Assembly (NCBI GenBank): GCA_012295275.1
Contig: CM022665.1
Coordinates: forward strand, 10,602,001-10,666,000
Reading direction: 5' to 3'
DNA length: 64,000 nucleotides
Origin: Chrysomallon squamiferum
Taxonomy: Eukaryota; Animalia; Mollusca
In this document: piece after piece, positions 1 to 64,000 of the stretch
How the letters are laid out: every line of letters begins with the position of its first letter
How positions within the stretch are numbered: the stretch's first letter is position 1
Notes under the pieces: model-generated
Told to the model about the DNA's origin: nothing
Seen by the model: the letters and a program-made list of their open reading frames with translations, nothing else
Database searches by the model: none
Made by a program: the position numbers and the translations under genes

Positions 1-395
1 TATTCATTTTTTTTTTTTTTTTTTTTTTTATTTATTATTATTATTGTATATTTGTTTTGTGGAGGTTTTTTGGTGTCTGTTTTTTTTTGTTTTTTTTGGT
101 TACGTTGTAAAACAATACACATATTTTTTAAAAAGAACAGCAAACAAACAAACAACATGCTGAATCATTTTGGCTTATATCTTTTTAATATAATGGCATT
201 TTATGATGGGGGTTTTATTTCAGTTATTGAGAAAGTAACATTAAAAAGAATATTGTAGTCCATGGTGCTTTTAATGTTATGAGAAAGAGTCAGATAAATA
301 GACAGGCAGACTGACTTATTTTATCTTTAGAGTGGTTTTTTAAAAATAAATTATTGCTGTTTTGTAATAAACTCATATTTCTGTAAACATCGCAC

Positions 396-506
396 AAACA
401 CACAAACACAAACACACACACATACAAATGTATACAAACACACACATGCACACACACACATACAAACACACACACACACAAACACACACACAAACACACA
501 CGCATA

Positions 507-539
<33 letters not shown>
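396..539. repeat. (CA)n compound microsatellite
   Basis: Directly visible; explains the MCVCVC ORFs. Confidence 0.95.
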
Positions 540-543
<4 letters not shown>

Positions 544-1039
544 TAGAGGATATGACAATGTACTGTGAAATTTCCAAGGATTCAAACATTTATAAAGGTT
601 AAGAATCTGTATTTAGAAAGATGCATATAAATGATAACAGTAGGCCATGGGCTGGCTGAACTGAGTTTCATCTCTCAGATATATTCATTATGCAAAAACA
701 ATATATGTTTGACATCTGACAAGATTTAACATTAAAATATGCTAAAGTGTCAGTAACTGTTCAGAATAAGATAAAACTGTAGCAGATTCACATGACAGAT
801 ATAACTAGCCAATACAATAACTGAGTGATCAAACTCTTTAAAAGGTAATAAAAGTCTTCTATTATTATTTTTTTATTATTATTCATAATTTTAGTTCATT
901 TTATTTGTTTATTTTTTTTTTTTTTTTTTTGATTAGAACCAAACTGTTAAAAATGTGATAAAAATCCTTGAAATTTTTTTTTATTATTATTATTATTTTC
1001 TAAATTTAATCATTTATTTCTATAAATTTTATAAATTTA

Positions 1040-1092
<53 letters not shown>
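1040..1092. repeat. (AAT)n microsatellite
   Basis: Directly visible. Confidence 0.95.
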
Positions 1093-1094
<2 letters not shown>

Positions 1095-1285
1095 TTAATA
1101 ATGATAAAAAAAATGTTATCATTATTACTGAATTATTAAATCTAACTTATTTAATTAAGCTTTTCTTTCAGTGTGTCTCTTGAAATAATCATAAAATAGG
1201 TACATACAAATTTAATTAAAAAAAAAATTAATTTAATTTTGAATTTGTTGGTATTTCACATTTACTATACATTTAGGTTATTCTC

Positions 1286-1389
1286 CTACAAAATCTGGCT
1301 ATTTACTGGATCTCTCATTACATATTTCAATATTAATCCTGATGGTCTATCAAATTCACTGAAAAATGACTTTCTGTCAACAAAGCTAT
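1286..1389 (-). CDS. Possible further exon of the PIGFE gene (internal or alternative terminal)
   Basis: Strong polypyrimidine acceptor (tattttgtttcttgtattctccag). Phase-1 reading gives DSFVDRKSFFSEFDRPSGLILKYVMRDPVNSQIL*, with internal GT donors available. No homology support. Confidence 0.3.
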
Positions 1390-2259
1390 CTGGAGAATAC
1401 AAGAAACAAAATACTGAGAATTTTAAAATCAACATAAAAAAAACAAAAAAAAAACAACAACACAATGTTCAAAAATACATTTTCATTTGTATTTCAACAC
1501 TAGCTCAGTCTCATAACATAACACTCTGACATATAAACTATTCCCATGCCGAGAATAAACATGTAATTTGATAACTGATATGAGTGCCAATATTTCAACC
1601 ACAAATGTCACATGTTGACAGAAATATCCATCAACACAACAGAATTGAAATGTTGGTATTGTTTTGCCTGATTATAATTATCACAGTTACCTGCTGATAT
1701 TTTTTCCTAGAATTAAAAATTTTTAAAAAAAAACTGGGTGTTTATTGCTTGTTTGTTTTTGTTTCTTTGTTTTCTGCTGAAGTTGTTTTTGTATCTAGTG
1801 AACTCTAGAAGTCATTATTATTGCTATTTTTTGTTGTTGTTGTTTTCTTTAAAGGTTTGATGTAATTTTGAGTGAAATTCAAATTTTAATTAATCCTTAT
1901 TAAATAATAATAATAATAATGTTAATAATATTTTAATGGCTATAACATTTTGTGTTAAAAAATATTTAGACAACTTATAATTTTTACCCTCTTCACACAC
2001 ACACACACACACACACAATGTGTAAATCTAAAAATAAAAGTTCTGAGCATGCCATTAACAGATACAAAATTCAGGAATATCAGATAATGTCACAGACAGG
2101 AAATCAAAATATTTAGCCATATTATACTACACATACAAATAAAACTCCGGGCATCTAAATAAAATGACTTTTTGTTACCTTTGGGGGATATTTTGTTTGT
2201 TTGTTTGCTTGTTTGTTTTTATTTATTTATTTATCTGTTTTTATTTATTTATTTATCTG

Positions 2260-2291
<32 letters not shown>

Positions 2292-3257
2292 TTTTTTTTT
2301 TTTACAAAGCCTTTAACAAAATTCCAAACACATTTAATATTATCAAACAACAGAAAAATGTATTTTGCACATGCCTGTCATCAGTAAACTCCAGTTGCAT
2401 TATTTTCATCCCGTGGGTAAAAATACAATCAAATTTGTAAAAGTAAATCATTTGACTGAAACACCAGACAGCCACTGTTCAATAATTTATTTTATCTTGA
2501 GATTTTTTATCAAGATTTAATCATTAACTTTCTTGTTTTATTGAAAGTATGAAGTTACAAATAGAAGATATCAAACCAGATTGACAAGATATAAATAAAT
2601 AATTTCATTCTTTTTTTATTCTTTTTTTTTCTGCTTATTAAGTAATCTGTTATTTCAATGTCATAAATGAATTCCAAATTAAAGACATATTACAACATTT
2701 AGAAAAAAGTTATTAATCTCAAATAAACTTAGTTTAGAAGGGTTTGAAAATTCTTGGTTGGATGCAATATCTAATTAAACTTATATTTTATCCACAGATG
2801 TCTTGTCTCTAAAAATGACAAATCCCTGTTCATGTAATACAACAGTATTGTCATTTAAGCAAAGATAAAAAAAAAAAAAAAAAAAAAAATTAATACTTGT
2901 CTTTGATTTCAGTCAGCCATTTCATCCATACACACAGATGTACAGTAAACATACACAGACTCAGATATATGTGATCACAAAATTACATACACACATACAT
3001 TTTAAATAAATCATTAAAATCTGACTTATTAAACATTACCATGAAATATAACCATGAATAATGGTATGTTCTTGTGACTACTGTTCTGTTACAGCCATTT
3101 CAAATACAAAGTAGTAACTGTTTCTAAGTAAATACTCATACATTTATTTAATCCCGTATAAAATACATTTCCCGTTTCATGAATTGAAGCTGTGGTGCAT
3201 TTTAAACAAATTACTGATTATGAGCTACGAATAACTGCGTTGTAAACAGAATGTTAC

Positions 3258-3469
3258 CTGCTGCTTCAAACCCAATGGGTGCTGGTGGTCCCTGTGTTTC
3301 CATGTCTGCAAATTCTCCTACAGGAGGATACAAATGTTCTGCTGGAGGAGGGGTAGGAGGTGCCGGGGCAACACCTAAAACAAAACAAAAAAGTGAAAAT
3401 ATAATAATTCTTACATAACACACACACACAAGCATGAGGGGGTTTGTTGTAATAAATATGTGTGTACAG

Positions 3470-3516
<47 letters not shown>

Positions 3517-4451
3517 GTGTATATGTATGTATGTATGTGTGTGTGTATATGTATGTATGTATGTATGTATGTGTACATACACACACATACGGTATGTATA
3601 TATGTATGTATATGTATGTGTATGTTATATGTGTATATCACTGCATGTATATAACTTTTGTTTGTATGTGTATCTGTGTCTATCACAGTTTTTATTTTAA
3701 AATTAAAAATTGAATACAGTTATGTCTTACTGAATACTGAAAAAAATGCTAACATTCATTTTATATAAAAATAATGTTGAAAACAAATCATTAAAGATCA
3801 TTTCTTTCATATACAAAATGTCACAGTATGTGTGTCAGCCATTTTTCTTTTTAAACCCTGTTGGATGTTACACCCAATTTAGTAATGCCTGTAAACAAAA
3901 GATAACACTATGAAATGACTAAAACATTATAAAAAGAGACAGTTGATTGCAATTAATTAAAATTACCTATTTCAGTAAAAATGTTATTATAATATATATA
4001 TATGTCTATGTATATATAGAATAAGTTAGACTTACAATTCTTTATTTTCATGCCAGGTTAAAGTAGAAGATCTAATAATATTGATTACATTTTATGTAAA
4101 CGTAATTGTATAAATGTTGTTTTGCTAGGCAACGTTATCTCAACATTTAGATAAAAAAAAAAAAAATGCTATGTAATAAATTGAGACATTTTGGTTTGAT
4201 AATGGGTTTGTGTTAGCAACACTCTTATCCAGATATGAGACACCATGCACCACATCCAAAGTGTAAGAACACTTTTGTCTGTGTATTTGTACATGTATAT
4301 AGAAAGATAGATTAGTACGAACAAACACACACACACACACACAACATACATACATTTATATATATATATACACATTCATATATATATAAATATATATATA
4401 TATATATGGTTGCATACATACATTTAGATTTATATATGTATATATGCACAC

Positions 4452-4502
<51 letters not shown>

Positions 4503-5261
4503 ACATTTATATTTATATATGTATATATATATATATATATGCATACACATTTAGATTTGTGTGTGTGTGTAATAAATATATAATACACACGTATACACAC
4601 ACACACACACACAAAAACATAAAAAGGTTATATATACATATGCACACACACACATGTGTGTATGTGCAGTTAATTGTTGCAAACACATATAAATAAAAAC
4701 AGAAACAAAAGTAAAAACAAGTATATACTAACTGTGTTGGGTTTTTTTTTTTGGTTTGTTTTCTTTGTTAAATCCTCTACCCAGACTGACACAGATTTCA
4801 CTTGGTGTACTTATCAAGTTGTTCTACTAGCCTGAAAATGCATCCAGCAGAGTAATCTATCCATAAACCAATGACTTTACTACTTGTGACTTACCTATTC
4901 ATGTGGGGATTCTTTTAACAGTGTATCAATTGACCTACATTACGATTTCAAATAATACTTATATATAGTACTCTATTATTATATGTAACAATAATAATGA
5001 ATACATGTGTAATGAAATCTAGATAGCTCTAGAGACAGATATGTATTGGGCAATGTTTAATCACGTACAGTTTAGTTATGTTTTTGTCAACTGTACAAAA
5101 CACTCTGCATGGAGAAAAATCTATGTTATCTTTGCTAGCAATAGAGGGTGTGGCTTTTGTACCCTAGTATTTATAGAGCAGCCAGTAAAACTGGTTCATT
5201 GTTCAGTATCAAACTTGAATTTCCACTCAAAATATAGTTTTGGAGTACCACAAACCTCAAT

Positions 5262-5292
<31 letters not shown>

Positions 5293-5505
5293 TTAAATAA
5301 ATTTAAAAAACTAAATAAATAAATTAATTAATTAAATAAATTTTAAAAACTAAATAAATAAATAAATAAATAATATATATATTGGCATATTATTTATTTA
5401 TTTATTTATTTATATATTTTTTTAAGTTATTTAATTTATATATATATATATATATACATAAAATACTACTAATAATAGATGAATCATAATGTTACAAAAA
5501 AAAAA

Positions 5506-5545
<40 letters not shown>

Positions 5546-5696
5546 AAAACAAATAAATTCAACACAGGCTAGATTTTTTTATCATGCTTACCAACATATC
5601 TTGATAAACATTTACATGGCATGATTCACACATTGCAAGCAAAAAAAAATTATTATTATATTACAGCATTTATAAATTCAAAAAACATAAATAATA

Positions 5697-5742
<46 letters not shown>

Positions 5743-8132
5743 ATAAATAATAATAATAATAATAAATGAATCACAATGTTTAAAAAAATAAAAATAAAAA
5801 AATAAATAAATATGTAAAACAAATAAATTAAACACAAGCTAGATTTTTCTACATGCTTACCAACACATCTTGATAAACATTTACACGGCATGGTTCAAAC
5901 ATTGCAAGCAAAAAAAAAAGAATTATTATATTGCAGCATTTATATATATTATCAGAAGTTTGCTTAACAATGCATACAAAAATACCTCTATGCCCAAATA
6001 CATAAGGTCAGTCTTCTTTTCAAGAGACCAGCATTGTTAATAATTTGCTAACATGATTTGAGAAGCATAATTGACTGTGAATAAAAAAGAAAAAAGCCTT
6101 AGAAGTTATAGAAAGCCACGAAGATTCATATGATTGCTCTAAATAAAGACTGCTAGAAAGCATTATCATCAAAAAAGATATCAATACGTTATGTTATTTA
6201 TGTCACTGTGAAACACACAGTGAATCAAACAACAACAAGACTGGAAATATATGTATATATGCTCATGTTCTCTCTCCTTCTCTCTCTATTTTTTTCTGTT
6301 GCTCTGACTCACATTCTCTGTATGAGTTTGTCTATGTTTGGAAATAGTTTATCATTTATGGATGAAATAAGAAAAATCATAGCAAAGAAGTAGTTACACA
6401 ATATCATTTTAAATCTGCTTGTTTTAATAAAATAATGACAATAATAATAATATTCTGACATCGGTACAAACGTCAGCAGTACATGGGAACATGTGAATGG
6501 TATAGCCTATATAACACAGTCTGTCTAATTACAGCTGAATAAATATGACTTTTACAATTATTTGTTTTATTATTTATATTAAGCAAAGTTTTCTTCTTCT
6601 TCTCTATTTTTTTTTCCTTTCTTTTTTAAATTAAGATCTAATACCAAAAACTTCAGACAAATACAATAAGACATAAAATATTTATCTGAAGATGAAAAGC
6701 AGCAACGTGGCAAAAGAACAAAATATATTTTCAGAGAAAGTATGACAATTTTGCACATGATCTGTACTGTTCCTTGAATTAATAACCAGAAAAAAAAGAA
6801 GAAAAAAAACATTCTACAATACACAATCAGAATATATTTTTTATTTTTATTTTTTTTAAATACATAGGGAGATTACTGGGGGGAAAAAAAAAAAAAAATG
6901 ATAAGTAATAAAGGGATAAGTAATAACTAATATCAGAAATAAATGCACTAACCTAATTTTTATGTTATCTTTCAACAGTGCAGTAACTGAGTCTTGCATA
7001 TTTTAACAAGTCATATGACAATAAATTTGGACAATACTCAAAATTTATTTATCATGCTCATGTATTTATTCAGCAGTTTTTAACTAGTTCTTGTTATATG
7101 TGCAAGGGATTATTACACAGAAGTCACAGTGATCTTAGATATTAATAAAACTGCTATAATGAGATACAGAACAATAAATTTATTTTCTCAATTAAAAATA
7201 AGGTGTCCTAAAAAAACAAAAACAAAAAAACATTACAGTCATAAACACTGAAATACATTTTTTTTTTTTAAAAGAAGAAAAAGAAACAGGTGAGGAGAGA
7301 AACAAAAAGAGTGTATTTTTAACATTTTACCTTACCACCTGATGACCATGTTTAGCCTAAGCATATAAATATAACTTCATTAAAATGAATGTATCTGCAC
7401 TCTAAACTAAGAGAAGTATATACATGAATTTTTTTCTATAAGTTATTAAAGTAAATAATAGAAAATAAATGATGTGAACACTGGAAATACCTGTAACCAC
7501 TTACAAAAGAGAGATAAAAATAGATGTTAAGATTTTCTTTCTTCATATATGCTGAAAAAGAGGGCTGGGTAAATGATGTTAAACAGGTTTTTGTAGTATG
7601 ATGTGAGAATAACAATGTAAGGAATAGCTGACAATATTTTCTTTAATAATAATAATAAATTTAGAAAAATAATAATAAAATTAAATTAAATTAAATTAAA
7701 TTAAATTAAATTTTTAAAATATATTAAAATTAAAATTATAAAAAAAAAAAAAATTTAAAAAAAAAAAAAATTAGGATTTGGTAAATAAAAACGCAGTTAC
7801 AAATGTATTTCTATTTTATGAGGTTTTGTAAAAAGTGAAATTTTTTTTTAACAATATCACCATTGTCATCGCATGTTTCTAACCACATATTCACACCAAT
7901 TTTAAACCAAATAATGTTTTCTTTAACTATATTTCTTCTTGAAGGTTATAGTCATAATCATGATAAGACCAATCCCTTTTCTGATATCTTTGATAACCTC
8001 TGAACTAATAAAAATACATGAAATATGCATGACGGAATAAAAAGGCACAAATTAACTCATTTTCTTAAAGATTTTATTTGTTTTTTCTTTAAAACTAGAA
8101 TGTGTGTCTTTTTGCAAAATTAATATATAAAT

Positions 8133-8182
<50 letters not shown>

Positions 8183-11100
8183 TATTGTCAAATAACTGGA
8201 CAATAATTTAGGTCACTCAACTAGAAGTTAGAACTGTACTTTTATATTTCCATTTCCTTAATACAGTATAATGCACCAATACTTATGAATTATTTATTTG
8301 TCCTAATTACTTATTTTGTAAATGTTATATGTATATAAAAGTTTTAATGAGAAAGATATTGGGCAGTAGAATGTTAATCCATTTGTGATTCAGATATGAT
8401 GAACATCAGTGAATTTAAACTGCAATGATGTGGAAGTTTCATTTTATTATTAACAAACCCATTTACTTTTCTGAATTTTGATTTATGTTGTTTTTCCATA
8501 ACAATTTGTGAGGTTTTGTGGGGTTTTTGTTTGTTTTGTTTCTTTTAAAATTAATTATTGCCTAAATTTATTTAGTAAAATAAAACAAAACAAAACAACA
8601 TAAAATAAAATAAAATTAAATTAAATTAAATTAAATTAAATTAAATTAAATTAAATTAAATTAAATTAAATTAAAATAAAATAATTTTTTATACCAAAGA
8701 TTTTCAAAATGAATGAAATACAAAAAACTTTAAACAAACAAAAAAGACAATAAATTTTAAAATTTTTCCAATGTTTTGTTAACACCGGTACAATAAAATG
8801 GAATATTTTTACTAAATCTTACAATCTGTGAAAGTAAACTGATTTTAGCAGCACATCTTTACCTGGACTATTGATTGTATAAACAAGATAAGCCAAACTG
8901 TGATGATTTTATGTTTACACAGTGTACACAAGACTAATCAATACAGTTTCAAGATCACATTGCCTGTATAAAACATACATGCACATGCACACAAAGACAC
9001 ACACAAACACTTAAGTGTTCTTATGTCTGTGTGTGTGGGTGTTAGTGTTATGAAGCTGCCATGATCAGTGAAAACAAATGCATAACAATTAAAACCATTT
9101 ATAAAAAATGGGAAAACTGAAAAAACATCCTCTTTGATTTTGTTTGGGTGGTGTGTTTTAAAGTATGCCGCAGAGGCAAAGATGTGAGGTACAAGGTTTA
9201 CATTGACAAGTGATGGTTTATTCTGAGAGGTGTGGTTTATAATGAAAAGTGTATGTTATTGTGTACACTTCACATGAATTCAAGGGCAACATGACACATA
9301 AGCGTGACCAAATTAACTGAAAAAAAGCTTCTGAACTCCATGGTGGGATTGGAAAGTTTTGATGACAGATTCTCTCACTAACAGTTTTATAGCCTGACAC
9401 TGTGACTGGGTGCAATCTATCAAATAAAATTATTAATTAGTTATTTTGCAAAATATATAAAATGTCTAAAACAATGGTTAAAGCATCATTATATTAACAC
9501 TGTGTAGACTGTATGGTTAATGATTGTGTAATATGAAGATGTATCTATTGTGTATATGCATGAATATGTTTTGTGTTATGTTGGGTATCTATTTATTATT
9601 TGTTATTTTTAAAACTGATGTGTTGTTGGAAATGTGGCAAGATTATGAAATTATAAGAACCAGTCTGTATGAACCAGTGCAAACTGGCTGAATGCCACCA
9701 CTGCCTGAGCTACTAAAACTGGTATCTTGACATATTCAATAATGTTACAAAATCACTTCCCTTTTTAAAAACCCTTGCAGAAGCAATTAAATACTTCTTT
9801 TTCATTGTCCCTGATTATTTTATTTATTTTAAAATTTCAAATTAATAACTGATAATGATGTTAAAAAACTAATAATTTAGATAAAACAAATATATACTTC
9901 ATGTACAGGAAAATGTTTATAAAACACTATATAACAAAGAAGTTTATATATTGCTTTTTGATCATTTCAGTGCATTAAACATAATGAATGTATGTGTATC
10001 TGTGCTTTTTTTTTTTTTTCCAATCTTATCAGTACATTTTATATACATAAGACATACTTATAACGTTAAACATATTTTTAAAAAGCAAGATATTTAAGTT
10101 AGTGCCTTTTTTTTTTCACATACACTACAGGAGGTCTTTGAAGATTAGAATCATAAGGAAATAGCCATTCTTGCAGATTCAGTGTACATATATATCTACA
10201 GCAATATAAAATATGTCTAGATAATGTTCTAGCTGGAAACTGATATCAGAAGGAGGTCAATGCTGAATTTAACAGACTGCATCTAAACAGATGTCATTTG
10301 CATGCAGTCAGAATGCAAGATTTCTAGAACACATTGATAAAATCTCTGATAAGAGCCAAACTCAGTGACCGCTTCTGAATATTCTGCAGACACTGGTTAT
10401 CTTAATCCCAAGTGTATTTCAGTTTCCACAAAAAAGGCCATAAATGAAGGGCAATAAAAGTGGTTATTCTGCATTGAAAACTGTGCATAACATGAAGATA
10501 TGCTTTAATATATAATGACTTATCACAGAAAGTAACTAAAAGTCTCAGTGACCGATTAACTATATCTCTACACATTTTTCAGTAAAAATGTTATTATAAA
10601 CATATTGTATTAAGGCATAGCTTTTATATAGAGATGATGTGAGAAAGAAAATTTTATTTTATTAAACCATGGGTTACTCTCATAAGAAACAACATTTTTG
10701 TATATAAATCTTCCTATAGACAACATATATAAAAAATATGTAACAATGGTATGATAAACAAGGGAATCTGTCTAGAATGGGGTATGTATGAATACTTAAC
10801 AATACAGAGAGAATCTTGGTTAATACAACAAAATGGTAAGTGAGTACAAATCTAAAAATCCAGTGAACAAAAATATATCTCTGTGTTTGTGCACAGGTGT
10901 GTAATAATTAATATCATATTGAATATAAATCTTGTTAGAAAAGCATATTTAAAACAAAAATCACTCTAGTTATTACCTCTGGTTTGACTGAATAAAGAAT
11001 AGAATACATAACTACAGTAACATTTTAAAAGAAATTTATATATATTATTTTACTGGGTTTTTCAAAACTTTTCTCATACATACTACACTCAAAAGACAGT

Positions 11101-13472
11101 GATAAGAAGAACACACACAAACATACACACACATACACAAACACACATACACAAACACACACACACACACAAATCACCAATAATTAGAAAAATAGTCTAA
11201 ATCACTGGTTTTCAACCTTTTAATACGTTACCACTTATGAGCAACTCAATATGACCGATGACTCCTTTTATTCATTAATATCTAGGGTTACTGTATTTTC
11301 ATCAACCAAAGACAGTACAAAAGGAATCTATATTCACTATAATGGGTCCCAAACCTATCTATACATTTTCATTTATTCCTCCTTCCAAGTCAAGTTCAAA
11401 AAAAGCTAAAACATACCCTCGCTCAAGAACAATCTCGTGACCCCCAGAAAAAAACCTATGGTCTAAATGCTGTTTTATTACAGAAAAAAATATTACATTT
11501 AATCTTTGGACATTTCTGGGTGGCTACATACATTATACTGAAGCTGAACATTACATCAAATATAATAATATTTGGGTGGACATGATGCAATGTTCATATT
11601 AGATATAAGATATGTAGCCACCCTCAAGATTAAAGGTAATGTTCTGTCAATAAAAACCCAGTATCTAGACTATCTTTCAAATTACTCATCACTTTGTTTA
11701 AAAAGTACAAAGTTTGATAGATTATTTAATACTCTTGGAAATAAATAAATAAATAAAATCAATGGTGAGATTTTCTGTTGAATTTTATTAAATTTGTTTC
11801 AGTTAACTAAACAGGAACAATACTCTTTGTTCAGCTTATTCTAAAATAACTTCATACTAAGAAATTATGATTTAATTAATAGTATAAAACTATGTCCTGA
11901 AGAAAATTAATTTCACATTTTAAAAACTTGTTTGTATAGCATGACTGATTAAGTGGTTCAGAGACAAGGAATCATTCTTTTTATTGCTGCTATTGTAATT
12001 GGATATGAAATGTTATACACAAAAATGTCATCTACTGCTGTTAATAACAAAATAATTAGCAGTAAATTAAACTAAAGGATGTAATTAACATAATTAAATG
12101 ACATACTAGTGTATTGTCTGTATTTTGTAACAATTTACTGCTACTGGTAAAAGCAAAAGACTTAAATGCATTATATGAAATGCTTTTTTTTTTTAATAGT
12201 TTACACACTAAACAAAAATACATTTAATTTTCTTTCAGTCTGCTTAATTATATCATGACACCTGTGATAACAAATTTACTTTAGCACTTCTGAACTCTAT
12301 TTCTTAGGACAGAAATGAGTTATGAGATTCAGTGAGCTATTTTTCCCTTCTAAATATTACTCTGTAATTAGTTTATCAAATGATAATTTTAATTAGTCAT
12401 ATATACTATAAAAAAAAAAAAAATAATAATTTAAAAAAATACTTATGATTATGAAGCAAAAATATTCATAATTTTAATTGTTGTTACTGTTGTTATTGTT
12501 GTAATCAAGTTAACTAAATTTGTCATTTAATCTCTTCAATGATAATGTGAATACTATCACATAACATCAGAAATTTTAACTATGGAAGATGTACAAAATA
12601 CCTAGCATTATTGGACTGATCAAAATATTCTAAAATACTTTAAAACAGTCACTACACCTATAGCAGAAGTCAAAACTGTGACTGCAAAAATTACTGAAAG
12701 CATTAATGTAATTTTGACAACACGTACAAATTTTGTTCTGTAAATACATTCATATTAAATGCCTGGTAATGTTAAATATTTGCTTCATTCATTAACAAAA
12801 TCATATTAATAAAAAAAAAAATAAAATTATCATTAGAATTTTCTTTCAGATATGGACAAATAACCTGATTTGATATTATGGACAAATAAACTGATTTGAT
12901 TTTACAATCAGAAAACAGCCATACATACTGATTTTTCAGAGAACAAGCATACCACTAAACTATTGATTTAAATATAAAATTCTGCCAAATGTAAACTTAT
13001 GGAGAATATCAGTGCTACATGGATTATTTTATAAATAACTGCCAAACTTCCAGAAAAGTGGTGCAAGTGAAACACAAAGAATTGAACACTTCTAAAGTGA
13101 TAATATCCCACCTTTACGTCATCTTTTACATCAGCAGTTAAATACAGTGGGGGAGGGGGGAATCAAGACAGCCTACTAAAAAATGTAAAAGCTACAACTG
13201 TCACATTTTTATATAAAATAATGAAAACTAAGATTCATAAATTCATTTCAAGAAATTGTTGTTATTAAAACAATGTGTTGTGGTGACATCATTTATTCAT
13301 TTTTATTCATAATATTTTTCTTAATGTTTAAAGACTTACCATTAACATCTGCCTGTATGTTCTGCATTTCAAACCCTATTGGGTTGGGGTTGGGGTTGTT
13401 GGTTTCGGATACAGGTGCCCCAACTGATATTGTTGACACATAGGTCCCAGCTGTACAAGCAGATTTATCCAT
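3258..13472 (-). CDS. Unidentified gene, N-terminal coding exons (Pro-rich, two PIGFE motifs); probably continues toward or beyond the window start
   Basis: Exon 13481-13340 has acceptor tttcag, ATG at 13472 and donor g|gtaagt (phase 1); it encodes [44 protein letters not shown]. Exon 3374-3258 (117 nt, tttag|...|gtaac, phase 1-1) encodes [39 protein letters not shown]. Phases are compatible and both exons are GC-rich islands in AT-rich DNA. Family not recognised. Confidence 0.7.
3455..3650. repeat. (TA)n/(GTAT)n compound microsatellite
   Basis: Directly visible. Confidence 0.9.
4320..4665. repeat. (TA)n/(CA)n compound microsatellite
   Basis: Directly visible. Confidence 0.9.
5440..5944. 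repeat. Diverged tandem duplication, unit ~270-290 bp
   Basis: The complex core aacacaRgctagattttt...catgcttaccaaca...cttgataaacatttaca...cattgcaagc...cagcatttata occurs at 5561-5674 and 5831-5944, each preceded by gaatcaYaatgtt. Confidence 0.9.
8612..8678. repeat. (TTAAA)n pentanucleotide repeat (a second array lies at ~7680-7712)
   Basis: Directly visible. Confidence 0.9.
11203..11460. mobile_element. Non-autonomous hAT (Charlie-type) MITE, 258 bp
   Basis: Perfect 8-bp direct repeat gtctaaat at 11195-11202 and 11461-11468 (NTCTARAN-like Charlie target site). Left end cactggttttcaacctttt resembles Charlie TIRs. Right end has subterminal cgtgacccccag and a degenerate TIR aaaaacctatg. Confidence 0.75.
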
Positions 13473-14699
13473 TGTTTAGCTCTGAAATACACCCCAAAGA
13501 GACAGAATCATTCATTAGCAAGAAAGAAAAAAAAATTAATACCTCTTGATAGCATTAAAATTTAATCTGCATTTTTTAATATTTGACATTTATTTATTTA
13601 TGGTTTGTTACTATTAGCCTGCTGAAAATGTTATTAGTAATGTGTCAAAGAGAAAAGGTAATTAAAAAAAGTACATGCAAAAAGAAACAAATTCAGATTT
13701 TGGCTTTGATAAAAGTATTTTTGGGAGGTACAGAAGCTCTATGCTTTTACTGCAAGAAATATAAAATTATAAATTAAAATAATGCAGAGCACTAGCATTT
13801 ATAACTAACCTTCCTAAATTTGAATACAAATAAGTGAACTGTTTTGGTCAGTGCATAAAAAGTATTAAAAGCTAACTTATTTTTTTTTTCTTTTTTTTTT
13901 TATAAACAGTTTTATATAAAATTTATTTAAAATATTCTGAAGAAAGAAAATTACTTGCAGAATAAATTTTTAAAACCAGAAAATGAAAGAGTGACATTTA
14001 TTTTTCAGAAATCTGCAATTCTGTTTAATTTTTTTTTTTTTTAACATCAGTATTAAAATGACAGTTATAATATTACAAAACAATTTATTTATTTATTTAT
14101 TTATTTATACATATATATGAAGAAGAAAAAATGAGTAGTTTTTATATTAAAAGTTATAAAGTGAAATGTTTGAAACTGTGATGATGGTAAACAAATCCAA
14201 TGAATTATGTTGTTTGTTTATTTGTTTAACAGCATCCCAGCACAAAAATAAAATTGGCTACTGGGTGTTATTCAAAGGGAACTAAAACAATTATTAAAAA
14301 TAAGTCAGTGTAAATATTTATCATAATAACACAAAGAAATAAACTGAAAAGTTTTGATAAATGTAAGTGATACAATTTAATATATTCATAATATTGTGAC
14401 TGATCATTTTACCAATTAAATATAAAGTTCATCTGATTTGATCAGTTTCTGACTAGTGCAAAATGGATTTTGTGTTTGTCTAAAACTACATTTAAAAATA
14501 ATTAAAACTACAATTAAAAATGTCAGACAAAATTATTTTAGGCCAAATTGGATAGGTAAAATTATTATAAGTGTTTAATTCAACAAAATCTCATTTGAAC
14601 TTGTTTTTCCAGTTTTCTTTGCAGTATTCTTTTGTTACTGCTCTCAACAGGTGCCCTGTATTTTTTTTTTTTTTTTGTTAATAAAAGAAGGCAAATTGT

Positions 14700-15500
14700 T
14701 AATAATTAAATAATTTATGCCTTTATGTGCCTGCCGTATTGTAATCACTGATTAGCCTTAAACTAAAGAAAACGCCCAATAAAACTTTCTTAATCACTAA
14801 CTTAATGACAGTGAATCCGAGTGATGGAATGTAAACAGAGCTCACGATTTAATATATCTTAGCATAAAGACCGCTTATATTTTATCTTCTTTAGTTTAAT
14901 GTGTCTTATTGTCTCTATACTGACACTATCATATATAACTTACCGCAATCGTATGTTAGTACATATCTCAACAATAGCCTGAAATACTATACGCTGAACA
15001 TTTCATTTTTATTTTTTTTTATTTTTTATTCTTTTTATTTTTATTTTTTTTTTACCCTCGCCTAAATCTCGTGTTTAACGGGAAAATTCGAGATCACGTC
15101 TCAATTAACTTAGCGATTGGTTATACATGTAATTAACATTATTTGTAATCGGCAGAAAACGGTCCAGTCAATTTGTAATGACAGGGGTGACAGAGAGAGT
15201 AAGATACGAAAAATTGCTGTATGCATTACCCGTTAGTTCACCGAATTCCCTTAATTGGTAAAGAAAAATGCTCTTGTTATTTCTTTTTCATTATATTGTT
15301 TCCATTAGTAAGGAATCGGAAAACAAAAATAAAGTGATACAAGCATCACCCTCTGATATGTAGATGGGGGCCACTAGCTGTATTTCATTTCTGCTTACAG
15401 ATGAGTTAACTACTGCCATAAAAATTATCTAATGAATTATGCCGCAGTCAACGAACAAAGTGAAAAAGAAAGAAAGATTATACATTTTGCATTTGATTTG
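14700..15500 (-). promoter_or_regulatory. Likely promoter and non-coding first exon of the PIGFE gene
   Basis: CpG content is locally higher than in the CpG-depleted flanks. A minus-strand donor cg|gtaagt ends an exon at 14944, upstream of the ATG exon. Confidence 0.5.
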
Positions 15501-15509
15501 AAACCGGTA

Positions 15510-15541
<32 letters not shown>

Positions 15542-15740
15542 AAAAAAAAAAAAAAAAAAAAATTGCTTAATCATAATTAAATGATAAATGGGTCAAATAA
15601 TATTTATAGGTTCACAGTATTATTCCCAGCTTGTGTTTGGATTGTGGCAGAAATGTGCAACTGTCAGTATATCTCGTTGGTCCAAACAAATAACAAAAGA
15701 ACATCTTCCATTTTACTTTCAACACCAAGCTTTACTTTTA

Positions 15741-15789
<49 letters not shown>

Positions 15790-17689
15790 TATTTACACAA
15801 ATTGTTATGAAAAGAAGGAAAATGCCAGCTTTTTTGCAATCAGATTCTGTAAGAAAAAAAAACGGAGGTGAAAAGAATTCTGACAACATACTCTAATGAG
15901 TGTCCTATTGAAATATGACATATATACTGTTTAATAATAAAAATTATATAGTTGAAAAGTCTAGGAAAATCAAAAATACATTCTGAACTTTGGGAAATAA
16001 CTCTTGACAGTAATACAGTCATTAATATGTCAGGAACTGAGTTGATGCTATTGAATTTAAATAATGTTTTAGATACTGTTTATTTTTTAACAAGGCAAAA
16101 TGGCTCTATGATGAAAATGATGAAAAAACATGTCGGCCACAATGTATCTTCATGAATATTTTATTATTAGCCAATTTTTTTTTCATTTTTTTTTTCAAAA
16201 AGTTAAATCTGTATGTATCACTAAAGTACACCTCAACCCAATGTGTGATATTCATAACCCAAAGAACTGCAAACATTTTAAATGTTTTAATATAAAGATT
16301 TTAACAGAACAAAAAGAAATTTAAAAAGTGTTCTAGCTAAATAAATAAAATAACAAATCAGTTTTCAGCCTGTAACATACAAATATATATATATGCATAT
16401 GCACATGTGTACATATATGGAAAGATTTCTGTTTGGAACATGGAAAACACATAACTGTTATATTATTGCTTTTAGTTCAAGTGTCTTGACATTTGTGGAT
16501 TATTTATTACTGAAGATGAGACAATATTAAATAGCTTTTTTTATAATTATTTTTATTATTATTATTGTGTAAAACTTTAGCTAAATTGTCTGATTCTGAA
16601 AAGAAAGTTGAATAAAGAAGCTATAACTTGGGAACGTTTTTGTTAGTTCATACAGCTGAATGCAAAGCATAACGTTTGACCATTCAGAATTTTTTTTAAT
16701 AAACAACAACTTGTTTTAATGGGTTTAAACAGATTTTATTTTAAAATAAATTCATTGATATAATGTGCAGATTTACTGTGGAATGTAAAAAAGTGGGTAA
16801 AAATCCTCAAGACACTATTAATAGGAATGTATAAATAGAACAGCAAATCTCATATACATTTATGATTTTCAAACAAGATAAGAATGAAATAGCTTGATCT
16901 AAAACAAAATAATAATGATGCAAGAACATATTTTATAACATTACTCATTAAGGGAAAAATGTTCACAGATTAAGGTAATAATTATTTATTACTGAAATAT
17001 AGCACTGTTTTATTTAATTTTACTGTTTACTAATGAGTCACAAAAAAACCTGTAAAATAAACATTTTTAAAACAAAATGTTTTACCATACAGATTTTTAC
17101 ACCATAAATTTAGTCACCAAAAACTTAGATTAACACTTTACATTTTATTTTTGTCACTTAACTGTTATTATATAAAAAACAAAACTGATGTTTATATGTT
17201 TATCATGTTATAATATTAAAATGCAAGGAAAAAAAAAGAAAAAAAGAAATGAAGTCTGAAAAACTAACATAAAAAAAGGAAACCAGCAACATTCTTAAAA
17301 TTGTATCATGGTTTCAGAGCTATGTATTATGATATATAGACCAATAATTATGGAAATAATTAATTTACTTCCTCTCGTTTAACCAATTTGCTTTAATGAT
17401 TTAGTTATATATATATTTTTAATTTAACAAAAGTTCTGGCAGTATTTATTAATGTAAGTGAACAAGTTTTGTTCTTATACAATGTGGTTATCCAAATATT
17501 TCACAGGCAGCACAGTGGATGAAGAGGTGTTGACATACAAACTAATTATTAATGTTAATTTTTACCTTTCCCTTCTAAATAAAAACTACCAAACAGTTCA
17601 GCGAGAAAAAATAATAAACTATTTTTAAAAATATAAAAAATATAATTACCAAATGTATGTATGTATGTGTGTGTGTGTGTGTGTGTGTG

Positions 17690-17734
<45 letters not shown>

Positions 17735-19520
17735 TAATAAACAAATCATACAATTAACATACTGCATAACATATATGAACATTTAATTTCAACACTGAAC
17801 TGGTGAGCCTATGTATATATATATATAATTTTGTTATCATGTATAAATACATTTCCAAATAAATGTAAATGACTTGAACAAAATGTTAATTATAATTTCT
17901 TGATGATGAAGAAGTTTTATCCATTTCATATTATGTCTGCTTTGTTAACATTAAGACATTTTACCGATATATGTTGTATTCATATCTTAATTATAATTAA
18001 TTATCAAAAAAATCCACATGCAGGTGAAAACATGGTGATGAAGAGTAACTAAAACAAAGGGTTTAACTAAAACATGAAGGGTTAATTTTATCACACAATT
18101 TAACAGTGTTAAAATAACACAGCTATTAAACTTAATATTACCAACTAATCTAAAGAGTTCCAACCAATATTTCTGTTACAGCCTCACAAAACTGTTTTAA
18201 TTTGTTCTTATTTATTAAATTAATAATAGAAATATATACAGTACAATGGCTTATCACCAAATTTTGTGTCAAGTAATAAGTAATTTTACAAATAGCCAAT
18301 AAGTCATCAGCATTCCATATTAAAAAATAAATAAATAAATAATGTCTAAAAATAATCAATTCAGGAGTAAATAATGATAATATAAATATGTAATTATCAC
18401 ATTTTTAAAAAAGGATAAAAGTATATACATACGGTTATAAGAGATCTTGGAAACATCACTACCAAAGTTTTATAAATAATTGTGTGTAATAACTATTAAT
18501 TATCTCCCCCTGATACATCTCAGTTCTAATCATACAAGTTCTAATTAGAAAATAATGAACTATTATTCTATCACATAATATCAGCTATACATTCCTTTGT
18601 AACTCCTGAACTTGTATATATCTTGGTTCATAATTTATATGATTTATCTCCAAAGTTTAAATAAATGTGAATAAAACTATAGATATTAAAACAAAATGTT
18701 TAAAATTTTCAAATCTTATTACATTTATCTATTACAAATATCTGTGCAAAGTTTAACACATTTTATAACATATGTTCATATCTATTTTGCAGTTTCTGCA
18801 AAACACAAATTTTTGTCCTTGTAAAGTCATAACTGGTATTGGAAGAGGGAAAAATACAGCCTTGTTAACTTTAATGTTATTACGATAAAAATGTTAATAA
18901 TAAGAACAAATAAATACACCTATTGATTGGCTCTTTAATTTTAAAAGGATGTTTGTCGTATGAATGGACTGTCATGGACTGCTTTCTGTAAACGACATTT
19001 TCTAGATGTTTTTGAAACAATCTGAAGGTATTTATTAATAGCACCAATCCAGTATCACATCTCTTTTTTTGAAAATATCAAACAATGTAATCAGTTTTTT
19101 ACTTCTTCATTAAATATTGATCATTATGAAAAAAAAGATAAAGTTTTTTTTTGTACAGTGTAGCTAGCTATTACTTATATTTGTATGAGTATTACCATCT
19201 CAAAAACATAATAGAATCATTATTTAAAAAATAATATCAACAATAAAAGAACCTTTCGTACTGTATTGGGTTTTTTTAAAAATTATTATAAAGTAAATAA
19301 ATAAAAAAAAAATTAAATTCAGTATTATTTATATAAATTAATCTAATATATTTTACAAATATTTTTAGTTAAGACTAAAATTAATTCTGCCTGGATGAAA
19401 TAACCTAACAGTTCCATTTTTAATTTATTCTGCTGTTGTACAAATATCATGGGTGGTTAAAGTTAAAATAATGAATGTGTCTTGCCTTCATTTGAAACTT
19501 ATTATACAGATAGTTTAAAT

Positions 19521-20603
19521 TTATGGAAAATCTTCTTCAGATTCAGAGAGTAAAGGCATTTTAGCATCAGTGCCAAATTTCACAGATGACTTGATGGAGT
19601 TGGGTAGACTTGAAAGACTGTACATGTGTTTACGCTTCAGGTAGCGATGAACTCTGCAAGCAGCTACCATATATACTCCTCCAACTAATGCTATTATAAC
19701 AAGTACAAATATATCTGAAAGAAAAGACACCAGAATAAAAGTATTACTTATATATTTAAAATGTAATTACAGAAAAATTTAAAATATATTACAGACCATT
19801 AACTTAAAAACACATGTTACTTCTGAAATAAAGGTTGTTTTATATCATTACAGAGATATGATATTTAAGCAATTTAAATATATTACTTATATTCAATTAT
19901 AAAACAAATAATTTGGTAATATATCTTACTTAATTTATGTGCACTAAAGAATATTTTTGTTTTTACATAATGAAAGGATAAGAAAAAATGCATTATATAT
20001 CATTATAATATCTGTAACAAAATGTAGCATCAAAATGGTCTAATGCAAAATTGTATTGAAAATATTAAAACAGATTTTAAAAATTATAATATTTGAGTTA
20101 CTTACAGTTTAACAAAGTTGTCCAGAAAATAAATAATTTATCTTTTTTTCAAAATAAAACAGTGCTGTCATACTAATGAAATGCTAATATTAAAAAAGGT
20201 TTTAAAATAAATTTAAGATTTTTTCCCCTTTTAATCACTCACAAGTTCAAAAAGTAACCCATGTGGTCATGTTTTCCTCTGAACTCTTTTTGAGGAGATC
20301 TCTGATGTGATCAAATGATCCGTTGTTAGGAGCTGGATCCAGATGTAGAACATGACATAACAGGCCATAAATATCCACGCTATTGAATGTGTCCACTGCA
20401 TAATTTGACTTGAAAGAAGGACCCATGGCTAAAAATACTGGGTGCATATCTGGCAGTCTGTTATCCCATCCATGATCACCAACTAAAATTAGATGGATAT
20501 ATATACATATTTGTATATTCATACATACAGACACAATTATCAATAATATGTGTTACAATTGAAAAAAAAAAAAATAAAATAAATATAAGATATAAAATAT
20601 GTA

Positions 20604-20639
<36 letters not shown>

Positions 20640-22190
20640 TTTCAAAAAGATTATTCAAACTATATATAGCGTAACAAAACTTTTTTGATGCAGCAACATA
20701 AACATTCATATACAATTTAAATTATATAAAATACATAAGCGGCATTGATGGATGAGTTTTTATGGAATAATGTTCCTCTGTAACAATAAGTATTGGTTGG
20801 ATGCGTCGATTATGTTTGTAGTGAAAATGTTCTGGGATGTTTTCTTTCTTGTATACCTTGAAATGTTCAGTTTTTGAGGCATTCACTAATGCTGAATAAA
20901 TTTCATCTTCTTTTCCTGCAAATAAAAAAAAGATTTTATTCATGTATTGGGTTGAGGAATAAGTCATTGCAGTTAAATTAAATTTAATCATTACATAGAA
21001 AAAAACTTGAAGAAGCTTAATTGATAACAAGATGTAATCAATAATGTATTCTCTGTTGTTATTTACCACTTCTTCCCAACAGTCAACAAATCTTTCAATA
21101 AATTTGAATCAATTATGTATGTCAATGACTTATTCCTCAACCCAATAGTTGAAAAAAAGTTAATAAAAGAATAAAAAGTAAACTTGTCTTTTGAGGTCTC
21201 ATTGTTGTGACTATTTTGTTATTTTTTTTCATTATTTATTTATTTATTTATTTATATTGTTTGTCTTTTGTTGTTTTTTGTTTTTTTGAATCAGTGAAGC
21301 ATACAGAAAATCATACCTGGATTTGGAAGTATATTGGCAATTGGAGTGCTTTGAAATATTTTATAATCCTTTCGGTCAATATATTTATTAAGGTCGATAA
21401 CTTTATCAGGTGGTGTTGATGCAAAACCATGATCACTTGTAATAATGATGTCTATTTTATCCAACAGATTTTTCTTCTCAAACTGCTCAAGAAGAAATCC
21501 AGTTAAATTATCAAGAGCAATTATCATTCTGTCTATTTGTGGAGATTCTGGACCATACTTATGTCCTGTTGAATCAGGTTCATTGAAGTACAAAAGTCCT
21601 AAATTTATTGGATACTGCATAGTAAACCACTCCAGCATTGTTTCAATTTTTGTTTCGTTTTTTATCAAAGGATTGTAAGGTATGTATTTTGTGGGCAACA
21701 CACCTTTGACAGCTGCCGATTCTCCTGGCCACATTATAACACCACTTCTATGTACATTATTCTGTAACTGATTTGTAACCCAAATTGGTTCCCCTCCGTT
21801 ATCGAACCATTTCGGGTCTTTCTGTTCAGTTATGTTACTTTTATCGAATGTCTCATTTAAAACTGGGTCATACATCACGTTTCCAACAATTCCGTGACTT
21901 TCTTCCCATAGTCCTGTGACTAAAGTGTAATGATTTGGAAAAGTTTTAGTAATAAATGCATTTGTCAATCCCCTCTTCGCTGTAACACCCTGTTTTATAA
22001 ATTTTTCAAAATGTTTTAATGTTCCTTCCGGAATGTTAGGTCGATTAAGATAATCCCATCGGAAACCATCAAAAGAAATCATTAACACTTTAGGAGTTAC
22101 TTCATTTTTTGAGTGACTAACTACACTGACAATTATATGTACAAAGAACAAAACAATTACTGTTTCCACGAACTGATGTATAAAATACAT
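19521..22190 (-). CDS. ENPP5: Ectonucleotide pyrophosphatase/phosphodiesterase, ENPP4/5-like (signal peptide, PDE domain, C-terminal TM); two apparent reading-frame lesions
   Basis: Coding exons 22190-21317, 20915-20735, 20482-20243 and 19714-19521. Motifs: ISFDGFRWDYL, catalytic TKTFPNHYTLVTGLWEESHGIVGN, EPDSTGHKYGP, ITSDHG, GDHGWDN, PNNGS. The last exon encodes a TM helix and a dileucine/acidic tail (PLLSESEEDFP). The true ATG is at 22190 (the ORF track starts at a GTG). ENPP4 versus ENPP5 orthology is not resolved. Confidence 0.92.
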
Positions 22191-22419
22191 ATTTCCACTG
22201 CATTTCCTAGCCACCTCAACCGCTTTGTTAAAATAGAATTATCTGCCCTTGTTATCGAACTTGTCCGGAAAATATTTCAAGAAAAAAAAAAAAAATCAAT
22301 TATCATAACTATCGTGTCTTCATCAACCTTGCCCATCAGAGAAGTGCAAAGTAATAAAAATGTGTATAAAACAGCTATTGTCAACGGACGTTTTATCTGA
22401 AATCTTAGAACTAGAAGGC

Positions 22420-24366
22420 TGGAAAAAAAAGAAAAAAAAGAAACCCCCCAAAATTTTCTTTACATATTTTCATATTTACATAGTTAAACTAGCTGAAGCA
22501 GTCAAGGTTTCTTCATCAGTACCATGAACAATGAACATTACAAATATTATAAAATCTTCACTGGTATAATTGTTTATAATATTTGTAATGTTTATTGTAT
22601 ATATGTATAATTATTAATACTGTGGGGTTTTTATGTTTTGTTTGTTTTTGTTTTGTTGTTTTATTTCAGTTATATATATATGGACCCGTCTCTAATTATT
22701 GTTATTGTTTATGTAGATAAATATTATATTAAATAGGGAAATTTAAATGTGACTGGCTCACATTATAAGCTTCACGCAAAACTTCAAACGGAGAAATTAA
22801 GTATAAACATTTGTGCAAATACAGCGCATTTTTAACACGTTCTAGAACTTGTATTTAGCTTACAAGATCTCACCAGATCTAATCCAGTACTGCATATAAG
22901 TTTATCTGTTATTGATCCGATGTTGACTCTCTACTTTCTAACTGAAGAATCCCTCAAAGTAAATGCAATGACAGCAACAACAAACAAAAAACCCAAACAA
23001 TTCTAACAGCGATAAATTGTTGTCATAACTCATTATTTGGAATGTTTTAACTTGTGAGAAATATGACAAATGCCTTTCATTCAGAATGCCGGTAATGATT
23101 AAATATTAATTAATAACGATAGGGTAATTATTCGATAATGTATAAAAGTATTATTTTTTTTTTTTTTGACGTAGTTTAAAATTAAAGAAATATTTTACAC
23201 CAATTATAGTTTATGCATTATAATACGTGCGTCCTCATTCCTCTTCTTTCTCTACCCCAATCACCCAAAAGAATAAAATAAATAAATAATGGAATACAAA
23301 AAACAAAACAAAAATGGAGTGATCAGAAATTTAATATATATATATATATAAGGTTTTTCACCAGTCTTAAAAACACTCTGACAAATTAAAGAGATCTGCC
23401 TGGGTTAAATTCTGGTAAAGTCAGACGTATCCTGTCAGGCACGTCAGGCATAACTCAACGGTACCATCGTGATTGGAGACAAAAAACATAAAAAAAAAAG
23501 GCATTGTTTGTTTTTCTCCTGGATTTTATGAAAGACTGTAATAATATATTATGCAGTAGAATAAAGATGTATTTTTTAAAATGATTCATTTGTAAAAACG
23601 TATCAACATATATGAATATTATCAGTATACATTTGAAAGTACAGTGGATGAAAAGTTTACTAATTTTAGTAGAAGTATTAAATTATATTTTCTTACTACT
23701 ACTATTATTGTATTAATAGCAGTAGTAGTAATAGTAGTGGTAGTAGTACTAGCAGTAGTAGTAGTAGCAGCAGCAGAATTGGTTTTGCATTTGGCTACTG
23801 AGAGCAGGAATGGTTATTTAATTTAAAACAATAACACTAAAAGTTGCACATATCATTTATAGAAGTTTTCACTTCTTGGGTTTTTAATGTGTAAATAAAC
23901 ATTATTCCTCTCGCCCACTCCACTTTAACAAACACGGTTATGATCGATTTAGGGACAGGGTTATTAAGTAAATAGTTTTGATCGTCAGAACCATATGCAC
24001 AGTCATCAAATGGAATACCCACAATGCAATGCTACCACGAGCACTGTATCCTCCATGTTTGTTTATCATGTTTATGTCCTTATTAATTGACCTGTGTTTT
24101 CAAGGATGGTTAAAAGAAAAGCAAATTGTTGATTATCATAGATATTTTTAATGTGGATTTTATTTTTTAGAAAGTGTTCCGAAAACCCGCCGAAGACTGC
24201 ACATTAGCAAAAGTAGAAAAAGAGTGTTTGGATTGCTGAGTCAAACGCTACAATTTGTTATTTCATAATAGTTTAATGATAGTTTAAAAGGTGATACGGT
24301 ATAACCAACAGCTTGAAGAGTTGCATATTATTGCTGCATATATCTTTTTTTATAACATATGTGCAG
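22420..24366. promoter_or_regulatory. Divergent (head-to-head) promoter/5'UTR region between ENPP and AMPK beta
   Basis: The genes point away from each other about 2.2 kb apart and CpG is elevated. Acceptors upstream of both ATG exons (minus strand 22419-22420; plus strand 24365-24366) imply non-coding first exons here. Confidence 0.55.
23718..23776. repeat. (TAG/CAG)n trinucleotide repeat
   Basis: Directly visible; explains the poly-Val ORF. Confidence 0.9.
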
Positions 24367-24382
24367 AGATACTTGACAAACA

Positions 24383-27300
24383 ATGGGGAATTCAAGTGCT
24401 TCCAAAAATCGACATCCATCGGGCGATGACGCTGCGCCTACTTTGACGGCCAAACACATGGACTCCAATACTATGCTGATTGATGATAATGATACGAATT
24501 TTCCGCCTCCATCTCAGGGAAGGGTAGGTTTCCTTACTCGCAAACTGATAAAATCATTCAATAAATTTATCATTTTGATTGTCATTTTTATTCTTAATCC
24601 TGAACGATGCGTATGGTCGACTCTTTCTGTCATTGTTGGAAATTCCGTAATTTACGTTTTTAAATTATTTTAGACATTTATATTGATTTTTATTTTTATT
24701 ATTTTCATGAATAGGAGTCCGTATTAAAAGTACACTTATAAAATGAGGCAACCTCTGCAAGACAGAGGTTTGTCCTTCATTTTTATCTGTTTTTGATGCA
24801 CTATTTTCTGGTTAGTCTTTGCACAGTTTAACTGTACATACATGTGCTTGACCTTTATAAGGGTCAAGGGCACTCTCAACCTTGTATAATTGCTTTTTCT
24901 CGATGTTTACAATTTCACAAGCAGACAGAATATGTTTTGTGATCATTTACATCTCAGATTTTGGTTAATGAAAGTAATCTTAGACATAACAGTATCATAT
25001 ATATGAAATGGGAAATTCCAACAGTGGCAGTGTAAAACCAGAAGAGATTTTGGATTTTGTTCTGAAGGACTATGAAGATGACAAAATTCTGAGACAGGGT
25101 GACCTTTCAGTTACCGATAAGATAGAAACACCAGAAACTGAGACAGATAATGAATGTCCAGAAATTGTGGTAATATCATTTTTTTTATAAAAAAATGTAT
25201 ACTAAATAGCAGTAAAAATGTTTCACATAAAGAATTACTGAAGTATCAAAGTACCATCCTTTGAAGAGTTCCTCATTGATATACCAGCATCTGATAAAGT
25301 TTGCTGTTGTTGTAACTAGTATGCATGTGTAATATGATAAAAATGTATAACATGATCTAGAAAAATAATACAAAAGGAGGCTTCATATATAGTTGGAAAA
25401 ATTAATTAATAACAACCAAGGTCGGTGTTTAATATAATTAATCCAGTACTATAAAAAAAAAATGATTTATAGAATTTAACATCAGTATTAAAAATGTTTG
25501 GTTTTGTAATCTTTTTAAGCAGTGATAACTAATTATAATTATAAATAAAAAATAGCAAATGTCATGATTTATACTGGTGACCTACTTGGTCAGTGGCTGG
25601 ATTGTTAACATGTATATATCCTTTGGAATATACATGTGGCAGATCTCTGGAAATAATCATAGTTCATTTTGGATCATTTGTGCAGAAACAGAAAATAGAT
25701 TCATGCTGATGGAGTCTTAAAAAAATTGGTGGGCATCCCTGATATATATTATTGAAATAATACTGAATTTAACAGTTACACTGTACATGCTGTGTGTCGT
25801 GGTATTTTAGATTCTGAGTTAAAAATCTGATATAAAATCTTTTTATCTGAAAAAAAACATGAAGACATTTTGGATGTATCCTTTAACCAGCAATCAGAAT
25901 TTCCATTTGCAAGTGTCACCTAAAACAGTTCTGTTGTAAATGATTATTTATGTAAATTATGTGGTCTAGTTTTTGTGCTCTCTGGAGTAATTTTAATAGT
26001 TTTTAATTTATTTATTTGTGTGGTTGTTATTTATTTATTTATTTACTTATTATTATTATTATGATTATTATGATTATTATTATTATTGTTTTTTTTGTTT
26101 TTTTGTAATTTGAGATTATTGTGTAATAAACTGAATACAAATTACCTATGGTTTTCTCCCAGATTAATATATATATATATTATTTTTTTTCTGTGTATGT
26201 GATAATATTGTACAGTAATGAAATGTATACTAAAATATTTTTAAAAAAGAGAAAATCTGTTAATGTTATTGCTGTATTTCAGATTATTCTTATCAGTTAG
26301 CAGAAGAAATTTCTGAAAACATGCTAAAAGCAGCTATCTGTCGTGAAACTGAACTTGTGTAGATTAAAATATATTCTATCACATATATACCAGCTGAAAT
26401 TAGGTCAGTAGATAGTATATATAGTCAGTAATGTTCTTAAGTCAGAACCTCTCACTGCCCATGTCCTGCCTGTCTCACAAATTTTCAGTATGACATGTTT
26501 AAAGATATTAATGAATATTTTTTTCCTCATAAACAAGTAAAACATGAGTGCTCAAAGTAATCAAGAAGCTTAAAAACCATAAACCCATAAATACCTCGCT
26601 GTATCATGTCAAAACTGTATCAGTCAAGTGGTTTTTTAGTGGGGTTTTTTAGGTAACATAAATGTTTCTGTAATTTCTGTCACACAGATTGTATTACATT
26701 TCCTTCAGAAATTCAGTTATCAATAAAATTATATTTGATTTAAATGTTTTCATAAAGAATTTTATAATGATTAGATAATACAATAAATTAATCTTTATTT
26801 TTCTATTTTAAGCAGAAATTACAGGTGACCATCCATTGACAATAGTTTTAATAAAACAATTTTTAACAAAATTTAAGTGATTTATCTGTTTATGTTTATT
26901 CCCTTAGGTTGCCACAGGTACTTCCCATTTTCATTACAGACTATGTAACGATGTATATCTCAGAATAAATTACCAAAAATGTATGATACCACTGTTGAAA
27001 TACCTGTTTAAATATGGTTTACTGCTAATGGACCAAGAGCGACATTTTACATGTAAAGATTTTAAAATACTTTTATTTAGTAAAAAGCAAAATATAAATC
27101 TTTTATCTATCTTTATTTTATTACCTTTTTTATTATTTATTGTTTCATGCAGCGTTCTAGGGCTAGTACAATAACTCCAGGCCATGAACCTTCTATTCCT
27201 ATGGCAGGGCGGGCATTACCCACAGTATTTAAATGGGAAGGTGGTGGTAAAGAAGTGGCCATATCAGGATCATTCAATGGATGGAAGGGGAAAATTCCAC

Positions 27301-29573
27301 TAGTGAAGAGGTAATTTTTTTCTTTCTTTTTTGTCACATGATTTTATGGAGGCAGACTATATTCCTTGCATGATCTTTTACTTTTCTTAAATGAAAAGGA
27401 AATAAATAAATGAAACATATTTTAATTTAAATATATATTGAAATTATTTTTTATTATTATTATTTATTTTTGTTAAATTTTATTTGCTTTTTTTTTTTTT
27501 TTCCAGTAATAATGATTTCTATACAATAATAGACCTGCCTGTAGGTGACCATCAGTACAAATATTTAGTTGATGGGCAGTGGGTTCATAATCCTGGAGAG
27601 GTATGTAATTCTAAGTTTGTTTCTTTAAAGAGTTGTTCTTGAATCTTCAAGTTAAAAGATGGTATGTGTTTTTACTTAAACAAAAGCTATTGATCTACCT
27701 TACATTCTTTGAAACTGAAGTTATATTAGTAACCAGAACTGAAAAAAAGACTGTTTTATAGCTAAATAGTGATGGATCTTCAAAAATACTCTAGAATTAA
27801 AAAAAGGAATTTAAATATACATGTATAGTGATCTTCAAGGCTTTTCCAAATATTTAAGTATTTATGATCAAACTATAATGATACAGATCAAATAATCTGG
27901 TTAAATTTAAAAAAAAAATTCATAATAATACAGAGTAGTGACTTAGATATATACTTATTTTAATAAGGTCAGATGTAATATTTTTTTATGCATTTCATAT
28001 ACATGCATTCTTTAATTCTCATCTTGAAATGAAGTCAGGTACATCTTCTTTTAATTATATTTTTCTTTATTTTTCAGCCAACAACAAGTAACAGCATGGG
28101 GACATTAAACAATGTTATAAATGTTAAAAAATCTGACTTTGAAGTGTTTGAAGCATTAGCAATTGATAGCAGAAATACAAATGCAGCTAAAAAGCACCGT
28201 AAGTCAAATTTGTCTGTAATAAAGTTATTTTTGTATTATTTTCAAAGGATCAGTCCTTTTTGGTGTACCTGGTGATTTGATATGATCAAATAGATGCTTT
28301 ATCAAAAAGCTACAGGGTTAGCATTCATCTTGGGAAGAGGATGCATTCAGTACAAATGGCTCATGGACTGGCAGCTGGGAGCGTTCAGTCCTATACTAAT
28401 GTCATTACATTAAGTGTCAATATACCATTTGTAAAAAATTATTTTCTGTCTTTTAGAAGATACACCTATATCAGGATCTCCACCTGGAGAATATGGTCAA
28501 GAAATTCCTTCCAAACCAGCAGGTACAAAACACAGTGCACCTCCGTTTTTACCTCCACAGCTTCTCCAGGTTATTTTAAACAAGGACACACCAGCACATG
28601 TAAGTAAACTGAAATTTCTCATAATTTTTTGTTTACATTATTATTATTTATGCTAATCAGAACAAACTGATCTGTTTTTAAACACGTAACATGTTTGTGG
28701 TTAATTAATAATCATCATGTGTTAAATGTAAGCTAGATGTTTCAATTGAAAAACAAAAAAAAGGTAATTGTTAACATGTGCTTCATTATGTTTTCTACAA
28801 AGTATCTTTTATTATCATTTTGTTAATTAACATTTTGCATGATTAATAAAAATTAAATAAACTGATACTGATTGTTTGAAAATGTGAGTCATATAGTGAT
28901 GATAGGGCTAACTCCCCTTTAAGTCTGTATTCGTGATTTTTTTTTATTTGACTGTTTAGTTTTTCCAAGTAATTGTTTTATTATATATAATTACTGCTAT
29001 GGAAAGATAATTAATTTTTTTTGTTTTTAATGTTTACAGTGTGAACCTTCATTATTGCCTGAACCAAATCATGTGATGTTAAACCATCTTTATGCTTTGT
29101 CGATAAAGGTAAATATTTTCACAAGTTAAACCCTGCAAAATAATAGAAGTCATAATATAAATAATTTTTAAATTAAATTTTTTTTTTTTAATTATTATTT
29201 TTATTGTATTTATTCAACACATAAAAAAAAGGCACTGTTAATTATAATTTTCTGCTCCATGTGCCATGGAAGGGCCCAGATAGTAAAGAGAATTAACTAA
29301 TTAATTAATTATAATCTATTGATAAATTCCTTTTACAACATTGTAAGTCATTCCCAGTGAACGCAATATTTTTACATTCATGTGAAGAATTGTATCTTTA
29401 AATTATTTTTTGTTTTCGTTACTTTCATTTAACAGAACCAGACTTTGTTAAAACAAAAATTTTTGTATCTATTATTATTCTTGTTTATGTTTCAGGATGG
29501 AGTAATGGTCCTTAGTGCAACTCATAGATTCAGGAAAAAATATGTGACTACATTGTTATATAAACCTATCTAG
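24383..29573 (+). CDS. PRKAB1: 5'-AMP-activated protein kinase beta subunit
   Basis: Exons 24383-24523 (1a), 27153-27310, 27507-27600, 28078-28198, 28457-28599, 29040-29108 and 29496-29573; all GT-AG and phase-consistent. Glycogen-binding module PTVFKWEGGGKEVAISGSFNGW...HQYKYLVDGQW; KSDFEVFEALAID; C-terminal PPFLPPQLLQVILN...LPEPNHVMLNHLYALSIKDGVMVLSATHRFRKKYVTTLLYKPI*. Confidence 0.96.
25008..25169 (+). CDS. PRKAB1: Alternative first coding exon 1b of AMPK beta
   Basis: ATG-initiated 54-codon exon MGNSNSGSVK...ECPEIV ending at a phase-0 donor (gtg|gtaata), the same phase as exon 1a and the exon 2 acceptor. Confidence 0.75.
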
Positions 29574-30707
29574 TTGAATTACTGTTTTTAACAAGCAAGC
29601 AAATCATCAGAAACTTGAATCAAATTAAACAGAGCAGCACTATTTATTCGTGTCATCACAGCACAGTTATCAGTTCATATGTTTGCAGAATTAATCTGAA
29701 TCTTCTGCATCAGTTGTGTAAAAGATTGGTTTACACAGCTGTGTGTTTATTAGTATAACGTAGCAACTGTTTATTCTGTTAGTAATTCAACCATGAAGCA
29801 TACTTTATATAAAACCCCAAAACAAATTGCTTAGTAAGTATTTTTGATTTAAAGCAGCAAGATGCTTCTAAGGTTTACACATTTTTAGCATGGTCTGGAC
29901 ATTTCTGTGAAGTTACATTTTTAAGTATTTAGATGAACACTGGAGGAAACAAAATATTTATCATTGGAACTGTTTATTTGTTGTTGGTGCAGTTAATTGT
30001 AGAGTAAAACTTCTTAAATTTTAAAATTCAATTTGACCAAAATATGTTATTTGCAACATTTTTCTAGACCAAGTCCAAATTGTGTAATTTTTAAAATCTC
30101 ATCTTGAATTTGGCTGAAAAATATAGAAAAAAGTTCATGCTTAAAGAATGGAAAATAAAACTACAAAGTTGTCAGATGAAAAACGAGAATACCCAAAAGA
30201 TAATAAATGTTTTTAATTTTTGTTTGTCAAAGAAAATACCAAATATTGAATTTATTTATTGTTGTTATTATTATTATTATTTTTTTTTTTTTTTTTAACA
30301 GTTTTTATTATCCAGTTATTTTTAACTGATATTGTACAATCTTACTATTATTATAATAACAGTATTTGAATAAGTATTCTGATGATTTGTTTGATATGTA
30401 TAAAGTGCATGTTGCAAATAAAATTAACAACTGTGTAAGCTTATGTGGTGTGATTGTAAGCCAATTATATATAATATTATCTTGTGTAAATATGTAAATA
30501 TTCTGTTGATTTGCATGTGTTGATTCAGAAGAAGGCTGTTTTCTGTTTTGTTTGTTAATTTCTGATGATAAAGAAATGGCTCTTTAAGACACCCTATATT
30601 TAAAAGTGTGTTCTATGTATTCTTTTTATTTGAAATTTTAAAATTCCTATTACATACAAAAAAAAAAATTAATCACATTTACATCTTCTGAAACAGTTTA
30701 AGATCTA

Positions 30708-30739
<32 letters not shown>

Positions 30740-31098
30740 TTCCCATCAAAACACTCATCCTGGCTGTTAATTAGAGTTTGTTTTAAATATTACAGCTCAT
30801 ATTAGTTTTGTAACAAAAATGTAACATCTACACATAAACCAGTCTAAGAATGAGTGGATGATATTTTTATGTTTATGTTAATTTGTTATTTGTAGCCATT
30901 AACAGGTGTTATATTTGGTGTAATAAAGAATCTATAGTCGGCTAAATGCATTAATCAGGTTTAAGATATTGCAATTTCATTTCAAGATTTCAGTTTTTGT
31001 TAGTCATTGATTTGTTAGTGGTTTCACTGGTGTGTTAAGTGACTGAAATTTTATCTACATTTAAATGTACATTTATACAGTTTCAAGAAAACAAAAAT

Positions 31099-31158
31099 TA
31101 CCAGAAAATTGGCTTCAGCAATGTCTGTTAAATACAGTTTTGTTCTTTACTGTTGATT

Positions 31159-31204
<46 letters not shown>

Positions 31205-31268
31205 ATTCAGAAAGTTACAAAATTGTGGTCATCTCCATTAACAACATTGCTGAATAAATTTTCTGGTA
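31099..31268. mobile_element. MITE-like fold-back element with ~31-bp imperfect TIRs and internal (CA)n
   Basis: taccagaaaattggcttcagcaatgtctgttaa (31099-31131) pairs with ttaacaacattgctgaataaattttctggta (31238-31268). The element is bounded by TA, as with Tc1/mariner-type insertions. Confidence 0.55.
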
Positions 31269-34200
31269 CCAGTAAAAAAAAAAAAAAATTTTTTTTTTTT
31301 TGTTAAATTAATAATTAAAACAACTTTAATGTGTAAACTATGAACATCCACATATAATGGATTTCTTTAAATTTTGTTTAAGGAAAAGGTTGATCCATAC
31401 ATAAGGAAATACTGTTCTTTGTTGTTTCCTAAATATCAGTAGAACATCAATCATATTGATTGTCTGGTTTGAGTTTCCTTTAGTGGAATGCATCATTCAG
31501 CACAAGAAAATGTGTTTCATAAGAAGCTACTACTCGAGAAAATGTGTGTATATGTAATTAAACCAAACTTAACTACCCTATTCACACTTGTAAACTGAAC
31601 TGTTTTCATTAGAAATTTGTTAAGCTTATTTGTTACGCTTATTTAAATCAGTTTAGCATTAATTCGTACACACTTCTTTAACTGACTGAGGTAGTTAAAC
31701 TATTTTGAAAGCGTGAAAAGTTAATAATTCACTTAACTTAACAATATATATTGGACTGTTGTTGTTTCATTTTCTTTTCTTTTTTTTTTTACTTTTGTTT
31801 TTCTTTTTTTCTTGAAATGGTATGCTCAAGAGTAACTTCATAAGTTAAGTATACATTTATATGTATTACGTTGTTGGTTTTTATGATTGATTAAAACTAT
31901 GTGTAGATAATATAAAGAAAAGATGAGACTGAGAGAGTACATGTGTGTGTGAGGGCTTTGGGATTAAAAGAGTTTTATCTTATACAGACTTTGTAGTTGT
32001 GACTGTGATTTGTAAATACGGCATATGCTGCTTTGATTATAATAAATATGTAAACTTTATAGTAACCAATACATATGATGTTTTGTTTAATGTTATGGAA
32101 ATCGTTTACTGTTTGAATCAATTCTTGATAAAGAATGATGTATACTGTGTTCTTTGTTTTCAGAAGAGATCAATAATGAAAGTAATTTGCAAGATCTTGT
32201 AACTTCATTAGGATTTGTTTGACTGGAAAACAGAACAAATATGTTAATATATATTATATTATTGTAACTGTTCAGTTTGATATTAAAACACATTAAGCTG
32301 ATACAGTTTAAGAATGAACTTGTATACTTTTGTCTTTTTGTACCTGACACTTTTCCCGGGTTTCTTTTTCAAGAAACATGAACTTATAGTTAAAACATAT
32401 AGCAGAAATATATCTGGGAAATGTTAAGTACAAACATGGTTCTGATAATTATTATTATTTTATTTATTTATAAATTATTTAAAGAGAAAGAAAAAAGCTT
32501 TATTTGATTAAAATTGATGGCATGTAAAGTTCATTTAATAAATACATAAAATAATGTATTTTTGTGATTGGAATTGCAAACAGAAAGATATAAAAACTAT
32601 ATTTCAGTGTTAATAGGAACATATTTCAAGAAATTATTTCATCAGTTTCTTGAAATCACCTGTAGCAAGTAATAAACCCTGTGCAGACATTTTGACTTAT
32701 TTTGAAGCATTTTCAGTGAAACACTATCACAGAAACAAAACAGTGTGGCCTAATTTACATGTTTTCTTACAGAGGTTATTATTGTGAGGAGTAAACAAAA
32801 ACATTCATGGAAATCTACAAAACATATTTATAGCATTATATTTTTAAAGCTTTCTTGTTAAACATGTGAAAATCATGTCAAAATTACTATTTTTTACTTT
32901 TTCACATGAAAGTAGTAAATTTAAACATTTTTTTACTGAAATGTACTTAGTTTTACTTGAGAGACATGATGTCACTTTTATAAATTTTAATTGATGTTTT
33001 GTTTATCCGTGAATAAATATGTTAAAGTCTTTGGTTTCCCTGCTACAAAAAGTATTAAAAATTAATGATAAAGAAATTACACATTATGCTAGAAAATGGC
33101 TAAATTAGTAAGGAAATATACATGTTAATAACACTGTACAGTGACATGAAATGTCTGATGATTTTATTTAAAACTGATCTAAACTGTCTATTAATTATTC
33201 ATAAATGCAAAGTTTTAAAATTAATGTTTTTGAAAATATTTTTTAAATTGTGTGTTAATGAAAATACAAACACTACTGGTCATAAAATATAAGATGATGT
33301 ATTATTAGTTTTGTTTTAGTGTTTAAATGTGTAATTTATTTGTTTAGTTATGTGTTAAAGATGTGCCTCATAAAAAATGACGGTGTTCTTTTTTAATTAT
33401 ATTTTTTCAAGCTTATAAAACTACAAGACTGTCAAAAACAAACAGTTGATTTTTTTTATTTTTATTTTTTTTAATTTTTTGTTGCAGATAATTTTCATTC
33501 TTTCTCATTTTATTCATAATAAAAAAATGTTATACTTGGACCATTTTAATTCTTGTAATGTTAAATTTTGACTTCACTAACAGTTTATCATAAATAAATA
33601 AGCATTATCAATTGAGAAAAAAATCTACTTTTCTCTGTGTAAATTATAAATATTTATATAATACAATTGTGCAGAAATCAAAACATCAGAAATAAAAGAT
33701 CTTGATAATACATTAAAATAATAAAAGAAATGTAAAATCAGTTTTAATCAGAATCATTCTGTGTTTTTTATAAGGATTATAAATTTGTTTTTAAGTTTCA
33801 ATATTTATTTTGAAATTTTTTATTTTTACATACATGAATGCAGAATATTTTCGCATAATTGTGTTACTTGTAAAATTGTTAGTTACGGCACTTAACTGTT
33901 GAAATATCTTTATTACTTGAATGGAGGGATACAGGTGGGTAACAGAGATAGCCATTGTATTTTTAATAAAGAAAATATTGCGTGATCAAGACAGGTCATT
34001 TATATTAAGCAAGATATACATTAAATAACATTAATAAAATTCATTTATAGCAATAATAACAAATTTCTTAAATACATTTTGTACTTTAGCAAGTACATAT
34101 TTTGGACAAGATGCCAAACTTTGCTCCATCATGAAATATAAAAATAATACAAGAAGCCCTTAAAGGTATTATAAGGCAGTAATTTTTCCGTATTTCATGG

Positions 34201-35039
34201 GAAGTTTAATAGTTTGGAGTTGATGGTGTAAAGGGTAGTTTTTTTTATTTATTTGTTACAACATTGTGTTGTAAAATAAGGGAAAATTAGATCCTTCATT
34301 TCAGACATGTTTTACTGTCACACTTCACTATTAATAAAGGTTGATTTGGAGAATAACAAACAATAGTATAATATGCATTTAAGATATCTGATCTGATCCT
34401 ACAAGTTTGTTCATATATTGGAATGAAGCTTTACTGCCTTCAGGGTGAATTTGTCATTTATATTACAAAATGTTTTAAATAGTTTCATTCACCAACAAAA
34501 ACCCCACAAACATTTGTGGATAATGTGAAAATCGAATGAGTAGTGAACATCTGTCATCATTGTATGAACAGAACTCGGTAAGTTAATTGAAATGGATATC
34601 TTTTCCAGAAATAAAATATTTTCTTTATTATTATTATGTTGCAAGACTGAAAACAGTTGTTTTATTTATTTATTTTCAATTTTTTGTCTAAGCAAATTTC
34701 GTGGTCTCGTTTAATTTTTGTTAGTTTATTTTTATTACAGCTTATATTCTTATAGCAGCATATAAAATAAAAATAATAAAAATTTCAGAAGCAGTTACAA
34801 GTTATTTGAATGTTACAATTTGAAATGTAATTATCAAAGCTGTGAATAAAATGAATTCTAACCCAGTATTCTTATGCTGCTAGTTTCTATCATCATACCT
34901 TAGATTAATTCAGAAGCATGGCTGACCATGCTTTCATTTCACATACTAATAACTGATCAATAATATTACAGTAACAAATACACCTAAGAACAAGAAAAGA
35001 TCATTATAATTTTTTTTTTTTTTTTTTATGGAATAAATT

Positions 35040-38000
35040 TTAATGCAGATTTATAAAAGGCACACATTTTTTTTTATCAATTAGAGTTTTAATTTCTTGC
35101 ATCAACTCTGGATCACGTATAGAACACCATGCATAGTCTGTAGTCACTGCATCCATTGAGCTGTCACTTTTTGATGTCACAGTTAGCAGTATTGTCAGAC
35201 ACATTCCATCATGTTTTCCTGAAGGAATACCATAGTGTTCTATAGACAACATGCCACAAGTATCAGGTTTGCAGTCTGACAGGCTTATTTGTGAAAAGGC
35301 ATACTGAAAATAATAAAAATAAATAAATACTACATGATACAGAAGCACAAAAGTACAACAGCTTGAAATAAGAATTGGCTGTTTATAACGTAATCTTTAA
35401 CTATTATTATTGCAGTGTGCAACTGCACCATGCTGCTACATAAGAGAGTTGAGAAACATCAAAGGCAGTGTTATGAATATTCAAAGTCAGTTATAATTGA
35501 TCAAACATAAACTGCTGCAGGCAGCAGTTGATAAAGATGTATTCTTTTAAGATTATGAATATTAGTATTAGCAGTGACAAGAAATAAAAAATTGAGTTAA
35601 AAGTAGCATCACAATAATGGCTTTCAATAAAATAAAATATATTCTTAATGTAAGTTTTTATGCAAAATGCAACTGTTCTCAATTAACTCAGTTCTAAACC
35701 ATAGTCTTCATTGTGCATGAAACAACACAGAAAATAATCAAAATCACAACTTGTTTTTGATTTTCAAAAGAACAAAATCCTTTTCTATATTATCATTAAT
35801 TACTAACATGGAAATTCTCATGAAATAAAAATGAAATTTTCTTCAAAGGTATTTGTACTTCCCTAAGACAGTTATAATCTAGATATATAACGATTACTTG
35901 TCTGTAAAGTCCCATGAGTGGCAATTATACACAAGTTTGGCTATACATCTATTTACAAAAACAAATTTGTTTAAATAGATATTAATTTTGTAACCATTAA
36001 TTTTTGTTGAATCTTCTCTACTGTAGAAAGATTTTCAATAAGTAATTATTATTTTGTGCAGATGTTGTTAAACAATTATTCAATCAATTTAATAATTAAT
36101 TTCTGTTTCAGGAATAGGCTACATTTTAAAAAATATATTAATAACTTTTCAGTTGTCTGGAAGCAAATGTTACCTTAAATATACGAAAAACACAAACATT
36201 TGCAGAAACATCCCGTGCTGATATGATGACACTTGGAAAATGTACTCCTCCATTTGTATTCATTAAGATATTCAGGTTTCTGAAAAAGATAAATAAATAG
36301 CTATCTCCAATAATTAATTGTACTTAATACACTTTGTTTTAAATATTTAAATAAATTGAACATCTGATATAAGAGACCTCTAATGTTTCAAAAGCAAATG
36401 CCAAATGGAAATGAAATAAATATTTTGGTAATATTTTATAAATTATTTCTTTTATGTGAAATTAAATAAAGACTGTGTTGTATGAAAAACCAATTATCAA
36501 TGTAATAAGGAACATTACCCACTGGTGCTGGTTTTAACTATGACACATCTTAATATCATTTGATTGTGTGGCTGTATAACTGGCATTATGTCAAATGGTT
36601 GTTGATCTGACATTTCCTGTCTGTGACATTTGCCCATCTCTATTAAACGAATAATATCTCCAGCACTAAAAGGAAAAAAAATGATTTAAAAAATAATAAA
36701 ATAAAAATAAAATAATCCATGATGTACAGCTATTAACTTACTAAGTGAAATATATTATCTGAAACACAAAATAAACTCATGATTTGAAAGTATATAATTC
36801 AATACACTGCTGCCTTGTATTGTGTTGGCTATCTAATTTGTATAATACTATCAGTTAAAATATTTTAAAAAGAAAAAAGGAACAAAATGCCAACACATAT
36901 TTATGGAGTTATAATCACTTTTATAACATTAAAATTATTTTTAAAAATTCATACTAATGCACTGACAGGAAAAACAACATATTCACCGAAGTGGTATGTT
37001 TCTTTGTTTAATCTCATCAAACTTGATCCATTTTGCTTGCAGTGATTCTGCATCTGCATCTTTTTCAGTTTTCAATCTGCCACCTGTCAAAGATATTATG
37101 TTGTGAAAATGAAAATCTATATGGAGTCAGTATAAAAGTCACCTTTATGTGAAATTGGCTTCAAATTGGAATGATCAACTAAAGATTATCATGCAGAATA
37201 GTTTTATTAATATGTAAGAGCCGATTTATTTTTGGGCTACGGTGTTGTTAAATGTTCATTATTTATTCTGTTCAGTTTCTCATTTATAAAAACTCTTGTG
37301 GTTAATTCTGAGAGGACAAATGATGTTGATAATTTTTCATGAAAAATATGAGGTTCTAACTGTTGTTGTTGTTATTATTTGGTCCTTGCTTTATTAACAA
37401 AGATTGGCATCTAGTGAAAAAACAATAAAAATAACAAAGTTGACAGTATACAAAATATGTCAGTACCATTTTATCTGCTCACCAGTAACTTGTCCAGTAA
37501 ATGTGAGTCTGTACCAGTGTCCTCCTCCAAACTCAAATGAGAGCAGAGTTGTTGGTTCAAACTCCAGTCCTGTCTCTTCTTGTACCTCTCTCATAACAGC
37601 TTCCTATAGCACAGAAATCAATTTTCAGTATTTGTGACTTTAATAATCATAAAATTAATAGGAGAAAGAAAGAAAGACTGAGAAGGAATGATAATGTGTG
37701 ACATATAGAAAGTATCTTAGAATTGTGGTCTAGTAAATAAGAATTCAAATTTCACAGTGTTAGTGTGTTTAACATAATTATAGTCTGAGTATTAATTTGG
37801 AAATGTGTGACAAGTTAAAATCTAATTATACTGTAAAATTTCTTATATAATTATTTTACTGGTAAGCAGAATATTTGAAACTTTCAACTTTTATTAATCA
37901 AAATAAAGGAATTTGTTATATTCATTCTGTCCACAGACACTGAATTAAAGTGCTTCCTGTTCTGCAGAACAGCAATTATGAATGTATTCCATGTGTAGAC

Positions 38001-38977
38001 ATATAAATACCAAAAAAGGAACTATACACCTTGTTTGGCAAATGTTTTATATAAAAAAAATTAAATTTAAAAAAAAAAACCAGCATATATCAAGAATACC
38101 ATTTACCCTTCTGTCTTTAAAGACAACCACCACTTACTATAATTAAAATTAAAAAGAAAAATTAAGATTAAAGAAAATAAAAGTTCAATTTAGAAAACTC
38201 CAGATATATCTACTTTGAAGTTTTCTCCTGGTTCTACTCGACCAGCTGGTAAATACCATTCTCCATAGCATGATTTCTTTGCTTCCTGCATCATCAGAAC
38301 TTGATCCTTTTCATTGAACAGCACACCAGCAACAATATAGCAAATATTAAATTTTGTTCTTGGTACTATAGACTCTAAAAATAAAAATATAATTCATAAA
38401 GAGTTGTAAAGAATTTGCTTCCTTACAAACTAATAAAAAATGTATTCTGAAACAATTAACACAGCTGACTTTTGCTGCTGTTTAAAGAACTGTAAAATTA
38501 TATGGGGGGGAAAAAATACTGTTCTCTGCAAGAAAAGAATAAAAATAATATCAATATTAATATTTTAATTTTATCCTGACAAAATCTACCTGCAGTTATC
38601 TTGTTACTAAGCGTATTAGTTAATTAATTCAAATTGATATGATTGACAAATCTTTTTAACTATAAAATAGTTAAAGTGCAAGAAAAATACTGCACTTTAA
38701 CATTCTTTTTTCTTTACATTCTGTTTTCATTAGTTACTAAATTTGTTCATCAGTGTACACAAATTTAGTTTTGAACTCTGGCTTTTTTACTGCCTTTCCA
38801 ACAAGAAAGGGTAATCAAGGAAACAGTTCTATAGTAGTAAATGAGAATATATATTTGTATGTATGTATGCTTCAAACCTGTCTGCTCATTGAAGGCATCA
38901 ATTTTAAGAACAGGCACAGGCTGTTTGCTTATTAGCATCTTAATGGCAGCTTCAAAATCTGTATTTCTTGATTCCAT
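35040..38977 (-). CDS. NUDT18: 8-oxo-dGDP phosphatase NUDT18-like, copy A (331 aa, intact Nudix box)
   Basis: Exons 38977-38878, 38374-38214, 37603-37483, 37083-36987, 36665-36519, 36279-36174 and 35303-35040; phase-consistent. Motifs [26 protein letters not shown], Nudix box [33 protein letters not shown] and HDGMCLT are typical of NUDT18. Confidence 0.92.
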
Positions 38978-40456
38978 TGTAATTTTCTTTTTTGTCCCTA
39001 CAAGAAAAAATAGTATTGAAATTAAATTCAATTTATTCACTTGAAAATATGTAATAATAGACATATATTATCAGTCATTTCCACAAATATATTTTAAATT
39101 TTTTTTTGAAACACCAGCATAAATGCATGTGTATTTTAGGATATCATACCAAATATATGCTTTTAGCGTGGGGCATATGGAAGATAATTATAAAGTAAAA
39201 AATTTAAAATTTATGCACTGATAAAAACAAAAATCTTCATCTACTGTTAAAATGTTTTCAAATAAATGTTCATAAACTAAAACGTATCTACTATCTAGTT
39301 GCAACGATTTTATTTTTTTACCAATTTAATTAACTAATTTAGTTCGCATGGCTATTATTCTGCGAAATAAATAAACGTTTATCATTTAAAACAAATAACA
39401 TAATTTCCCAGAAAAATACTGATCACCAATTTGAAAATAACAGATTTTAAAAGCATCAGTTATTTTTCATTACACCAAGTGCTTGTGCGTGTATTGAAAG
39501 AGAATGAAATTCAGATAAACATACTTTTGATTTAGATTTGGTTAGGTAAATTAATTAAAACTGATTTTGAACAATCGTGGTGTAATAATAATAATAATAA
39601 AAATAACAATAACAATAACAACAAAATAACAATAATAATAATGACCAATTGAATATGTTATTAATCCATCGTAACCATGACTACGAATTTCTATTTTATT
39701 ACTGTTCGGAAGTTTCTTCAAGCTTATTTTTAACAGACGAAAATAAAAACCAGACGAGAACTTTGATTTGACAGAACAATAAAATTCGGGTATTAATTTA
39801 ACGAAATTGGGAATATTTAAATTTTATGACTACCAGTGATAGTGAGAATCATTTCTATCATTTTGATACTGATTATAAAGTGAAATCATTGTGTTTGTTA
39901 ATTACATAGCTTCACTAGCTTGACGTTATTTAATTATTATTTAAGCACATCACTCTTAGTTCGGAACATTTCTCGAGTTCAATGTTAAATAACGAGTTGT
40001 CAAAACAAAATGAGCAGAAATCCGTATGCACAGACAGGCACCAGTATAGTAATTTTAGACCTGTCGGTTTGTGGGGATGAATTTAAGTCAGTTTTAATTA
40101 CTTTTAGGGTACATAAATTCAGAAAATTACCACAGCTTCTAGCATATACATTTTAGTAAAATTTACTAAATTTATAAAATTAGTTTAAACGAGTGTTTAA
40201 ATCATAATCATAAAAAGACAGTATACTTTCATACTGCTGTCAGTGATGATAAAGATGATTAACAAGTATTTATTTATTTCACTGTTATTAGCATTATTAA
40301 ATTCATTCAAAATCACTTTGAATAGTTTGGAGGGGGATAATGTTTTCGGTTATTTTTTGGGGTGGTTGTGAGGTTTATTTTTGGTTTTGGTTCATTTAAT
40401 AGTACAGAAAACTTAATTATACCGCAGTTTCATGTCAGTGGGGTAACTAGGTTATC

Positions 40457-40500
40457 ATGTATACTCAACACAAAAAAGATTTACTGGGCCAAGAAAAAAG
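40457..40500 (+). pseudogene. Orphan duplicated first exon of the DUF4062-NTPase gene
   Basis: atgtatactcaacacaaaaaagatttactgggccaagaaaaaag|gtaaaa is a 44-nt copy of the 45-nt exon at 46515-46559. No downstream exons were duplicated with it. Confidence 0.65.
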
Positions 40501-41148
40501 GTAAAACAACATATATGTAGATATGTAAGATATTACCAATTATATTTCTAAAGTGTATTTTTTATAACTATTTACGTTTTTATATTTATTTATAAAAATG
40601 TATTATTTCTTCATGTGTGTGCCTGTAAATAAAAACATTAATTAATTTATTTTTAAGTGCATTATTTATTAACAAACTGTCTTATTATATTGTTATAATA
40701 TTTAAGTAATGTTATAAAATAAGGAAAAATGGCAGTCTTCATCACTGCACTCATTTTATTTGTTATTATAGGTTATAAAACAAGAACTGAAGACATTTGA
40801 TCCTCTAACAGCTGCTTGTGTATTGGAATGAAGCCTTCTCATTGCTTTTAATGTTAATTTGTAAAAATTTAAAAGCTTCGCAACATCATGGTTTTATGAA
40901 TGTATCAAGGCGTGAATAAAATGCATTTTAAATCTAACTCAGTATCCTGAATTAATGATTGAATGTTCTAACCCAGTATTCCTTGCTAGTTCTTATTAGC
41001 AGTCACCAAACCTTAATCAGGTTAATTTACAAACATGGTAGTTATGTATCATTCCTTACCATGCTTTCATTTTACATACTAATAACTGATCAATAATGTA
41101 ACAGTAATAAAAACGGCTAAGAAGAAAAAAAAGCTCATTTTGATATTT

Positions 41149-44100
41149 TTAATGCCGATTTATAAAAGGCACACATTTTTTTTTATCAATTAGAGTTTTA
41201 ATTTCTTGAATCAACTCTGGATCATGTATAGAACACCATGCATAGTCTGTAGTCACTGCATCCAGTGAGCTGTCACTTTTTGATGTCACAGTTAGCAGTA
41301 TTGTCAGACACATTCCATCATGTTTTTCTGAAGGAATACCATAGTGTTCTATAGACAACACACCACAAGTATCAGGTTTGCAGTCTGACAGGCTTATTTG
41401 TGAAAAGGCATACTGAAAATAATAAGTATTAAATAATAAATGTACAATAGAGAAGCACGAAAGTACACTAGTTTCTAATAAAAATCTGAATATGAGAAAC
41501 AATAACTCATACAATAAATTTTTTATATTAATGTGTACAGGGGAGTTTGACCAAAAGTATAAAATTAAATATATAACTTCTATTTATAAATAACCGTATC
41601 ACAAATTAGTTTGACCAAAAGTATGAAATTAAATATATAACTTCTATTTATAAATAACCGTATCACAAATTTTATAAACATATTAATGCCAAAAAAACCC
41701 AACAACATACAGATTATCGTTCAAAATCATCTTCTTTTAAGTTATATTTTTAAATGTATAATTTTGGATCCATTAAGTTCATTGTCAAATCTTCTCTACC
41801 AGAAAATGACTTCTAATAGGTAATTACTGTTTGTTTTCTGCAGGCATTGTTAATATTTCTTTAGTAGAATGTGAACTTTCATTTTCTGAAATAGTCTTAA
41901 GAACTATATTAGTAACTTTTCAGTTGTCTGATAGTAAACATTACCTTAAATATACGATTAACACAAGTATTTGCAGACATATCCTGTGTTGATATGATTA
42001 CACTTGGAAAATGTACTCCTCCATTTGTATTCATTAAAATATTCAGGTTTCTGAAAAACAAAATTACAAAATAAAAATAACAGAGTATTATTAATTACAG
42101 AAAAGTATAATAAATTAATTGTTTTACTCATTTCCTGAATTTAATCAAATGAATCTATACAATTACTTAATTCATGCTGATAATAATAACAAATAACAGT
42201 TTCAAAGAAGTGTTAAAATTTTGATTTCTGTTGGCTTACTGAATCAAATAGAATAAAAAACAAAATATATAGTTAAAGGTTTGCTTTTTTAATAATCTTT
42301 TAAACTGATTCTGGTTTATAGATATGATATTAGAATTCAAATTATCACCATGAATCACAAAAATGACCTGACTACATCTATCGCAAGACTACAGATTTTA
42401 AGCATGCCTCACTGAAGCATAATTCAAATGAATAAAATAAACTTTTGATTATTAGAAAATACAACTAGATTTAATAAAAATGGATATGCTGACCATCAAG
42501 ATGGTTTCATATATAGAATATTCGAAATATGTAACCTCACATACATAGTTATCTCCAAGAATTAATTGTACTTAATAGAGTTCACAGAGTTCAAGTGTAC
42601 AAATGAATTATTAAAATAAAATGAACAAATGACAAATAGGAATTAAATCATTCTTTTTAAGTGAAATTAAATAAAGACTGTGTTGTATGAAAAACCAATT
42701 ATCAATGTAATAAGGAACATTACCCACTGGTGCTGGTTTTAACTATGACACATCTTAATATCATTTGATTGTGTGGCTGTATAACTGGCATTATGTCAAA
42801 TGGTTGTTGATCTGACGTCTGTCTGTGATGTATGCCTATCTCTATTAATGGAATAATGTCTGCAGGTCTGCAAAAAACCAACAAAAAAAACCCATTAAAA
42901 ATAATAATAAATAAATAATCTAGAGTGCTAAGACATTTGATAAAATATATTACCTGCAACACAGACAAAGTCATCATTTGAAAGCATACAACTCAGTACA
43001 TCACAAAAATATATTGTATTGCTTATCTACTTTGTATAAATGACTACCAGTTAAAAAAAAATAAGCCAAAAAAAAAAAAAAAAAAGATTATGCCTCTGAT
43101 CTTTATTCAATGCAATAATAAATAAGAACATATTTAGTTTTTAAGATATAGTTATCAAATTTAATATTTATTATCTTAACAACGTTTATCAAAATGTGTA
43201 CTGGTTAACTGAATTATTCATGATTTTAAATACTGAGCAAGGGTACTGTTAAAAAGGAATTTTAAAAATAAGATAATTTTATTCTGATTTTCATGGAATT
43301 CAAAACACAAAATGTTACATGTACTTATCCAATAATAATTTTTCAAATTAAATTTATTTAAAAAATTATATACTGTTACACTCACTGAAAATTCAGCGTA
43401 CGAATTGGTATGTTTCTTTGTTTAATCTCATCAAACTTGATCCATTTTGCTTGCAGTGATTCTGCATCTGCATCTTTTTCAGTTTTCAGTCTACCACCTA
43501 TTAAGAAATTATGTTGCATTATTAAATGAAATGAAAATATGCATAAAATAAGTACAAAAGTTACCTTTCTATGAAATAAACTTGCAACAAGAATGACTTT
43601 TACAATGAACTAGCAAACAGACAAGTTCAGGTATTGTCATATAGACTAAGATAATATGGTTTGCAATCATACTGGTAAACATTTACCAGTAGAAGTTGGT
43701 ATAATCTGTATAATCTTGTACTTGCATTCAGATCTTCAAATCCATTTATACTTTATAAATATTCTGATCTAATTTTTTACTGATACATTGTTAAACATTA
43801 TTTTATTTATTCAGTTCAGTCTCTTATTTATAAAAATTGTTCCGATTAAATCTAAGAGTATTGTTGATAATTATCCAAGAAAAATATGAGAAGTTGAAAT
43901 ATTCATTACTTTTCCCCCCTTATTTACAAAAACCAAATTGTCTCACAATTGTTATTATTAGCAAAGGTGGCATCTCGTTAAAAAAAAAAAAAAAAATTAG
44001 TTGAAGGTACACAAAATAAGTCAGTACCACATGTACATTTTATCTGCTCACCAGTAACTTGCCCAGTAAATGTGAGTCTGTACCAGTGTCCTCCTCCAAA

Positions 44101-45009
44101 CTCAAATGAGAGCAGAGTTGTTGGTTCAAACTCCAGTCCTGTCTCTTGTTGTACCTCTCTCATAACAGCTTCCTATAGCACAGAAATCAATTTTCAGTAT
44201 TCGTGACTCTTTAATAATCATAAAATTAATGGAGAAAGAAAGATAAGGAATGATAATGTTATGTAACATATGCAAATATGTTTTTAGAACATTATTAGAA
44301 GTCTTTTAAAGACAACTAATACTGTTGTTATATGCAAATTTAAAAAAATTGAAGAAAAAAGAAAGAAAGAAAAATAAGATTATATTCACTCTAAAGTTTT
44401 CTCCTGGTTCTACTCGACCAGCTGGTAAATACCATTCTCCATGGCATGATTTCTTTGCTTCCTGCATCATCAGAACTTCATCCTCTTTATTGAACAGCAC
44501 TCCAGCAACAAGGTAGCAAATATTAAATTTTGTTTTTGGAATTATAGCTTCTGAAAAAAAAAAAATTAAAAATTAATTCACCAAACGTGAAGAATTTACA
44601 TACTTCTCTGCTGAGGGAACTTATCCCTGAAATCTATCTGCAGTTACTTTCTGTTATTAATAGTTAATTTATTTCAGATCAATATGACCGACAGATCTTT
44701 ATAATAACAGTAAAAAGGCAATGAAAATACTCCACTGCACTTAAATTTTTTTTTTTTTTTTTAACATTTTAATTTCACTAGTTACTAAATCTGTGCATCA
44801 GTGTACATAATAAACTCATCATATGTCCAGAAATTCTGAACTCTGATGCTTTTATTGCCTTTCCAAAAGAAATAATCAAAGGTAAGACTAGTACATGAAT
44901 ATATAAAACCTGTCTGCTTATTGAAGTCATCGGTTTTAACAACACGTACAGCCTGTCTGCTTAATAGTTGCTTAATGGTGGCTTCAAAATTTGTTTTCCT
45001 TGAATCCAT
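41149..45009 (-). CDS. NUDT18: NUDT18-like, copy B (Nudix box REVQQETG)
   Basis: Exons 45009-44910, 44550-44390, 44172-44052, 43497-43386 (donor shifted), 42867-42724, 42050-41945 and 41412-41149. Same exon structure as copy A and highly similar peptide. Confidence 0.9.
41544..41671. repeat. 64-bp direct tandem repeat x2 in the last intron of NUDT18 copy B
   Basis: agtttgaccaaaagtatRaaattaaatatataacttctatttataaataaccgtatcacaaatt at 41544-41607 and 41608-41671, one mismatch. Confidence 0.95.
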
Positions 45010-45099
45010 GAGTATTTTGTCTTCTTTTTTATAAATTTAGTCTCTGCAAGAAAAAATAGTATTAAACTTAAATTCAATTCATTGACATAAAAAAATATA

Positions 45100-46514
45100 T
45101 AGTTATAGGCATATATTACCAGTCATTTCCATAAATATATTTTTACAATTTTTCAGTCAGCTATCCATGAAAGAGCACGAATATGTACGTATTCATGAAT
45201 ATGAATGTGTACATTGCTTGGATGTTGTTTTGGTGGATAAAGAAACACGGACGTTTGACTTTTTGAAATGTGGGGCTCCATCTGCCCCACATTTCAAAAA
45301 GTCCATTCTCACTTTTCATGTTTAAAAAAATTATTAAGTAAAAAATTAAAAACATACAAATAAGAACAGAAATCTTCGTCTAGTCTATTACACTTTACAG
45401 TATCAATACTCGGGGTTTTCAACTGAATTTTTATGAAACAAAATGTAAGAGACTATTTATTTTTAAGGACTGCAAGGAATTTTGAAATTTAATATGTGTA
45501 TCTTAAGTGATTTAGTTCGCATAGATATTACTTAGCAAAATAAACAAATAAATGTTGTTTATCTATTAAGTATTTTCTTTTTTTTAAATGTGATGATAGT
45601 AAAGACTCTTAGACTGATAACTTAACACTATATAATATATTCTTTTTTCTACCGCTCCAGAAATATAACATTTATTTATTTAATTTATTATTACTTTATT
45701 TATTTATTTTGTTTACTTGAAGAGTTTTTAAATATTTGGGGTTTTCAACAAAAGTACATATAAACAGGCAAAAACCAAAACCTAGACGAAAATTTAGAAT
45801 TATCGGAACTATAAAATTCAGATATTAATTTAACGAAATTGGGAACATTTAAATTTAATGAATACTAATGTTACTGAGGATTATTTCTATCATTTTGATA
45901 TACTTATTATAAAGTGGTTTAGTGTTGTTTCTATGCACAGACTATACTTTTTATTATTATTATTACTTTTTTTTTTTTTTTTTTTAATGCACTTTATCCT
46001 TAGTTCGGAACATTTCTTGAGTTCAGTGCTATAATATTGCTATAAAGTAGTTGTCAAAACAAACCACAAAACAAAATGAGAACACGCAGAAAGCATATGA
46101 TGTTGACAGACACCGGTGTATTTTTAGGTCCGTCAGTTCATTTTGGGGATGAATTTAAGAAGATTTTAATATATATACTTCAGTAAAATTTATGAAGTAT
46201 ATTTACTGTCTTCCTGCATGAGAAGACGGAAATGCTGCTGTGCTTACTGCCGCTACACTACTGTAATAACAATTACTAAGTCAACAGACTACAGACTGCA
46301 CGTCTAGAAATAATCATCAAAAGACATTTTCATATTGATGTTAGTGATGACCAAAAGTCATTAGAATGCATCTTTTCGTTATTTATTTACTTATTTAACT
46401 GTTATTACCATTATTAAATTCATTCAAAATAATTTTGAATAGGTTTTTTTTTTTTTTTTTTTGTACGTCAAACAGAACTGAATTAGACCGATATATCAGG
46501 TCAATGGGGTAATC
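45100..46514. promoter_or_regulatory. Bidirectional promoter between NUDT18 copy B and the DUF4062-NTPase gene (paralogous copy at ~39050-40450)
   Basis: Head-to-head ATGs 1.5 kb apart, elevated CpG, and short blocks conserved between the two duplicated units amid diverged spacer. Confidence 0.6.
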
Positions 46515-49500
46515 ATGTATACTCAGTACAAGAAAGATTTACTGGGCCAAGTGAAAAAGGTAAAATAATATATGATTTTATGTACATAAAAAATTAATTT
46601 ACTAGTTAATTAGTAATTACATTTCAAAAGTTTTACATTTTCAAATTCTTTATCACAAAACTCATTTTTCAATTTTATAAAATAAATTTTAATTATTTCT
46701 TTATGTATAAATAACAGAATAATAATACACTGATATGTTCTGTTTACTAGAGTCTTAAGACTATACCAGTTCACAGACAAAGTGATAAAATCTCATATAT
46801 TCCAGCTCACAATATTTGGCCTTGATTCTTGTGACAAAGCTGTGAATTGTGGTTATATCTATTACCTATGTTACTTATATATATTTGGCTTGACTGTCAG
46901 GGTCTGAATCACTGAGTAATTTTAATTATTACTTATTGTCATTAACATGTAGGCCTACATATTTCTGTTACAATTAAGTGAAAGAGGCTCAAGTTTAATT
47001 AGGTTTTCATCAATATTTTTGTTTTCTTGTTCTGGCACATTCTGTTGCCCCAGGGTGTTCATATTTATGTGTGTAATTTAAATAAGGCTTAATTTAAACA
47101 ATTGAAATTAATGATTACTTCTGATGTAAAAGAATCTTTGGTGTTTACAGAACATGTAGGCTAAAAGTTCAAACATTAAAAACATTATTCACTAAATACA
47201 ATTAGATATTTATGTTTCCTTTTCATTGTTATCAGTTTTCTAATAATAAAGTTTTATTATGAAATAAAATTGTAATAATATTTTTAATTTTTGTTTTTAT
47301 GAGATGGTTCTACTTCATTATAAAACATGATTATCATCAAAGATTAATTACCATCTATACTGATAACAACATGAAGTATATAAAGCAGGGATACTTCAAA
47401 ATATTTTTGGTTTTGCTATCATGTCTATATTGCTGTCTTCTGATGGTGCACAGGTAGAGAACCAACTTACTGAAGTTGAAAAAACAGTGTCAGAAATATG
47501 GCAGCAGATAACAAGACAGATGAAAGAACCACAACATCCAGAGACAGTCACTGTTAATAAACATGAATTTAGAGGGTGGAAGAGTGTCCGCCTCTTCATT
47601 TCATCAACATTTACAGATTTTTTTAATGAGAGAGAAATTCTTGTCAAAAAGGTATGACCGTGTAATATAATTTTCTTACTTTTTTTTTTTTAAAGTTTCA
47701 AAATAATTTTTGGACATCTTAAAAAAAATTCTGAATTTTCTCACCATTTTTGAAAACATTCCTGAACAATTATCACACAATTTTAAAATTTTTAAACATT
47801 TAAAAATAAATTTGTCCATTTGATATTCAGAATTACAATATTTACTTCATATTTAACAACATAAATTAAATATTCTCCAGACTATTTTAACTAATTCTGG
47901 ATTCAGTGTTTTGCTTCTAATTGGTAACAATATTTACAGTTAATTAATTTAACTTTTTACAAAACATCAGAGCTAATATGACTAAAATATGTTTATGAAA
48001 AATAAGTATTAAAATTAATTTTCTGATTATTTTAATATTTTTATTATATCTGATAAATTCTTTTTTATATATATTTTATTAACTCTGATGTCTTTCTTCA
48101 TTAAACGACATATAAAAATCACAATCTTCAAAAACACTTTTGTTACAGATAAAAATCAGAATAAACACAAACACTTTCAAGTAAAAGTTTCAAAAGCAGT
48201 ATCTAAACATCATCCAGAAGATTATACAAACTTTAATTTTAGGTATTTCCAGAACTTCGAGAGTGGTGCAATGACAGGAGGCTGAAGCTAAGTGAGATAG
48301 ATTTACGCTGGGGCATCCCTGCAGATGCTACAAAAGGCGAGACTATTACCATCTGCCTTGAAGAATTAGACAGTTGTTATCAAAGTAGTGAGGGTGAACC
48401 ATTTTTCCTTAGTCTTCTCGGAGAAAGGTACAGTCTGTAAAAAAAATATTTTTAAATTAATATTTTAATGCAGTTAATATTGAATCTGCTGAGAGAAAGG
48501 TATGATCTGTAGTTAAAAATATTATAAAATGAATAGTTAATATAATTACAATTGAATCTGCTGGGAGAAAGGTATGGTCTATAGTTTAAAAGATTTTAAA
48601 ATGAATATTTTAATACAGTTAGTATTTAATCTGCTGGGAGAAATGTATTTCTGTGTGTTTGTTAACCAATTCAAAATATTATCACTGTTGTGAAATTTAA
48701 GTTGAATGATTCATTATATAAAAATTAATAATGTGTGCAATATTTTAATATTTATTTACTGTTGTGCACATAAAATGTGAGTGATTTGTGTGTTAATAAA
48801 ATAGATGAAGATTTGTGTTTTTCAGTTAACTCAGTCTGAAATTTATTGTCTGTTGTTTCTATAGATATGGATGGGTGCCTGACAAAAGTGAGGTGCCACT
48901 GGAAGTGGTTGAGAAATACAACTGGATTCCTGGAACCTCCATTACATTCATGGAAATAATGCATGGAGCTTTAATGTTAGTTTTGCTATTAATTAATATA
49001 CACATTAAGATAACTGAATGCAGACGACAACATTATTTAAATTTCAAGATGTAATGGAAATTCCGCAATTTAAATTGTTATTATTTAAAAAAACAAAACA
49101 AGGCTTTTTAAAATACTGGACAACAAAAAAATTTAAAAAAAGAAAAAGAAAATGGTGTTCAATTAATATTTAGTTAATATTTCATCAAACTAATTTTTTA
49201 GCTAATTTGAAGCTAAATGTATATCTTTTTTTGTATTTTTTAGTTTAGTTTATCATGGAACTTCATAGAAATATTTTTAAAGCTCAATAGTTATGATATT
49301 TTCTGGAAATGTATAATACAGTCAATTTTCTATGTAAAAACAATGGACCAGTCCTACTGGTTTTGATCACAGTGTGTCCAGTGAGAAATACACATGGAGA
49401 AACAAAAAACAAAATCTGATTTACTTTACTAATTACCACTTGCTCATTTCCTTGGTGTACTTTGTTGTTTTATAGATCAAGAAATCAGAATGCAGCTTTC

Positions 49501-52500
49501 TTTTTCCGTGACCCATCTTTCCTGTCAGACATACCAGAAGAGCATCAACACAGATTTAAAGATGAAGACCCTTTAGCTAAAGAGCACATACGTGTAAGAA
49601 ATTTACCTACATTATTCATTACTCCAACAATGATTTCAAGATCATTACATTATATACTTTGATGGGATGATATTCAAGTAGCATTTAGTCCTTGAATTAG
49701 AAAAATAATTCAATAGGAAATAGTTTTGACGTCATTTTCTTGTGATAGTTTTACTGTTTCCAGATGTGAACTGTAACAAATACTAAAACAAAAAAGGAAA
49801 TTAATTAGCACAAAAAAATGCCATGAGCAACGAAAACATAAAGCTTTGAAGTCATTTGCATTGACTATTATACAGGCCAAGCATCCAGTAACATATAAAA
49901 TAAATCTTTTTGAAGAGGATTTTATAACAATTTGTGATTAAAATTTTGTTATTGAAAAATGCTGTTGAAAATCATTCAAGGAGGTAGAAAGCTTTCAATA
50001 CATCTTCTTATTTTTTAATTTTTTTGTTTGTTTTTTGTATATAATATTTGAACATTCATCAAAGAAAGGATGCTTGGAGTAATTGTGACTTGATAGTAGC
50101 CTGTAATCCTTAAAATCTGGAAAATTGTGAAAATCAGCTTATCAATTGAGACCTCAAACCAAGCAATGGCAAGTTATTATCATTTTCGTGTGTGTGGATT
50201 GATTCAGCACCGTATATACATTTAGTGACCGTTTTAGAGGTTGAAATACATTGTATATTTGTATGAAAACCTTTGGTTCAGTGCAGTGGCTGCATAACAT
50301 CTGTCTCTTCCATAGTTCAAATGTATACCATTAGAAGACTGTACCCACCATAGTTAAAACATGATGTTGTTGTAGGTTTTGGAAATTGTTAACTTTGTCA
50401 AATGACATCTCAAACAGTCAAATAACATGTTACTGTAAGATATCTCACACGACAGTAAAAAGTTTTAATAGTCATGATTCCAGTGTCTAACACTCTGTTA
50501 ATTCAGTGCTTCTTAAATGATTGAATCGTTTATCTAGAGTTAATGAAACTAGAAGCATAATAAGGTAAAAATTACAAATACGTCAGGTGCAAACGAATGA
50601 AAGTTTATGGTTAATATTCAAGGATGAATTACCCTGAAATAGTTTTAGAAATATTGTGTTAAATAACTTGATCAGATAGTTATTGTTGACTTGCTTCTCA
50701 GAATAGAAAAAACCTCATTCAGAATGACGTGTTTTCCACTTTTAGAATATATCATACAATTACGGGATACCCTAATTTCTAAAATATTATTAGCATTTAA
50801 TAATCTAATAATCTGCGGTATGTATTATAACTTTAATTTGTTGAATTTTTCTTAATATTTAAGCATTTACAACAGATCACTAATCATGTTTTGTTTCTTT
50901 CATTTGTATTTCATTATAGAATAGTGTTCATTCAAAGTAATTCCTGTTTGGAGTGTAGCATATTTACAGGTAGTGGAGAGTGTTTGCATGAATTTGTTTG
51001 TTTCAGTGTTACCAGATGCATTGAGCTGTTATAGTTATAAAATAGTTTTGATAATAATCTGTAGTGTTTGTTTATTTTGTTTATTGTTATTGTTATTATT
51101 ATTATTATTTTACAGGTATTAAAATCAAAGATAAAAGAAATATTCCCAGCAAACACATTTTCCTACTCAGTTACCTATGGAGGTATAGTTAGTACCATGG
51201 GTCGAGATATGGTAATTCAAAATTATTTCTGTTTACAGTATAATTTCAATCAGCTTTTGTAGATTTTAATATGGTTAATAAATATACATAGAGAATTTAA
51301 TTTTTAAAAATTCATAAATAGCATTTTATTAACATGTTTTTTTCCAGAAGGGCTGGTTTTTATAATTATGCAGAATCTATATGAATCTATATGCAGAAGT
51401 TACGAATTTATACCAGTTAATTTTTTTAATTGGACCATCTGGATTTGTGGTAGTGTTTTATACAAAATATTTTTCTCTTTAATGCTCACTCTATGACAGG
51501 TATTTAATATAATATTATGGACTAAGTGTTTATTCTGAACTCTGTTATATGTATTTATTTATATAATAGCTGGGATGTTCTAACTATTATTTACTATGTT
51601 GTTTTTTTTCTTTCTTAAATAGGTACAGTTAGTAAATCTTGAAGAATTTTCTAACAAATGTTTGACATTCTTCAAAGATGCTATTCAAAGAAAATATCCA
51701 GATCAGCAGAAAAATGCAGATTATAATGAAATGGAAGAAGGTTTGTAGCAAATTATTTGATAAATGTTTGTGTTTAGCAGAGTTTACACCAAGTGACTTG
51801 TCACACTAACTTACAGCAGAAGTCAAATTGTTCAGTGAAAATACGTAAATCATAAATTCTCGGTATATCTGCTTTACCACATTCTGCTATTTACCTTATT
51901 TCTTTTAATTATTATTAAAAAAAATTCTAAAGATTTTGTATAAAAATGAAAACATTTAAATTTTGGAATCCAAATTTTATAAAAATGATAATAAATTTTA
52001 TATTTTATATAAATGTAATAAATTTAATTTTTAAAAATTATTTGTCTTTTTTTTAATTATATATATATATACATTTTTTATTATTATTGAACTGTAGAAA
52101 CTCATCTGCAAAAAATGTTCATCATAGAAAAGGCAGAAGACGTGTTTGGACGAGAAGATGACCTGGAAGTATTAATGGATTACATAAAAGGAACAAAAAT
52201 GTCTAGGCTTAATAAAACTGGTAATAAATAAATCATTTACTTACCTTTAAACAATAGCTGACACCATCTTTTGCTAATAATAATTTGAGATTCTTTTTAA
52301 TTTTTTGTTTTTTTAAAATTTTTATCATGATCAAAGAACTTCAGAATAAAAGTTAAACTAATAATTATTTAAGCAGATTAGTTTACGAAAGAAATTTATT
52401 TTAATGAGGGTTAAAGGTTTCACTTGATAAAAAAAAATTCAACTTGTCCTGTAAATGTATGATTTAATTTCGGATTTATAATGAATTTATCATTATTCTT

Positions 52501-55500
52501 TCTTATTCTTTTCTATTTCAGAGGGATCTGAAACAACAATCAGTAAGTATTTTGAATTTGGTATATTATGTACATCCAAGTGTTTATTTTAAGTTATATC
52601 AACCTTTGCTGATAATAAAGTAAAATAATAATAATAATATATCAAGCAATGGATGCTGCCATTTTAATTTCTTGATGTATATGTCGTACAGAGAAATTAC
52701 AGCAAGCTCATTATTAATTTGTTTACTTACTGTGGCATATTTACCTTCTTCTTTGTTTTTGTTTGCTTGTTATTATTTCTACATCATTAATCATTTGCTT
52801 TTGGTTTTTTGTTCAGGGGACAAAGGTCAGACTTGGGAGTTGTCTGATGATGATAATTTTATCTGTGTGGTGGAAGGTCAGACAGGGTGGGGGAAGACAT
52901 CCCTCCTGTCATGTCTTGTTGTTAAGCTTATCACTGTAAGGATATAGTTCTGTTATTATTCTCTTCATTCTCTTAATTTTTATTATTGTTGTTGTTATTT
53001 TATTATTATTATGATTATTATTTTTTGCAATATTAACTTAATAATGATAACAACATTATTATTATTATAATTATTATTAACTGTATAATTTGTTTTGGGA
53101 GGGGTTTTGTTGGGTTTTTTTTGTTGTTGCTTATTTATTAGTGTTTATATATTATGTAGCATTTTAAGACTTAATTTATAAATTATTAGTTTAATCTATC
53201 TTTTCAAACCACTGCATTATTTTTATCCTGTTTCCTTTATGCTTTTTCTGTCACTAATTATATAAAGTTATTTGAGATGTTGTCTTATTATTAGTAGTTT
53301 TCTTTATTTTATTATTATTATTATTATTTGTTTTTTGTTTTTGTTTTTGTTTTTTTTGTTACAGACTATACCTGATTTATTTTTTCACTTCTGTGGCAGC
53401 ACAACACAGAGTTGTATTGAGAGTCAACTACTGAAAAGAATGATACAGTTTTTAAATGTGGACAAATCAGATGTGCAGATAGGTGAACGTATTTCTAAAA
53501 CACCCCAGAAGTAGCTTATTAACTAAAGCTAATTTTTAAAAACAGTACCACCTTGACTGTATGTTAGATTAATGATATCAGAAATGTTAATTGAATCATT
53601 TTATTATTTTTTTATTTTGCTTTCAGTTAAAATGAAAATAAAATCATATTGTTTTTATAGTGTTAAAATACATTTCTGAGACTTAAATTATTATGTTTTT
53701 AATACAGAGCATACAAATATGAATAACTAACATTTGCTAAACAAACTAGGCAGCACCTATCAGTACATAATCAACATTTTCAACAGTTCATGATTATTAT
53801 TAGAAATTGATTAACTGGAATAAATGCAACATTAATCTACAAGATCAAATATACTTTATTAATCTTGTTCTTTTCTTTTGTTTTGTTTTTTCCAATAATT
53901 AAAATGAACAAAATAATAATGCATTTGTGATACATCAACATTGTCAAAATAGCATAGAGGTTACATCTAAATGGTAATCTAAGATACTGTGTTTTGCTTG
54001 TTTATAGCCTTTATTTTATTATTATTATTTTTTTTTTTTTCAGTGAAGGATGAGAATTTACAGGACTGTACTGTAGAAGGATTGATAGAAATTTTCAACA
54101 AAGTTCTGGTCAGATTTAGACAAAGCGAGAGAAATGCTGTAATTGTTATTGATGCTGTCAATGAAGTATGTTGTATAAATTTTCTTTTTTTTTTACAGTA
54201 ATACTGAAGCTAAATTAAGACAAGCAAAATACTGGATAATACAAGAAATCTCATCACAATTAACAATATACATGTAATATTCAGAAAGCATATGAAATAA
54301 TTTCTGAAAATTTTAAACAGATTCCAATGAAAGAGAGATTTTATTTATCATTTATAGATACATTAGGAGTTAAATAGAGCTACTAAAGCATATAAAGAAA
54401 CATTCAGTTATTGAATTTTTATTAATGAGTAGATGCAAACCGAATCTATAATATGAATAATTAAGAACCTGTAAAACACAGCATATAAGCAAAAACCAAA
54501 AAAAAAATATAATTTTTTTTTAAATATAAAAATAACAGATAAAAGAATAAAGAATTAAAGTTTGCATCAAAATTCTAATAGCAATAAATTTTAATATTCA
54601 GTACATTTAAAAAAAAAAAGATAAAAAAAATGAAAAGAAAAAGTAGGTAATTCTCCTATCACTTTGGCTTATACCAGTGTAAACTGAGTTATTTTTTTTT
54701 GCAGCTGACTACAAATAATACAATAAAACATCTCAGTTGGCTGCCACCATCTATTCCTAAAAATCTGTGTCTGATAGTGAGTTCAAATGAACATGTTATA
54801 ACATTAGCTAGACTGCGAGATCATCCAGCATATTGGTACAAAATGAATCCTCTTTCTAATGACAGCCTGAAAAGATTAGCTATCAAGTATCTGGCAAATT
54901 TTTCAAAGGTATTATTTGAATTAATTAAACTAATGTTGCTATTTAAATTAAGACCAAATTTACATAAAAATAAGATTAACAATAAATGTAAGTGTATTAT
55001 TTGTCTTAATGATGATCAAACTTAATATTTTGATTAAATTATAAGGAAAATAAAGTGAAAAAATCCTATGTTTGAAAGTCAATATTAGTTTATTTAAATT
55101 GATTTAGCAGTTCAAAACTAAATTTCTTGAAAGTAATATATATTTGCAAGACAGTATTCATCTTCTTAGATTAACTGCTGTACAAGATGAATAAATATAA
55201 ATTCAGCAATACGTATTCGTTGGCATTTAAGTCATGTTTTATTTCATTCTTCTTTCTCTTATTTAAAAGATATTTGAATGAACAATAATCTTCAGTTTAG
55301 AAAATATTTATTAAAATGTCTTGTTTGAATGTTTTTTCTTAATGAATAGCTTTTTTATAATATTTTATATTCTTCATGAAATTGTCCTGTTGGAGGTTTC
55401 ATTTTATAATAAACAAATTCACTGGATTGTAATTTTGATCTTTTGTGTCAGAGGCTGGCTGATCAACAGATGGCCACTTTAATGATCCAGAGTAAAGTGA

Positions 55501-58370
55501 ACAGTCCACTGTGGATGATGCTGATGTGTGAAGAACTGCGAGTGATTGGTGATTTCAGAACTATTGACGAGAAGATTTTAGAAATGCCTGAGTCTCTTGA
55601 TGGATTGTTTATTATCATTTTACAGAGGTTACAACAAGAAGATGACACTGGATTGATCAAAAAGGTATTGTACAATGAAACTGGAGTTACGAAAATTATC
55701 ACATCAAATAAAAAGTGGTTTGGAAAAAAGCAGTCTTATCATTGACATAATTTCAATGCTAAGTTGTAGAATAATATTAAAACTTCAAGTAAAAATTGCT
55801 GTAGTGAATTAAAACCTCAGTCTGGCATATTAATTCATTCACTGTGCATTCATTTTGTTGTTTATCGTGTTATTCTTTACTATTTATTTTGTCTGCTACC
55901 AGAAATTACTACTCCTTGGCTCTGAATGTGCCTTAGTAATCATTTTTTCATTTACTGTAATTTGATTTTTTAAATCAGTTAATTATTTATGTCATTTTTA
56001 GACATCCATTCTTTATTTAATTTGTTCTGTTTTAGACTCTTTGCTCTTTGGCATCATCAGAAGCAGGAATTCTTTCATCAGACATACTGAAAGTTCTAGG
56101 AGACGTAAAGAAGAAGGAAACTGCTCCACCACTTTACTGGGCTCAGGCTAAAAGACATCTGAAACCTTACATTCGGATCACAGGATTTCCTAAAGAATAC
56201 ATAACATTTTACCATGAATCAATAAGAAAGGTACACATACTGTAGAATGTGGGGAAACTGTAAGCATAGATATTCTCTTATCAGAGGCAGGTTCCAAATT
56301 TTAGATAATATTATGTCACTGTGATGGATATGTTTACTTTCAAGATGAAATAATTATAACTATAATGAAAGAAACCCATGTAGGTTACAAACATTATTTT
56401 TAAGCCATAATATTTCAGTAAAAAAAATGTCAGAAAACAACTGAAGCTTCCATTTTTATTTATTCAGTATTCAAGCGTTGTTTTTTTTTTTAATGTTTTT
56501 TTTTATATTAAATGTATTTTAATTTTTTTTTTTTTTTAAATTATGAAATCATTTGAAAGGATCTTTACAAATAAATATTATAATGGAATTTTTGTTATTT
56601 TTTGTTTTTTACATGATTAAGGCTGTGGTAAAGAGTCTGTTGTTAGAACGTGAGGAATATCTACTGTGGCAGAGTCATCTTGCTGACTACTATCAATACT
56701 GGTGTGAGAATTTGTCTCTCAAGATATATTACCTACCTCTACATCTGAAACAAGCTACAGAACATGACAGGTAAAGGGATATCATGTTATAAATATATAC
56801 ATTTAAGAAAATGTTTGTAAAAAAAATAAAATATAGAATAACAGTTTCTACAAAATTTAAGGGCTGTTTAAATATTTAAAGATTTAGTTGAGGAGTTGTT
56901 GTGTTATGTAAATATATATATATTTTTTTAAAAAGACACCACAAAAATTGGTAAGACTATGCCTACAGCATTTTAACAAAGTTTAACCATTAAATTTGTT
57001 GCTAATTACAGACTACAAAAATATATTTTAAAATATTTTGGACATAAACCATGGTAAAAGAATTTCATAAAATTAATACTAAATTTTTTTTTTTTTTTTT
57101 TTTTTTGTATGTCACCATGTCATTGTCTTTAGCACTAAAATGGTTCCTATAAATGTACTGCAAGTAATAAAATAATAGTTAATGATTTTGGAGTTGGAGA
57201 TTCTGGTAACTATTTTGTCATTTTGTTCATATCTTAGTGGTTTTTGTGAACATTAAATATAAAAGTCATATAAAGAGAATAGTCTATGAATACTTTTGAA
57301 TAATATTCTTCAATATTTTGGTGTGATTCAGTCAAGATTTTATTATTATACAGTTATTTTATTTTCCAAATAGTTAATTACTTAAATATTCCATCCATCA
57401 TTTGTGACAGTTATGGATTTGGGAGGTATGAGAATTATGAGTAATGTTAAATAAAAACATATTAATATTTAATAATTCTATGTATGTCTTCAGGCTTATT
57501 GACTTTCTTCGTAATGACAGGGATTCAATGAAAATATCTCCACCACAACGTAGCAGATATTTTGAGGTTGGTAAAACAAAATTTCATTTGATATATAAAA
57601 TATCATTCACAAATGGTAATATACACGTTCATGAAATGTTATCTTAATATTAGATACTAAAGAAAAGGAAACCCATACAAAATCAACTCCAAAACAGCAG
57701 GAACCTAAAATATATTATTAGAAAGATGCAGTGTTTGATACATACACAAATTCTGCACTCCACCTTTATAACTTCACGCCTCCCTCTGTTTCACTTCATC
57801 CATCTGCGTGAAATAAAAAAAAAAAAAAAAAAAAGGTTTTTTAAAGATTTAGCATATTATGTCTATATATTGAATCACAACAATACAAGTGTTTTTTTAA
57901 CACATTATAACACATGGTGAATCTGATCACATGAAAACGAGTTACCTAATGACATGCAATTCCAAGATTTAATATTATCTTTGTTTTAAATCTTTTTTTT
58001 TTTTTTTCATCACACTGTTTTATTTCAGGATGTCCGATGTATGCTTGTAGCAGACAGTGCATTACCAATGACACAGGCTGCTGTAATATGTCAGAGATGT
58101 CGAAAAAAGATTGGTGTATTTAATCCAGGCAATATGTTTATAGCAGAGAACAGCTGTATTATTTGTGCTTCGTTTTGTAATACATTCATGAAGAATCCAC
58201 CAGGCAGATACTGTTCATTCCATTCAACAAAATTTAGAAATGTCTGTACTGCTTGCGGCTTTCATGTATTTCCAAATGATGTCAATTCTGTAGCTGGCAA
58301 GCTCTGCAACTGGTGTTCTTTTGGAATCAATGGTAAAAAATGTGTTTTCATTGGCTCTAGGAACAGATAG
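46515..58370 (+). CDS. DUF4062 + STAND/NACHT-type P-loop NTPase (TEP1/NWD/NPHP3-like) with a C-terminal PHF5A-like Cys-rich zinc domain, ~849 aa
   Basis: 18 phase-consistent GT-AG exons: 46515-46559 (least certain), 47454-47651, 48243-48427, 48865-48975, 49476-49593, 51116-51211, 51623-51740, 52098-52220, 52522-52542, 52817-52935, 53365-53482, 54044-54165, 54705-54908, 55452-55664, 56036-56230, 56622-56770, 57494-57566 and 58029-58370 (2550 nt). DUF4062 motifs VRLFISSTFTDFFNERE, IDLRWG, LLGERYGWVP, SITFMEIMHG; VFGRE; Walker A GQTGWGKTS; Walker B VIVIDAVNE; SWLP; NSPLW; FYHESIR. Confidence 0.9.
48410..48650 (+). repeat. ~72-bp minisatellite repeating an exon end and splice donor
   Basis: The ct.ct.RgagaaaKgta unit recurs with GT at 48428, 48500, 48572 and 48645. 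Confidence 0.85.
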
Positions 58371-59118
58371 TTTCTGATATAAAAATAAATCACATATGAA
58401 CTTCAACAGTGCTTAGATCATGAAGTGCTAATGTAAGAGACTTTTTTAAAAATCTGAATTTAAAATTTAATGCAATTTTATTCAGGAACCTTTCTACACA
58501 GTGACCAATAGAGATGTATTTATTTAGTTATTTAAATATGAGATTATTAAGCATTTATATTTTTCTGCAAAGCAACATCCAGCAGATACAGATGTTTGGT
58601 TTGTGCTGGGTTGTCTCTGTATATCAGTGTATATATTTCTGTCAATTCATCACTAAAAAAATTCATTAAACAGTCGTTAATTTTTTCTCATCTTTCCAAA
58701 ATAAATGAAGGTAACAAATCTTTTAAATCAACATGTACAAATATAAACAGGGTTATTCAGTAACATTTTTATTGTTTTGTAACAAATATGTGTTATTATT
58801 TGTAGTACTTTTAGATTTTAGGTGAAATTTTAAAACTGCAAGTCAGAAGTTATGTATTCAGCTAGTCTTTTATAAAAGATTAGATGTATAATCCTGTTCA
58901 TTTATTTTTAATTGTTACTTATGTAATAATCATAAATTAGCTGTGATATTTTTATTAGTCAATTTAATATTCATTTTAATTTTGTTACAATATTATTGGG
59001 CTTTTTCTTTTCTTTTTTAATGACAGATTTAATAAATATGGTCTGAAAAATGTTTATTGTTGTTTTCGGGTGTTTAAAAAAAAAAAATTTAAAGACCTTT
59101 TTAAAATAATTAAATTTA

Positions 59119-59122
<4 letters not shown>

Positions 59123-59174
<52 letters not shown>
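59123..59174. repeat. (ATT)n microsatellite
   Basis: Directly visible; similar arrays at ~8135-8182 and ~15742-15787. Confidence 0.95.
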
Positions 59175-62100
59175 TTGTATTTACATACTTTTCAGCAAAC
59201 AAACTGACTGATCTGTTCATTATTAGGGCCTATTACTTTTCTTAGTTACCAATTAGAACCTGAAGAAATGATTACTACAGTAATGTAATATCACGTGTAC
59301 AATTCATTCTTAAGAGCCTCGTCTGATGTCATTTGTTTTTAAATTTAAAACAAAATAAATAAATAAAAAATAAAAACATTACTAATTTTTTTTTATATAT
59401 ATATATATAGTTTTATGTTGCTTGGAAATTAAGTAATTTTAGTTTCAGTAATTTTTAATATAGTTATATGAAATAGTATTTGGGAATAAAAATGGCGATT
59501 GAAATATTGAAGCTATAGAAAATATGGAAGAGGAGGGAAAATGAAGTTAGATCTATTATTAAAAATTCAGGAATCAAAATATACTTGATACTATCAGAAA
59601 TAACTAAAGTTTCAAATCTATTATCTTGTTTCCATTTCAAAATGTATTAAAAATTATTCAACACCAACTCAAAGATAAATTATAAATATCTTTTATTCAG
59701 ATTTAAAATCAACAGCTATACTTGGTTAACAGTATAACATTTTTATAATAACCCAACAACCCTAAACAATACATATATAGTGCAAACAATTCAATCAGCA
59801 GTGTTTCCTTTTAATAACAATACTTATAAAAATAGGTTGTTTGACCTCTATATTTTATTATTCAAATATTTATTGAAAACAAAGAATTTTACTTAGTTTA
59901 ATTTATTTTTTGAAATTAAGTAGATAAATTAACAAATTAAAAATGGAGAAAAGAGCACTATAATATTTATTTATAACACCTGCATAAAAAGAACACTTTT
60001 ATGAAAATACATGATCAAAAATATTTTCAATAATGTTATTTGAAGGTTTAGTTCATTTACAACATTTAATTATTTATATTTCTTTAGATTATTTTAAAAA
60101 TAAATAAATAAAAGACATACAAAATATTTAATATCTTTATTTTAAAGATTTGGTTAAATTCCATAATTTAGAAAAAAATATAATGTTTATCAGAAGAAGA
60201 CAATAATATTAAAGGCACAAAATACATATATATTTTTTATCAATTTAGAGCAAAATAGTTTTTGATTTAACTATTTTACTTTTTAAAAGATATAATATTA
60301 ATGGGAGTAAAACATTTTATTCCTATTTTAAGGCAATTAACCTTTTCTGCAGAAGACAATGCTGAATTGAAAAATACGTACAAGACAGAAGTATTTTTAT
60401 TACTTTTTACAGTTAATTGTATTATGTAGTCAATTCCTTTTAACAAACAATAATCTAATAAAGGAAATATATGTTTTTTAAAGCAGCAATAGAAATATTG
60501 CATAAGACAGTATAACTGATTTTTTTTCTTTTATAAAAAGACAAAATTTCAAGTAATGTTACACTCTACTTGCTATTTAACAGTTCTAATGCTACTTAAC
60601 CGGTTCACTATTTACAAAAATTAATTTTAAAATAATCAAATGACTAGATATAAAATGCATTTGAACATTTTATAAACTCAACAAATAAGTTCAGATGCTC
60701 TAATCTCCTATATCAATTATATGCACACAGAAAAAAAAGTATCAGAATTATTAGAATGACAATGGCAATTATCAGTCAATAAGAAACCTTTTTATTATTA
60801 ATGGACAAACATTACATGCTGCCTTATCAGTGAATTGAACAATAAATCAGATTAAGGCTTCTTATCACACTGCTTAGTGTAATATGTATTTTCTAATAAT
60901 CAACATGAAAATATTATTTCAAAAGAAATCAAAATGAAATGAGAATTAAGGTGCAAATATAAAACTATAAGTCACAGAAGAAACTGGCATCAAGATTGAA
61001 ATGCCAACTATTAGCAGTAAATCTGATAGATATTTGTTTTGTGAAATCCAACTCTGATTTAGAATTTTTCAAATATTGAAGGTCAGTGTTTTTGTTTCTA
61101 ATCACCGCCTATGCTTTATTTAATTTTAAGAAGAAAATACTAATGTTCATATTAAAAACAGAAACTGAAGTTTCTGCTAAGAGTCATTCACATACACACA
61201 CATCCACACACACTGGTACATTTACACATACATTATGAAAAAAACTGCAAAAAAAATTGCAAGTGCAGCAGTTAATACTTTAACAGGCAGTTAGATAAAA
61301 TATATAAATTTATGTATATATTTACATTTACTAAAAACAGATATGAAATCTCACAATTAGTTGAGGTATCTGTCAAAACTAATAAGACTATGTTAATTTT
61401 AAAGCAGTTGAAAACTTAATGACAAAGTGACAAAAACTATCAAAGGAATGTTTTGCATTGAGATTGCCTGTCTCATGGAATATACACAAAAAGTTACCCT
61501 AGTAATAGTAATATGCAAATAATGATAACCAGCATCATTTTCTTAGTTCACAAATGTAACATTATCCATTTCCAGGAACTAAGAAAATAACTGCAGCATT
61601 TTTTTAAAATGGCATGATGAAATAGTTTCCTCACCAGTCATACTGTTAAAGCTTACATATTTGTTTTTGTGAAAAAAGTATTAAGAAAAAATAAAGTGCT
61701 CTGGCAATAAAAATTCTCAACAGTTTTTCCAACTGCCACTGAAAATATCCTAAAGATGTGAACAAGCTTTTTCACATACAAAACTTTATAAAATAAAATA
61801 TTTATAAACAGAATGAAATGTCTTACATTATTCTGAAAGCAAAATGTTTAGCAAATCAAACTGTTAATAGAAAGCTAAAAAACTGATACCCATGTAAAGA
61901 TAAATACATATTCTATACAGGATACAAATAATACATTTAACATTCAGCAGAATGTATTTCAAGGTCCAAAAAAGTTCCTAAAATATAAAAAATGTATATG
62001 TATACATTTGGAGGTAAATAAAGATACCTAACTACATTTTGCATACTTCCACGAAAGAGTTTTAGTTCATCAGTGACCAATCTTAGTTAATAATAAAGAG

Positions 62101-62428
62101 CAACATTTCTACTTCAAACTGTTATTAAATTCTTCTGTGAGGAAAATAAATTAAGTAAGACATTCTCATTAATAATTCTAAGTCTGTAAAAAAAATATTT
62201 TTTGGTTTATTTATATCTGGTACAAATTCTGCTACAACAAAAGGTACAAATTTCTTAAATTTAACGTTTAATGTCTGGTCTTTACTGTCACATTAAACAA
62301 TAACAAGGAAGTATCCAAAATTTGGCTAGTCGTACTTTATCACAAAAGATACACTTTAAAATAAAATATATATATAATTGTGCTTAAATTGCACAAAATA
62401 CATATTACCACTGTTTATAATGCACTTG

Positions 62429-62740
62429 TTAACAGAAAGAAAATTCAGACTCTACTCTTTCTTTCAACTCGTTGATCTGCTGAAGGAGACTCGATGTACT
62501 GTTGTGCACCGTCTGACCATAGGCAGCCATGTCATCTGTTGTAGCGTAGTCTTGGTCATTCCAGTCACTATCTTCATTCGACTCACTAAGACTAGAGAAA
62601 GAGCTGGCACGACTACTCATCTCAGTTCCAAATGAATATTCTGAGTAATTATCTTGAAGTACTGTCTTGTACTCTTGTATAGATTCATGCAAGGACCAGA
62701 GTTGACATAGAAGAGAGATGTCATGCTGTCTCAGGTCAGC
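62429..62740 (-). CDS. FAM89A: FAM89/LURAP-domain protein, last coding exon (upstream exon not found in the window)
   Basis: Acceptor ttttgtag| then ADLRQHDISLLCQLWSLHESIQEYK, matching the FAM89 signature (M)VGLRQLDMSLLCQLxSLxESIQEYK, followed by a Ser/acidic tail and stop at 62429. Paralog A versus B is not resolvable. Confidence 0.88.
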   Translation of the reverse strand, partial: ADLRQHDISLLCQLWSLHESIQEYKTVLQDNYSEYSFGTEMSSRASSFSSLSESNEDSDWNDQDYATTDDMAAYGQTVHNSTSSLLQQINELKERVESEFSFC

Positions 62741-63121
62741 CTACAAAAATATTTATATTCTTATATTATTATGATTTATATAACATTACATTGCTTTATA
62801 TAATTTTACAGGCTTCAAATTTTAATATTTTTTTTTAGGGCTTGAAAAGTGTTGCTTGGGCTTAATCAGAAATGTTAGGACACAAAGGCAACTTAATTTT
62901 TATCAAGTTTTCATGAATGTCACTGAGCTTGCCACAGACTGTAGCTAAATTATGGTCAAAAACAAACCAAAACTGTTTATTTGAATCATTGGTACCTAAA
63001 AGAAACTTGACAGCTTTTCATATTTGTCAACGGCCAAGTAAAGTTCCTGCTTTTTATGCTTTTCTGGTGACATTTATAATTTACAAGTAAACACAATTAA
63101 TAAAGAGATACATATTTGTAA

Positions 63122-63280
63122 ATGTCAAGAAATGTGCTTTTATTTGACATGGTCAGTGAATCACTAGATTTATGGGAAAGACATGCAGGCAAGAAAAGAA
63201 AAGTAGAGCAGCCACAGGACTTTACTGACATGGAGATCATGCAAATTTTGAGGCAGAAGGTACTTGCCATTAATTCCATG
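63122..63280 (+). CDS. Possible first exon of an unknown gene nested antisense in the FAM89 intron
   Basis: GC-richer, protein-like stretch (DLWERHAGKKRKVEQPQDFTDMEIMQILRQK) with phase-0 donors at 63260 (aag|gtactt) and 63281 (atg|gtaaaa). No homology recognised. Confidence 0.3.
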
Positions 63281-63895
63281 GTAAAATCTAAAGCTTGTAT
63301 TTATGATAAATGTATTGTCCTACATAATATTACATTTAATTATATTATACAACTTTTTATTATATTACATTTTAATTATAATAATTATAACATATCATAT
63401 TAATGGTATTATTTTACTAGATGTATCTACATCATGATTCTTTTTTCCTTACAAAATAAAAACTATTCACATTGAAAATCATTTACAAAGTTTTATTTGA
63501 TTTACAAACATCTAGGCCTAAATAAATATGTAATATATAATAGGATAAATGTAAAAATACAATAAAACTAATGAATGTATAAACTATAATAAAGTATTAT
63601 ATTTTGTATTTTAAGTAATAAATAACTTGAATATTGATGTATACATGTGTTGTGTATTTGTTTAGATCAGTATATAGTTAATCAAATAATACATATAAAT
63701 ATGAAATCAGTTAACCCTTATTATAAATTCTAATTTAAAGTTATCAGATATTCACTGTATATAAATAATTTTGAAAAAAAAATTGACCAGTATCCACAAA
63801 ATGAATCAGTTCTAGAAAATGTAAAAACTGCGGAAATACGTCAAAATATTATAATTACTGAACACTTTATTACACCTGGCAACGAGCCATGTAAA

Positions 63896-63943
<48 letters not shown>

Positions 63944-64000
63944 GTTCAACGGTCATTTAAAAATTATTAACCGACATAAAATTGATAAGAATTAATACCA

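Follow-up and report, generated by a model that had tools for sequence, protein, structure and literature searches.

A TeTIR-NACHT protein of Chrysomallon squamiferum and its relatives that ends in a predicted PHF5A/Rds3-type zinc knot

The window, a 64,000 nucleotide stretch of the Chrysomallon squamiferum genome, contains a gene for an 849 amino acid STAND protein in which a TIR-like TeTIR/DUF4062 domain is followed by a NACHT switch and then, in the last exon, by a three-zinc domain with the predicted fold of PHF5A/Rds3. This spliced TeTIR/DUF4062-NACHT-knot architecture is practically beyond doubt. As a whole, the protein is best explained as a predicted NADase joined to a NACHT switch and a knot, the knot being the likely sensor and its ligand most likely a polyanion, for example RNA; the confidence in this explanation falls just short of even.

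Gene structure and transcripts

46515..58370, + strand: whole gene, 18 coding exons, 2550 nt, 849 aa and stop, from the open frame
46515-46559, 47454-47651, 48243-48427, 48865-48975, 49476-49593, 51116-51211, + strand: exons 1-6, open frame, GT-AG introns
51623-51740, 52098-52220, 52522-52542, 52817-52935, 53365-53482, 54044-54165, + strand: exons 7-12, open frame, GT-AG introns
54705-54908, 55452-55664, 56036-56230, 56622-56770, 57494-57566, 58029-58370, + strand: exons 13-18, open frame, GT-AG introns
57567..58028, + strand: last intron, 462 nt, phase 0, GT..AG, removed in RNA contigs of three of four runs from one study
58384..58389, + strand: AATAAA motif, possible polyadenylation signal

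All 17 introns are GT..AG and the joined frame of the 18 exons has no internal stops. The closest full-length relative, Gigantopelta aegis protein P0044, shares 64% identity with the window protein over 830 aligned positions. DUF4062 and NACHT are above the Pfam cut-offs in P0044; the Pfam matches of single window exons to these domains are weak. The putative start codon at 46515 is placed by analogy with the N-terminus of P0044.

RNA contigs were compared with the last two exons. The 57566/58029 junction is present in contigs of three of the four runs, all from one study, and the fourth has no contig spanning it; the first-pass annotation had proposed that the last exon is spliced to the NTPase exons, and the RNA agrees. 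For the other 16 junctions the basis is the open frame and homology, to which the RNA adds support for the junction of exons 16 and 17: in all four runs the loose end of the contigs 5' of exon 17 is exon 16 sequence, as compared by eye. Since one RNA contig continues past the end of the gene to 58440, the AATAAA at 58384..58389 is no more than a candidate poly(A) signal.

The TeTIR domain and the NACHT switch

47577..51724, + strand: DUF4062/TeTIR TIR-like domain, about aa 57-285, profile match to the TEP1 TIR crystal chain
48953..48955, + strand: codon of predicted catalytic Glu173, aligned to TEP1 E1008, E in 83 of 85 knot-bearing rows
52139..54830, + strand: NACHT-type nucleotide-binding domain, about aa 305-500, Walker motifs and STAND fold matches of the orthologue model
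52876-52899 and 54145-54165, + strand: Walker A and Walker B, from the family alignment
54831..56630, + strand: helical domain 1 plus winged helix (about aa 501-665); contains Pro545 and His657 (56213-56215), from residue conservation and the helix pattern in the orthologue model
56631..57566, + strand: helical arm, about aa 666-736, leading directly into the knot, with no WD40/TPR array
58029..58370, + strand: exon 18 (last), three-zinc domain of 12 ligands (11 Cys, 1 His) predicted to fold like the PHF5A/Rds3 knot, followed by the stop codon

The TeTIR is the most conserved domain of the family, with a mean identity of 50%, and the knot family profile matches the TEP1 TIR crystal chain 11gz_A with E values of 8e-30 and 2e-40. 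In the profile alignment F63, S66, R75 and R103-W104-G105 of the window protein correspond to TEP1 F902, S905, R914 and R942-W943-G944, and C119, R143 and E173 to C959, R976 and E1008. DUF4062 was described as a TIR-like NADase in 2026 (10.64898/2026.09.21.753143, 10.64898/2026.05.01.722283), and in the former preprint mutation of any of six residues (F902, R914, R942, C959, R976, E1008) abolishes the NADase activity of TEP1. All six are present in the window protein and in 78 of the 85 knot-bearing rows, the exceptions being Lys for R976 in four, Asn for E1008 in one, and two truncated rows. TEP1 R908 and R954 are not conserved, these positions being T69 and E114 in the window protein. A retained Glu does not guarantee activity, because NWD2 is weak and full-length NWD1 and NWD2 are inactive despite their catalytic Glu, according to the 2026 TeTIR preprints. 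Judged from its sequence, the TeTIR of this gene is probably an active NADase.

The Walker A Lys is found in 82 of the 85 rows, the Walker B Asp in 81, the winged-helix His in 79 and Pro at the position of Pro545 in 71. The orthologue model matches CED-4, MalT, Apaf-1 and NLRs at E values of about 1e-9 to 1e-8; aa 501-665 we take to be helical domain 1 and the winged helix, these names coming from general knowledge of STAND proteins. Together with the TEP1 TIR profile match and the conserved catalytic residues, these fold matches bear out the effector-switch-sensor layout proposed from the first pass. Two family members, that of the choanoflagellate and P0140, have degenerate P-loops, which counts against the best explanation.

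With Pfam, WD40 and TPR repeat families were found in none of 30 knot members scanned. This, the open frame and the domain matches of P0044 uphold the description of the gene as a DUF4062-STAND NTPase ending in a zinc domain in place of such repeats. TROVE and vWA domains likewise had no Pfam match in 30 members, and only about 56 residues precede the TeTIR.

The zinc domain

The last exon encodes aa 737-849, with ligands at C740, C757/760, C779/782, C798/H801, C809/812, C829/832 and C841, as already read from the translation: a lone Cys, five pairs and a lone Cys. All 12 are kept in 94 of 95 homologous domains and the pattern is therefore not a chance occurrence. At ligand 7 all 95 domains have His where PHF5A has Cys. 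Identity outside the ligands is 21% across the knot family and 25.5% among 11 gastropods. Around the knot, R731, R739, F767 and N775 are conserved positions particular to the family. The net charge is +4 to +14 in all 95 domains, with a median of +9, whereas the PHF5A ring has 0. Compared with all upstream windows of the same length, the knot is the most basic in 60 of 85 proteins.

Sequence searches outside the family gave little. A word-based search of the last exon against longer proteins had no match, and four of the 17 matches of one homologue search (P0001, P0009, P0010, P0016) were repetitive junk. In the ESM Atlas the knot query returned leads only, all below 0.9, and a Xenopus protein query returned only generic DUF4062-NACHT clusters. 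The first CxxC segment of the knot may resemble CRIPT; Pfam Cript had no match in any knot family member scanned.

The structure predictor, which places no zinc, gave a model of the knot with a pLDDT of 92.7. Among 48,161 PDB representatives PHF5A/Rds3 is the sole match, with middling Z values of 6.4-6.6. Over all structural alignments to PHF5A/Rds3, Z is 6.4-7.4 and the rmsd 2.9-3.1 A for 82-84 residues aligned end to end; identity in these structural alignments is 19-24%, mostly at the ligands. The top 13 rows of a Foldseek search are all PHF5A/Rds3-type chains (prob 0.69-0.99), the next row being at 0.06, and 0 matches reached E 0.001 or better. The domain very probably has the PHF5A-type fold, as the annotation had suggested, and the end-to-end superposition on PHF5A suggests that its backbone would form a trefoil knot. 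Profile similarity to PHF5A exceeds the effect of the Cys pattern, with none of 60 column shuffles reaching the colinear score. A Pfam PHF5 search had also been suggested as a check. PF03660 does match the window exon (E 0.0075, 16.9 bits), but below the gathering score of 26.7, as does the best relative at 18.3, and it is absent in 30 of 30 full-length family members scanned.

The ligand order of PHF5A, as proposed, is present in the knot. The likeness of LCNWCSFG..C to PHF5A, however, lies in another knot repeat: this stretch matches PHF5A C46/C49/C58, whereas the colinear ligand order pairs the same residues with C72/C75/C85. The Pfam and PDB sequence matches also place the last third of the knot domain on PHF5A/Rds3 15-63 and 28-61. 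These matches prompted the idea of a circular permutation relative to PHF5A, which the register scores do not establish. Against a PHF5A set of 28 sequences, retrieved by one motif, of low diversity and with two intron-affected rows dropped, the anchored non-ligand scores of the three registers are -16.4, -16.9 and -15.0, and the hhalign scores 27.5, 25.7 and 24.9. The individual sequences divide as 12, 18 and 24 of 54, mollusc-like rows preferring the permuted register and others not. The structural alignments are colinear, although this does not fix the register, because threefold pseudo-symmetry permits colinearity in any case.

Distribution and descent

The knot is present in at least 82 homologues among the best 120 of 1173 matches (7996 scored candidates). 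Its carriers among the matches listed are molluscs, cnidarians, Trichoplax, echinoderms, amphioxus, lamprey, amphibians and one choanoflagellate. No teleost, shark, amniote, arthropod, nematode or sponge is among the best 120 of 1173 matches, which is weak evidence of loss in these groups. The DUF4062/TeTIR-NACHT-knot combination is an old family. One branch with 100/99 support parts the knot-bearing from the knot-less group in a tree of 49 rows; 26 of 29 knot-less paralogues carry PF13424 or PF24885. Exon shuffling, which had been put forward as the origin of the fusion, is possible, a shared intron marking the start of the knot domain, but it would have to be ancient, because the choanoflagellate has the fusion too.

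Most named knot members are labelled TEP1-like or TPR-containing in databases, and the TEP1-like label reflects TeTIR/NACHT similarity only. The first pass knew of no description of this architecture, and none was found in the literature searches; the 2026 preprints, in their available text, give WD40 or TPR tails only (10.64898/2026.09.21.753143, 10.64898/2026.05.01.722283).

Possible function of the knot

In the proposed mechanism, a TEP1-type STAND protein with a predicted NAD+-cleaving TeTIR and an intact-looking NACHT switch would use the predicted PHF5A-fold knot as its sensor in place of WD40 or TPR repeats. The knot would bind a polyanion such as RNA, and ligand on the knot would switch on NAD+ cleavage by the TeTIR. 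This is favoured because the six TEP1 essential residues, the Walker motifs and the winged-helix His are kept, and because the knot sits at the protein end, where the sister group has TPR-type repeats. It is rather likely that the knot is a ligand-binding regulator; nucleic acid as the ligand is a tentative assignment. The polyanion reading is favoured since the knot is basic in every domain at only 21% non-ligand identity, and since PHF5A itself touches the backbone of the intron RNA (PMC5458519). The basic charge is a weaker argument than it appears, because the adjoining helical arm is basic too and 25 of 85 proteins have an equally or more basic upstream window. A basic charge is also frequent in zinc-thiolate domains, where it merely offsets the thiolates. 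Two further points count against the best explanation. STAND activation has not been shown even for TEP1 (10.64898/2026.09.21.753143), and the mostly single listed copies per species, in a tree that broadly follows species groups, do not have the look of a pathogen arms race. The most far-reaching version, an NLR-like receptor older than animals in which a PHF5A trefoil knot is the RNA sensor that triggers a TIR-like NADase, is doubtful.

The same NADase-STAND protein might instead carry the knot as a protein-binding or purely autoinhibitory cap that guards a host protein or has one as its scaffold, as in a sensor of stress or for self-surveillance, with no nucleic acid involved. PHF5A itself serves chiefly as a protein scaffold and touches SF3B1 with 28 residues (PMC5458519), and the family's own conserved positions, low copy number and largely vertical descent fit a conserved host partner. 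For one such partner, however, the non-ligand identities in the family and among the gastropods are low, and it is charge that is conserved, not sequence; this alternative is somewhat unlikely. The reading in which the knot mimics PHF5A as an integrated decoy, or binds SF3B1/SF3B3, and the protein thereby detects attack on the spliceosome is quite improbable. It would account for a predicted fold otherwise found only in PHF5A and for a profile similarity beyond the Cys pattern, but the low identity lies mostly in ligands, non-ligand scores are negative in all three registers, and a search of viral structure models gave no matching fold. PHF5A nestles in a cavity of SF3B1 (PMC5458519), and the knot differs from it in the first loop, the invariant His ligand, the charge and the lack of a Tyr36 equivalent. 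The decoy or spliceosome link, offered in the first pass, is thus not borne out.

A TeTIR that is silent or very weak, as in NWD1, NWD2 and NPHP3, would make the protein a nucleotide-gated scaffold and not a death effector. Little or no activity is seen in a number of TeTIR proteins that have the Glu, and R908 is lost here, but the essential residues are kept in most rows across Choanozoa, R908A leaves TEP1 considerable activity (10.64898/2026.09.21.753143), and TEP1 homologues of zebrafish, sponge and Dictyostelium are active in the 2026 TeTIR preprints; this reading is improbable. It is highly improbable that the zinc tail is not a PHF5A-type knot and that a like Cys pattern led the predictor to a known fold. 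The Foldseek E values, Z values under 8, an rmsd of about 3 A, the sub-threshold Pfam score and the unplaced zinc would fit such an artefact, yet five models from 21 sequences all have pLDDT 90-93, the Foldseek ranking breaks sharply after the PHF5A/Rds3 chains, exactly 12 ligands are conserved in the 1+5x2+1 order, and the profile similarity stands above the shuffles.

According to PMC5458519, the fold of PHF5A is found in no other protein in the PDB and has no apparent counterpart in the cell, and the knot has so far been regarded as confined to the spliceosome. That an ancient second family is predicted to share it suggests that the fold is a reusable module. The TeTIR NADases came to light only in 2026, with WD40/TPR tails and with no trigger known. 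The knot family provides a compact (about 850 aa), mostly low-copy TeTIR-NACHT member, and because its whole sensor end is one 110-residue domain, ligand and activation are directly testable, Xenopus and molluscs being among the possible systems. The TEP1-like and TPR-containing names of many database entries are also corrected, as these proteins have neither TROVE nor TPR domains. If the RNA-sensor reading is true, this would be a second family of the PHF5A fold, an RNA-gated NAD+-depletion pathway in invertebrates and amphibians, and an overlooked receptor retained in animals as far apart as placozoans, corals, lampreys and frogs.

Comparison with known systems

TEP1, NWD1, NWD2, TTC41 and NPHP3 resemble this protein in having a TeTIR directly before a NACHT ATPase and the RWG loop; the six essential residues, Walker A and B and the winged-helix His are likewise shared with TeTIR-NACHT proteins. 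The TEP1 group ends in WD40 or TPR repeats, whereas this protein ends about 110 residues past the helical arm in the three-zinc domain, and it is without the N-terminal TROVE and vWA of TEP1 orthologues. The nearest group among the retrieved sequences is that of the TPR-ending DUF4062-NACHT paralogues of echinoderms, hemichordates and others, named TEP1-like or DDB_G0287407-like. These share the TeTIR and NACHT motifs of the knot group but end in TPR-type repeats, across the one well-supported branch. Four echinoderm species have two or three listed TPR-type copies against one listed knot-type copy.

With PHF5A/Rds3 the knot shares the ligand pattern and, in the predicted model, the triangular three-zinc fold. 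PHF5A is, however, a stand-alone protein of 110 aa, and the knot is one domain of a STAND protein, with about 20% identity, one His ligand, longer loops (18 residues after the first CxxC against 4 in PHF5A) and little conservation beyond the ligands. In none of the three registers does Tyr rank among the six most frequent residues at the position of PHF5A Tyr36, the branch-point contact, and the near-invariant SF3B1-facing sequence of PHF5A has no equivalent in the knot.

Plant TIR-NLRs with integrated domains offer a parallel in concept: there too a TIR-like NADase and a STAND switch are combined with a sensor-end domain that is not a repeat array. Integrated decoys, however, have usually arisen recently within one lineage and stayed similar to their host target, whereas the fusion described here is ancient and fixed, and its sequence is distant from that of PHF5A.

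Gene structure and transcription

When rebuilt from its coordinates, the STAND gene (window 46515-58370, plus strand) has 18 exons that join into 2550 nt, encoding 849 aa and a stop codon. All 17 introns are GT..AG and there is no internal stop. The nearest retrieved relative is P0044, from Gigantopelta aegis, with 64% identity over 830 positions.

Features of the STAND gene and its neighbourhood
27084-27311, plus strand: exon encoding a glycogen-binding domain (AMPK1_CBM, E 1.5e-9)
36500-39010 and 41150-45010, minus strand: a tandem pair of nearly identical Nudix hydrolase genes (Pfam NUDIX)
52522-52542, within the STAND gene: 21-nt micro-exon between the TeTIR (DUF4062, TIR-like) domain and the P-loop
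58029-58370, plus strand: last exon, aa 737-849, zinc domain (the knot)
62432-62740, minus strand: LURAP-family exon (E 8e-5)

The lone Cys, five pairs and lone Cys that the first-pass annotation had read in the last exon are present, as C740; C757/760; C779/782; C798/H801; C809/812; C829/832; C841. This exon was also said to be joined to the NTPase exons. RNA contigs from three of four runs, all of one study, carry the 57566/58029 junction, with the 462-nt last intron spliced out at GT..AG; the fourth run has no contig spanning it. By eye, the loose contig end ahead of exon 17 matches exon 16 in all four runs. One contig has 1028 letters 5' of exon 17, reaching, by length alone, approximately codon 369 in the NTPase. 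The single base difference between the RNA and the window, at 58115, is synonymous. Residues equivalent to the micro-exon are found in P0044.

The nearer Nudix gene is head-to-head with the STAND gene, their start codons being about 1.5 kb apart. Both Nudix genes are presumably NUDT18-like, and a tie to ADP-ribose turnover is speculation. The LURAP-family gene, presumably FAM89-like, is convergent with the STAND gene at the latter's 3' end.

Predicted fold of the knot

The AlphaFold2 model of the knot, made from a 21-row alignment, has a mean pLDDT of 92.7 and a pTM of 0.84, with all five models at least 90. Foldseek ranks 1-13 are PHF5A/Rds3-type chains throughout (E 0.022-0.54, probability 0.69-0.99; none at E 0.001) and the next match is a RING domain (probability 0.06). 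Only two of 48,161 PDB representatives reach Z 2, these being 5gm6_J (Z 6.6, rmsd 3.1, 84 aligned) and 5zya_D (Z 6.4, rmsd 3.0, 82 aligned); in a second comparison human PHF5A (5syb_A) gives Z 7.4, rmsd 2.9, 82 aligned. The Z values for this modelled match are middling, yet it is alone and spans the whole domain. The PHF5A/Rds3-type fold proposed at first pass is the one predicted, and there is very little chance that the knot is of another type.

Pfam PHF5 does match the last exon, but at 16.9 bits, under the cut-off of 26.7, and is found in none of 30 full-length members, so annotation has overlooked the knot. Set against a profile of 28 PHF5A sequences drawn from metagenome loci, the knot scores 27.5 in the colinear register (shuffle mean 14.0), exceeding all 60 shuffles that keep the Cys columns. 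This makes common descent with PHF5A likely, though distant. The motif matched at first pass, LCNWCSFG..C, falls on PHF5A C46/C49/C58, where colinear order requires C72/C75/C85. Three registers were scored because the knot has threefold pseudo-symmetry, with no winner; from these alignments, a circular permutation relative to PHF5A is possible.

Family and distribution

The last-exon search returned 17 proteins, 13 of them true relatives, including five long DUF4062/NACHT proteins or fragments. A 12-member profile had 1173 protein matches with E no higher than 1e-60; of the 120 listed, 82 have the zinc domain. This is a family rather than a one-off, extending from a choanoflagellate (Choanoeca flexa) to frogs. 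Among the named carriers are bivalves, gastropods, a chiton, Lingula, a nemertean, Helobdella (in which the last four ligands are changed) and rotifers, as well as Actinia, Pocillopora, Trichoplax, echinoderms, Branchiostoma, Petromyzon, salamanders and frogs, Xenopus included. Most named carriers are labelled TEP1-like or TPR-repeat-containing. The 12 ligands are complete in 94 of 95 knot domains, and ligand 7 is His in all 95.

Among the 120 listed, 38 lack the knot. Ten of these fall within knot-bearing rows of the tree, most resembling truncated gene models. The remaining 28 and the homologue P0030 form a separate group, with PF13424 or PF24885 in 26 of 29. In an unrooted tree of 49 chosen core sequences, a single branch (100/99) sets the 35 rows with a knot apart from the 14 without one, and among the former the animal rows broadly follow species groups; the choanoflagellate row and the homologue P0140 are long branches. 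By eye, the intron-derived leader stops at the same point in seven genomic ORFs, three residues before the first Cys, so that the knot domain begins at a shared intron.

The TPR-ending sister group P0107-P0139 has at least 2-3 copies in several echinoderm and hemichordate species and no name beyond TEP1-like. The gene model of P0015, from Lottia gigantea, has the first third of the knot partly duplicated ahead of the full domain.

Predicted effector and switch domains

DUF4062 is a TIR-like NADase, and human TEP1 cleaves NAD+ via E1008; full-length NWD1, NWD2 and NPHP3 show no NAD+ cleavage (10.64898/2026.05.01.722283). The name TeTIR was coined in a second preprint, where TEP1 is shown to require F902, R914, R942, C959, R976 and E1008, and R908 less (10.64898/2026.09.21.753143). 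The family profile aligns with 11gz_A, a chain of the TEP1 crystal structure (E 8e-30), in which chain position + 893 reproduces R908, R954, R976 and E1008. All six required residues are kept in the window protein (F63, R75, R103, C119, R143 and E173) and in 78 of 85 knot-bearing rows, with Thr at the R908 position in the window protein. A silent effector domain, as in NWD1, NWD2 and NPHP3, is improbable.

Most rows have intact Walker A and B motifs and an intact winged-helix His. The P-loop is degenerate in P0140 and in the choanoflagellate protein P0138, which lacks the Walker A Lys yet keeps the TeTIR residues and knot; P0138 also has an N-terminal PH domain. For the Lymnaea orthologue, the predicted structure (pLDDT 77.3, pTM 0.62) matches CED-4, MalT, Apaf-1 and NLRs.

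Possible function of the knot

The first-pass suggestion of an integrated PHF5A decoy was not borne out. The predicted fold would suit it. In PHF5A itself, Tyr36 touches the branch-point adenosine (PMC5458519). As a PHF5A mimic the knot was rejected, with structural-alignment identity to PHF5A/Rds3 of 19-24%, Tyr outside the six commonest residues at the Tyr36-like position in each of the three registers, and a loop after the first pair of 18 residues (11-19) versus 4 in PHF5A, which is housed in a cavity of SF3B1 (PMC5458519). The PHF5A ring, less its basic tail, has a net charge of 0, where the knot ranges from +4 to +14 with a median of +9. A decoy is hardly probable.

Compared with all upstream windows of equal length, the knot is the most basic stretch in 60 of 85 proteins. 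Zinc-thiolate domains are frequently basic in any case, so this is a hint only. Outside the ligands, identity among 85 members is 21% in the knot, compared to 50% in TeTIR and 30% in the nucleotide-binding domain; in 12 frogs it is 62%, 73% and 58%, respectively. By alignment, charge is conserved in the knot and sequence outside the ligands is not. A protein-binding or autoinhibitory cap is unlikely, if less so than a decoy or a silent effector. The reading preferred, tentatively and at somewhat under even chances, is that of an effector-switch-sensor protein whose knot would stand in for the repeat array as sensor and probably bind a polyanion, such as RNA. Binding would set off nucleotide exchange, oligomerisation and the cleavage of NAD+. 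Beyond the architecture, all of these steps are inferred.

Comparison with known proteins

PHF5, Rds3 and zinc are not mentioned in the main text of the TeTIR preprint (10.64898/2026.09.21.753143), nor PHF5 and zinc in the available text of Osinski et al. (10.64898/2026.05.01.722283) or of the Evangelion preprint (10.64898/2026.06.25.731849). The only related matter discussed in the available part of PMC4506424 is the permuted treble clefs of Rds3. As the first-pass annotation supposed, the TeTIR-NACHT-knot architecture is apparently undescribed so far, within full-text literature that covers few subscription papers. The supplementary architecture figures of the preprints may have a bearing on this. 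The C-terminal part of these proteins has been described as either WD40 or TPR repeats (10.64898/2026.09.21.753143), and Rds3 as the sole other PDB protein with the fold of PHF5A (PMC5458519). The TeTIR-NACHT-knot proteins are a real, ancient variant of the TeTIR-STAND proteins, and with their knot the fold of PHF5A probably gains a second family.
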